The notes under the pieces: generated by a model
Seen by the model: the letters and a program-made list of their open reading frames with translations, nothing else
Told to the model about the DNA's origin: nothing
Database searches by the model: none
DNA from: Octopus bimaculoides
Taxonomy: Eukaryota
Length of the DNA: 64,000 nucleotides
Reading direction: 5' to 3'
NCBI RefSeq assembly: GCF_001194135.2
Contig: NC_068998.1
Span: forward strand, 16,912,661-16,976,660
Program-made: the position numbers and the translations under genes
Shown: positions 1 through 64,000 of the stretch, in pieces
Position numbering within the stretch: position 1 is the stretch's first letter
How the letters are laid out: each line of letters opens with the position of its first letter

Positions 1-932
1 AATTTGCATATACACATACATTAATAATGTTTTTTTTTTTAAATACATTGTTTGCTAAAATGCACATATCTGAGTCAATCAAGAGTCAACCAACACATTG
101 AGTGTAGCTCCTTTTTTATCAAATTCTTCCCTTGAAGAAATACCCAATTCGACATATTCACATAAAAATTTAAATTAATTTAATTTAATTCCTCAAATTT
201 AATTAATTGGGTGTGGAAACAGCTGTAGGAGCAAGGAATTTGATATTGTACAGAATTGATTATGTTCAAATAAATTGATGTCTATACATCAGTTTCTCCG
301 ATTTCTTTTTCTATTACTTAAATGATTTATACCCATGTCCATCAACGTGAAACTAACATCTTTGGTTTTTCACTGACACTGGATAAAACCGGCGAACTTG
401 AATGCTGACATCCCTTTAAGAGGATTTTATATCCTTGATTTAATTGAATTGAATATACGTGGTCTGATCAATAAGTATCCGGAATGTTGCAATAGTGATG
501 AAGCTAAAGCATGCAGAATGTATATAAGTGTATAAGATGGGCTTCTTTCAATTTCTGTCAAACAAATCCACTCACAAAGTTTTGGTTGATCCAAGACTAT
601 AGTAGAAGGCACTTGCCCAAGGTACTGTGATGTGGGACTGAACCCAAGACCACATGGTTGGGAGGTAAACTTCTTAACAAAACAGCCATGCATGTACCTA
701 GTAACTATTATTTCAGAATTAAATCACATATGGTTGGCTGGCAGAAGCAAGTTCATTAAATCTGATCATTCTGTACCTAGTTAATCCATAATACCCACCA
801 AGGATTTGGTAAAAGCATTATGACATATTATAATTTGAAACTCATAAAAGAGAGGGACAATGCATTAATCAGGCAAAATCCAAAAAGTTTTGAAAAGAAG
901 GACAATATGAAATAGTCAGAAAATCAACGTAC

Positions 933-1009
933 TTGTTCAGTCGATCAGTCCTCAAAGCTTGAAGCACCATTTTAGTAGCATTCAGACTCATGACACAGAA
1001 TGGAAAATG
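933..1009 (-). CDS. ELMOD3: ELMOD3-like exon (HFPFCVMSLNATKMVLQALRTDRLNK), phase 0 to 2
   Basis: Acceptor tttttaaag|CAT, donor AA|GTACGT, 77 nt; ELMO-domain FPFC motif. Confidence 0.88.
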
Positions 1010-1222
1010 CTTTAAAAAATGCAATATACAATGCTTATGTATGTGTACAAACAAACAATTCAAATAAACGAAAAAAAACAAAACAAATATCAGGACATGT
1101 ATATGAAATGTATAAGCTTGATGTTCAATGAAAGGAGAGAGTTTGACATTTTGAGCATAACTCTTCATCAGAAAGGAGAAAAGAAAAGGGAAAAAGTCCA
1201 AAGATGGAANNNNNNNNNNNNN

Positions 1223-1268
<46 letters not shown>

Positions 1269-3371
1269 TACAGACATGTTCTTGACCCCCAGACAGAAGA
1301 TAAACTGTTTTTACTTCACATTTTTATAAATTTTTACTGATATTTGATAAGATGAGAGATTGCCATCAATACCTGAGTCTTGTGAGATGATAAACTGTAC
1401 ATTTTGTCTTTTAGGTTATTTAGCTGAGGCTTTGAAGTTAAATAAAGAAGTTGCAGGAGCCCAAGAAGACCAACAGCTCGCAAATCAGTTGATGGATCAG
1501 TACCTAAAGCAAAAAAGATAATGAAAACCAAAAATGAAGACAACCATCATCATCGTCATCATTGTCGTCGCTGTCATCGTCGTCGTCATCATCGTCATCG
1601 TCATTGTTGTCATCATCGTCATCATCATCTTCATCATCCGCATCCTCATCCTCATCGTCATCGTCGTCATCATCATCATCATCATCATTTAATATCCCTC
1701 TTTCCATGCTGGCATGGGTTAGATGGTTTGACAGGAACTGAACTGATGAACCAGAGGCCAGCACCCAGTTCGAATGTCTGTTTGGAATGCTTTGTACACC
1801 GACCACTTTACAGAATGTATGGGGTGCTTTTTCTGTGGCACCAGCACTAGAGAGGTCACCAAGTACATGCAAGACAAGATCTCCTCAACTGAACGGAGTA
1901 TAGTATTGAAGGAGGTGAAAGTATTGCAAAGGGACAGGAATAGATGTCTTGCAGAAGACATCTATTGTGGCTTCTCCAGCTGGAAAGAGAGAGTGATGGT
2001 GAGAGTAAGCCATCAAGGTACAAGGTTAATATAAGAGAGAGAATAGGGAGTGAGGAATGGAAGAAGTGGGTAGGTAGATAAATGCACTAGAGTATGAAAA
2101 CATTGTGACAGGTGATTCTAATTTGTCACAAGAAAAAAGGTCACATGAAACCACTAAATATTTAGTTCTTAAATATTTATTTTTAGTGAAACCCTAAGTC
2201 TATAAACTGGGGATGGATGGTGGAAATAGACAACTAAGTTGACCTTACTATTTTATTGGTACTACAGTCCCACCCATGCTAGCATGGAAGGCAGACATTA
2301 AACGATGATGATGATGATGATAGTGTTTTGGCTTCTGGAAGAGTGAAAGTTGAAGTCAACCTTGGCAGAACTTGAACCGTGAATGTAGAGAGAGGTACAC
2401 TCAAGGCACTTTAACTTGTACAATGCTAATACCATATCTACCAATCAACCTCCCTAAACTTTTCCTTTGGTTGTCATTCAGCATAATTTACTCTGTTTGC
2501 AAGTAGTCATACTAAGAAATCTGGGTCCATCTCTCCTTTCCACATTTTTCTTGCAGACATTTACCTGCACATTGTATAGATTTGGAGGTGGCAGCAGCAA
2601 TAGAACCCTCCACCTCCTCCTCCTTTAACATCCGTTTTTCAGGCTGGCATGGGTTGGACTGTTTGACCTGAGTTGGCAAGCTGGAGAGCTGCACCAGGTT
2701 TTTATGTGGCACCAGCACAAGACTCTTCCGGGCCAATCTTCTTCACCAGGGAATGCAGCCTTAACACTTCTGCTGTGGAGGATGGGTCTCTTTAAGCATC
2801 ATCTGCATCAATTATTTCATACCAGTCTTGGAAGGTTTGGTAGAAAACTTCATGAATACTACCTAAACTCCTCTTTCTCTGATGACTATGATGACTAACT
2901 TATTAAAAACTACCATATAGGAAAAAAGCAATGGTTATTCACAGCAGCCAGTTAATTGTGCTCGCTTAGAGGATGTTCAATGTACTTAGTTTGCTGCATC
3001 ATGGCCACAGCTTCTGGCTGAAACAAGTAAAAGTACTTAGGCAAACATACCTTGGAAACCAATCTCTTCCCAATGATATCCATAACGGCTGCAGTTCATT
3101 TTGCGTCCAGTTAAATTGCGATACACAGCAAAAAGAGATTTCAGGTGAATTTGGTCCTGGTTATCAAAGGTAGTGGCAGCAAGACAGAAAACAAATTCTT
3201 TTGATTGTAGAAGATTACGTGAGAGTTTTGGAGGACCGAACAGAAAATTAGACAGAACTGACAACCCTTTCCGTTCAACAGACGTGTGTATTTTGTCCTG
3301 AAGTGAGTAAAAAGAAAAGAAAGGACAAATTTTTAGTGACATTTTACTAGAAGTAAACCAAAATGTATTAT

Positions 3372-3418
<47 letters not shown>

Positions 3419-3967
3419 AAAACTTCATAAGACAGCAACATCCAGAAATTTTAAAAATATAAAATTTGTGGAGAGTTAGGGCTTTGAACGAACAAACAAC
3501 AACAGAGTGGATATACAGAGTAAACAACGACAAAGACAAACATTAAGGGCCATTAGGCCAAGACGAATTGTAATGGGTTAGGCCAATTGTAATGGCCGCT
3601 AGGCCAACTGTAATGGCCGTTAGGCCAAGAGGAATTGTAATGGCCCAAGAGAAATTTTGAAAGGATATACAATGAATAGAAGGGAAGAAAATAGTAGAAG
3701 AGAAAAAATTAGTAGAAGAGAAAAAATGTTGAGAGGTGAGAGAAGAGGGAAATGATGTTCAGCTAGTTGGACATTGCATTCAGAAAAGACAGAGACAAGA
3801 AAAAGGCCTATAATCATGTGCGATCAACGGGCAGAGTAGAAGGGGGATTTGTCCTGTACTTTTCTCTTGTGTGCTTCCATATTTTTCACTCGTTAGTGAT
3901 GTCCTGTGCTTATCTCTCATGTGTTTATGTATTTTTCACTTGTTGGTGATGTTCTGTACTTAATGTG

Positions 3968-4003
<36 letters not shown>

Positions 4004-4893
4004 ACATGCATGTATGTATGAATATGTGCATATATATATTTAAATTAGTAAAAAGGCAGGAAAGCAGAAATTTCACAGATGATTCATAATTTAATGTTGC
4101 TCTACAGCTGTTTTAGTAGATAGAATAAAAACACAATCATTTATACAATTATGTAATTGGCATACATAATTATATAATTAAGTTAAATTTCATGGGTTAT
4201 TTATTCCATCAGGAGAAAAAAAACTGAAAAATAGAAACCAAAATACTACTACTATTTTAAATAAGATATATAAAAAACATGCATTTATATAATATAGTAC
4301 AATATAATATAATATAATATAATATATATATCCAGTTCACACTGTAAAGTGGTTGGCATTTGGAAGGGCATCCAGCTTTAAAAACCTTGCCAAAACTGAC
4401 CTTGCCTGTGCTTGTGCCACGTAAAAAGCACTAAGCCCACTCTGCACAGCGATTGGTGTTAGGAAGGGCATCCAGCTGTAAAACTCCTGCCAAAACAGTC
4501 ACAGAAGTCTGGTGCTGGCTTCTGCCTGGCTGGCTTCTGCCTGGCTGGCTTCTGTCAAAGTGTCCCACCCATGCCAACATGGAAGGCAGATGTTAAAAAC
4601 TATGATGATGATGTGGGTGTGTGTGTATGNNNNNNNNNNNNNNNNNNNNNNNNNNNNNNNNNNNNNNNNNNNNNNNNNNNNNNNNNNNNNNNNNNNNNNT
4701 GTGTGTACGACTGTATGTATGTATGTGTGTATGTGTGTGTGTGTGTGTGCATGTTTGCTTGTATGCATATATGTATGTATGTATGTAAGTACATAAGTAT
4801 GGATATATGTATATATTTTTACTTGCATAAACATGTATGTATGCGTGTGGAGAGAAAGAGAGAGAGAAAGAGAGAGAAAGAGAGAGAGAAAGA

Positions 4894-4959
<66 letters not shown>

Positions 4960-7900
4960 AGTGGAGTGGAGAAAGAGTGATATTTACCTTTAGATGTGAC
5001 ATGTCAAGGCTCTGAAAATACTGCAAGGCTTCTTGGAAAGCAAAGTCTGGTGTCTGCGTTTGTTGAGGATCCAAACCAACATCTCCTTTGCCTAGAAAAA
5101 GACAGTAACAGTAACTAATTAGAATATGTTTTGAGTTTTACTTGTGACCTTTTTATGCCCTTCTTCCTTTCCTGCAAGACACCAGACGGACAAGTAGCAA
5201 GTATGTGTGAGTCAGCCTCTAACCACCAGTAGGGTCTTTCTACCTGCTAAGTGGGACTTGATGCCCACATGGCCCAAAAGGGGAGAGTCTGTATGAAGTT
5301 GTTCTGACCAGCTAGAAATTGTAGCCAAATCTTCATGAAGTTACATGCAAACACTTATGAATTAAAAACTGCAAAGCAAGTTAGACAATGTAGTTCTTAG
5401 ATTACAAAGAAAGACAAAAAAAAAAGAAAAGAAAAAGAAAGAAATAGGATGGTCATGCCATAGGACTCTAGTTACATAATGAGAGTGAGATTTCTTGACT
5501 AAAATGGTAAAGACCCCTTTCTAAATGCTAAAGGGTTAAGTACTTGTCAATTGAATAAATTATACCCTCCCCAAATGTTATAGCCTTGTGCCAAAGTTAG
5601 AAATCATTATTATTACTTTTGATGTTTTTGTTGTTTGAGTGGCAAAAACAGGAGAGAACTGGATAAAAGACCATTCTGAATTTAAATCATTTAATTTCCA
5701 ATATGTAAATCAACTGGTAAGTAAGAAGTTGAATTTTGTTTAGTTGTGGCATTTAAAACATTCACTTTTATGATGGATCAATAGACAAATTTTTCTTTTT
5801 TTCTTTTACTTTGAAATTCAGTTTCTGAACATTAAAAAAAATCATTTGAGAAACTTACCATGTTCTATGTAAATTTCTCCTTTGTTTTCATTGGATGCTG
5901 AAAAGGTTAATGGTTATTTTCTAAGAAATCAATTACATACTTAGCGTTAAAATATAATAGAAATCTTTGCTTCTAATTACACAATAGTTCAGTCCAATAT
6001 TATTATTAGAGGAAATTTATTTATTGATTAACAAGCTGACAAATGGCTTTTAATTACATTATGTCATGATACAAACTAAGATTTAAAAACAGTTTGGAAT
6101 ATAAAATTCCTTTCCATACTTTTCATGAATAATCTCGTATTTGAAAAGTTTATTTTGGTTGTGAAAATGTTCAGCGTTTAGTGAAAAAAAATTACTTTCA
6201 AACCTGTAAATGAAAAATATTTGATTTAGTTGCTCAATGTCTTCCACATTGCATTCAAACTTCACTGAATAAAATTATCTATTTACACTTAATGTCAAGA
6301 TTACAGATTTTATTATGATCTTTAGGAATGTTTGGGTAGATCTGGCTTAACATTTTAGCATTCAGATTATTCTATCAAATATAATGCTTATTGACTAACA
6401 TTGTTTTGCATTAATCATGCATTATGTTGCAGCTTTGAGATTTCTTTTAGAATGACATTCTAGGGTAGGTGTGAGAAGCCAAATCTGACCTGTTTGAACA
6501 TAAAACAAGTAGAATATTTTGGGTGGATATGGTTGGTTTAAATGCTAAAGGGTTAAACTATTCAACTACAGTAACAACGACCATTTTGAATTTTCTTCAG
6601 AAGCACTAATACCAATTAGAAGCCAACATCTCACAACATAAAAATAAATTTACTCAACTCATATACCTAACCACCATAGGGTCCAGTCCTTGTTTGCTTG
6701 TGTGCCTCAATATTTCTGAGAACTATACCAACAGAATGCAAGCTCTTAGTAGGGTTTCTCATGCAGGGAAAGGTCAAAGGATAGAGACCAGACTAACATG
6801 TACCACCTCTTTCCAGAGGTAAACATGGGTTTGTGCAGGGCCAACATCCCTACCTAGAAAAAAGCAAGAGTTACAGAAGCATTGATGACAATTCAAAATC
6901 CACAAGACCTGGGAGAGGAAGTCCTTCCTTTGGGGAAACATTGACATGTTGCAGCAAAATCCAAAAGTTGAGCTGCAAGAAGCATGGATCCTACTAACCT
7001 ACCAGGAAGCAAAAATGACAGCCCAAAGTTGAGAAATGGAGAAAGGTCATCAATGAATAATACTTTACAGGAAACAAAGGACCTAAGTAAGTAAGTCATG
7101 TACCAAGAATTAGAATGTAAAATTTCTAAGCTTTTTTTCTTTCTGTGTTGTTATTACTAAGTCATTTTTACTTACCAAGTGTAATAACATCACAGTTATC
7201 CCATTCAGTTTCAGCAGTAGATGTATCAGTATTGAAATAATGTTTTCCTTCTTCAACCTGGCATGTTTGAAGTATATGTGATCCAGAACCACCCTGAATA
7301 TGCAGAGGCTGTTTATTAGTTGGAACCTGTTTGTTTGTTGCTTTAATAAATGCTGTAGGTTGTTCTAAAGTGATATCAGCAGATAGAGAATTTGGCACTA
7401 CAGTCTCAGACAAGTTGCTGTCTTGTGCAGATGGAAAGTCAGTAGGGAAAATGTCTGAATCTTGTAGAGGATAGCAGTCTTGAGTGTTTGGCTTTGAAAA
7501 TAATTTTTCTATATTAGGAGATATCTAAATATTGAAATGATAACAACAATAGATTATTTCAATTAAATTCATTAAACATTACAAAGATATATTTATAAAA
7601 ATAAACATACAGAAATTATTCAAATGCAGACCATGCATAATTATCATAGATTAAGAACAGAACTGACACAATACCCAATAAAGATATTTTCATTCTTTAG
7701 AATTAGTAGATTAGAATCTTACCTGTAGTTATTGATCTTTAATGAAAATTGATAAATTATGATATTATTTGTGATATCAAATTCACCGAGAATATATACA
7801 ATGTTTTAGAAAGCAAAGTCAGTTTCAAAAGAATCTACTTTCTCTGAGTTATTGACTAATTATTTGCAATATTTATTTTACTTGTCGATTAATTATTTCT

Positions 7901-8327
7901 GGCATGTATATTCTTTTATTCTTTTACTGGTTTCAGTCATTTGACTGCAGCCATGCTGAAATCGACCCCAGGACTTATTATTTGTAAGCTTAGTACTTAT
8001 TCTATCTGTCTCTTTTGCTGAAGCGCTAAGTTACAGGGACATAGACACACCAGCATCGGTTGTCAAGTGATGGAGGGTGAGGGAGAAACACAGGGACACA
8101 CACACATAAATACATACACATATATATATATATGATGGGCTTCTTTCAGTTTCTGTCTAATAAATCCACTGACAAGGCTTTGGTCAGTCCAAGGCTGTAG
8201 GAGAAAACACTTGCCCAAGGTGCAACGAAGTAGGACTGAACCCAGAACAATGTGGTTGGGAAGCAAGCTTCTTACCACACACACACAGTATGTGTGTGAT
8301 CAATACATGTAATATCCTATGTGTATT

Positions 8328-8382
<55 letters not shown>

Positions 8383-9413
8383 NNNNNNNNNNNNNNNNNN
8401 NNNNNNNNNNNNNNNNNNNNNNNNNNNNNNNNNNNNNNNNNNNNNNNNNNNNNNNNNNNNNNNNNNNNNNNNNNNNNNNNNTATATATATACGATTTACA
8501 ATCAAGGTGCAGAAATGGCGTATTTCTAATGAACAAGGTAATATAATTCAATGGTAGAAAGAATTCTGAGAATTAGGTACTCCAAAGTCAGTCAGAAGGC
8601 CAGGGGTCCATGTGAGCATGCGGTAAATAGTTAAATCCATAAAAAAAAAAACAAAGAACAAACACAAGAAAAAACAACAATGCAAGGATGTGATATATGC
8701 AAAGTATTAGCAGATGCTCAGGGAAAGAAAGAAAGGTAGTTTTTACATTTCAAGCAAAGCTCTTCGTCAGAAACAGGAGACAGAGGAAAGTCCTAGAGAA
8801 AAGAAGACAGAGGAAAAAAATTGCCAACGATTCACATGTGGTTACATTTTGAAAATGTAACCACATTTTTTCAAAATGTAACCACATGTGGATTTTTCTC
8901 TGTCTCCTGTTTCTGACGAAGAGCTTTGTTTGAAGCGTAAAAACTACCTTTCTTTCCTTCCCCGGGCGTCTTATTAATACTTTGCATGTACCACGTCCTC
9001 GTGTTGTTTTTTCTTGTCGTGTTTGTTCTTCATTTTTTGGGGGGATTTCAATAATCAACAAAATAAACATATAAGGAAGAATTGCTTTTTTTTTTTTTCT
9101 TATTTCTCTCAATGTGTTTCTGAACTAAAAATATTACCCAACCCTCCATAAAGAAAAAGATATGTTGTATTTTATAGAAGAAGATTGAATAACTTACTTT
9201 TGATATGGATTTGATTTCATCTCTTTCAGAAAATATGATATCATCAGGTGAGATAACATTAAAATCATCATCATTATCGTTCACACCATTATCATCACCA
9301 CCACCAGTAATATCAGCAGCAATGTCATCATCATCATCATCATCTCCATTATCATTACTACCAGTCTTATCATCACAGTAGTCATACTTCTTTGAAGAAT
9401 TCATGTCAGACAT
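933..9413 (-). CDS. ELMOD3: ELMO domain-containing protein 3-like (ARL/ARF GAP family); multi-exon, 3' end not found in window
   Basis: Exons 9198-9413, 7176-7491 (or 7508), 4988-5091, 3051-3297, 1373-1503 and 933-1009 have GT-AG ends; phases are consistent from the 7176 exon downward. Peptides [54 protein letters not shown] and HFPFCVMSLNATKMVLQALR resemble human ELMOD3 as recalled ([48 protein letters not shown]). Confidence 0.9.
1373..1503 (-). CDS. ELMOD3: ELMOD3-like exon ([22 protein letters not shown]...SHKTQ), phase 1 to 0
   Basis: Acceptor ttttttgctttag|GT, donor CAG|GTATTG, 131 nt; conserved DP-TDLR-G ELMO motif. Confidence 0.93.
1545..1690. repeat. Degenerate (CAT/CGT)n trinucleotide tract; expanded tail of a minus-strand family B element
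   Basis: ~145 nt tract adjoining ttaatatccctctttccatgctggcatggg; explains the poly-D, poly-H and poly-M ORFs. Confidence 0.9.
3051..3297 (-). CDS. ELMOD3: ELMOD3-like exon (DKIHTSVERKG...HWEEIGFQG), phase 0 to 1
   Basis: Acceptor cttcag|GAC, donor CAAG|GTATGT, 247 nt; lies within ORF 3037-3441. Confidence 0.94.
3546..3650. repeat. Short GGCC-rich minisatellite, about 4 units of 21-27 bp
   Basis: Unit ttaggccaa(gacgaa)ttgtaatggccg. Confidence 0.75.
4988..5091 (-). CDS. ELMOD3: ELMOD3-like exon ([35 protein letters not shown]), phase 1 to 0
   Basis: Acceptor ctttttctag|GC, donor AAG|GTAAAT, 104 nt. Confidence 0.87.
6347..6556. mobile_element. TTAA-bounded MITE (piggyBac-like non-autonomous element), ~210 bp
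   Basis: Ends TTAACATTTTAGCATT and AATGCTAAAGGGTTAA are imperfect inverted repeats. Further copies at 17603-17825, ~17885-18054, 18358-18585, ~22065-22135, ~60870-61000, ~63790-63944. Confidence 0.8.
7176..7491 (-). CDS. ELMOD3: ELMOD3-like N-terminal exon (...AETEWDNCDVITLG); acceptor position uncertain (7491 or 7508)
   Basis: Open frame ending in donor G|GTAAGT whose phase 1 matches the 5091 exon; AETEWD resembles the AQEEWE segment recalled from human ELMOD3. Confidence 0.7.
7911..8287 (-). mobile_element. SINE family A copy
   Basis: Reverse complement of 19315-19704 over most of its length. Confidence 0.8.
8654..9030. mobile_element. Fold-back of two inverted copies of a Penelope-like terminal-repeat fragment with hammerhead-like cores
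   Basis: 31-bp perfect inverted match 8755-8785 vs 8898-8928 within ~130-bp diverged arms; CTGACGA-A-GAGCTTTG(C/T)TT-GAA(A/G) in each arm. Confidence 0.65.
9198..9413 (-). CDS. ELMOD3: Probable first coding exon of ELMOD3-like gene, Asp-rich (MSDMNSSKKYDYCDDK...DDDDDDD...SISK)
   Basis: ATG directly follows acceptor ttatttcatcag|; donor AAA|GTAAGT; the only open frame across these 216 nt. No homology support from memory. Confidence 0.6.
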
Positions 9414-9554
9414 CTGATGAAATAAGGATTGTTTTCATAATGAAACTTGAAACATTTTCCAGCTTTGTATTCAATGAATATATAAAAATATTGGTGTCTC
9501 AATTATAAAGTTTAAGGTTCTTTAATAAGAGGAGATCTTGGCATTCTGTCAGTT

Positions 9555-10262
9555 ACAATGACAAGGGTTCCAGTTGATCTAATGGAACAGCCTGCTCATG
9601 AAATTAATGTGCAAGTGGCTGAGCACTCCACAGACATACGTACCCTTAATATAGTTCTCAAAGAGAATCAGTGGGACATAAAACGTGACAAGGCTGACCC
9701 TTTGAAATACAGGTATTACTCATTTTTGCCAGCTGAGTGGATTGGGTGGGTGGAGGTGGAAACATGAAATAAGGATGGCACTCCGTCGGTTACGACGACG
9801 AGGGTTCCAGTTGATCCGATCAACGGAACAGCCTGCTCGTGAAATTAACGTCCAAGTGGCCGAGCACTCCACAGACACGTGTACTCTTAACGTAGTTCTC
9901 GGGGGAGATTCAGCGTGACACAGAGTGTGACAAGGCTGGCCCTTTTGAATTACAGGTACAACAGAAAGAGGAAAAAAGAGTGAGAGAAAGATGAGGTGAA
10001 AGAATACAACAGAGTTCGTCACCACCCCCTGCCGGAGCCTCGTGGAGCTTTAGGTGTTTTCGCTCAATAAACACTCACAACGCCCGGTCTAGGAATCGAA
10101 ACCGCGATCCTACGACCGCGATTCCGCTGCCCGAACCACTGGGCCATTGCGCCTCCACAAACATGAAATAAAGTGTCATGCTCAAGGACAAAAGGAGCAG
10201 CTGGGTATCGAACACACGATCTTCTAATCATAAGCCAAATATTCTAACCATAAGCGATGCTC
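9555..10262 (-). mobile_element. Older related SINE interrupted by the younger SINE
   Basis: 9555-9720 is a diverged copy of the same core as 9790-9960; decayed tRNA-like head at ~10172-10262. Confidence 0.7.
9773..10158 (-). mobile_element. Young tRNA-derived SINE flanked by a 13-bp target-site duplication
   Basis: A-box TGGCCCAGTGG and B-box GGTTTCGATTCC on minus; direct repeat AAACATGAAATAA at 9760-9772 and 10159-10171; CpGs retained. Confidence 0.88.
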
Positions 10263-10649
10263 CTTCATTATAAGAGGAGACAAAGTATGAGGGACTCCCT
10301 ACGTATAATACCCAATGAAGCATTCAGAAGTGATCCTGCTCAGTACCATGGTCCATTTGGTTGTAAACTATTTATGGGAATAATTCTTAAAGAGTTATGA
10401 AGACATCTTTTACACTTACGAAATGTTAAATGAAATGTAAAATGTTCATGAATATGTTATACAATGTATCATAGGCAAAATAAAGGCTACAGACAGTGTG
10501 AGGTGGTGGTGGTGGTGGTGGTGGTGGTGGGGGGTTCGTCTGACGATTTGCATACCCAGAGAAAGTGCACATGTGATATACAGCTTCTTCTTCTGCCAGT
10601 GTTGTAAATGCTGCGTAACCACTTTCTGGTTTGCTAGATGAGATGCCAA

Positions 10650-13625
10650 TAGAAATGGTCTCTCCTACATTATGATATCCCTAGCAACGCCTTCTCGTTG
10701 GTGAACCCCAGTTTCTACAGACCTTGTCACATCTTAGCATGATAAAGTATCTGGAGGTATAACTGGATGGGTTGATTGGACACAACCTTACTTGGCAATC
10801 AGCCTAAGATAAGGACAACTCTGACTTTAAACCGGGGCAGATGCAACTTGTTAACCTCGTCAGATCATTTACATAGAAAACAGAAACTCCAACGTAACAC
10901 CAACGATTCAAGGATCTTGTCACTGTCTAGCTCGCTGGGTCACGTTAGACGGATAGGGTCAGCAAAGTACACGTTGCTCTCCTGCTAAAATAGAATAATT
11001 AACAGTACAAGCCAAAGGACACATCCACGTCTACACCCACCCTCTTTGATCATTGAATAAATTCTGTGGCGATGGGAAGGTGAAGGAGAAAAGGCTGATG
11101 AAAGGTGACACTGGAAGCCACAGTCTTGATCCTTCAATCAGGTGGTTCAGAGGTACGTGTCGATAGATGTTGACCCAGAAACGACATCATCTGACAGCTC
11201 ACTGAACGACGAAGCGACCTTCCCAAAGAACAACACTATTTGCTCCAAATGTAGGAGAGGAACTAAAAAAAAGGAGGCCTAATTAAAGTTAGTTTTCATT
11301 CCTCCACCTACTCAGTAGACTGACCGTAGTCAACGAGCATCGTCAAATGCGATCAAATAGCAACAACAAACAACCAGTAAATACACGTCTTTTGTTTAGA
11401 TGTACAGGAATTAAAACTAGAATTTAGAAACATCAGAACCATGCTCGATACATCAGAGAGAGAGCAATCTCTCAAGCGGACGCTCTGCTCTGGTTGCGCA
11501 TGAACTTTGAGACTGAATGTTGATATCGTTGCTCTTCATGAAGTTCATTTCCAAGAGGAGAGTAACTTTCAATAACTTTGTGCTGCCTACATTGAAAGAC
11601 ACCTTTTTGAGTTGGTTTCATGATCAGGAACACAACTGCTTCGAGGCTGGAAAACCTGCCAATGAGTCACTCCAATCACATCATCTCCAAGCGCCGCTCA
11701 ATTCAAACCGAGTAGCATACGACAATCTTCAGTATGTGTATCCCCAACTCTTCAAGTAGATACTGTAGGAAAAGTCAAGCTTTAGAACAATAACGAACTG
11801 CACAACCTAATACGGAACACCACTACAGGTAACAACGTTATCATTCTTGGCTACTTTAATGCCAGACAAGGTAATGAATCAGAGACCTAGATAAGAGTAC
11901 TTGGCGAACATCGCGTTGGAAACTATAATCACAAGGAGCGCCTTCTACTGGAGTTCAGTGTAGAGCAGCAGTTCACCATCACCAACATTATCTTCCAGCA
12001 GGAAGACAACCTGAATGCATCATCAGTCTTAGAATTGGCATCTCATAGACTACAGCTTGGTGACTCAGAAAGGCCCGCGGGACATCTTACACACTCAGAG
12101 CATGCAGAGTGTCATACGTGCACTCGTCTTGTTTGCTACAAACTCAGTCCTTTCTTTTTAGACCTGAACCAAAGAAAAGAGGTGTAGCGGCTCGTCCTTC
12201 AGAGGCATTCAAGAAAGATATTTCAGATTGGCAAGTTTCAATCTGAAGTGCAAGCTGGTTTCCCGGCGAATCTTTAGTCAAGGCTTAAGGATCTTACCTA
12301 CCGTACAAATTCATCTTCGGAAGCACTTTGTAAACATTTAAAAATTACCTTCAGCACGTACATCCCCAACTCTGAAGAATGAATGGAGATCTAGCGTTGC
12401 ACAACAAACTCCATAAATTCTGTATCTGCTGCTGGGAACAAGGCAAAATACCACAAGGTCTTCGCGAGGCAATTATCATCACCTTGCACATGAACAAGGG
12501 AGAAAGTCCGACTGCTTCAACTACTGGTGAATAATTTCAACTCTCAATTGCAAGGAAAATTTCTCGCAAAAATGTTCCTAAACAGGCTCCTTCTAGAGAA
12601 CTAATGTGTATTCAGAACCAACAGGAGGATCACTGATACATATTTGTTCTTTGGAAGCTCCAAAAGAAATGCAGGGAACAAAACAGGAGACTGTTTAGAG
12701 ATACTTGTAGATCTTACCAAAGCGTTCCATACTGTGAGTAGGAAGAATCTGTAATCAATCATGGAAAAAGTGGGATGACTCCCCAAATTCCCCAACATGG
12801 TCATCTACATGAGGATTGGTATGGTCAAGGCAGACACAGCAACGAATTCACAAAGCCCTTCCTCCTAGGGAACTGTGTGAAGCAGTGCTGCATCTTCAGG
12901 CCCACACTCTTCATCACCTTCACCGTGATGCTCGCAGAAGTCACTGAAGATCTCGATGAAGAGGAGAGTTCCTTAATACGACACTGCACCAATAGCAGCC
13001 CGTTCAACCTGAGACGATAGCAGATCGTAGGTTACCTGTCCTTACCACCTGAGACTCCTTGAGCGTTTCCAGCAGGGGTCCGCTCTCAACATCCACTGGA
13101 GTAACTGTTATCAACACCGGCGTCCTCAAAGAGGTGGGAGTCACCAGTATCGAAGTAACGTTGTTAAAATCACAGTTGCAGTGGGTAGGAAATGTTTCAA
13201 GAAAGGAGGATCATCGCCTGCCTAACACTGTGCTGTGTATTGAACTCCCCATATGCCACTGTGACAAAGGCTCACCAAAGAAAAAAAAAAAAACCGTACA
13301 AGGACATCTCAAAGAAAATTCTTGGAGCTTGTCCCATTGATCATCAACATTGGTCTACTATAGCCGCTAATTATGACGCTAGGCGACATCCCACCCACAA
13401 ATTTGTCTCTTCTCTCGACAATGAATGTAGGGCTATCATTGAGAATAAAACAATTAAAGAAGAACTATGGCACAGCAACAATCGAGCCCTGAACAGAACC
13501 TTCATTATAGATATTGCACCTGGATCTTCCCATTCCCTGTCAGCCTAGTTAGTCACCAATGAACCTGCAGTCGTCGTAGACAGCTCCCTTCGAGTACTAT
13601 AGTTCACGAAGTGAAGCAGTACGAT
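10650..13625 (+). mobile_element. Degenerate, near full-length RTE-clade LINE (APE endonuclease plus RT, many frameshifts and stops); 5' boundary approximate
   Basis: Fragments read RNIRTMLDT, LNVDIVALHEVHF, ILGYFNAR, LLLEF...ITN, NWHLIDY, GNCVKQCCIFRPTLF, QLQWVGNVSRKEDHRLP, YKDISKKILGAC; these are typical RTE ORF motifs. Confidence 0.85.
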
Positions 13626-14527
13626 AGTCTGTAAGGGCCACAACTCAACATTTACTGTAAACAAAATCTGAAAAATATTTCCCCATGAAATATATTATGC
13701 ATTAAATTATTAAAATATTTTAAAACATAAGGCCTCGCGGAAGACTGTTGATTTGATGAAAGTTGGGAACCGTTGTCTTACAGAATCGCTTGACCTGCAA
13801 TAAATAGCAGCAAAAGCTCCTTCGAATCACTCCCCACAAACGAGAAACAATTGGTGCTACTACATGGATCCAAATACATTTCAGAGTGTCAGAATGATCA
13901 CCAGTATAGTCGTTGATTTCGTCATCATTGTTGTGATTATCTTCATTACCATCACCATCATAGTCGTTGTCGGTTTCACCACCGCCACCACCACCACCAC
14001 CAACAACAACATCACCGAAGGAGCCTCTACGTGGTCGTTCGACCTATTAGAAAAATTACCCCCAAATATCTGCAATATATCATACCGTCTTTAAAAAGGA
14101 ACACATTTGACAAAGAAGTCTCTGATATACAAAGATATGGTTGGTTACAGCTGGTTCATGTACTCAAACGGTACATAACTGGGACAAATCAACAACCACA
14201 ACAACAAACCTAACCAGCAATCACTAAAGTTTCAACACTTGTATCCTAAAACTGAATTAAAAGGAAATCATAAAAATGGCTTGTTTTGTTTATATTAAAA
14301 TTTATTATTTTTTTTTCCTTCTTAATGTAAATTTGGCAGAAGCTTCACAGGCGGAGTGAGCTTGTGTTTACATCGGAAACTTATTAAATATCGTATAATC
14401 TCTGAATACTTAGTGTTAATTAAATATCGTGCACAATATATATAAATAGATATACATTTATATATTAAAAATACATATGTATATATTGAATAATAAATAA
14501 AGAGACGGATTTTTTTTTGTTTTGTAA

Positions 14528-14860
14528 ACTTACTATATAGCATAAGTCTGAGTCCACGACTCTATGGCAACTAGATTGCTTCGTATCGTCGTCAGCAACA
14601 ATTGTCAGGGAGACATTTTGACGCTACTTAATACAGAAGTAAATGTTTCTCTCACAGCCATTGGTCAAAACTAATTCGGTGTTATGGCAACTAGAATGTC
14701 ACAATTAGTTGACTTCAGAGCATTTGTTACAGTTGTTAGTGTTGTTGTCTCCGGATCAGTATCAATCCAACAATTATGTTATGGAAAAGGCATATTAGCA
14801 CAGACATCTTTCTTTCTATATACATACGTCTACGTAAGCCGCATCGCAGTAGATTGGCTC
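14528..14860 (-). promoter_or_regulatory. Putative ELMOD3 promoter and non-coding first exon, with two RFX X-box-like motifs and two CCAAT boxes
   Basis: Locally CpG-rich. GACTCTATGGCAAC at 14558-14571 and GGTGTTATGGCAAC at 14678-14691; ATTGG at 14660 and 14853; minus-strand donor GTAAGT at 14533-14528. Confidence 0.55.
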
Positions 14861-15481
14861 ATCGTTAGCGCGTCGGAGAGACGCAAAAATGTTAGAAAAG
14901 TAAAACGCCTCTTTATGTTTTGAGTTCAAATCTCGTCGTAGTCAAACTTGTTTTTCGTCCTTATGGAGTCGTTAAAATAAAATTAGATGGAATTATAACA
15001 GAAGACAAGATGATATGTCCTTATTTTTATCAAGGTAGTAGGTTGTGATTTCTTGGTGTCTTTGTCTAGGAGATCTGCACACAGACTTCCCAGCTGGTGC
15101 GTCTCACACGGGTCCTACTATTGAAACTTTAGTGGTAGTTATTTAGGCTATTATTTAGTATCAGATTTGTTCTGATTGAGTTGAACTATGATAAAATGTC
15201 CAGCCTAACCGTCCAGTCTTTTTGTATACCAGGGACTACACTGTCAAATGTGTTTTATTCGTCTTAAAATGGTATAGTTTATTTGAGGTATTTTAGGTTG
15301 CTATATCTAGCAAGTCGAACCACAGCAGTATCTAGCAGGTCGAACCACTGCTACATCTAGCAGGTCTCTTTCAGTTTGGGTGGTGGTGTGGTGCTGCTGT
15401 TGTTGATGCATCATCATCATTTTTATGGATTGAATAGAACTGTTTGAGCCAGTGTTTTATAGTTGTACGCCATTGCTGGCC

Positions 15482-15882
15482 TTAACCCTTTTAGTTGCCT
15501 CACTGCATTCATAAACGCGGTGTACCTGTTCTAAAAACCAGGAATACTTTTAATAGATTAAAGGTTAACGAAAGGCAAATAGCCAAATGAAAGCGGCTAA
15601 ATAAACGCGGTAGGGAACTTTTAAATCAACGATCTAATGAAGAAGCATGGTATCTATGCGGTCGCTTGACATTCACTGTGAAAAAATTACAGTGTTCAGA
15701 GCCTCGTCGACTTAACATATGGGAAGTGTGGCAGGCTGATAATTATCATTGGTTTCCTTTTTGTACTTATTTATAATGAAAATAATAAAAATTACTCTTA
15801 AAAAAAGAAAAAAAAATGTTTTTTGTCTTTTGCCCGTTTGGCACACACGTACATGCAACACTGCCCGCCGTTAAAAGGTTAA
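15482..15882. mobile_element. Possible second TTAA-bounded MITE
   Basis: Starts TTAACCCTTTTAG and ends GTTAAAAGGTTAA; no second copy seen in the window. Confidence 0.45.
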
Positions 15883-16200
15883 AGCAAGCAACAGATTAAG
15901 TCTACTACCCAAGTAAGCCCCGACAGGATTTGAACTCAGAATGCAAAAGGTTGGAAGAGTATCAAAAGTCATCATGTATGACGTTTCTACACAGTGCCAC
16001 CAAATGGTATTTATTTTAGCGAGATTAACTTAAGCGATAATTGAATATAGAGCAGTGATAATTTCTTCTTAAAACGATGCAATAATTATATCTTGATTTT
16101 TAAGCAAATAAAATTATATTTTAAGGTATGTTTTATTAAAAAATAGATATTCCTGTACTTGTTGATAAACCTATGTGAGAATATCTCCGCAGCAATTAAA

Positions 16201-16303
16201 ATGGCGCTGTCCAGGACGAACTGTTTAAGGACGACGGGGTTAATTCGTTCTGTAGAATTATTAAGTCGTATCAGTTCTCCCCAGAATTTATTGGAGGCTA
16301 ACA
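16201..16303 (+). CDS. MRPS18C: MRPS18C-like exon 1 (MALSRTNCLRTTGLIRSVELLSRISSPQNLLEAN)
   Basis: aaaATGGCG start context, donor A|GTAAGT. Confidence 0.8.
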
Positions 16304-19300
16304 GTAAGTGCGATATTTCTATCTATTCATAAGAATCCATATTTTTAACACTCCTCTATTTTATTTTGTATTTTGTCCCTCATATCACTTACTCTGTTGG
16401 TAAGGTCAATGCTCCGTGTGTAGATTATAAACAACGAAGTTTATATAATTAATAATTTCTTAGCCCATAAATTGATCTTATATAATTAATAATTTCTTAG
16501 CCCATAAATTAATCTTGCATCAAAGTGAAGGCATTAAATTGATATACTCTGCGTTTCCCCCAAACAAGTTTATAACTTATCTATATGTCGTTTTCATTTT
16601 TCGCTATGAAATGTGGGTTGTGGTTTTATAAGAATAGGAAGAATGACAACAAAATTGTTGTGAGCATGAGCGTCGTATACAATGCATTGGTTATATAGGC
16701 ATAACTACAGGGTTTTACCTTATGACCTCCCAAAGTCTGGGGGGTAAAACCCTGTAGTTATGCCGGTTACCCTGTAGTTATGCCGGTTATATAATTGAAG
16801 AAATACAGGTAATACACAATGAAAACCTGGTTGGAGTAGTAGACAACGACTCGAAATTTAGAAAGCGCTTGGCAGAGAAAATATAAGCAACATGTTGACT
16901 TGAATTATAAAGAGTTAATTTCATATTTTATATTCGTAAAGTCATAGTAATCCAAAAAGTATTTGTATAGATATTTCATAATTGTAAGTGATACACACTG
17001 CGAACAGCTAGTAAAATTTTTTTGCGTTGTTGAAGAGTACTTGGGACATTTTCATAGAATGTGCAATAAACTCAACATTTGTGAGGGCGGTTGAAAGAAG
17101 ATTGGACCATCTTTCTTCGATGGGTATGATTTTAGGCATTGGTTCTCAAGTTGAGAAATACCAGCTTCATTCACACCCGAAAAAAAAAAATCAGTGAATT
17201 AAAGAGAAGAGGTGTTTGTTTTCCATGCTGGCTTGGGTCGGATGGTTTGACAGTAGCTGGCCAGCTGAAGAGCTGTCCAGGCTCCATTTCTGTTTCGGTA
17301 CGATTTCTGTGGCTGGATGTCTTTCCTAATGCCAACCACATAAGAATGCACTGGGTGCTGCTTTTATGCAGCACCAGCATGGGTGCATTTATGTGGCACA
17401 AGCACCCATGAGCCTGTAAGATTAGAATTGCCTAACTGAAGAGGGATGCAAGGGATGTACCTGTATACAAGAACAGCCAGGATTTTGCTTAGCTTGTTGA
17501 GTCTTCTCCAGCACAATCAACCGCCAGAAGTCTCAGTCCCTTGTTATCACCTCTGCGAGACCCATTCATCTAATTCTTTTTTCTTTGCCATGGTATTGAA
17601 GTTTACCTCTTTAGCATTCAGATTACTCTGTCAAATGTAATGCTTATTTATTCACATTGCTTTGAATTAATTGTGAATTACCTCATAGTTTTGAGATTTC
17701 AGTGATATGATTGTTTATTTTTAGAGTGACAGTGTAGGGTAGGTATAAGAGGCTGGACCTGACCAGTTTGAACAAAAGAACAATATTTGGGCCGGATACG
17801 GCCAGTTTGAATGCTGCAGGATTAAAAAGTTTAAAACCATCTTAATCTTGGTGATGACCTTGTCTGACAAGTGATCTCATCTGTTTAGAATTAATCCTGC
17901 ATTATTTCATAGCTTTGAGATTTTGATGATGCCATTATTCATTTTAGAAGGACATTGTAGAGTAGGTGTGAAAGGCCTGACTTGGTTGATTTGGACATAA
18001 AACAGGTAGGATATTTTGGGCTGGATATAGCTGGTTTAAATGCTAGAGAATTAAAACCTGTTTCTTTTGCTTTCCTTCTTTCAGAACTGGTTCAGATACC
18101 ATGTCTGTCTTTGACAATAGTCAAAAAGAAGCCGATTTCAGAGCGGAGATATAAAACACCATTAAAGTTTCTACCCAAACATCCTTTCATGGAGCCACAT
18201 ATAGAACATAACCCTGAAGAAATTACAAAACTTTTAAAAGAATATAAAGAGAATGAGGTGAGTGAGATGCTTTATTTTGTGGTTTAGCACCCAAGTCATC
18301 TGTAGTCGAGCAGTCTTATGAGTAACAGCATTTCAGCTGTAACTTGCAGATTTTTTTTTAACCCTTTAAGCATTCAGATAATTTTATCAAATATTATGCC
18401 TATTTATTCTGGATGCTTTCAATTAATCATGGATTATCTTGTAGCTTTGAGATTTTCATAATGTGATTGCTTTTTTTAAAAGGACATTGTAGGATAGGTG
18501 TGAGAGGCTGTATCTGGCTGGTTTGAACATAAAACATATAGTATATTTTGGCTGGATATAGCTGGTTTGAATACTGAAGAATTAAAGCATAAGGTGTGAC
18601 TTGTGGGAAATTTAATTGATATTTCTTGCAGGTCGTCATTCTCATCATCATCATTTTAATGTCTACCTTTCCTTGCTCATGGTTTAGACAGTTAGTTGAG
18701 GCAGATTTTTTTTGTAGGTGGATGCCTTTCCTGTTGCCAACCTTCACAAGTTTCCAAGTAACTTTAATAATTTTCCATGGCTAGACATGTTTTCATGAAG
18801 GATTGGAAATAAAAGACATTGCTTATATGTTGGCGACGCTTGTTCACAACTATCACGATGTCAAGACAAGGAGACACTATCACACACACGCACACACACA
18901 TGATGGGCTTCTTTTCAGTTTCCATCTACCAAATCCACTTTCAAGGCTTTGGTTAGCTTGGGGGCTGCAATAGAAGACACTTGCTTAAGAAGCAAGCTTC
19001 ATAACCACACAGCTATGCCAGCACTTAAGCTGAATAGATCCCCTGACCCAATTCCTCATTGAGAGTCGTGGGTGACAAATAGAGCACCAGGCAATATTTT
19101 GCAGCATTCAGTAACATTTATTTAATAAGTACCACCTTTCCTGTGCTGTTACAAGAAATACCAGTCATCTATTGAGGTTGAGACAGTCAACTAAATACCT
19201 TCCTACGAATTCTAAGATCTTGTTTATTAGAAATCAATATTGTGGTTTTTATATTCCGGGTTGTGGCAATTTTCTAATTACTAATCTGAATAAAATGTCA

Positions 19301-22300
19301 AAAGTTGTGTAGACGCAGGAGTGGCTGTGTGATAAGTAACTTGCTTACCAACCACATGGTTCCAGGTTCATTCCCACTGCGTGGCACCTTGCGCAAGTGT
19401 CTTCTACTATAGCCTTGGGCCAACCAAAGCCTTGTGAGTGGATTTGGTAGATGGAAACTGAAAGAAGCCTGTCGTATATATGTATATATATATATGTGTG
19501 TTTGTGTGTCTGTGTTTGTCCCCCCCAACATCGCTTGACAACCAATGGTGGTGTGTTTACGTCCCCGTAACTTAGCGGTTTGGCAAAAAGAGACCGATAG
19601 AATAAGTACTAGGCTTCCAAAGAATAAGTCCTGGGGTCGATTTGCTTGACTAAAAGCGGTGCTCCAGCATGGCTGCAGTCAAATGACTGAAACAAGTGAA
19701 AGAGTATTCATTAAGGTGGATTCTTTGTAATAAACAACGAGATATCTGTTCATCATTATCATTGCTCGCATGGGTCATACAAAATTTGTTGAGGTAGATT
19801 TTCTGTGACCAGATGCCTTTCCTGTTGCCAAGTAAGGCAATTATTTCCCTATAACCAGACTTGTTTCTCATGGAAAGCTGTAAATGGAGGACACAGCTTG
19901 CATGACTGTGTGTGTGACACTAACTTAAAGCTATCACATGGTGTCAAGACAAAGGGACACTAACTCATGCACACTCACACACATATATGAGGAGGTACTG
20001 AGTAGTTCCTGGCTTTGGGTAAAAGAAAATACAGGAGGATCAGTTAATTATGGTTTTATTCAACATATTCCCCTCTCAAATTCATACACTTATTGCAATG
20101 GTCCTTCAGTTTTCCTAAGTCCTGTAAAAGAACTTGGAAGGTTGGGCCTCCAACCAGACCTTTCATGATGCCCTTAAGGCCAGGAACTTTTCAGCACCCA
20201 CTGATATATGACAGACTTTTCTCAGCTTCCATCTACCAAATCCACTCACAAGGCTTTGGTTAGACTGGACTATAACAGAAAATGCTTGCCCAGGGATTTA
20301 ATAAAATAACTTTGTTCTTAATAAGTCAGTGATTGGAACATAACTTAAAAAGTTCACAACTAATTACAACAGAATATTATAACCTAGATATGAACAGTGT
20401 AAAACAGTAAGTAGAATCAGTGATGATTTCAGGTAGATATCAACCTAATATCAATCAAAAGGTTAAATCTTTCAATAGCCTGAACAGTTATTATCTGCTT
20501 GTGTTCAGTCTCTCACACAGTAAATAGAATTTTATTGATATCTTGTAATTGTTTAGTTTTGTTTTAATAACTACACAACACAAATAATTAAAAGTGTTCT
20601 TGATTTTTTTGTTTTTTAGCCTGTATCCACAATGCCAAATCCTTACGCAAAGCCATACAAGAGATGTATTTTGTGTCAACATGATGTAAAACTAGACTAC
20701 AAGGTAAGATATTGTTGAATAAACTACACGTAACACATGTATTTTACAGCCGGTATTGTAATATTCTGTATTTTACAGTATATGACAATACAGGCTGTAG
20801 ATTATATGATGCATATAAAAAAATATACTGTAAGACATGTAAATTTTATGAATATTTTATGTATGACCGATGTGTAGTTGTTAAAGCTTTATAAAGATGG
20901 TATTATTGTATGATAGATGCGGGCACGGCAGTGTGGTAAGAAGTTTGCTTCAATCCCACTATGTGGGATTTTTGGCAAATGTCTTCTACTATATCCTTGA
21001 GCTAACCAAAGCCTTGTGACTGGTTTTAGTAGACAGAGAATGAAACAAGCCTGTTGTATATGTATATATATCCTCATCATCATTTAGTGTCAGCTTTCAT
21101 TGCTGGCATAGGTTGGGCAGTTTCATTGAAACTGGTAAGCTAGCGAGCTGTACCAAGTTCCAGTCTGATTTGGCAGGGTTTCTAATATTATTTATTGAAT
21201 GAAAATTTTTAGGTGTAGGAGTGGCTGTGTGAAATAAGTAGCTTACTTACGAACCACATGGTTCCGGGTTCAGTCCCACTGCGTGGCACCTTGGGCAAGT
21301 GTCTTCTACTATAGCCTTGGGCCGACCAAAGCCTCGTGAGTGGATTTGGTAGACGGAAACTGAAAGAAGCCCGTCGTATATATATGTGTATGTGTGAGTA
21401 TATGTTTGTGTCTGTGTTTGTCCCCCAACATCACTTGACAACAGATACTGGTGTGTTTACGTCCCCGTAACTTAGCGGTTCGGCAAAAAGAGACCGATAG
21501 AATAAGTACTAGGCTTACGAAGAATATTTTCTCTATGTATTACAGATGTATTATATTGCCTCTCTGTGTATTATATATGTATTATAGTCTCTTTCTCTCT
21601 CTGTATTATGTTTATATTGTATTTGTGTGTATTACATAAGTATTGCCTATCTTTGTGTATTACACATTATATTGTCTCTCTTATGTATTATATTGTGATA
21701 TGTTAAAGACAGTTATAGAGTATAGCTCACCAATTTCTGGTTATATTTTCAGAATGTGCAGTTATTAAGTCAGTTTGTTTCACCATTCACTGGCCAGCTG
21801 CTCAACCGATCAATAACTGGTCTTTGTATACCGATGCAAAAGAAAGTTTCCAGGCTTGTTAAAACTTCCAGAAAGCTTGGTAAGTCACAATACATTTATC
21901 ACCTTTTTAACATCTCTTTGTATATCTGAAGGCAGTAAGCTGGCAGAATTGTCAGCACACTAGGGAAAATGCTTAGTGGCATTTCATCTATACTCTCTTC
22001 TACTCTTTTACTTGTTTCAGTCATTTGACTGCGGCCATGCTGGAGCACCGCCTTGGGAGGTCAGATCTGGCTAGTTTGAACATAAAACAAGTGGAATATT
22101 TGGGCTGGATATTACTGGTTTAAATGCTAAAGAATAAAAGTGATTTTTTTTAGTCATTTTTCAATCCTACAACTTACTGTTTGTTATTGTTGGTTTTACA
22201 GCATTTTTTCTAAGCTAGCATGGGGTTGATGAATACATATTGGGCCATTGTTTTACAACTGAGTACTTTTCTTGTCACTAATACTTACCTGTTTTTCAAG

Positions 22301-23090
22301 TAATGCATTTATTTTGCTCCACTTGTTTTCAAAAGCATACAGCTAGATGACATCATTTTCTGCTCAATGATTTGATGGATGGGTGTGGAATGTAAACACT
22401 TACAGATACATGTATATTCATACATACACATGGATTTCCATCTGTTTCCACTCACATGACACTAGTAAGGCTACAGTAGGAGACACCTGTTCAAGATGCA
22501 CTGGAGAATATGTAGAATATCCTATTTATGCATTAAAAAAAAAAAATTTATATACAGTAGCACATTTCTATGCACTTCATCTCAGTCAGATCAAATTACT
22601 TCTGCCCAAATCTTTGTCATCAGTTCCCCTCATGCAAACGAACACAGTTGTCTTCTCTTGTATGCAACAATCATTTTTATCAGCATACTTGCAATTGAGC
22701 CTTTTTTGTACGTTGTCCATTCAATGGATTATGCTCAGATTAGTAGCTTCTAGGGTTCTGTGGTATATATCATCTTCATCACCATTTGATGTCAGTTTTC
22801 CATGTTGCTATGGATATCAGTTCTTTGCTATCATTTTTCTTTATTCTGATTCAAATGTTTAAGTTTTGTATTCATTAACAAGGAAGAGCAAATGTTATTG
22901 GTGAATAAAAGTGATTTTATGTTTACCTTGGTTTTAACTAAAACCAGTTTTGGACAGTTCCACACCTCCCCTTTTAACTGCAATATTTATTTCTTTTGTA
23001 GGTTTAATGCCCTTTATGTTTAAAGACCGGCGCTATGTGGAAGATCCTAAACTCTTTGATCCACTTCGACCGAAGAAGTACGACTCTTAG
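16201..23090 (+). CDS. MRPS18C: Mitochondrial small ribosomal subunit protein bS18m (MRPS18C-like), 5 coding exons, 191 aa
   Basis: Exons 16201-16303, 18085-18257, 20620-20703, 21753-21879 and 23002-23090 are all GT-AG and phase-consistent (576 nt, ends TAG). MPNPY...CILC...LDYK-NVQLLSQFVSPFTG...ITGLC...GLMP...KD...DPK matches human MRPS18C as recalled (MENPY, CILC, DYKNVQLLSQFVSPFTG). Arg/Ser/Leu-rich N-terminus resembles a mitochondrial presequence. Confidence 0.93.
16441..16514. repeat. 37-bp tandem duplication
   Basis: ttatataattaataatttcttagcccataaatt(g/a)atc twice, one mismatch. Confidence 0.9.
18085..18257 (+). CDS. MRPS18C: MRPS18C-like exon 2
   Basis: Strong polypyrimidine tract ending ttctttcag|, donor GAG|GTGAGT, 173 nt; within ORF 17982-18287. 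Confidence 0.85.
19315..19704 (+). mobile_element. Near full-length copy of the most abundant tRNA-headed SINE family (family A)
   Basis: Head ggagtggctgtgtg..ggttcattcccactgcgtggcacc, internal TA/TG tract, tail ..aaatgactgaaacaag. Related copies at ~536-700(-), 7911-8287(-), 18840-19025(-), 20920-21060(+), 21212-21528(+), 29540-29690(-), 39000-39270(-), 44900-45070(+), 46355-46710(-), 52820-52955(+), 54815-55000(+). Confidence 0.85.
19986..20206 (-). mobile_element. Mariner internal-deletion derivative inserted at TA within a SINE
   Basis: TIRs TATGAGGAGGTACTGAGTAGTTCCTGGCTTT vs reverse complement of AAGGCCAGGAACTTTTCAGCACCCACTGATA; minus strand reads NKCMNLRGEYVE*, like a mariner transposase C-terminus. 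Confidence 0.8.
20620..20703 (+). CDS. MRPS18C: MRPS18C-like exon 3 (PVSTMPNPYAKPYKRCILCQHDVKLDYK)
   Basis: Acceptor ttttttag|, donor AAG|GTAAGA, 84 nt; CxxC motif. Confidence 0.93.
21212..21528 (+). mobile_element. SINE family A copy, 3'-truncated
   Basis: Close similarity by eye to 19315-19630. Confidence 0.85.
21753..21879 (+). CDS. MRPS18C: MRPS18C-like exon 4 (NVQLLSQFVSPFTGQLLNRSITGLCIPMQKKVSRLVKTSRKLG)
   Basis: Acceptor attttcag|, donor G|GTAAGT; ribosomal S18 core. Confidence 0.95.
23002..23090 (+). CDS. MRPS18C: MRPS18C-like terminal exon (GLMPFMFKDRRYVEDPKLFDPLRPKKYDS*)
   Basis: Acceptor ttcttttgtag|, stop TAG at 23088-23090. Confidence 0.92.
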
Positions 23091-23107
23091 TAAGAATTTC
23101 TTAATGT

Positions 23108-23122
23108 AATAAATAGAATAAA
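23108..23122 (+). terminator. Tandem AATAAA polyadenylation signals of MRPS18C-like gene (very short 3' UTR)
   Basis: AATAAA at 23108 and 23117, 18-27 nt after the stop codon. Confidence 0.6.
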
Positions 23123-26100
23123 GTTATTGGCTTTTCTTTGCAAAAATATTTGAACTTGTAATCTTATTTATGTTGTAAAATATTGACAAGTAAAAAAAAA
23201 AAAAAATTCCTTTTGTTTTGCTCTACTTCACCTCTGAAATAGATGTCAATTCTACTGCCTAAAACTCTTACAAAATTAGTAATCAGGATTTAAGCCTTAA
23301 GTTTCTAGACTGCACAAAGACCAGACAATGCTATTCATATGAAATATTCACTTAAACATTTTTCTTTTTAGAAACCCATGCTAAGTTGAAAATATATATT
23401 CTTTGCTTTAGCAAAATATACAACTATATTGAATTTTGTGGGTTGAATCTGGAGAGCATAACTGTCAGGAGACCAACTTGAGCAGATATTGTCAAGGCTT
23501 ATTAGTTTGGCTCCTAATTTACAGTTGAGATGCTTATTTTTTAAAAATCTAGTAATTTGTGTTATATAGCTTTCTGTTATGAAACTGTCTAGATTAGTTT
23601 AGGCTATTACAAAAGATAAAGGAATAGGGGGAAAAAAAATTGCTTTGAAAGTAGATAAGTTCCAATTTAACAAGCAAATCTCTGAAAATGTCTTGTGACA
23701 GTTAGCTGAAATAAAAATTAATTATACAAATTAAAGTACTGATTATTCCATTATAGAATATTTTATTTTACCAAAATATATTTAGGCAACCTGCAGTTAA
23801 GATACAGTGTGTGTAAATAGATATACACATTGTTTTTAAAGTGTGAGAAAAGATTTAAAGCAAAAATAACGAGGCATAAAAGTGTGATGAAACCAATCAA
23901 ATTTATTATTCCATGTTGCCCTTTCAATGTCTGAAAACTTGCTAAAGAATAATACAATTGCAAAAGCAAGTATTTTTTTTTTTAAGGTCAGTTGATAATT
24001 TGAAGAAAAAAAATAGAGAGAAAATATATTAAATAAGTGCTTGCAAAGAAATTTTTAAAATAAAATAACAAGCACTTCGCAGAAGCTTCTATCTGTGATT
24101 AAAAGATACGACTTAAATAAACTCAAATTTAAATTCTAAAACAAGGGTGACAAACCTATATTTCTCTGCAATTTGTTGTGACTACTTGGAATATAATTAA
24201 GATTTAAATTTTTTGAAATGCAGTTATACTTAAAAAATAAAAAAAAAAAATGAAATTGTATAAAAAAAATAACAAACCATTGCCCCCTTTCTGTTCTAAC
24301 TTGATGATACATTTACACAAGGTTAACAACCTATTTGGAATAGGATGAGGAGCTGGCTTTTTAAATAATGATTTAACTAAGCTGCAGAAGGGAGAATGCA
24401 AGCATAATTAACACTTAAATTAAAAAATTTTTTTTTAGGGAAGAAAACTAATCAACTTTCCATTAGCTGTTCCAATATTAACTTTGTGGTCAGGTTATAT
24501 ATATAATAAAATTCTACATGTAACAACAATCTTAATAAATATGAAATATAAAATATTTAGTAGTGACTTTTCAGGGGTTTTTTTTTTGTTCCTTTAAAGT
24601 TGTTATAATTAACTTTGTATATAATAATTAGTCCTTAGATCACCATAAGCAGAGTTAATTTGATTTATTCAGTTGGGGCGAGAAAAAATAAAAATAAAAA
24701 GAGCAATAGAGATCATTCAAACACAACATTCACACAAAATGGTGATTAAGGACACAAACAGAATTTTTAACTAAACGTTCTGAATCAAACCCGTCTCAAA
24801 TGAAACCATCTGGGATGAATTCTTTACACAAATTCCTTCAGTTTCACTGCCATCTCTGTAGAGCCAAATGAAACCTGGCTGGATGAATTCTTTCAGTTTT
24901 TCTGTCTTTCCCTCTCCCCCCATAATCTCAGCTAAGTGTACAAACTTCTGCATTCTTAATTTGTTTCCAAGTTTTGGGACAAAAAGAAACCCCACACCCC
25001 ACAAAAACCACCAACCCAAATTCACATTCTGGCTTAACTTACACCATTATGGTTATATATTATTAATTAGCATGTAATTAAATGTTAGTTATTAAAAATA
25101 AAAAAAAAAAACAGTACAAGTGTGTAGGCCAAATTTTTGAAAATTGTATAAATACAAATCAATAATTAACAGTAAAACAAGAACTGACTCTTATTTCATG
25201 ATCTCGGTAGTTGTGAACCAGCTATACTAAACAATGTTTAGTCATAAAACTAGTTAACCCCTGCATTAATTAAAAAAAAAAAAAAGAATCTAATGAAATT
25301 TCTGCACTTTGTTAAAAATAACAGTAATCTTTTAGATTATGCTATCAATTAGAATTAATATTTTAACTTATGAAAATAACTAATTAATAAACCAGATTAA
25401 GAATGCATGCTTTGAAAAATTTGATAATTTCATTGACTAAATCAGTTTACTGATTGAAAACATATAGCCATGAAATGTCCAAATAACTAATTAATCCATA
25501 GGAGTATGCATTTTCTTGCAGCTCTCTCTTATATAAAATTTAATCAAACAGATTTCTTTTTAAAGAAACTGATTTTTAGATATTTCTAACAGGAATAAAT
25601 AAGCAATGATTATGTTTGTAGTTTGAAATTTATGAAATCTATTTTACTATTTTTGTACAAAATATACAATGCTTGAAAATAAGCCAAGTGTTTCTTGGAA
25701 ATCTTATGAAATAGCACTAAAATCTGATTGAAATCCAAGGTAATTTTTTTTCTTTTTTTTTAAATTTTAGTTTTTCCAAGTTGTATAACAACTTATTGGA
25801 AAAGATGTACAGCTGACAGAAAAATATGTGTATAGTGCTCCATAATGAAACAGCCTTGTTGTGTTTGTGCTGAATAAAATGAATCAAGTGTTGAAAATGG
25901 TATAAAGTATGATCATAGCAGTGCAGAAATATCTGTATCCACACCAACAATAATCTGTGTTATTTAAATAACAGAAAATATTCAGAAGATGAGAGGACTT
26001 ACTCAACACAAACCTTCTCTTTGGGACAATATGTGAGCTGTGTGTGTGTATGTATGTGTTTTATAATAAACATTAAAATGTTGATAAGCCAGCCTTAGCA

Positions 26101-27592
26101 AACCAATGAAAGAGATATCCTTGAAATTAGTTATTAGTAGATATCAAAACTAGGTAGAAGGAGTACAGAAGGTAAGCCAGTTTACCTAGCTGCACAATAG
26201 ACAAAACAGCAAGTTAAAAAAATAACTCGGCCATGTGATCGGTTATATTCTTTATCAAAAGAAATATTAGAGGGGAGAGAAGGTGGAGGAAATCCCGACA
26301 AGATTAAAGAGAAGGGTACTTTTTTTGTTTTTTTTTTGTCCTTTTTATTGTTTTATGAAAGTTAATATAGGAATAAATTCTAAAATATTTTGATAGAAAT
26401 TTTTAAGTTGAAGAGAAATTAGAAATGAAATGGTAGCCTGGACAAAATTATGTTGATTGAAATAAGTTTATTTCAATTTTTAAACACTTTCATTATATAA
26501 ACATGCATCCTCTGCCTCAAGTAGCGAGACAGCAGAATGGAAAAGGGAAGGAAAAGCAATGAGGATTTAAAAAAAAAAAAAATATAAATAAAATAAAATA
26601 TTCCCCCTAAATACACTCTTTCAGGTCTTGGAAGCAGTGATAGTCATGTGTGTACTTCATTGTAGCAGATCCAAGCACTTGTGCTCACATATTTACATAA
26701 TTATTGCAGTGAATTATACATGTTTATTATAGATGGTTTGATATATTAGAGCTATGGAAAAGACTGGTTAGGATAGGTAGGGATATGGAGAGAAAAGGGG
26801 AAGCAGAAGAGAAAAAAAAATTCAAGAAAGATTCTGAAATGATCAAGACCTAGACAAAGTTTATTTAATACATTTTCTAAATTTTTTTTGCCCCCAATAT
26901 GTTTTTTTTTAACTGGAAAGAAGAGTGAGAATAGCAGATAATGCCAACTCATTTATGCTCCTGTGTGTGAGTGTGCATTTACACTCAGCTGCTTATGTAA
27001 ATACACATATTTGTGCAGTGATATTCTTATCAGGAACATATAATTAAGAATGTCTGCAAGAGTGTAAAAGCACACATGATCACTAGAAATTAATCTCTTT
27101 TTAAATTTTTTTTTTATTTCTTTTACCTTAAATTTGGATTTCAAGTTAGCACAAGTGGGAGTTTTGGAGAGGAGAAACAGTCACAGAAATTCAATTATTC
27201 AAAAAGACATCAAAATCTGAGTCAGGTCTGACAGAACTACACCTCAAACCAGTCGTAGCCGATTAGAAGCGTGGATTTTGTTTATTCCTGTTAACATGGC
27301 TTGGGCCATATCAATGGCAAAACAATACAAATATCACAGGCCAACTTTACAAAAGCTCACAGCAAGTCTAAAAGATTCTGGTGTCAGTTCAAGTAATCTA
27401 TGTACAATCCGTTGTCCATCTTTATATTGCCTTTGCTGCTTAAAAAGGCCTTATTTTTTTTTTTTTTCAAATGTTTCCTCATGAATCGCTACAAAGTTTT
27501 CTAGCAAAGCAAGAACGTCTTCCAGGAAATAAATAAAGACCACAAAACTGTATTCTGAATAGTTATGCCAAGAATTTTTTTTTTTTTATATG

Positions 27593-28424
27593 TTAGTGTG
27601 GTGGAGGCTCTCTATCAGAAGCTTTTGTAGCTTCTAAATGCTTGAGCATATACCTCTTAGCTGAACTTGTACTGACAAGAGGTTCTCTCAAACCAGTTGA
27701 TCTGGACTGAGCCTGAGATGTGGCGCTCCCCCCAACCATATTACCCACCCCTTGTCCCCCTGTATTTAACCCTCGCCCAATGTTGCTCCCCTGACCAGAA
27801 AGCAATACTAAATTGGCTTGTGTAAGTGAAGAACTCTGAGAAGTTGCAGAGATCGGACTTGTCCCTGATGCACTACGGGAAGCAGAATTAGAAGAAGCTG
27901 ACATCTGTTTGATCACTGTGATATTTTGAGTACCACCACCTGCAATATTGCTGCTTCCACAACTGGCCCCACTACTAGTAGCCCCACTGCTGCTGCAGCT
28001 ACCAGCACTTCCATTTCCTCCACTACTACAATTCGAGTTGCCACTGCTACCACTACCTTTCGGTTGATTGTGCAGGGAACTCTCTAGTGGTCTTTGACGG
28101 GTAGCTTTACTTTTCACTGTGGATTTCTGCAGACTAGTATCGTTGCTGCTACTACTGCTGCTGCTGCTCTCACCACTAACAGTACCGCCACTGGAATTGT
28201 CATTGCCACTCCTGCCGCCACTGCTACTGCCACTTCCACCCCCAATATTAGGTGCCTTTTCTTGAGGGTTCACCCCACTGCCAATCTCCAATTGTATCAT
28301 TTTTTCTAAGAATAATGGTTGTAGCTCGTCATCTAATGTTGATAGGAGAACTTCTTGAACGAACAAACTATGGTCCATTTCTAAAATGCTCTGATCTCCT
28401 TCTGACAATGCAAACTCCATACAT
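27593..28424 (-). CDS. KCMF1: KCMF1-like terminal coding exon with long Ser/Gly-rich low-complexity region
   Basis: Acceptor ttatctgcag|A TGT ATG; ORF 27593-28420; SLFVQEVLLSTL and REPPPH*. Confidence 0.93.
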
Positions 28425-31400
28425 CTGCAGATAAATTGGAGAAAAAAAAAAGAGAGAAAAAAGAAAACAGAAAAAAAATGTAATTACTAAATATTCACTT
28501 TGTCAAGTACAATAAAACAAATATTGCTAAAAAATCAAAATGCAACAAATCACTGGATTTGAAATAAATTTTAAGTCACATACATCAAAGTGATTATTGA
28601 GTTAAGGTAAGTAATGAGTTAAATTATAAATCTACCAAAGATATAGGAACTCATAATATTGTGAATGGAGTTATGACGGCCTTATAAGCCACATAGTTGA
28701 TTCCTACTACCTCCCATCTATCTAGTGCTTTTATGTTGCAATACTGGACCTCGTGAAGGTTGGAGAGAGAAACAGAGACAGGAATTCAATGATTTTCATC
28801 AGTATAGCAATTTAGGGTTTGGAGTTATGTTTTATTCATAGTAAAATGCCTTCAAAGGGTTAAACAGATATTCATAATGAACAATTCTGATATAAAACAT
28901 CATCTATAAATACTATGATGCTTCTCATCTCTTGTGGCATGTTTGTTGAATTAAAAAACAAATTGATGGCTTAATCAGAGAATTAGGGCAGCACCTAATA
29001 TTTGCATGGCCTTTGAGACTGGCAGTGGAAGGCAAAGAAGGAACTATAATAGTTCCTGTATTGCAGCGAGGGGCAAAGCATCAAGATATTGAGTTATATT
29101 CTACCTGAAGAGCTGATCAAAATGAAGATCATTTAATGTACCCAAGGGCCAGATGGTGGTGTTAAACTAAAGTAATGAATTAGTTCTACCTGAGTGTTGG
29201 GGCTCACCGAGGCAAAGTGTCTGATGCCAATGGCACGTGAAGAGCTCCTTTTGAGTGTTGGACTTTATGGGAGGCAATGACAGACCTTTGGCATTATGTT
29301 GTGCTTGAGAAGACCCATCAAACCAAGTAAAATTGTAGTTGTAACAGAAACTGGTGTCATGCAAATGGCACGTAAACGCACCTCTTACGCTCTCAGAGTG
29401 GTTGGTGTCTGGAAGGGCATCCAACCATAGAAACCATGCCAAATCGGACTCTAGTGCAGCCCTCCAACTGGTCAAACAGCCCAACTCATGCCAGCATGGA
29501 CAATGGACACTAAATGATGATGATGTGATAAGAATAGGTACAGTTTGATGGGCTTTCATAGTTTCCATCTATCCAATTTCACTCATAGGTTTGGACTGAT
29601 CCAAGGCTATCGGTCATAAAAGATACTGGGTATGACTCCACTGCATGGGATTGAACCCAGAACCAAGTGATTGTGAAATGAACTTAACCTAACAGTATTT
29701 AGGTGACAAGTTTTAGTTAGTAAATAATGTTTGCTGCAGAACATTAGGTTTGCTAATTAATGCTCAGCACAATGAAGTTGGGATGCTTAAAGTATTTTGA
29801 ATTGTAAAGCAATGTTAGTATGAACCAGCATATCATTGAATAAATAAATAAAATATGAAAAAGAAAAAACACAAAGGAGCATGGAAGCGTCATTCAAAAA
29901 AGTTGTTGCATGAGGAATATAAGTGGACTAATGAGAGTGAAGAAGCAATTAAGATTCAGTAAGGTGAGTAAACAAAAGCAAGAAATGAATCATGTTATTT
30001 ACTTTTTTGGTTAATCAGGTCATTTATAAAGATGCCCTCCCCACAATGCCTGGCATACCAGTATTACTGAAGGGCAAATGAGATGCACAGGAAAGAAACA
30101 AAATACAAAAGCCTCAAACAGATGAACCAAGTTTTGAAAGTAGTTATATAAGTATTAGCAAAGTGGATAAAATGGGTGTTCTGGTTTATACTAGGATGAT
30201 GTGAAATGAAATGTTTCATATTATGAGACAACTGCCAGGAAAGATTAAACCACACATGAAAATAAAAACAATGATAGGGTAGGTAGTGAATCAAGTGTAA
30301 AGTATGTCCACCGGGGTTCTGCTCTAAACTTATTTCTTACAGTTCAAGACTGAATATTTATGTTTTATATTCCAGATCTCATTGTAAAAAAAATCTGCTG
30401 AAGAATAGCAGAAAAAGTTCAGAAACTTAAAGGTCAACATGAAAGATTAAGTGGTAGTAATTAGGAGAGGGCACAAGATGGAAGTTGACAATGAATACAC
30501 AAAACATGCTGTAGGGTTTCACACAGAATCAAGGCTTCAGATGTGTTCATTAAATCTAGTTGATAGTTTCTGTTAGGAAGATCTAATTAGTGATAGCAGA
30601 AGTATTTATAAAACAGAAAGAAGTTGAGAGAGCCAGTGTCCAAGCAATGAAGGATTTTTCTCTGCACAAAAAGAAAACTACAAGAAGCAGGTGTAAGGAA
30701 TATGATGGTGGATGATTATGAAGCATATACACAGACAATGAGATCTGTAGAAGCTGAGAAAATTGAAGCAATGATGGTCAGCTGAATATGTAATGCAAAA
30801 GTTAGGAGTGTATGTAAGAGAACTAAGAAAGCAGCTTAAACATTAAAAGTGTCTGCCAAGATGTGACTCTGCAAGCATGGTGAAGTAACATGCACTGATT
30901 GTGGAGATTATGTGCAGCAGAAGTCAAAGACAGTATAGGGAAAAATGTAAATCGCTATGTATATATTTGCAACACTGATAGTATTGTTTTCAATTTGATA
31001 GATTTATTTAAACTTTACAGTATTTGATGTATTTGTTACATAAATAATATTGCTTTTATATGAATAACATCCACCATCATACTCCTTACACCTGCTTCTT
31101 GAATTAAATAATGAAAAATGTAATAAACAAATATGGAATGAAGATACATGTGTAGTCAGCCTCCACAAATAGACAGCTATAACGGCATAAAAATGCAAAA
31201 TTACAACAGAAAGTGGGGATAGACAAAGTCAGGGACAGCACTACTTCACAAATACCTTGAACTACAGTCAACTCCACGAAACACTACCAAAGAGAAGAGC
31301 ATAGCAGGGGAAGGACAGGAAAAATAGAATGCCTAACTCATCAATCAGTAAAAAGTAAGTGATAAATTTATAAGTTAGAGAGATTAATTATAACCCAACA

Positions 31401-32222
31401 AGATATTTTAAAATGTAATGACAAATCATCTTATGTCCATTTTTCTATGCTTGCATGGATTTGACTATATAATAATAAACAAGACTTGACAAACTATTAT
31501 GGTAGATTTGGAAAGAGAAGGGAAACTAAGAATTAAAAAAAGACAAAAGAAAAAGTAAAAACATCCAACCTCAGGAACTAAAAAAAAACAAAAAAAAACT
31601 GACTTTAAACAGGTAGAGTGTAATAGAATATAAGTAATGAGATCGCAAATGTATGTTTGAAATGGTCAAAACCAGCAGCACAATGTGCTCCAGTGCTTCA
31701 AATCTCTTGCTAAGCAGAGCTGATGAAAAGAGATTCTGATTAATTATCTGATACGTTTTGTTTTCTAATTGGAACTGATGTCCAACTAGGGGGTTACATA
31801 CCAAACGATAATAATGGAAAGTAAAAACTGGATATGTACATGCTGCAACTAAAAAAAAAAAAAAGCATGTAAAGGCAGAAGCAATTTTTTAACTGACTGG
31901 GGCAAAACTGAAATCTTCAGAATGAGAACATGTTTAGGTTATAAATACTAAAGGCAATACACCTATAAAATAACCAGTGTAGTCAAGACTAGAATATCAG
32001 TTAATATCATTTGCATGTTTAAAATACATAACTGTCATCTGCCATTTACATTTTCTCGTTGAGTACCATTTTAAAATGGTGAAATATTATATAATAAACC
32101 AGAAATATTTCTGAATGTATCTTCTGGATTCTTATTCTTCTTACCCATGTTATTCTATTATTTCATTTTAGTTAGAGAACTGATGAAATTGAAAATTTGT
32201 TATAAATCAAATTTTCGTTTTC

Positions 32223-32260
<38 letters not shown>

Positions 32261-35200
32261 AGTTTATTAGGTAGATATTTTAAAGAGCAGTGCATTTATT
32301 GCAGTTTACAATCATTTATAATGTATATCGGTATGTGTAAGGACTTTCGAGCGAGATTGTTGCCAGTGCCCCTGGACTGGCTCTTGTGTGGGTGGCACAT
32401 AAAATACACCATTTTGAGCGTGGCCGTTGCCAGTACCGCTTGACTGGGCCTCATGCTGATGGCACGTAAAAGCACCCACTACACTCTCAGAGTGGTTGGT
32501 GTTAGGAAGGGCATCCAGCTGTAGAAGCTCTGCCAAATCAGATTGGAGCCTGGTGTAGCCATCTGGTTTCACCAGTCCTCAGTCAAATCGTCCAACCCAT
32601 GCTAGCATGGAAAGCAGACGTTAAACGATGATGATGATGACTGAGATGAATAATTAGTTAAATTGATCCTAGTTAATACCAAGGACATACTTCAGAAGCC
32701 ATAGGAATGAAAGCAACATGGATCTCACAAAGAACTAAACACAGATGAAACTAATTACTGAAACCTGCTATACTACCATTTCAGCCACTTCACCAACCTC
32801 TGCTCCAATACAATGGATATTGAGCAAATATTATTTGTTCAAAAGCAGAACCGACACCAGAGATATATTTTTACTTAGTTTTTACAAAGATGTGGATAAC
32901 CACCATTATGTTGCTCTCCCTATGCTGATGACACATCCAAATAATTTAGGGGTCAATATATCACGGAAACCTAGAAGTCATGACTATGTTACCTACAATG
33001 CGATATGTGAAAACAATCCAAACTTTTCTACTTAAAATGGAAGTGTTGCTTTTAAAAAACAAACCAAGAAAAACCTCTAAAAGTAATTGACATCAGTTTT
33101 GAATAAACTATGGGATGATTAACAAAGAAAAATGTCTGAAAATATCCAAACCTGGGTAATAAAAATTGTGAATTGCTATTTGAAGTATTGGAGCTAGATG
33201 CACTTGGTGGTTCTGTGGAACTGTTTGGTGTAGTGGTAGTAGTAGTGACAGCTGGGGGCTTGGGAATTTCAGCTTGTCTTCTAGGTAATCGTTCTAATTG
33301 TTGTCTGGAAAAAAAAAAAAAAATGATATTTTAAGATTAAAAAGAAGACAGTGGTTGAGTTTTAAAATTTGTATACAAGCAGAAAATAAAATAAAATTAA
33401 CAAAAACATAATTGAAGCGAAAATAGCAATTATTATTTAACAGCCATTTGACATTTCCTCTTTTTTTTCTCTAAAGAGATAAATAAGAATTCCATCCTTA
33501 TGAACTTATAGCTATTCAAGGAGATTTGAAAATAATTATGAAATTCATTCTTAACTATCAGCTTTACTGTACCAACACAATTTGATTGAATTATTTCAAA
33601 TTTATAAACCAAATTTTTTGTTTAATCTAAAATTATTTTCACTTTTCTGAACTTATATTTAATATCAAAGTCTATAGAATAATTGAAAATCTGGCATTTA
33701 TCATGTTAATTATATTTGTTGCTTTCTAACACTATATCATTCTCTTAGAATCATGCTATTAATAATAAAATCTTGTTATTCTCAAATGAATAAAAAGTGA
33801 AATATTTCTTCTTAGATTGTTTATTGTAATAGGTTTTGATTGCCATAAAATCCAAAGCAAGCAAAATAAAGCAATTTCAAATATTTTAATGACTGTGTTA
33901 ATTATTAAAATAGTAAATTATTTGTAGATGGAAAAAAAAATTCTTAAAAAAACAAACAAAAAACAAAGTGACCCAGAGGAACATAAAATAAAATTTTAAA
34001 AAATATATAAAATTCAATATTTTTAGAGTTATTAAAAATAAATTTTAACTCCCGAAAGCCAAGCAAGCAACAGAAAGAACGAAGAAAACAAAATTTAAAA
34101 GACAATGCAGAAAGAAAAAAAAAAATCAGAGAGGGAAGATGAAACTAAATAGAAAGAAACAACAGATTTGAAATAATGTTCCATTAATGACATTCCAACA
34201 AAAGGCATAAACCCTACATGCCATGTTTAAGGTTTTCATTTGTACTGTTATGATGTGCTTTCCATTAGACACAATAATACATGTTGGTAACTTCATGTAT
34301 TCAACAAATGATTAATTTGGAATTAGTTTAATATTTGAAACATTTTAGACAAAGCACTATGGGATAAAATGAATCAAGAATGCAGGTCCCAGTGTTATTT
34401 CATTTGTTCACACTTATCTAAGGAATATCATCTTTTCATTCCATAAATTAATAATTCTTTTTCATACTATTAAAATATTTCATAACTACAAACAATAGTA
34501 TCTGAAATGTATGTAATACTAGATTGTACTTGAGAAAAGATAGAGACAATAGTTAAAATTTCTTTATAATACTAGTCTAACCTAACACAAATATAGATGC
34601 TATGAATGCCAGCAGTTCATGTTGAGATTAGTAGATCATGCAAACTAGAAATCCAAAATAAGTTGTTAGAAACACAGATCCAATTTAGCAGAAAAAAGCC
34701 AAAACATGCGGCAAAAATTAGCAAGTACATATCCATAAAATTAACATAATACAGTAAAAATACATGCCTTTAAGGAGAAAATTGTTGGGTGTGCGTGCGT
34801 GTTTATATTTGATTGCAAGAAACTTCCCTATTTTAAAGAATTTATTTAACTTTACACTTGTTTTTAGGTTGGATATTAGTTAACATTAGAATAATGAATT
34901 GAAGGAGAATTCCATTAATTTTAATGTAAAACAATTAGCATAAGTGGCACTACTATAATGATTAACAAACTTTTCCCAGAAGAATATAAGCTTCTGAAAT
35001 AAGAATGGTAATCAAAAATACCAAATATTGGCATAAGGATGTTTGTTCTACTCTAAGTCACTTAACTGCATAATTATTGGGAATAAATTACTTGTCTTTA
35101 AATTCACTCTGCATAAGAAAATAGAATAAATAAATGAATAAAAGCAGGCAGTCTTTATACTTAAACTAGTAGTATGCCCAACTTCACTTGTTTATGGAAG

Positions 35201-38200
35201 ACTAGCACACTTAAATCACACACAACCTTGCTTATGGTTTATTTCAGCTCTAGATACTAAGCAAAATAGGACCAGACCATAAACAAGACAGGTGATATAG
35301 ATATAGATATATGCAAATTGGTTTCATTCATAGTTTGGATGCATCAGGGAGGATGTGGGAGCTCATGTAAAGATTTCAACACCTTCAACTAAGGCGTATC
35401 ACTGATTACCCGTGGTCAGGTGCCAGCCAGGATTGAAACCGCGACCAAGATTGAAGTCCACCTGTCGACGACGCATTTACAGACTGCGTCGTAGTCATCA
35501 CACCATCGATCCGACTGAAATTAGAACAACCATAAGAGGGTATATTAGGTCCCCTTTTATGTAGGTTTCATCTAATTTATTATTAGTAGCTCCTGTCCAA
35601 CACTGGATGAAAGTCTCCTCCATATACAACAAATACTGATGCTGACTGAGCATGTTACTAACTAATTTCAAAAGGTTTTAACTGCCTACAAAAACATTAT
35701 TACAAACTATTCTTAGATTTTACAAAAGAATATCTAAAACAAAACCCTACAAAGTTAATGTCATTTAGTTCTATTGAAATTAACTAACCAAGTATAATAA
35801 CAGAGATTCTACACATTGAATAAACTGGAAATCAAAATGAAAAAAAAAAAAAAAAAATTAAGAAATACATAAGAAATGAACCAGTTATAGGAGTGGTGGA
35901 AAAATTATATAACCACAAAATACCAGCAAGCAGCTACAAACATGAACAACACTTGCAAACTGCCGTCTAAATATAGCTATTACTGCCTGTGTGTAGACAA
36001 CCCTATCTAAAATGAAATGATTGCAGTTTCCAAATTGCAATTCAACATGCTGTCAATTTGTTGGAGGAAATTCACATTCAATGATGATACATGTACTCTT
36101 AACATTTGCATTTTAATTATTTTAATTATATATTGAAACAAGTTAAAAATACATAATCATGCTTTTCAAACAACAGAATATTAACAAAAAGAAACAAAAA
36201 AAAAAAAACCTGTTAGTCTAAGTATTCTAAGTATTGGCTTTGATATAAAATAATTCAAAGTTTATAACATTTGGAAGATATATCCCTCTTCCAATTCTCT
36301 AACATCTAAGATTCCAATGTAGGCTCAATGATGGAATACAAACCATATATCAATTGTCCAGCAAGAAATATGAGGTTTGCATTTCATCAGTGGACATATG
36401 CCTCATTTTCAATTCAAGATTTATAAATTATTTCTCCTTTGCTAATGCAAGGATAGCTAGACAAACAGCAACTATAAGAAACTATAACATTAGGCAAGAC
36501 TGAGGAATAAGGGAGAAACCTTATTTAAAACTAAGAAACAAAAATTAGGTTGAAAGACTTACACAGAGAGAAGTGATACATGAAATAGTTACGGCTCTCA
36601 TATATTTGAACTAGAAAACTAATATACCCTCTCTATCTCTCTAACACAATGAATGGCAGGTTTTCAACAATAACTAGCCACATTTAAGCAACACGGGATG
36701 TCCTTGCATTTACCAAGGGGTTTTTCTGTCTGAGTTGGAAGAAAGACAATGGCTGTACACTGGAGAGACAAATGGATGAAGACATAGCCAAGAGTCAGCA
36801 ATACTGAACTCAAAAGGTCTAATGAAAGCCCAGTTCCATTTGTAGCTTTGCTGGATAGCCACTAACTCACTGATGAGTTCATTCAACCTTGTACAAAGGT
36901 ATTGCTGTCTTGTCAGGTTAGAGTATTAATTCACCCTCCACACATCAGGCTAAGATTTCACTGAGGCATTGCTAAGTTTCGTTGCCAACAACCTTATCAT
37001 GAACACAAACACACTCTTTCTCTCTCACATATATAGGTACTTATGTAATATTAGGGTTCCCTGAGGAGAATAAGGGAAGTATGAAGGCTATTAGAATCAG
37101 TCAAGAAATTCAAAACTCAGAAAAGTATGATGTTAATGAAACTAATAATAATTATTTCAAGTCACATGTCAAACAAGTCCAACTCTGCAATTATTTGTTA
37201 TATATATATATCAATAAATATAGGGATGATATTATTAAAATACCATCACGAGTGGTAAGCGAATTATCAGCCGTACAGGCAAATCAACAAAATATATACA
37301 TACAGTATTAGATATGTATATATGATCATCATCGTTTAACGTCCGCTTTCCATGCTAGCATGGGTTGGACGATTTGACTGAGGACTGGTGAAACTGGATG
37401 GCAACACCAGGCTCATATATATATATATATATATATACACAAGTGTACTACATGAGTACCTATATGGCTAAAAAATATAAGTCAAAATATACTTCGGTGG
37501 TACAGAAGTATTTTTGACTTCTATTTTTTAGTGATATAGGTACTCATGTAGTACCCTTGTGTATATAAGAGTTGGGCCAATCTTTTTTCATATTTTATGG
37601 ACCCATTAATTAGTGTTCAGATACCAATATAATGGAAAACAACTAGAGAAAAGTGAACCACCACATGGATGAATTTATGTGGAGTCAATTACATTGATGA
37701 TGTTAGGGTCATTTTATATTACTAGATTTTTAAGTGGTATCTTATAAACTAAATAAAGAAAAATTTGTGTTTACAACTAAAGATTTCTGTTAAACTTTCC
37801 TAGCTGAGTTTCATTTTCATTTCTAAGATTTCCACCCATGACTCTCCAATGTACCCCCACCCCACTAAAATGAAGTAGAATTAAACAGTCACTCAAAAGG
37901 TTCATAGATCTACAAAGTAAGATATTCAAAATTTAAATTAAATCAACTTTCCATGTTCAGCATAGAAGTAAAAGTCAATGACATACTAAAAACATGTAAG
38001 AGTTCATTTCATATATATATATAAAAAGAAAAAATTTGTCTATTCACTTATTTTCATATTGTAATCTATCCATCTAATTTATGTGGCATTTTCAAATATG
38101 ATAATGTTTTGTTCTAACTGTGCACATTTATACATTTCATAACTTATTTCTCTAAACTGCTTACTACACAATGAAAACACAAATGGCTGAGAGGGTTAGT

Positions 38201-38705
38201 ATTTCAAATCTTACCACCAGGAAAATAACCCTAAGTGGGGGACAGCTGCATGAATTTAGCTAAATCAGCTAGATGGTGAGGGTTTGAATGACATGCAGAA
38301 TAAATAATTGAGCCATACACTTATCTATAATTATTGTCAATTATTACTTAATATATATCCTTATGTAGTGATGTACTGAAGGCATAGTGAAAAATTTCCA
38401 AATGAATTGAAATTTTTTTTACATATGCCATACAATATATCACCACCAATCTGATTCGTAAAAAGTAATAACTAGTAATAATTGTATCTGACTCAATACT
38501 TGCAACATTTCACTTTATTTTAATATATGCTAAAGGGTTAAGTTGCTTTATGAGGAAATGAATGCCAAGGGAGACAAATATTTCAGGAGACGATTTCAGT
38601 GTTTTTTAAATGTTAGTCAAGGTGCACAAATAAGTTTGCATGGAAAGGTAGATTATACAACAAAAATATAACAAAATTATGAAAACAATTTTTTTTACAA
38701 TGGAG

Positions 38706-38740
<35 letters not shown>

Positions 38741-40977
38741 GTGTAATAATTATTTCATCAAGGTGTTCAATCACCTACATGTGTGTTAGGGAGGTGCAGA
38801 AAAAATTCTGCTCATTAAATATTGAAAGTAAAATTCTTAGTTCAAAGAAATATTTAATTTCCATTAAATACCAAGTAGTTATAACTTTCCTTACAATTCC
38901 TTTATACAGAACAAAAACCACATACCCACATTTCTTGACCTGAATAATATTTTAAAGATTTTCCTCGACTGTTTTTTTTTTGTTTTTTTTGAAGTCCAGA
39001 ACTTAGTCTATTGGTCTTTTTGCCAAACCCTTAAGTTGGGAACATAAACTAATACCAGTTGTCAAGTGGTACGGGGACAGACACAAACACACACAATAAA
39101 TATATGACAAGCTTCTTTCACTTTCCGTCTACCAAGTCCATTCACATGGCCTTGGTCTACCTGGGGCTATAGCAGAAAACACTTGCCCAAGTTGCCATGC
39201 AGTGGTATTGAACCTGAAACCATGATGTTGGGAAGTAAACTTCTAACCATACAGCCATACCTGTGCCTGGAATAAAATTTTTAAATCGTGGGATTTGCAG
39301 ATGTTCTTAGAGCAAGATTCTTCATTTGCCTAGAATACTAATGACCAATAAAGCATTACAGCTTAGTCCCACACACAAGCATAGCTAGAGTGTGTGCTGC
39401 TCTTCTGTTTGCCGCTTCCAGACTTCACAAAAGTGCAGCCCAGGGTTCCAATCTGATTTGGCTTGGTTTCTATGCTGGATGCCCTTCCTAGTGCTTTTAA
39501 CGTGCCACTGGCATGAGTGCTTTGTTTGATTGATTTTATTAGGGAATGGTTAATTTTTCATCAACTATGATGGAGTGATGAAACTGACCACAGCAGGAAA
39601 ATATACAAGATCATCATCGTTCCTGTTCCATGCTGGTATGGACTGGACAAGATCTTTAATACTTAGATTAAGGAGAATATTAAAATACTCTAAGATTTAA
39701 TAAACATAACCCAATAAAGAATTCTAAAAGATGTATTTTGTAACTGTTAAGATTGGCTCATAAGCTTGATTCCTATTGAATCACAAATATAAAAATTGTT
39801 TTAATGAGTAAATACTACACCAACCCTCACACTAGGTACTTACTTAGTAGACTGCAATTGCATTTCTAACTGCTGCAACTGGGAGGATACACTTTGGGCA
39901 GCAGCAGCCCGACTTCGAACGCTGGACAGCTGAGATAATAACTCTGTAATAAAAAAAAAAAAATAATAAATAAAGAGGTAAGAATCATAAGGGAAAACAG
40001 AAACATAAAAATCATTAGGACGACTTAAGAAAATAATAGTCTCTATTGCTAATTATTGACTAACACAAATAAGTGAGAGAAGCTTTGCTGAAGAGTAATA
40101 GGTTTAGAAAATTAAAAGTTATACTTAACCTGAATAATGAATATATGCAAACATAATATAAGATTGCAAACTTTATAGTTTTTTTTTTACAGTTTAAAAT
40201 ATTTAAATTAATTGGGGTGTTCTTATGTATTGGACAATATTAGTAAGCACTACCAAAATATGGGAAACCCAACGACAGATACAGCTTATATCATAAACCT
40301 GTGTAACAACTAATTTGAAAGCTAAGTGGCAAAGTTAAAGACAGGTAGAGGTTTATTTCAAGCAATTCGTTGGAGCAAACACCAAAAGCTAAGATAAACA
40401 GATGCATATGCTTGATTTTTTTCAACGTATTTTCAATTTAGTAAAAGATTTTTTTTTGTTTTTACGAAAAATATATAGATGAAGGAAAACTATTTAAATT
40501 TTAAAATTGTGTATTTTTGTCAAACACACACACAAAAAAACAAAAAAAAACAAACAAAAAAACAAACTGTCATGTGGCTTACAAAGATAACCTGTGGGAT
40601 AAAACTTTTTCATGGCAATAAAAAATTTATTGGTTTGTTATATTCTAAAATATGAAAGAGAAAAACAATGAAATAAAAAATTAAAAAATAAAACAACTAA
40701 ATACTTGAATATGTCAACTAAAAAGGAATTTTGCAATAGTACATTGATTGAATGACTACAAAGCACCACTTCTTACTGTTAATTGCAAGGAACTGAAGAA
40801 GTTATTAACAGCAAAAATGTGAAATCAAATATTAGAAAATTAGTATTCTAATAAAGCAGTGAACCCCAAAAAACTTAAGTTTTGCACCAAAGTCGGATAA
40901 GATGTCCACGGCATAAATTGTTGTTCATTTAGCATTTCTGAGTTGTTTTGGTCCCTGTTTGTATGTATTTGTGTGTA

Positions 40978-41034
<57 letters not shown>

Positions 41035-43551
41035 NNNNNNNNNNNNNNNNNNNNNNNNNNNNNNNNNNNNNNNNNNNNNNNNNNNNNNNNNNNNNNNNNN
41101 NNNNNNNNNNATATATATATATATATATATATATACACGCACACACACATATATATATACATACATACATATACATGTATATATTTTGGAATAAAGCCAC
41201 AGTTTTAATACAAAAAAAAAAATTCTTATAATATAGCAATTAGAATATTGAAAGAGAAAAATATTGCAGGCATTGTTAAAGGATTTAAGTTTGAAAATCA
41301 ATTTCAGTGTTACATGTATGTATTAAAAAAAAAAAAATACAAAATATAAACTTGAAACAAGCAAACTAAGATGCTTCCTCAACAAAAATTGTGACAAAAA
41401 CCTGAAGGAAAGATTACAGCAGCCCAAATTATTTGGATTATGGAATGAAACAATAATTCAGGATACAGTAGCACACCTAACTAGCAAGTAATGATACTTA
41501 CATCTGTACATTAACACATTAATGTAACCATGTAAAGCTACATTAAAGAAATCCTAATTTGGCAACACTGTTTCGAAGAAAAGGAGCAAAAAGAGATAGC
41601 AAAAAAACACCAAAAAGTCCATTTTAACCAGAGAAGACTTAATATTAGAACTACAAGAGCAACAACTACTTTTGACTGAGAAGGAAAAAAGGATAAAAAG
41701 AAACAAATAAATATGTTTAATAATAGATATAGAAGAATAGGTAAATATAGCAACCACAAGTAACTGACTTTATTCCAAGCATTTATGAGAGTTCTACACT
41801 GAGAAGGTCAAGTACTGTGTGCTAACGAAGGAAGGAAATTTAAGAAAATTTACCTGGAGAATATTCAAGGAAGACGTCCCAGAGGTCAGCTGCACACGAG
41901 ATGGGAAGTTGTGGTCGATTACGATCTATGGAAGGCAGGCACACACCCAATGAAGAAAAACGAAATAGCGCATGATAGAATATCATTTGAGGTAGCCCGT
42001 TCCGATAATAAAGTTATTTTGTCAAATTAACTTCCAATAGTTGATTTGGGGGATATAGAGAGCAGCTATTATTTAGAAAACTGGTTTTCAAAAAAGAAAT
42101 GAATTTATACCAAAATTTATGAAGCCATTTAAAAAAATCTTGCTTATGCCAGAACAGAAGACATCGTTTAAACAAACTTATTGCCACATTATAATAGTTT
42201 TCAATAAATCATTAACTCAAGACCAGTTTTCTATAATAAAAAGAGAGGGGTCAATTTAAAAAAAAAATTTTTTTTAATAATTATAAATAAATGAAATATA
42301 AAATGCAAATGAATTTTGTTTTAAATTTAAAACGAAAATTCATATTTATCTCCATGCACTGAGTGGCATGGATAACCAACTATCAAAGTGCATTTTATTA
42401 TTTTAGGTCAGGAGAAAAACAGTTGTAGATGAATGAAAGAAATTTATTAATTATAAAAGGATTTAATTTCATTAACCAGATCTCAGTATAGTTCAATTTT
42501 TACTTTAAAACCACACATACCATCTTCATTATCCTGGTTAAGGGACAGTTTGTTAAAGCTAGTGAGCTGATCATAAGAGTTTTCATTCAAACCCACTACT
42601 TTGGCAGACTAAACTTAGCAGTTGAAGGAAAAGAAAAGGTAAGGTTGAAACCAGGAACCTTACTGCTGCCAGGTCAATGCTTCATTACTGTATTTAATAC
42701 AAGAACTTCATACATACAAATACCTACTTTAAACTGAGTAGATGTTGACATATCAATCTAAGCTAACAGAGTCCTTATTAAAAAAAATACTGATCCTAAA
42801 ACCAAGAAGAAATGAACATCAAGGAAAATCTAGAAATTGATATTTCTTTTAGAGATGATTATGTAACTGTGACTAAAAAAGTTAGCTTTAGAAAAGTAAT
42901 AATTTTAAACAAATCTAGGTCATTAAATTGACAAGTTTTATAAGAAATTATAATTTTGATAACCATAACTTTTTCATGACTGATTTTTTTTTTTAAGGTA
43001 TTGATTTTATAGATAGTAAGTGAGGTCTCTCTTGTTTCACTAATCTGTTATAAAAAAAAAAAAAAAAACCCTTTTCTGTTATCTCTGGCTCACAATCTGC
43101 CACAAATGAACAATTCTTTCCTTTCACTCTTTCCTTCTCATATCACAAGCTCATCAAGGCTCATGGTATACTTGATACATCTAATTTTTAAACTACCTCC
43201 TTGACATATTGTTACAGGGGATATAATAATTATGATTAGATAGAGAATTTACTTGGAAGTGTCATTCAAATGAATAGGTAACAACAGAATAAAAAAAAAA
43301 AACCCAACCCCCTCATATAAAGAACAACTCCCAAGTTCAAGCTTTAATTTCTGCCAATAGTTTCAGCAATACTTAATACTACTTTTATGAAAAAATTGGC
43401 AAAGATCCTAAAATCTCAGCACAAAATCAGAGATAAGCATTATGAAAATTGGAGGTATATAGTCAATGTGATGTGGTTAGAACTTAAAATATAAAAACAG
43501 TCCTATATGTATACACCAGAATTTATGATTACAAATGAGCATTAAACTGAG

Positions 43552-43589
<38 letters not shown>

Positions 43590-44785
43590 GGCAATTTCTA
43601 AGACTATGTAAACATCACCCCTTACTACAAAAATGAAAATATTCTTAAAACCTGTACAACTTTCCTAACCTTACTGTCAATCATCCTTAAAAGACTTTTC
43701 TAAAAATCATTAAGCTAATTTCCCACTAATTAAACTCTTCAAAAAAAGACCAAGTGGCTCTTGATTAATGCAAATTAAATTTGAGAGAGAGAATGAGAGA
43801 AAAAAAAAAAAAAACTATCTAGGAGTTAAAGAGTCTATATGGAATAACAGTAAGATACAAAGCAAGAGTAAATGATTACGATTGAATGAATAAATGCAAA
43901 AGATTAGTCATTTGTTGGTAATCAGAGCAACAGTAAATCAAGAATCTTGGAGAGAAAGTAATTAATTAACAGTAAGCTTGGTTTAGGTAGAAGTAAATGT
44001 TTCGGATAAGTGCAAAGAAATTTTTCTTTCAATTTTTATAAATTCTTTTAGGCTGGATGGGTTAGACAGTTTTGCATTTTGACATGAATTAGTGAAGTAA
44101 GCGGTCACTTGTTTTCAAAGCCAGCTCAACCCAACCATGAAGTTACTCTAATAATTATTTTCCATTAAGGAAAAATAAGATGTGAATTAATGCAACTTGC
44201 TTAAATTAAAAGCAAGCTTTTTATCTAATGATCTGCACATCCAGAGTTCAAGCATTATTCAATAGTAACACTTAGATATACAATCCATGCCATGGTAAAA
44301 TACATGCAAGGAATTGAGGATACATATTAAATTTATCAGACATCAAAATACTGATTGATAAGCACAGCAAATTTATGTAGAGACATCTGGTCAGTTTTAA
44401 AAACAAACAACTAAAAATTATTTCAAAAAAGATTTCTTTCTATTATTATTGTTTGTTGTTGCTGACACAAGTTGGATAACAAATCTTAAAACCTTAGTTA
44501 TAAAATATTTTGTGAATATTAAAGGATTTATACCACATTTTTGAACAAAATGTCTATTTAAAAATAACTAAATTTATCTATCTGTGCGTGTGAGAGAGAG
44601 AGAACATAAAAGCATTAGTCAATTTGGACCATTAAATCTAATTTTCCTTGCACAAAATAAAAAAAAAAAGTTTGGTACCATATCTATTTGAAAAGCACAA
44701 TTTTTTTTGAACCAGCTAAGGAGGAAATAAAATGATAATTTTATCTTTCCTCATTGTACAAAACAAGTCAGTCTGATTTTAACTG

Positions 44786-44821
<36 letters not shown>

Positions 44822-46517
44822 TTAAAGTCATTCAGCTCAACAATTATGTTCTGGGGAGCAAAAGAACTACAATAATTTTTTATAACTGAGAAGATAAGTA
44901 TGGTTGAGTGGTTAAAAAGCTTGCTTCCCAATCATGGGTTCAGTCCCACTGCACAGCATCTTGGGCAAGTGTTTTCTACTATAGCCCCAGTTTGACCTAA
45001 GACCTGTGAATAGATTTGGTAGATGGAATGTGAAATTATTATACATGCACACGTGTGTGCATGTATAATTGTGTGACTTGAGATCACGTGATGGTGGTAA
45101 ATGAGCATCACTGTCATACAAGCTGTGTCACTCATTTCCATTCTTCCATGAAAAAATATTTAGCAATAGGGAAATATTACCTTGTTTAAAAACAGGTAGG
45201 AAACAGGAAGAGCATCCAGCTGTAGAAAAATCAACCTCAACAAATTCCATTTGATCCATAAGAGCATGGAAAAGTGGACATATGATGATGACAACGACGA
45301 TGGTGAGGATTTTTTTGTAGTTACATTGAAGTATATATGAAGGCAGTGAGTAGGTAGATTTTAAAGCATTGAATTGAGTGCCTTGTGGTATTTGTTATGG
45401 CTCATGGCATTCAGGTGGTAACAACTGACGACATTAATACCAATCTATATTTGTTGCTGTCTATTCTATGGAGGACATTGTTGTGTGCGGAGAGAAGACG
45501 AGATAGCACAGGCAACTGCTTGTCTTCCGTAAAAATCTTGCAAAGACACCTTGGAGAGGAACTTCCCAAGTGTACATCTTATGGTTACACAAGATTCACA
45601 GAGGTCAAATACTTCTTAAGAATCTGTTATGCAGTTCAATGCTTTTAACATTTGTAGTGAAACAAATGTAATGTATTCATTTTGAGGATATGCAAAAGTT
45701 ATATTGTTTTGTATATGCCAGAAAGATACTCAGCTTCCATACAAACCAGCTCGCAATTTTAATTAAATATTAACTTCTAGCTATCTTTATGATTGATTGA
45801 TTGATTGATTATTAGCTAAATGCTATTTCATCAGCTTTATTTCAGGCAGGTAACATTCATTTCACAAAGCTTTCATGGATTACAAAATTGAACTGTTATC
45901 ATGTATCATTCAAATCAAAAGTGTAGAGGCCTACCATTCCAATATACCAAGATGTGACACTGATCTATGCAACAAACTGTTACTGGATTTATGGTTTTTA
46001 TAGTTGCATGTCTGCTTGTCTTATCGATTAAGGGAAGTATTTGACAAGTGTAAGTCAATCTATTTACAAATTAATAAAAGAGAAATTCATTTATTCCAAG
46101 TGGCATTGACAATACCTGGATTCTAATAGAACTGTCTTATTTGAGTACAATCATAGTCTTCAGGAACACCATACAATCAATGACTCCAATGCCTGAAGAT
46201 TGTTAAGATTTCTTTCTAAAGTATCTAATCATAGTAACCAACTAGGGAAACCACTTAATTGTTGCTCGACCTGCTAAAAATAGCAACCAAATCCCTTTGA
46301 AATCATATACCAGTCTTAAGATAAGGAGACTATCCATTATCTTTCTTAAGTCATTGGACAATGGCCATGATGGAGCACTGGCTTGAAGAGTTTAGTCGAA
46401 TAATGAACCCCAGTACTTATTCTATCATCTCTTTTGCTGAACTGCTAAGTTATGGGAATGTAAACAAACCAACACCAGTGGTCAAGCAGTGGGAATGGAC
46501 AAACAGAAAGACATGCA

Positions 46518-46551
<34 letters not shown>

Positions 46552-49500
46552 GGGCTTCCACACAGTTTCCATCTACCAAATTCACTCACAAGGCATTAGT
46601 TGGCCTGGAGTTATAGTAAGAGGCTTGCCAAAGGTGCCATGCAGTAGGATTGAACCAGAAATCATGCAGTTACAAAGTGAGCTTCTTAAACCACAGCCAT
46701 GCCTGCACCTAATGTAGTCTGGGAGTGGAGGAAAGATGGGATGGTCATTATTGAAACATTTGATGATGACTAACTCGGAGCTCAGCAACAATGTGTTATT
46801 TTTGGTGAAATGACCTGTTGTCCCTAAAACATGAATTACTCTACTGTGAGGTATCAAAAATTTCCTAATACCAATTTGTCACTGAAATTAATTAGCTCAA
46901 TCAGTCTACTTTAAGTGTCCCTTCTACTGTCATTTTTTCCTCCAACCCTATCTTTTGCTTTGAATATAACCCCTCACTCTTACACTATTAGTCCAACTGC
47001 TTCAATATAAACTGAGACAACATACAGTGGTCTGGATCTTTCTCATTTTGCAGGCTAGTCCCACAATAAAAAAAAACTCAGTACACAGTAATGCGAACTG
47101 CAAACAAATGAAGACAATCTTAATCTTGGGGGACTCTTTAGCCTTATGTTCAGGATACATTTCTGGTGTTGGCACTACAGACGAACCCAGCACACTTTGA
47201 AGAGTGGTTGGTATTAAGAAACAGCACTCAGCTGTAAAATTCATGCCAAAATACAATGTACAAGAGAAACATTTAGGAGGGCAGTAATTCCAAATAAGAA
47301 TTGAACTGGACTGGGATAACTTGTGTGGAAAGTTGATTTAAAATGAAGAGCTGTAAAATCTTTGATTCTGAGAACTTACTACTGCTAATCTGGCAGAACA
47401 ATTTTATGCCTTTTCTATATTTTACAGTCTTATTTATATACTAACTGCAAAAAGTTAATTCTTCCATATCTACTTATTTTACAAATGAATGTCTTAAGCA
47501 GTAATTAGCCAAAATGAAGTTAGTCAGGCATACTGAAGCAAGCTGACCATCTCACCATACATTGGTCAAACTATCAACTATTATAAGTATGAGTACTAAT
47601 ATTCTGCACACATACACACACAATACAATTTACATAAAACCACTATTTAAACTTTTTGAAGTTTAACTTTTCTAGAAAATTGTTAAACATGAAATTTCTA
47701 ACAAAAATATTTTCTTACAAAAATAAATCTTTTTAACTATAAAAAAAAATTCAACAAATGACACAAAATAAAACAGGAGATATCATGAGGCTTTATCTTA
47801 ATAAATTGATCAGGTTAGAAAGCTGAATTTTCAGTCAAATATAATATATATCTTAAAATATAAGCATACGTATGTATGTTAATATATGTGGCAATTAGTC
47901 TTAATGGAAACAAATTCACAGCTTACATTTGAAAGACAACATTTGAAAGCAGATAACTGAAGATTCAAATATATAAAATGCAGCTTGTAATAGAATAGGT
48001 AAGCAAGTGGCAGAGGGTTTTGAAGCACATTTTATTCCTTTCTATGCACAGCGAAATAAGATACAATAAGCTCATAGCATTAGACCACATAGTAAAAACT
48101 GAGAATCTCAAGAAGTCTAGTGTCCTAGTAAATGAATATCTAACTAAAGAAAATTATCAGGTCAGAAATTTGTATAAAATGTATCTATTTCAAGTAATGA
48201 GAGAAGATACACACACAACAAAGAGATTCAACTACAAACCAGAGAAAAAACACCAAATGCAGATAGATCTAGAAAACCTGTAAGTTTTGTTCTAAATATG
48301 AACACTTGTTGCAACTTATGTTTATTAAGTGCTTAGAAAAAATTAAATATGATGCAAGATTTGAAGATCAAATCAAGACTATTTACTTTTCGGGAGTATT
48401 TAGTTTTAGTTATGCTAAAACATTAGAAATCAAATAACTAATATCTAACAAAAAACTATAATTCCTTTTTAAAACCAATCAGAAAACTGGTGTCTTTTAC
48501 ATCAGCAAAAACTCCATTGGAAGAAAAATTGCACCAAAATACAATGTGGAAACTGTCATTAAATCATTATTTAAAATTTAACTCCACTCCATCAAAACAA
48601 TTTAGAATTACTATTTCACACTAATTAAAGAGAGAAAAAAAAAAGAAGAAAAAAATTTAGATGATAACATATAAAGCAATTTGTGATCTTGATAAATGAA
48701 AACCTTTAGTTAAGTACATTATACATGTTTGCACATTATCATTAAAATTATTGGATTTAGCTATGTAGAGCTGTGAAGTTGGCAGAGAAGTTAAACAAAA
48801 ATAAATATTCTGGTATCAAAACTTACTTTATCATGGTTTTGAGATACTTATGTACCAGTTCAAAACCATGTTTCTTTCCCACAAGTCCTTATATTGCCAT
48901 AAAATCATTTAAGCCATTTTTCAAATTTATTTTTTAAAAGTAACATCAAAGAATATGAGTGTATGTGTACAGAGACACCATATAAAACAAACACAGCAGA
49001 CAATGCCCAATTGTTTAGTGATGACATTCCTGTGATGGTATAAATGAAACTAATATATTAATCAAGTACCAACAACAAATGAATAAAAATTGGCAGCAGT
49101 GTTCAGAATAAGGAATATAATTTAGTGATAAGAGTACATTCCAGTTGATATGCAGCAACACATGAATTATATGCTAGTGCAATATTAAAATATCTATATA
49201 CTTCTAGCAGTAGCTTCACCTCTTAGCTGTTAAGGTAGTTAAATGTGAGAGCAGTTACAATTTGAGGCATAATTGTTTAGTCTGTATTTGAACAGCACTG
49301 GATAATTTTGGAATGGAAAACCCACCTACAAATCCCAGTTTAGTCTTTTATTTGAACAGTGTAGATGTTGGACAATGTTGGAGCGGAAACCCACAAACAG
49401 TGAAACCGATCTATATGCAACACTGTTTCAAAAATACTGTTGTTATGAATTTCAAAGAATTATGTATGAAGTATTAATTAAAACAAAAAGCAAAAAAAAA

Positions 49501-52500
49501 AAAAAGTATGGAAGAAAAAATAAAGCATCCAAAGTTACAAAGTAATCCTTCAAAATAATGAATCTCAAATGAGAAGTGATCTTTAAAATTTATACTTCAA
49601 TTTTCTGTGTTTTTTTCTTCTCACTTTTAACAATACATTCTTATTAAACAGCAAAAAATGAATATCTCCTTTTTTTCATATCTGGGACCAAATTAGAGTG
49701 GGTCACATTGTTGTATGTTAAAAAATATAACCATAGAAAGAATAACTGAAAATAAACTTGCAGCTACAGAATAAACATATACCTCAATGTTATTTACCAG
49801 TTACTCAATATAAAGCAGCAAATCTAAGCTATTAAGATTCTTTTTACGTTAGAAATTCTAAACATCTGTTATTGTATAAAGCGGAATGGAAACATGGTTG
49901 ATATAAAAGCCATAGAGATACATGGAACAACATAAAGAAAATACACATAAGCTATAAGGAATTTCTCCTAAAACAATTCACAAAGAATATAATGGAAAAC
50001 AGGCAATTTTAGTTAACTATATTAAACTGCCACAGTGATATTTTCTCCCCTCCAAATTATAAGTCCTAATTTAGTAGATTTTATAAAAAAAAAAAGTAAT
50101 TTAATCAATATCAAAATGCAACAACATTTACTCTCTAAATGATTTGCATTCAAAGATTGCATTTATACAATGCCAGAGGAAGGAACATAAAAATACTATA
50201 ATTGTAGAGTAATATTAAGTTTATTTTGTGTTTGTTTTGGAAGGTTCTTGATGTGAAATCATATGCTGAAACAGCTATTGTTGTATTTTAGATGGTGGTC
50301 ACAACCAGTGCATGTATTTTATTGGCAGGTGTGTATGTGTGTACTTTATATGAATGAACAGGAGGGGAAAATTGAGGAAGCAAGGTACAAAGAGTATTGT
50401 TTTACAAAGAGTATTGTTTAAAGACGTCACTAGAAGTTAAACAAGAGGCATTGTTGAACAGGAGTGCTAGCTAGTGAATTAAACAGGAAGAAAGAAAGTT
50501 GAAGCATTGACAAATAGAACAAGTGTAAGCAGAATTGGACCAGCAATAGAATAAATGCTGCAGATTTAAATGAGACGGTATATCATTCCTGAAAATTGTG
50601 GTACCACCTCATTTTTGTCTTCTAATAAAAAAATTCTTAAAATAAAATCTTTTAATATATTTACACAATATCTTTAGTTCAATTCTTTGTTTAAATCTAA
50701 AATTCAACCCATATGAATAAAATTATAATATTTTTCAAGATACATAATTTTCTTCAAGTGTGCTTCTTATGTAAAATTGTTATATAAATCTTCTAAATTG
50801 ATTTTAAGCTTAAAATTAATATGAAACAGAAGAGAAAACAAAAAATGAAGTCAAGGACACACAACCTATCAATAAAAGTCTACACATGTACAGAAGAAAT
50901 TCTATTAGGATTCCATGGAGAAAAAATAATTAATATAGCAAGCACCAATCTTGTGTGCAAAATCCACCTTAACTAGTATAATAATGTAAGTCTGGTAAAG
51001 TTCTTAAGACTATAACAAACCTAGCTATACCAATCCCAAAGAATTGTATATAAAGATACCGACTGAATTCCAACTTGTGAAATCAATGTATAAGTGGGTG
51101 AATGTTTTGCAGATGTGTACTCTTAGCACAATTCTTAGGCTGAATCAATGTATGTGCGTGTGTGTCTATATATGTATATATATATACATATACACAAGTG
51201 GGGAGAGCAAGAAGAGGAAGAATCAAACCAAGTAAGTGAACTGGTACTTTATCAACAACGAAATGAAAAAATGGATGAACACAGAGCATAAAGGGATGTA
51301 GCCAAAGAACACATGGTAGTTTGTCTGAAGCTCTACTGATTTTTTTTCATCAAGAAAGTATTTCAAACGAAATGCTCAACAAACAACTGAAAGTGTTGAA
51401 ATACTGTTTTAATAAAGTCTTTTTTTTTTTTCATTTGATTTGATTTAAGACAAGAAAACAAACAAACAACAAAATCAACACTAAAAATTGAATAAAACCA
51501 AGAATAAACAAAACTAGAAACAATATAATTATAAAAAAACATTTTTTAAAAGTATGAAAACAATGACTAAAAATGTAAAGACAAAAACAAAACAATAATC
51601 CCTAGAAATAGGTTTTAATATAGCAACAAATTTATCATCTCTATACAATAATAAGCTGATGTAATGTTAGAGGGTTGAATTCTACAGCCATAAAGAGAGA
51701 AATAAGCAAGAGAGAGAAGTAAGAGAGAGAGTTACCATAAGAGGTGCAGGATGAGTGCACACACAAGGCTTGAGAGTTAAGCAATGAGTAAATGAACACC
51801 ATACACAGTCAGAGTGAGTAAATGACATGGTAATGGGAAGAGTTGAACAAATGAGAAAGGTGTCAGATTTAATTTCAAGGTAATATTTTGTTTCTTAAAT
51901 TAGTATTCATTTCATCATTTTGCATAAGCACTAAGAAATTGTTCAATTATAATTATTGTATATATATATACACTATTTCCAGATATTACCCATCATATGA
52001 CAGGTAACACTCTAATCATAACATATGTATAATGAAATGTAGAAAATTTCAAAGATTAAATATTTAGAATGTGTGCAAAAATGGCCATGTGGTAAAGGAA
52101 GTTGGCTTTGCAATCACATGGTTTCAGGCTTGATCTTGTTTTGCAGAAGTTCTTTCTATTAAAGCATCATGTAGACCTATGAAATAGGGTAGAACAGACA
52201 ACGGAAAAAATCTGTTACAGTTTTGTAGTAGACTTAATCTGCTGCTCAGCTTAATACAAATCATCTGGTCTTTGGGTGCCTCTGGCATTCAGACAAGGTC
52301 CACAGAATAAAGATAATCCAAGAGATCCTCACTTTCGACAGTTGTAGAGCCTCTTCAAATGTCATAGGCACCACCCCATCTCCCCTGACTAACTCGTAAA
52401 AGGGAGAGGGAGGGACCTGTCTCTTTTTCCAAAAGGCACTGTGGTATATAGCTTCAACATAATCATAATCTTTGTCATTCACATTTCTTATATTCCACAT

Positions 52501-55500
52501 TTGTATGTGTCAAGTGGACAATAAATGTTTTATTTTTCTTTGAGAATCAAAACACTTTTCTAACCTAAAGATCATTGATCTTTTGACTGGATAACTTGGA
52601 CTTCATATAGTGACAACTAAGAAGCCTCTTTGTTGTTACTTGGCCTATTAGAAGCAGCAGTGAAATCTCACTCAAATTATATTGTATCATCGAAGTGGAC
52701 TGTTTGAGCAACAAGGTCATTCTACTGAGAAATACAAAAAAGTTTAGCACCAGATCAGCCCTTGATTAAAAAGACCTGTGATCAAAGATGCTCCATCAAT
52801 AACCATAGCATTTTTTCAGGAAGTGGTTTAAAAAGTTTGCTTCACAATCAGATGGTTAGGGATTTGATCTTTTAGGCAAGTGTCTTCTACAATAGCCATA
52901 GGCTGATCCAAGTCTTTTAAGTGAAGTCATGCAAACAGAAACCATGTGGAAGGTCATTAGATGGACTGTACTTGTTCTTAGGTGACATCTAACCTATCTA
53001 GTCCAAGTTAAACATCTGACCCTTTGATGCCTTTAGTGAATTCACTCAGTCGCAACCATTCAGACCAGATTTCCAGTCAGAGGGGGATAACCCGATGCAT
53101 CTTCCACTTGCAGCAATCTAAGGTGTAATATCCTCCCTCCATACTAAAAACAATCTAGGATGACACTACCCAATGTGTACAACCCTTTTAAGACAGCAGA
53201 ATGTGATTCTAGTAGGTCAAGTAACTGCTTTAAAACACTCTCTGAAGAGAAAAAAATATTAAATATTTGTGGAAGTACACTTCATCAGTCAGATGTCCTG
53301 CTAAAAACATAAAACGTTTCCTCTTATGATACATCAACACATTTTTTTGTGTTGATGTACTGACTTGTGTCTCGCAAACACTGAACACTAACCAAACATA
53401 GAAGTTACTTCCTTGTTTCAGTCTTAGGAAAGTAGCAACCACAGGGTAGTTTTGGTTATGATAATCCTTTGTTTTATTGATTCAAACTTGAATTTGAAAG
53501 TCCTGATAAGTACAATCAACTACTAGGGCTCAGAATGTTTGACTTGAGCAAATCTATTATTTAGATTGAGGGTTGTTAAACTGTATCCCATGGTTTTAGT
53601 GGAGAGAGACAGAGATAGGGTTATTATAAGGAGTGATTAACTAGCAAAGGGGTGCAGTGGAAACTAAGGCTGATGACAAAATAAAGGTTTCACATAGGAT
53701 CAATTAAAATCAGAGCAAAGATCAACTATATGACATTAGATAATTCCCTCCATTGATTCCCTACACTGGATTATGCCAAGAGATCTAGAATTCTATTTTT
53801 CAACTGGGATTATTGTGAAAGAAAAACAACTTTTGAGAGTCAACTAGTAAATACAAAATAATACCAATCTCCTACCCAATTAATAATCATATACATTCAT
53901 ATATTCTTTCTAAATAACTATTACACCATGCAAAGTTTCTAATTAGTCTCCATAACTTTATATCTATCAACAATACATGTGACATTTGATAATGTTAAAT
54001 GCTGGCTACAATAAAGCTTCAGGATTGTACATGACTGACTCCAATCTTGTGGTTTTGTGCTAAGAAAGATGCACCAAAATTCATCAAAAATCTAAGTGTT
54101 GACATTTTAGAATCTTTTCAATTACTTTTGATGTAATGGTAAAAATTATTATAATTATTGTTTATAACAGAATGTAAGGAAATTAAACAATAGAACTGTT
54201 AGAATGTAACTTCTTGTTTTTTGGAGACTATATAGAGTAGAGAGGACCTCTTTATCTTGCCTTGGACAAGGCAACTTCTCTAGTACTGATGCTATAATAA
54301 AATGCACTCAGTACACTTTGTAAAAGGCATCCTGCTATAGAAACCATGCCAAAATGGCACATACAAATGAGGTGTGGCTCTCAGGCAGCAACTCTGGAAA
54401 AAAACTGACAGAAACACCGATGATCTGTCCAGCCCATGGTAGCATGAAAAATGGAAATAAACTATCATTCTCTTTTTTGCCTTTTACTGACAGAGTATTA
54501 TTCAATCACATCTGCTCCAGCAATAAGCTTTCATATGATCATAACTTTAGAAATTCTAGTCAATCACTAAAACAAATCTCAGAGTTCAACAATGCAGATC
54601 GATTAAAATGGGTTCCTTTTTTCTTTGTAAAGTTTTCAACTTATAGAGTTTAAACTTGACAGACCATTAATTTCATCTTTTGTGCATTTGTCAAATATTC
54701 AAAATTGTGACTAGTATTCCCCTGCTACATTATGTGGCTAAGTGCTCTTTAACACCCAACAAGTAGAAATAAAGGTTCTTAGTTCAAACTCAATTTAGGA
54801 AGCTATATAGAGAGGTATAGGTAGAGCTCTGTAGTTAAGAACTTTGCTTCACAACTAATAGGTCCCATGTTCAGACCCACAGCATGGCACCTTGGTCAAG
54901 TGTCTTCTACTATAACCTTAGGTTGACTAAAACCTTGTGAATGAATTTGGTAAATGGAAACTGATAGAAGCTCATCATTATGTGTGTGTGTGTGAGAGAG
55001 AGAGAGTTAGTATCTCTTAGTTTTGACATAGCAGGATCGTTGTAAATAAGCAAACAAGTGTCACTGTCACACAAGAGATGGCCTTCATTTTCAAACATCT
55101 GTATAAACATATATCCAGCCACAGGGAAATGTTACCTTTCTTGGTAACAGGTGAGGGTTGGCAACAGGAAGAGCACTTGGTCATAGAAAATCTGCCCAAC
55201 CCATGCAAGCATGGAAAAATAAATGTTAAAACAAAGATGATGGCTATGACAACAATATATATCACTTCTTGATGATCATGCTGAACAGATTGAAAGGTTA
55301 GTGTAGGAGACAAATATTTGAAAGATAAAAATACTAGTCAGAAAAATTTAAGTTGTCATAGTGATAACTCATCTCAGATGCAGACAAGTACTGGTTACTG
55401 CTGTAAAATACTATACATACATATATTTGTACACACACAGACAAATTTAATCTTTCAAAGAAAAGACAATACTGGTTTGACAAGCTTAAAAGTATTCTAC

Positions 55501-58500
55501 AAATTACTTATTTTTACCAGGGTTGGACATTATCTACATTTCTAGGCAACCATTAAGAAAGTTGACTTTTTTTTAAAAAAAAATCAAACTTGGTATTTCA
55601 AATACACTGAGAATAATTTATTTAGCAAGTCAGATAATGGTAAAAGTATGAAGAGAGTAACTCCTAATATATAATAGCATATATCAGTTTCACAGCTGCA
55701 TCACTTTACCCACCCACCTAGAAGGGTAATATCTCTGAATAACAGTGTCCTTCTCTCACTAAATACTTCCATTTCCAGCACTGACAACATAAAATGCATT
55801 TGCGACACAAGCTGTCAAGGATAACCAGTATTCTCTATTAAAGTAAGATGAAAGACGACACGGACCACGATGACCTGTCCAACACATATCAGCATAGAGC
55901 ACTACTTAAATATAAAAACAAAACAAAACAAAAAAACTCATGTTCAGACTTCACCGTAGACACTGTTCTGACTTTGGCCAAGGTACATTTTTTCAAGATC
56001 AGTCTAACCAAAAATGGGGATCAATTTTCCACACACATAGCTGAGTGTTATTCATGCTAAGAAGGGCATTCAAGTGTAAAAGAGAAACCTCAACAAATCA
56101 TTCTAATGCTTACATTTAAAGAAATCTTTCTACTAAGAAAATGCATATTTTACTCTCAACTTCTGTGTGTCTACCCACATTTCAAGCAGTCTATTTTTTG
56201 ATCATTTTTAGGTGCTGTATTTCTATGTACATACGATTGACTAGAAAAAAGTATTTTTCTAACTTTTGTTTCTTACGTGAATTGTCAAAACACAGATCTA
56301 TGCAGAATGTGGTAGCTGGTTTTGAAACACTACATTAGAAATATTGGTTTTGAATTCAAAGTGTACATGTGTGTAAGTAAGGCATCTGAAGACTATCAGA
56401 AAATAAACTGCTTAAATGTAATGTAAACGCAGGCACAGAAGAGTTGGTTAAAGCAACACTACAAGCTACAACTCTCATATACAACCAATAAAAATGCATC
56501 TTGTCATCCTACCATCACAACTGTCTCATATCAAGACCTATGGCTTGCAGCAGCAGTAGAAGCAATCCAAAATTAATTCAATTCAAATCATGAAAGCAAC
56601 TGCTAAGACATGAAAATTGGTTCTAAGATGCAATTATGTTTGAAAATTTTATTAAGCATTAGATGCATAAAAATAAAAAATAAATCATGTACTTTTTCCC
56701 CAGAATACATTACAGCATTGCTAAAATTAGCATGTGTAGCAAAAATCTTCAGATTTGGTAAAGAAAGTATTGTAATTTGCTTTAAGCACTGCAGTAAGTG
56801 AAAATGTGATGTTTTTAAAACCTTTGAGCAATGCAGGCAAGAACTTCAAACATGTACAGTGATGTAAATGAATAAAAACAAAGATAGATATTGTATTACA
56901 GTGGTTGCTTAATAATTGTATCTTTTGGGATGAATTTCCCCTTTCAAACAAAAGAAAATAATCAGAGTTCAGAGAAATTTACTGCTATTGGTAAACTGTC
57001 TCAGACTGTGATGGTTTGTCAATAATAAATTTCTTCAAACTCATTACTTTCATTTTTTTAAATCTATTATTTGAAAAGGGGATTTATCCCCAAAATAACA
57101 ACCTATGCAATACAATACAATATCTTTATCTTTGTTTTCATTCACTGACATTACATCACCTTTTTACATATTTTAATTCTTCACCTTCATTCCTCAAAGG
57201 TTTTCTAAACATTTATCTCACAGAATTGCTAGTTTCAAACAAAAACGCACAGCATATAATAGATATATTACTAAAAACATGAAAACTAGATGGTCTTAAA
57301 TTTAATTCTTTAGTCTAATCAAAAGCTAACATGTATATCTTTAATATATATATAATTCAGAAAAGAAGCAAACAAAGCCATAAGTTTGCCACCTTAAAAG
57401 GTGAATGATAAAGATGATAGCGACTAACAAAAACACCAATTCTGACATTTCATGTAATAATTTCCAAATAGTGATTAGTATGTTATAGGTTATAAAATGT
57501 AAAGAATAACAAACAAAAATGTATAAGAGCATCTTAGTAGCGTTTTTCTTCATTTCTATGAAAAAATGTTTTGCCCCAATCTAGCTAATTCATGTTCATG
57601 ACATACATAGCCATATATTATAATAAATGCAACCAGGAGTATTCAGTTAGCTAGTGAAGCATTGAAAGTTGCAAAAGAAAAAGGTGGTATAGAGATATGT
57701 GTGGTATGAATTAGTAATAGAGTTAAGAACCAAAGCTCAAACTAAATTTAACTGCCACTCCAACTGAGAACTTGAAGAATTTGTCCAGTATAAGTAGAAA
57801 AAAAAAGTATCATATTACAGTTGATTATATAATCCAAATAAATAAAGCATACTAAGGATTACTATTTAAATGAAGCATACTATTAATTCTACTTTAAAAA
57901 GTAGATCCCTGAAGCTAAAGCTTAAAACTAAAATTAAAATTGACAAAAAATAAATTAAAAAACCCACTGCCTGAGAAGAAATGCTTTAGAAAACTAAGGT
58001 ATAATACAATAAATAATATACATTATAATATAACAAAAAAAAATTTAAACATTATAAAAACTGAATATGTTTAAAAAATAAATAACAATTAAAAAAATTA
58101 ATTATTGTTCTAATGGTTCTGAAGTAGTATCTCTCTTTTTATGTAAACTAAACTGTTAATGTATAATAATTATAACTGGGGAAACATTAAAAATTATGTC
58201 TAGACCTATGAAATCACTGATGCTAATAAACCTAGAAGTTTAATCATTTCTTGCTACAGTTAAATCAAAATTACATATTAGATTGATATATCATTATTTT
58301 CTATAACCAATATCTTCAAAATACAGAATGGAGATATTTTTTGAAAGCAGGCTAAATTTTTACTGGACCCAACAATACTGCATTTTTTTGAAAATTTATT
58401 TTAACTAGAGAAGAGTTTTAATAATTCACAGTACACACAAAAACAATCATATCTTTTGAAAATAATAAAATGTTAATTGAAAAACCAAAAAAAAAAAAAA

Positions 58501-61500
58501 GGTGAAGTAAAAGGAAAANNNNNNNNNNNNNNNNNNNNNNNNNNNNNNNNNNNNNNNNNNNNNNNNNNNNNNNNNNNNNNNNNNNNNNNNNNNNNNNNNN
58601 NNNNNNNNNNNNNNNNNNNNNNNNNNNNNNNNNNNNNNNNNNNNNNNNNNNNNNNNNNNNNNNNNNNNNNNNNNNNNNNNNNNNNNNNNNNATTCCACTT
58701 GACTCTTCGTAAGAAAAAAAGTTAAGGACAAATACATCCAAGAAGGAGTACAAGAAATATAACAAATTTTGGAGATGATATTTTCTTTTAAAAGAAAAAA
58801 ACCAGACATTTTAATAGTAGATGAACCTTAAGGTGGCAAGCTGGTAGAAATCTGCCTTTATGTTCTGAGTTCAAATTCTGCCAAAATGGACTTTGCCTTA
58901 AATCCCTTTGAGGTCAATAAAATAAGTACCAGCTGAACTGGGTCGATGTTAACTTACCCCCTCTCCAAAACTTGCTGACCGTGAGTCAAAATTTGAAACC
59001 AATATTAGATAAATCTCTTGTGCCACTGTTGGTGCATTTGATTACATTCCTGACAATAATGCATTTTCTGAAGAAATAATGGTTTATATTCTTAAGTAGT
59101 TTATGTATGATGATATAAACTTGTATTTTATCATGACATCAATGTGAGCAATGCAAGGAATGTGAATGAAGCAAATAGCAACAAAAAGCAATTAATACTT
59201 TATCAATGAAGGTTAACAATGCAGATGCCACAAGAGGGAAGTCAGTCAACGGCAGAAGACATTACAATAACAACCAAGAGACTCGAGATGGTTACCAAAC
59301 CTGCTATAAATAACATCTTTCTTTAGACCTACTGCCTTAAAAAAGGAAGGACACACTAGTTATGTGGTTGTGGATAAAATATGTTGAAAAAAGGAGAAAA
59401 AAATAGTTGCAATTGGACAGCATCTTTGATCATAGTTCTAACTGCCAGTAACACAAAATATAATCAACATCAGAACCAATGAGAGAGAAGGAGAGAGAGA
59501 GAGAGGGAGAGCTTTTATGCTGTCATTCAAATGGTTAAATATAGATGCTGAACTTACATTAAATCACCCTCTAAAAGCTTAAAAAGGAAAAAGAGATATT
59601 GGATAATGGAGTCCTAGCTACACACCGACACTGTTTGAAATAAAATTTAAGTTGGTACTGGCTGGCAAACTTTTCAATACAAGCCTGCTCAATCAAGAGT
59701 CAACATTAAATGCAATACACATCATTGTCATCAACATTTTTATGCTCATTTTATCATGCCGAGATTATTTGGTAAGATGTTCTTGTTGCCAACCATTACA
59801 TGTTTTTCAAGTAAGGTACTTTTTATTTCACTGGTCTTCTTGGCTGCAAGATTTTGTTTATGAAGGACCTAAATGCAAAGGTAAGACAATACAGGAAAAC
59901 AAACACTTGGACACACATACTGGTGCAGGCATGGTCACATGGTTACGAAATTTGCTTTGGAGCTACATGGACACTGTTGACTGGAGTCTTGTACTTTTCC
60001 TTTTTGAGAATTATCTGGTAGGTGGAAACTAAAAGAAACTCATTGTTTATATATATGTTAGATTTGGTGTTAGGAAGAGTAATCAGTCACAGAAACCACA
60101 CCAAAGCTAACATGGGAGCTTGTTGTAGTCTTGGAAAATGAACATTAAATGATAACGATGATAGTGTCTGAGGAATGGTTGAGGGTTAGTTTCCTGTTGT
60201 TCTGATATGGATGCATTAATTGTAAATGCAAGTTACCATCATCCAACCACTGAGCTGTTCACTGTTTGAAAGGACGAAGGGAAATATTACTTTACTTGGA
60301 AACTGGTGAGGGCTGGTAAGAGACAGAGCATCTAGCTTCAACAAAGTTTCATCTGGCTCATGCACCTCATCACTGCTAGTTTACTTCCAACTCCATAGCT
60401 ATGTAGCTCCTTTACAAGAAGCACCTGCTCTGCACCCACACCCCTATCTCTTAGTATAAAACTGTCCACACTTTCTGCTTCCATTGGGATTTGTAGTCTT
60501 GCAATCTGCATGGTAACAACACTAGTACTGGTGGCATGAAAAGAAGCCCAGTAAAGTGGTTGGAGTTAGGAAATGCAATCAGCTGTAGAAAGCATGCCAA
60601 AGCAGTACTTGGACCCCTAAGATCCTGTCAAATCATCAAACCCATGCTAGCAAGGAACATGAACAATAAATGATAATTATAGCTTTTAGTGGTGGCCTTA
60701 GTAGAGGTGGGCAAAAGCTGACATGAGGACACAAAAACAGACCAGTTTTGGTCTTCAACAAAACAGATGTACAGTATATAGAGAGCACCAAATCTGGGGA
60801 TGGCCTTAGTCATTTAACAAAGCTAACCTAGGCTGCACAATTGATAACTGATAGCAATTTAACCATTTGGCATTTAGACTGGCTCAGATATTGTACTTGT
60901 TTTATGTTCAAACTGGCCAGATCTGGCATCTCACAGTTACCCTACAATGTCATTCTAAAAATAAACAATCACATTACCAAAATCTCAAAGCTATAAGAAA
61001 TGCTACTTTGCAGCAGAGTTTGACAGTGACATTAGAATAAGGGGATAGGCATTATTAGCAAATTATTGCAATTAGAGTCAAGAATGGAGCTAACAAGTAG
61101 AGTAAACTAGAATCAGTATTGTTTGAAAGAAATTTAGTAAAGATTCTTTGCTAATAGGAGTGGACACGGGTCATAAAACTATGAATGTTTGAAGTTTATT
61201 ATGAATGGATGATAGACTGAGTGCCATCTAGCTGAGAATACTGAGTTTTTACTTTTAAAAAAAGTTTAAAAACTTATACAGAAAAAAACAAACAAAAAAA
61301 AAACAACCAAAACCAAAAATATCAGTTTTTGCAATAGCTGGACAATATGGAAAGGATATAAATTCTCTTGGTGTTCTGTGTTCTAATGTGAGGTGTGCAG
61401 CAAAGTCATCAGTTACATGGTTAGGATCCCCACCAGGCAATGCAGCACATATTGGACAAACCTTAAAAAGAGAATAATGACAATATTTACACACAAAATC

Positions 61501-62782
61501 TGAGCTATGTATTGTAAAGATATGTATAAAAGGCTAAAAATATTTTTTTTTAAATGGTGGTTCGCTGTTGATTAACATAACTCAAGATACCCTTAGGTTT
61601 TATGGAGCAACACTTATAATGCAATTATATCTATGTAAGTGAAATCCGGGTTTGTTAATGTCAACAATATAGTTTCTCTGAAAATGAGTACCATGAATAA
61701 AAAGATTTGCTTTGCAAAATTCTCAGAAAGTTCTTGCCAGGATTAGAAGGACTTTTAGGTTTGTACAATATTGAAGAAAATGTCAGGAGAAGATTTCTAT
61801 CAGTTTCATCACTTGCAGCATTTGCATGAGAACAGGTTGACAGAAGATTGTACCGAGTTTCAAAGCAGATAGCCTTCAGGATGTCCAACAATACGTACAT
61901 GCGACTGATCTGAAGAATTTCAATATAAATGTTGGACTGTTACAGAAGAAAATAAAATAAACTGTGTTGACTCAAGTCTTTTGTCAGGGAGCAATCAAGA
62001 AAAAAAAAAAAGTACTATATGCACTGTATAGAATACAGCAATATTATTTATATTTCTTACCTAATCCTCTTCTTATAGTAAAGATTTATTAAATATCTAT
62101 TTCTGTCTTGAAAGACATTCACACATAATTATCATAAAATACCAAGTATCAGAAACTATTTCTTTATAATTTATGATGAATTGTTGGAATACCTTTGTCA
62201 AATTTTGAAAAAATAATCTTAGAAAAAAAAAAAAAAAAAAAANNNNNNNNNNTTTGGTAAATTACCACATTAAAAAAATTTTTTTTTAGTTTGAATATAT
62301 TTTCATAAGCATCAAAAAGGCAAAAATATTTATTTTGTTGTAAATTTGGACATGAATTGTGGTGAAAATTTATTTTACAATAACCTGCATAACCTTACAA
62401 TACAGTAACTGTAAAAAGATTCAAACTCTTAATCTTGCAGTCTATAATCCCATGTCTTAATCACACAGTAGCTGTTTCTTTTATTAACATATGAAAAAAT
62501 AATATAGACAAAATATCAAACGAATAATTTTAGGCATATTAAAAATTGTTTCCGTGTTTTATAATAAGAAATACACAAATGAAAAAAAAAAAAAAAAAAG
62601 ATGTGGAAAATTATCACTCAATGAGAAACAGATTATACTAACTACTTCTGTAGAGGCGTCTGCATGCTCTGATGTGACATGCTCCTGTAAAGTTGCTTCT
62701 GTAAACCCCATTTTGCCACAATATGGACAAGTGAAAGACTGGGCCTGCTCGGCAGGCAATGCTTCTCCCCCATAATACAGTT
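27593..62782 (-). CDS. KCMF1: E3 ubiquitin-protein ligase KCMF1-like; 5'-partial (ZZ-finger exons outside window)
   Basis: Exons 62643-62782, 61360-61461, 58708 into N-gap, 39844-39943, 33152-33304 and 27593-28424. ELYYGGEA...SFTCPYCGKMGFTEATLQEHVTSEH, VCPICAALPGGDPNHVTDDFAAHLTLEHR, ELLSQLS, SQFLL, SLFVQEVLLSTL and terminal EPPP match human KCMF1 as recalled. Confidence 0.96.
32322..32641 (+). mobile_element. Second SINE-like retroposon family (family B) ending in ..gcatggaaagcagacgttaaac(GAT)n
   Basis: Related pieces at ~1545-1850(-), 2270-2321, 2625-2720(-), 4350-4612, 17205-17420(-), 21075-21185(-), 29190-29525, 37326-37414(-), 39410-39510(-), 54300-54450, 60530-60670. Confidence 0.8.
33152..33304 (-). 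CDS. KCMF1: KCMF1-like exon (QQLERLPRRQ...NSQFLLPR), phase 2 to 2
   Basis: Acceptor ttttttccag|A, donor AG|GTTTGG, 153 nt; not in ORF track. Confidence 0.9.
37432..37567. mobile_element. Palindromic miniature element with ~63-bp arms, TA-flanked
   Basis: Arms 37432-37495 and 37505-37567 are reverse complements with about 5 differences and a 9-nt loop. Confidence 0.7.
39844..39943 (-). CDS. KCMF1: KCMF1-like exon (ELLSQLSSVRSRAAAAQSVSSQLQQLEMQLQSTK), phase 1 to 2
   Basis: Acceptor tttttattacag|AG, donor AA|GTAAGT, 100 nt; not in ORF track; similar to human ELLSQLSGVRR...SQLQQLQMQLQ. Confidence 0.92.
41821..42030 (+). mobile_element. Remnant of LINE ORF2 C-terminus
   Basis: Reads ..IQGRRPRGQLHTRWEVVVDYDL..EIAHDRISF, resembling the GxRxRGRPxxRWxDxVxxDL..AxDR motif at the end of RTE-type RT ORFs. 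Confidence 0.6.
58519..58691. other. Assembly gap (173 N) covering most of a KCMF1 exon; other gaps at 1210-1222, 4630-4699, 8383-8481, 41035-41110, 62243-62252
   Basis: Runs of N; the other gaps abut microsatellites or homopolymers. Confidence 0.98.
58692..58708 (-). CDS. KCMF1: Visible start of KCMF1-like exon (EESSGI...); remainder lies in N-gap 58519-58691
   Basis: 17 coding nt GAAGAGTCAAGTGGAAT after the AC acceptor, then 173 N. Confidence 0.85.
58709..61359 (-). other. U12-type (minor spliceosome) AT-AC intron, 2651 nt
   Basis: 5' splice site ATATCCTTT (61359-61351), branch point TCCTTAAC (58728-58721), 3' end ...TTCTTAC| (AC at 58710-58709); joins REF|EESSG, matching human RDL|DESSG as recalled. 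Confidence 0.95.
58825..59005 (+). mobile_element. Third SINE family copy (head ggtggcaagctgg..gagttcaaattctgcc..aaataagtaccag), inside the U12 intron
   Basis: B-box-like GAGTTCAAATTC; related pieces at ~14920-14985, ~21925-21990 and ~5520-5610. Confidence 0.6.
61360..61461 (-). CDS. KCMF1: KCMF1-like exon (VCPICAALPGG...RTPREF), 102 nt, followed by a U12 donor
   Basis: Acceptor ctctttttaag|GTT; ends TTT|ATATCCTTT. Confidence 0.96.
62643..62782 (-). CDS. KCMF1: KCMF1-like exon with C2H2 finger (ELYYGGEA...STEV), 140 nt, phase 1 to 0
   Basis: Acceptor tatttcag|AA, donor GTA|GTTAGT. Confidence 0.96.
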
Positions 62783-63940
62783 CTGAAATATCAAGCAGGT
62801 ATACTTTAAAATACTGAAGTGAAAGTAATAAAATAAAAGACATTTAATTTAGATGTTATGCAAGCAATTCTAAAAATTTCCAATATATGTAAGGTAAACA
62901 AGATTACATATTAAATCAAAATTTCTTTTTATTTCAATTTTCAATGACTGTGCTGATGAGTAGATGATTAGGAATAAATTTATTTACAGATCAGTCAACA
63001 AAAAATTCTGACTGAATGAAACTTTCATGTGGATATGTAATGTGAATATGTCATACATGACAAACATTATAGATTCTATTGATTCATTGTTTAAAGATTA
63101 CATTTGTAGACAATACAAGTTTTAAGCACAGAGGAAATGTGATGTAATTTAAATTATTTAATTTCATTACTTCACCAAAGTGGTTGAATTAGTTAACACA
63201 ACTGTCGTGGTTGTTTCTACTCAACTTAGCACTGTAAAGTATGAAAACAACTGACAAGCACATTGTTGGCATCGACAATGGGTCAGATAATCTTTTTAAC
63301 TCCCACTGGCAACTATAATATTTACATTAAAATCTTAGAGGTTGATTATGAAATAAAAAAAAAACTAGCAGCAATACTCAACCACACTGAAATTTATAGA
63401 AACTATATGTAAGAGGGAGAGAGAGAGGAAAGTGAGTCACATAGTCAATGACTTCTTCACAGAAAGTTGCACCCCTAGACAAAACTGCAACTACCTAAAT
63501 GCAAAACAACTAGAAACATACATTGACCTTTATATATTAGGATGGTTTAAAATAGATTTCTTGCTAAAAAATATAAAAATTTTTTCAGTATTATATACAT
63601 TATGATACTGTAGAAACAGTAAAAAAAATCTAGTTCTTTCACAAGTCAGTTATCTTGTCTCTAAACAATAATGATTCCATTCAAATACATGCACACCTTT
63701 AGAAAAAGACAGGTAGGTATAGTTGAGTGGCTCAATTTATTTTGTAGAATAATAAAGTATAGAAAGCAAAGTTTATTTGGTTGGAATCTCAACCCTTTAA
63801 CCCCTCACACCAAACCTACAATGTCATTCTAAAAATAATCCTGTCATTGAAATCTTGAAGCTACAAGATAATGTATGGTTAATTCAAAACAATGTGAATA
63901 AATAAACATTACATTCAACGGTAATCTGAATGCTAAAAGG

Positions 63941-63944
<4 letters not shown>

Positions 63945-64000
<56 letters not shown>
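63945..64000. repeat. (TA)n microsatellite running to window end
   Basis: Direct reading. Confidence 0.98.

What the first reader, a model, noticed from the sequence alone, without database searches (positions are those of the whole stretch)
58709..61359. Minor-spliceosome AT-AC intron in KCMF1
Seen: the exon ending REF is followed not by GT but by ATATCCTTT. 2.65 kb downstream are TCCTTAAC, a 10-nt spacer, then AC| and in-frame EESSG. All three U12 signals are present and they restore the human-like junction (RDL|DESSG). Established: AT-AC ends with these motifs define U12 introns. Recalled, not checked: the fly orthologue CG11984 is among the few Drosophila genes with a U12 intron, which would make this a very old conserved intron. 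It has accumulated SINE and MITE insertions, and GT-AG-only gene predictors would probably mis-model it.
Basis: partly seen in the sequence, partly recalled or inferred. Interest (0 to 1): 0.75.

Follow-up and report, generated by a model that had tools for sequence, protein, structure and literature searches.

The report
Known U12 intron in octopus KCMF1
The finding is a genuine AT-AC intron of the rare minor-spliceosome (U12) type in the Octopus bimaculoides KCMF1 gene, but it is the octopus copy of an intron already published as conserved between fly and human and already used in public octopus gene models, so it is correct but ordinary.

Summary
On the minus strand, a 102-nt KCMF1 exon (61461-61360, ...HRTPREF) is followed by ATATCCTTT. 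TCCTTAAC lies at 58728-58721, then a 10-nt spacer, AC at 58710-58709, and in-frame GAAGAGTCAAGTGGAAT (EESSG).

The window is Octopus bimaculoides (GCA_001194135.2, CM046618.1; 0 mismatches over 37,408 nt). Octopus sinensis has the same intron with the same signals. Octopod mRNA contigs and RefSeq proteins, including O. bimaculoides XP_014783534.1, carry the REF|EESSG junction.

The same codon boundary is followed by ATATCCTT (read through as I-S-F) in mammals, fish, birds, a turtle, insects and molluscs. Lin et al. 2010 list fly CG11984/KCMF1 intron 3 and its human orthologue as AT-AC U12 introns.

Two caveats apply:
- Only 17 nt of the downstream exon are visible; the rest (about 143 nt) lies in a 173-N assembly gap. 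That gap, not the AT-AC ends, breaks the NCBI gene model in this species.
- A nested in-frame GT(-57)/AG(+6) pair exists and is used by one O. vulgaris model. It deletes 21 residues, including part of the zinc finger.

Minor-spliceosome dependence is inferred, not shown. Interest is low.

The parts
62643..62782 (-). Upstream KCMF1 exon (E)LYYGG...ADASTEV. It has an ordinary AG acceptor and a GT donor (GTTAGT). Boundaries are good to about +/-2 nt.
   Evidence: tblastn; mRNA-to-genome alignment; flanking bases.
61360..61461 (-). KCMF1 exon of 102 nt, VCPICAALPGGDPNHVTDDFAAHLTLEHRTPREF, covering the C-terminal half of the zf-Di19 zinc finger. It is preceded by ...ctttttaag (AG acceptor).
58709..61359 (-). 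The AT-AC U12-type intron: 2,651 nt, phase 0, no gap inside.
   Evidence: The orthologous 3,863-nt intron in O. sinensis is about 86% identical.
61351..61359 (-). U12-type 5' splice site ATATCCTTT, which matches ATATCCTT at +1..+8.
   Evidence: Consensus taken from PMC2831892.
58721..58728 (-). Branch-point sequence TCCTTAAC, the only copy in the window on either strand. The second A (58722) lies 13 nt from the last intron base.
58709..58720 (-). 10-nt spacer TTTTTTTCTT followed by the terminal AC (58710-58709).
   Evidence: O. sinensis has a 9-nt spacer plus AC.
58692..58708 (-). Visible first 17 nt of the downstream exon, GAAGAGTCAAGTGGAAT (EESSG + AT).
   Evidence: Identical to the first 17 nt of the O. 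sinensis exon.
58519..58691 (.). Assembly gap of 173 N that hides the remaining ~143 nt of the downstream exon (...MRHVRR...MDPIA), its GT donor and some intron sequence.
   Evidence: mRNA bases 815-972 find no match in the window.
61415..61416 (-). Cryptic in-frame U2-type donor, cat|GTAACT (7/9 match to MAG|GTRAGT), 57 nt upstream of the U12 donor. The GT is the Val codon of HVTDD.
   Evidence: Used in O. vulgaris model CAI9736164.1 (...GGDPNH|SSGMRHV).
58703..58704 (-). Cryptic AG acceptor 6 nt inside the downstream exon (the exon would then start at 58702, TCAAGTGG = SSG).
60888..61002 (.). Dispersed short repeat inside the intron, with 6 other copies in the window at 77-89% identity.

Best explanation
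This is the Octopus bimaculoides orthologue of the conserved AT-AC, U12-type (minor-spliceosome) intron of KCMF1. It sits in phase 0, five codons after the zf-Di19 zinc finger.

The mechanism below is inferred from established knowledge of U12 splicing. U11 snRNA pairs with the 5' site /AUAUCCUUU, and U12 snRNA pairs with UCCUUAAC, bulging a branch adenosine about 13 nt from the 3' end. U4atac/U6atac.U5 then join, and U6atac replaces U11 at the 5' site. The intron is removed between ...GAAUUU and GAAGAG..., giving ...HRTPREF-EESSGMRHVRR....

Shown here:
- the motifs and their exact placement;
- their conservation in a second octopus genome;
- the spliced junction in octopod mRNA contigs and in RefSeq proteins;
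- the ATATCCTT signature at the same codon boundary across bilaterians.

Not shown here:
- reads from O. bimaculoides itself;
- dependence on the minor spliceosome.
For: Motifs and coordinates.

Species: the window is identical to GCA_001194135.2 CM046618.1 over 37,408 nt.

Second genome: the O. sinensis orthologous intron reads ATATCCTTTT...TGTCCTTAAC-9nt-AC|GAAGAGTCAAGTGGAATGAGG, in an intron that is otherwise 86% identical with large indels.

Transcripts: two octopod mRNA contigs (L006, L007) join GAATTC|GAGGAACCAAGTGGG.

Proteins with REF|EESSG: XP_029645831-4 (O. sinensis), the O. vulgaris CAI97361xx models, Argonauta hians, and O. bimaculoides XP_014783534.1.

Other phyla: a bivalve-like genomic contig (L001) has TTC|ATATCCTTT...TTCCTTAAT-7nt-AC|GATGAA, and Blattella has CTG|ATATCCTTC. 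29 proteins read through as I-S-[FSL], and 74 carry the joined junction.

Literature: PMC2831892 Table 2 lists CG11984/KCMF1 as AT-AC U12 in fly and U12 in human, and PMC2952598 agrees. PMC10639083 reports that molluscs are relatively rich in minor introns and includes O. sinensis.

Contrast within the gene: every other KCMF1 intron end visible in the window is consistent with GT-AG (boundaries good to a few nt).
Against: No RNA-seq reads from O. bimaculoides were inspected. The RefSeq models imply the junction, but their supporting evidence is not visible to me.

Only 17 nt of the downstream exon exist in this assembly.

One deposited O. vulgaris protein (CAI9736164.1) uses a nested GT-AG pair instead.

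In Drosophila the Kcmf1 U12 intron was still partly spliced when U12/U6atac were disrupted (PMC7644725), so dependence on the minor spliceosome may not be absolute.

U11, U12, U4atac and U6atac genes of octopus were not examined.
Confidence: 0.95

Rival explanations
1. The region is spliced mainly by the major spliceosome at the nested in-frame GT-AG pair (donor cat|GTAACT at 61416, acceptor ...gaagAG| giving an exon start at 58702). The AT-AC motifs would then be a relic.
For: The pair exists, is in frame, and the donor matches 7/9 of MAG|GTRAGT. O. vulgaris protein CAI9736164.1 (P0123) reads ...GGDPNH|SSGMRHV, exactly that junction.
Against: This junction removes 21 residues (VTDDFAAHLTLEHRTPREFEE), including the HLTLEH end of the zf-Di19 finger. 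Those residues are conserved from human to octopus.

74 of the proteins retrieved, both octopod mRNA contigs and all other octopus isoforms keep these residues.

The GT is simply the Val codon. The U12 motifs are perfectly conserved between two octopus species, while the neighbouring intron sequence diverges from +10 onward.

The model could come from a GT-AG-only predictor. A low-level cryptic isoform is not excluded; I put that at about 0.1.
Confidence: 0.03
2. It is an AT-AC intron removed by the major (U2-type) spliceosome, like the rare U2-type AT-AC introns.
For: The terminal dinucleotides alone do not define the class (PMC7367187). Fly Kcmf1 was partly spliced without U12/U6atac (PMC7644725).
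Against: The 5' site is a 9/9 match to ATATCCTTT and the branch site an 8/8 match to TCCTTAAC at U12-typical spacing. From my own knowledge, U2-type AT-AC introns have U2-like 5' sites (ATAAGT-like) and lack this branch motif. The orthologous fly and human introns are classed as U12.
Confidence: 0.02
3. The apparent junction is an artefact of a fragmented assembly, because the gap abuts the 17-nt exon stub.
For: A 173-N gap starts 17 nt into the downstream exon.
Against: The intron itself is gap-free. It is colinear with an independent gap-free O. sinensis assembly in which the full 160-nt exon follows the same TCCTTAAC...AC. The size of the hidden exon part (~143 nt) fits the 173-N gap.
Confidence: 0.01

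Closest known systems
Drosophila melanogaster CG11984 (Kcmf1) intron 3 and the orthologous human KCMF1 intron (Lin et al. 2010, PMC2831892 Table 2; Pessa et al. 2010, PMC2952598)
   Same: Same gene, same AT-AC subtype, U12 class. Mammalian and insect sequences show ATATCCTT immediately after the homologous ...R(D/E)(L/F) codon, so the position is the same.
   Different: Different species and length (2.65 kb here). The insect sequences seen here carry a second ATATCC motif 12 nt downstream (ISFLISF read-through), which octopus lacks. I did not read the fly or human genomic sequence itself; position equivalence rests on Lin et al. plus the bat, rodent and cockroach read-throughs.
Orthologous KCMF1 intron of Octopus sinensis (GCA_006345805.1 CM016873.1; RefSeq XP_029645831.1)
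   Same: Identical ATATCCTTT, TGTCCTTAAC, AC and flanking exons. The introns are about 86% identical.
   Different: It is 3,863 nt against 2,651 nt, with about 1 kb and about 0.24 kb of extra sequence in O. sinensis. The spacer is 9 nt against 10 nt. The downstream exon is fully assembled there.
Canonical AT-AC U12-type introns in general (Hall and Padgett class; consensus ATATCCTT / TCCTTAAC / AC as summarised in PMC2831892)
   Same: All three sequence signals match the consensus perfectly, and the branch site lies close to the 3' end.
   Different: Nothing in the sequence differs. Only the functional test is missing.
U2-type AT-AC introns (rare major-spliceosome introns with AT-AC ends)
   Same: The terminal dinucleotides.
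   Different: Those lack the extended ATATCCTT 5' site and the TCCTTAAC branch site (my own knowledge). Both are present here.

Membership tests
U12-type (minor-spliceosome) intron, AT-AC subtype | Extended 5' splice site ATATCCTT at +1..+8 | tested here: met
   61359-61352 is ATATCCTT, and +9 is T. Consensus from PMC2831892.
U12-type (minor-spliceosome) intron, AT-AC subtype | Branch-point sequence TCCTTAAC | tested here: met
   58728-58721, an exact match and the only copy in 128 kb of both strands.
U12-type (minor-spliceosome) intron, AT-AC subtype | Short branch-site-to-3'-end distance (about 10-20 nt, optimum about 11-13; my own knowledge) | tested here: met
   The second A of TCCTTAAC (58722) is 13 nt from the last intron base, 58709. 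L001 has a 7-nt spacer and O. sinensis a 9-nt spacer.
U12-type (minor-spliceosome) intron, AT-AC subtype | AC at the 3' end, restoring the reading frame | tested here: met
   AC at 58710-58709. The phase-0 junction REF|EESSG matches orthologues.
U12-type (minor-spliceosome) intron, AT-AC subtype | The junction is actually used in mRNA | tested here: inconclusive
   It is met in a related octopod (mRNA contigs L006/L007). It is implied by RefSeq proteins of O. bimaculoides, O. sinensis, O. vulgaris and Argonauta. No O. bimaculoides reads were examined directly.
U12-type (minor-spliceosome) intron, AT-AC subtype | Excision depends on U11, U12, U4atac and U6atac snRNPs | not testable with these tools
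   This needs snRNA knock-down or blocking, or in vitro splicing. The presence of a minor spliceosome in octopus is taken from PMC10639083 and was not checked here.
Orthologue of the conserved KCMF1 U12 intron (fly CG11984 intron 3 / human KCMF1) | The host gene is KCMF1 | tested here: met
   zf-Di19, E 6e-22. The best named hits are KCMF1 of Octopus and other molluscs, with 83% identity to the human sequence over exons A and B.
Orthologue of the conserved KCMF1 U12 intron (fly CG11984 intron 3 / human KCMF1) | Same position and phase in the protein alignment as the catalogued U12 intron | tested here: met
   29 proteins from mammals, birds, a turtle, fish, insects and molluscs read I-S-[FSL] (ATATCCTTx) straight after the homologous R(D/E)(L/F) codon. 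DNA confirms this for L001, L002 and L003; in L005 the perfect ATATCCTTT lies 12 nt downstream. Lin et al. list one U12 intron in KCMF1. The fly and human genomic DNA was not read here.

The most novel reading that the evidence does not exclude
The most novel reading not excluded is that octopods splice this region in two ways. The minor spliceosome would use the AT-AC sites. The major spliceosome would use the nested in-frame GT(-57)/AG(+6) pair, giving a KCMF1 isoform that lacks 21 residues and the end of the zf-Di19 finger, as in O. vulgaris CAI9736164.1. The balance between the two spliceosomes would then tune KCMF1 activity.
Probability: 0.08. Interest if true: 0.35.

Novelty: already known. 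Interest (0 to 1): 0.12.

Why it matters
Scientifically it matters little. It adds a cephalopod data point to an intron already known to be conserved between insects and vertebrates. It also fits a published survey that found molluscs relatively rich in minor introns.

The practical value lies in annotation.

- The current O. bimaculoides KCMF1 model (XP_052830500.1) lacks the true exon after this intron, because that exon lies in a 173-N gap. The model carries apparently spurious sequence in its place.
- The older entries for the C-terminal half are named 'hornerin-like' and 'cell wall protein RBR3-like'.
- Many deposited KCMF1 models in other animals read into, or skip around, this AT-AC intron.

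The I-S-F read-through is a cheap diagnostic for such errors.

Tried and rejected
Look-ups that returned nothing:
- Exact-protein look-ups found no record for Nucella P0005, Myotis P0003, O. vulgaris P0122 and the window's last-exon ORF. I therefore could not read a mammalian or gastropod genomic 3' end.
- The Blattella locus (L002) shows the 5' site, but the downstream exon is not within the 10-kb flank.
- L003 and L005 end shortly after the 5' site.

Scans of the window that were empty or weak:
- Rfam at gathering thresholds and ARAGORN found nothing, so neither an intronic RNA gene nor a tRNA-derived SINE head could be confirmed.
- The inverted-repeat search of the intron gave only two long-range, weakly complementary pairs, none bracketing a short element.
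- The plus-strand ORF inside the intron (59652-60032) has no Pfam match, so I dropped the idea of a nested gene.

Ideas considered and rejected:
- I tested whether the true acceptor lies near 39944, where ELLSQL... resumes, which would make the 17-nt stub spurious. Octopus sinensis shows a separate 160-nt exon directly after the AC, and another GT-AG intron before ELLSQL.
- I did not compute an intronIC or SpliceRack score, because the matrices are not available offline.

Full report
**What is in the sequence.** The feature is on the minus strand.

- A 102-nt exon, 61461-61360, is preceded by ...ctttttaag. It encodes VCPICAALPGGDPNHVTDDFAAHLTLEHRTPREF.
- The next bases, 61359-61351, are ATATCCTTT, not GT.
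- At the other end, TCCTTAAC lies at 58728-58721. It is followed by the spacer TTTTTTTCTT (58720-58711) and AC (58710-58709).
- From 58708 the sequence reads GAA GAG TCA AGT GGA AT, which is EESSG.
- The intron is 2,651 nt, phase 0, and contains no N.

One point was missed. The downstream exon is cut off after 17 nt by a run of 173 N (58691-58519), so 'EESSG' is all that this assembly shows.

**Is it more than chance?** ATATCCTT occurs 6 times on both strands of the window, against 3.8 expected. TCCTTAAC occurs once, against 2.4 expected. Neither motif is enriched, but each sits exactly at a boundary of protein homology, with AC in between and the frame preserved. My rough joint probability from those frequencies is below 1e-7 (inference).

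I also listed every GT and AG near the boundaries.
- No GT lies between -57 and +16 of the exon end. The downstream GTs are poor donors (3-4 of 9 matches to MAG|GTRAGT).
- The only acceptor-side AGs close by are +4, +6 and +11, inside the exon.
- A GT-AG intron therefore cannot reproduce the conserved junction.
- The single in-frame GT-AG combination is the donor cat|GTAACT at -57 with the AG at +6. It would remove 21 residues.

**Gene and organism.** The joined exons carry a zf-Di19 zinc finger (Pfam E 6e-22). They are 83% identical to human KCMF1 over 86 residues.

A longer query retrieved KCMF1 of Octopus vulgaris, O. sinensis and Argonauta hians. It also retrieved an O. bimaculoides protein with 100% identity.

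The locus of O. bimaculoides XP_052830500.1 (GCA_001194135.2, CM046618.1: 16,939,253-16,998,002) is identical to the window over all 37,408 overlapping bases, including the 173-N gap. The window is therefore Octopus bimaculoides. The KCMF1 gene runs from beyond the window's right end down to about 27593.

**Evidence that the junction is real.**

1. In an independent, gap-free assembly of O. sinensis (L009), the orthologous intron is 3,863 nt. It starts TTT|ATATCCTTTT and ends TGTCCTTAAC-TTTTTTCTT-AC|GAAGAGTCAAGTGGAATGAGGCATGTA. The exon that follows encodes EESSGMRHVRR...MDPIA and ends at a GT donor. The two introns are about 86% identical, with roughly 1 kb and 0.24 kb of extra sequence in O. 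sinensis. The splice signals are unchanged, whereas differences begin at +10 of the intron.
2. Two mRNA contigs from another octopod (L006 and L007, 88-94% identical to the window's exons) join ...GAATTC|GAGGAACCAAGTGGG. Their bases 815-972 have no counterpart in the window. That is the exon hidden in the gap.
3. RefSeq and ENA proteins of O. sinensis, O. vulgaris and Argonauta read ...HRTPREF|EESSGMRHVRR. O. bimaculoides XP_014783534.1 reads ...REF|EESSG| before diverging at the gap. NCBI's pipeline therefore already used this AT-AC junction in this genome.

**Age and orthology.** Lin et al. 2010 (PMC2831892, Table 2) list fly CG11984/KCMF1 intron 3 of 6 as AT-AC U12, with a U12 orthologue of the same subtype in human. 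Pessa et al. 2010 list CG11984 among the fly's U12-intron genes.

To tie the octopus position to these, I tabulated what follows the homologous ...HR..R(D/E)(L/F) codon in the 245 proteins retrieved.
- 74 proteins continue with the next exon (DE..G.RHVRR).
- 29 proteins read I-S-[F/S/L], which is ATA TCC TTx, the U12 5' site translated in frame.
- The 29 include bat, rodents, whale, turtle, duck, fishes, the gastropod Nucella, the cockroach Blattella and many insect-like contigs.
- DNA confirms the motif in a bivalve-like contig (L001: TTC|ATATCCTTT...TTCCTTAAT-7 nt-AC|GATGAA), in Blattella (CTG|ATATCCTTC), and in contig L003. In L005 the first motif is degenerate and the perfect ATATCCTTT lies 12 nt downstream.

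**Mechanism.** By established knowledge of the minor spliceosome:
- U11 recognises /AUAUCCUUU, and U12 pairs with UCCUUAAC and bulges the branch adenosine. That adenosine lies about 13 nt from the 3' end here, within the short distance typical of U12 introns.
- U4atac/U6atac.U5 then join, and U6atac replaces U11 at the 5' site.

This part is inference. Nothing here tests snRNA dependence. In flies the Kcmf1 U12 intron was still partly spliced when U12/U6atac were disrupted (PMC7644725). Larue and Roy 2023 (PMC10639083) report relative minor-intron enrichment in molluscs and include O. sinensis, so a working minor spliceosome in octopus is expected.

**Rivals.** The nested GT(-57)/AG(+6) pair is used by one O. 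vulgaris model, CAI9736164.1 (...GGDPNH|SSGMRHV). It deletes VTDDFAAHLTLEHRTPREFEE, including the HLTLEH end of the zinc finger. Its GT is merely the Val codon. No other model or transcript lacks these residues. I read it as a predictor artefact or, at most, a minor cryptic isoform.

A U2-type AT-AC intron is unlikely given the perfect U12 5' and branch motifs. An assembly artefact is excluded by the O. sinensis colinearity.

**The mis-modelling claim.** It is correct in general. Deposited KCMF1 models fail here in several ways:
- Chelonia, Apodemus, Aix, Scleropages and Balaenoptera read through ISF and then splice elsewhere.
- Galeopterus and Cebus skip the next exon.
- Myotis and Nucella models terminate in the intron.
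- The Blattella model also terminates in the intron, and a separate gene is called about 1.5 kb downstream; it may be the C-terminal half, which I did not check.

In O. bimaculoides itself, the cause of the broken model is the gap rather than the AT-AC ends:
- The 2015-era entries split the gene into an N-terminal 'KCMF1-like' piece and C-terminal pieces named 'hornerin-like' and 'cell wall protein RBR3-like'.
- The current 606-aa model bridges the missing exon with a 10-nt micro-exon and sequence from 55905-55762 and 42013-41825. The first of these has no counterpart in O. sinensis proteins.

**The SINE and MITE remark.** A segment of about 100-115 nt (60888-61002) is a dispersed repeat with 6 other copies in the window. 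The tRNA-like stretch near 58830-58960 has no second copy here and no ARAGORN or Rfam hit. Only two long-range, weakly complementary inverted-repeat pairs were found, none bracketing a short element. The remark is partly confirmed and is not important to the conclusion.

**Verdict.** It is a textbook AT-AC U12 intron. It is orthologous to one already published for fly and human, already used in public octopus gene models, and in a phylum already surveyed for minor introns. Novelty: already known. Interest: low. The main useful by-product is the set of annotation errors listed below.

Noticed in passing
window 58519-58691 (gap); 55762-55905; 41825-42013: The exon after the U12 intron (about 160 nt, EESSGMRHVRR...MDPIA in O. 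sinensis) is almost wholly inside a 173-N gap, which persists in GCA_001194135.2. The current RefSeq model XP_052830500.1 replaces it with a 10-nt micro-exon plus 'IVLYADMCWTGHRGPC...' (55905-55762) and an over-extended exon at 42013-41825. The first has no counterpart in O. sinensis proteins and no Pfam match.
   Followed up: yes
window 27593-39944 (C-terminal exons): Older O. bimaculoides entries for the C-terminal half of KCMF1 (UniProt A0A0L8G6T3 and A0A0L8G6T0; XP_014783537.1 and XP_014783536.1) are named 'hornerin-like' and 'cell wall protein RBR3-like'. They lack the ZZ and zf-Di19 exons and consist mostly of the Ser/Gly-rich tail.
   Followed up: yes
window 61415-61416 and 58703-58704; O. 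vulgaris protein P0123 (CAI9736164.1): One O. vulgaris model uses a nested in-frame GT-AG pair (-57/+6) around the U12 sites, deleting 21 residues that include the end of the zinc finger. Whether it is a real cryptic isoform or a predictor artefact is unresolved.
   Followed up: partly
L002 12918-12940 (Blattella germanica); L005 4413-4436; proteins P0004, P0008-P0011, P0015-P0022, P0043: Insect sequences carry two ATATCC-like motifs 12 nt apart, in frame (read-through I-S-F-L-I-S-F). In L005 the first is degenerate (ATTTCTTT) and the second is perfect (ATATCCTTT). Protein P0026 reads RDL-ISFL-EEPVSS, as if the second site were the donor used. This suggests a tandem or shifted U12 5' splice site in insects.
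   Followed up: partly
L004 5008-5319 (ENA ERZ25070167 contig): An unidentified eukaryote has no intron at this position (...RAPRDFDEPMSGIRHVRR is continuous). It keeps the flanking introns (cag|GT... upstream, GCAG|GTAAC after MDPIA). This looks like a precise loss of the U12 intron.
   Followed up: partly
protein P0115 (48 aa, ENA contig): Its read-through after ...RAPREF is V-S-F rather than I-S-F, which would be GTATCCTTT. That is a possible AT-AC to GT-AG subtype switch of the same U12 intron. The DNA was not read because the look-ups were exhausted.
   Followed up: no
L001 898-1140 (Logan SRR29726839, bivalve-like): This species keeps the U12 intron (581 nt) but has lost the next, U2-type intron. 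MDPIA and ELLSQL are continuous there, whereas octopus, human-like contigs and L004 have an intron after MDPIA.
   Followed up: partly
window about 41854-41925 and 35406-35514: Two cassette exons distinguish octopus KCMF1 isoforms: DRNRPQLPISCAADLWDVFLEYSP, and NRIDGVMTTTQSVNASSTGGLQSWSRFQSWLAPDHG. Both are present in the window. The coordinates are approximate.
   Followed up: partly
window 60888-61002, with copies at 6445-6517, 17682-17783, 17904-18014, 18437-18536, 22054-22105, 63804-63873: A short dispersed repeat family of about 100-115 nt at 77-89% identity. Three copies cluster at 17.7-18.5 kb. It was not classified.
   Followed up: partly
window 4630-4699 and 41035-41110 (gaps) and flanks: Two of the window's other assembly gaps are flanked by (CA)n/(TG)n microsatellites, seen as THTHTH/CVCVCV ORF translations. 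The short-read assembly probably broke at simple repeats.
   Followed up: no
proteins P0170, P0176, P0186, P0198, P0226, P0235, P0240 (turtle, colugo, capuchin, duck, arowana, mouse, whale): Deposited vertebrate KCMF1 models mis-handle this same intron, by ISF read-through followed by odd joins, or by skipping the next exon. The I-S-F tripeptide after ...RAPRDL is a simple flag for the error.
   Followed up: yes
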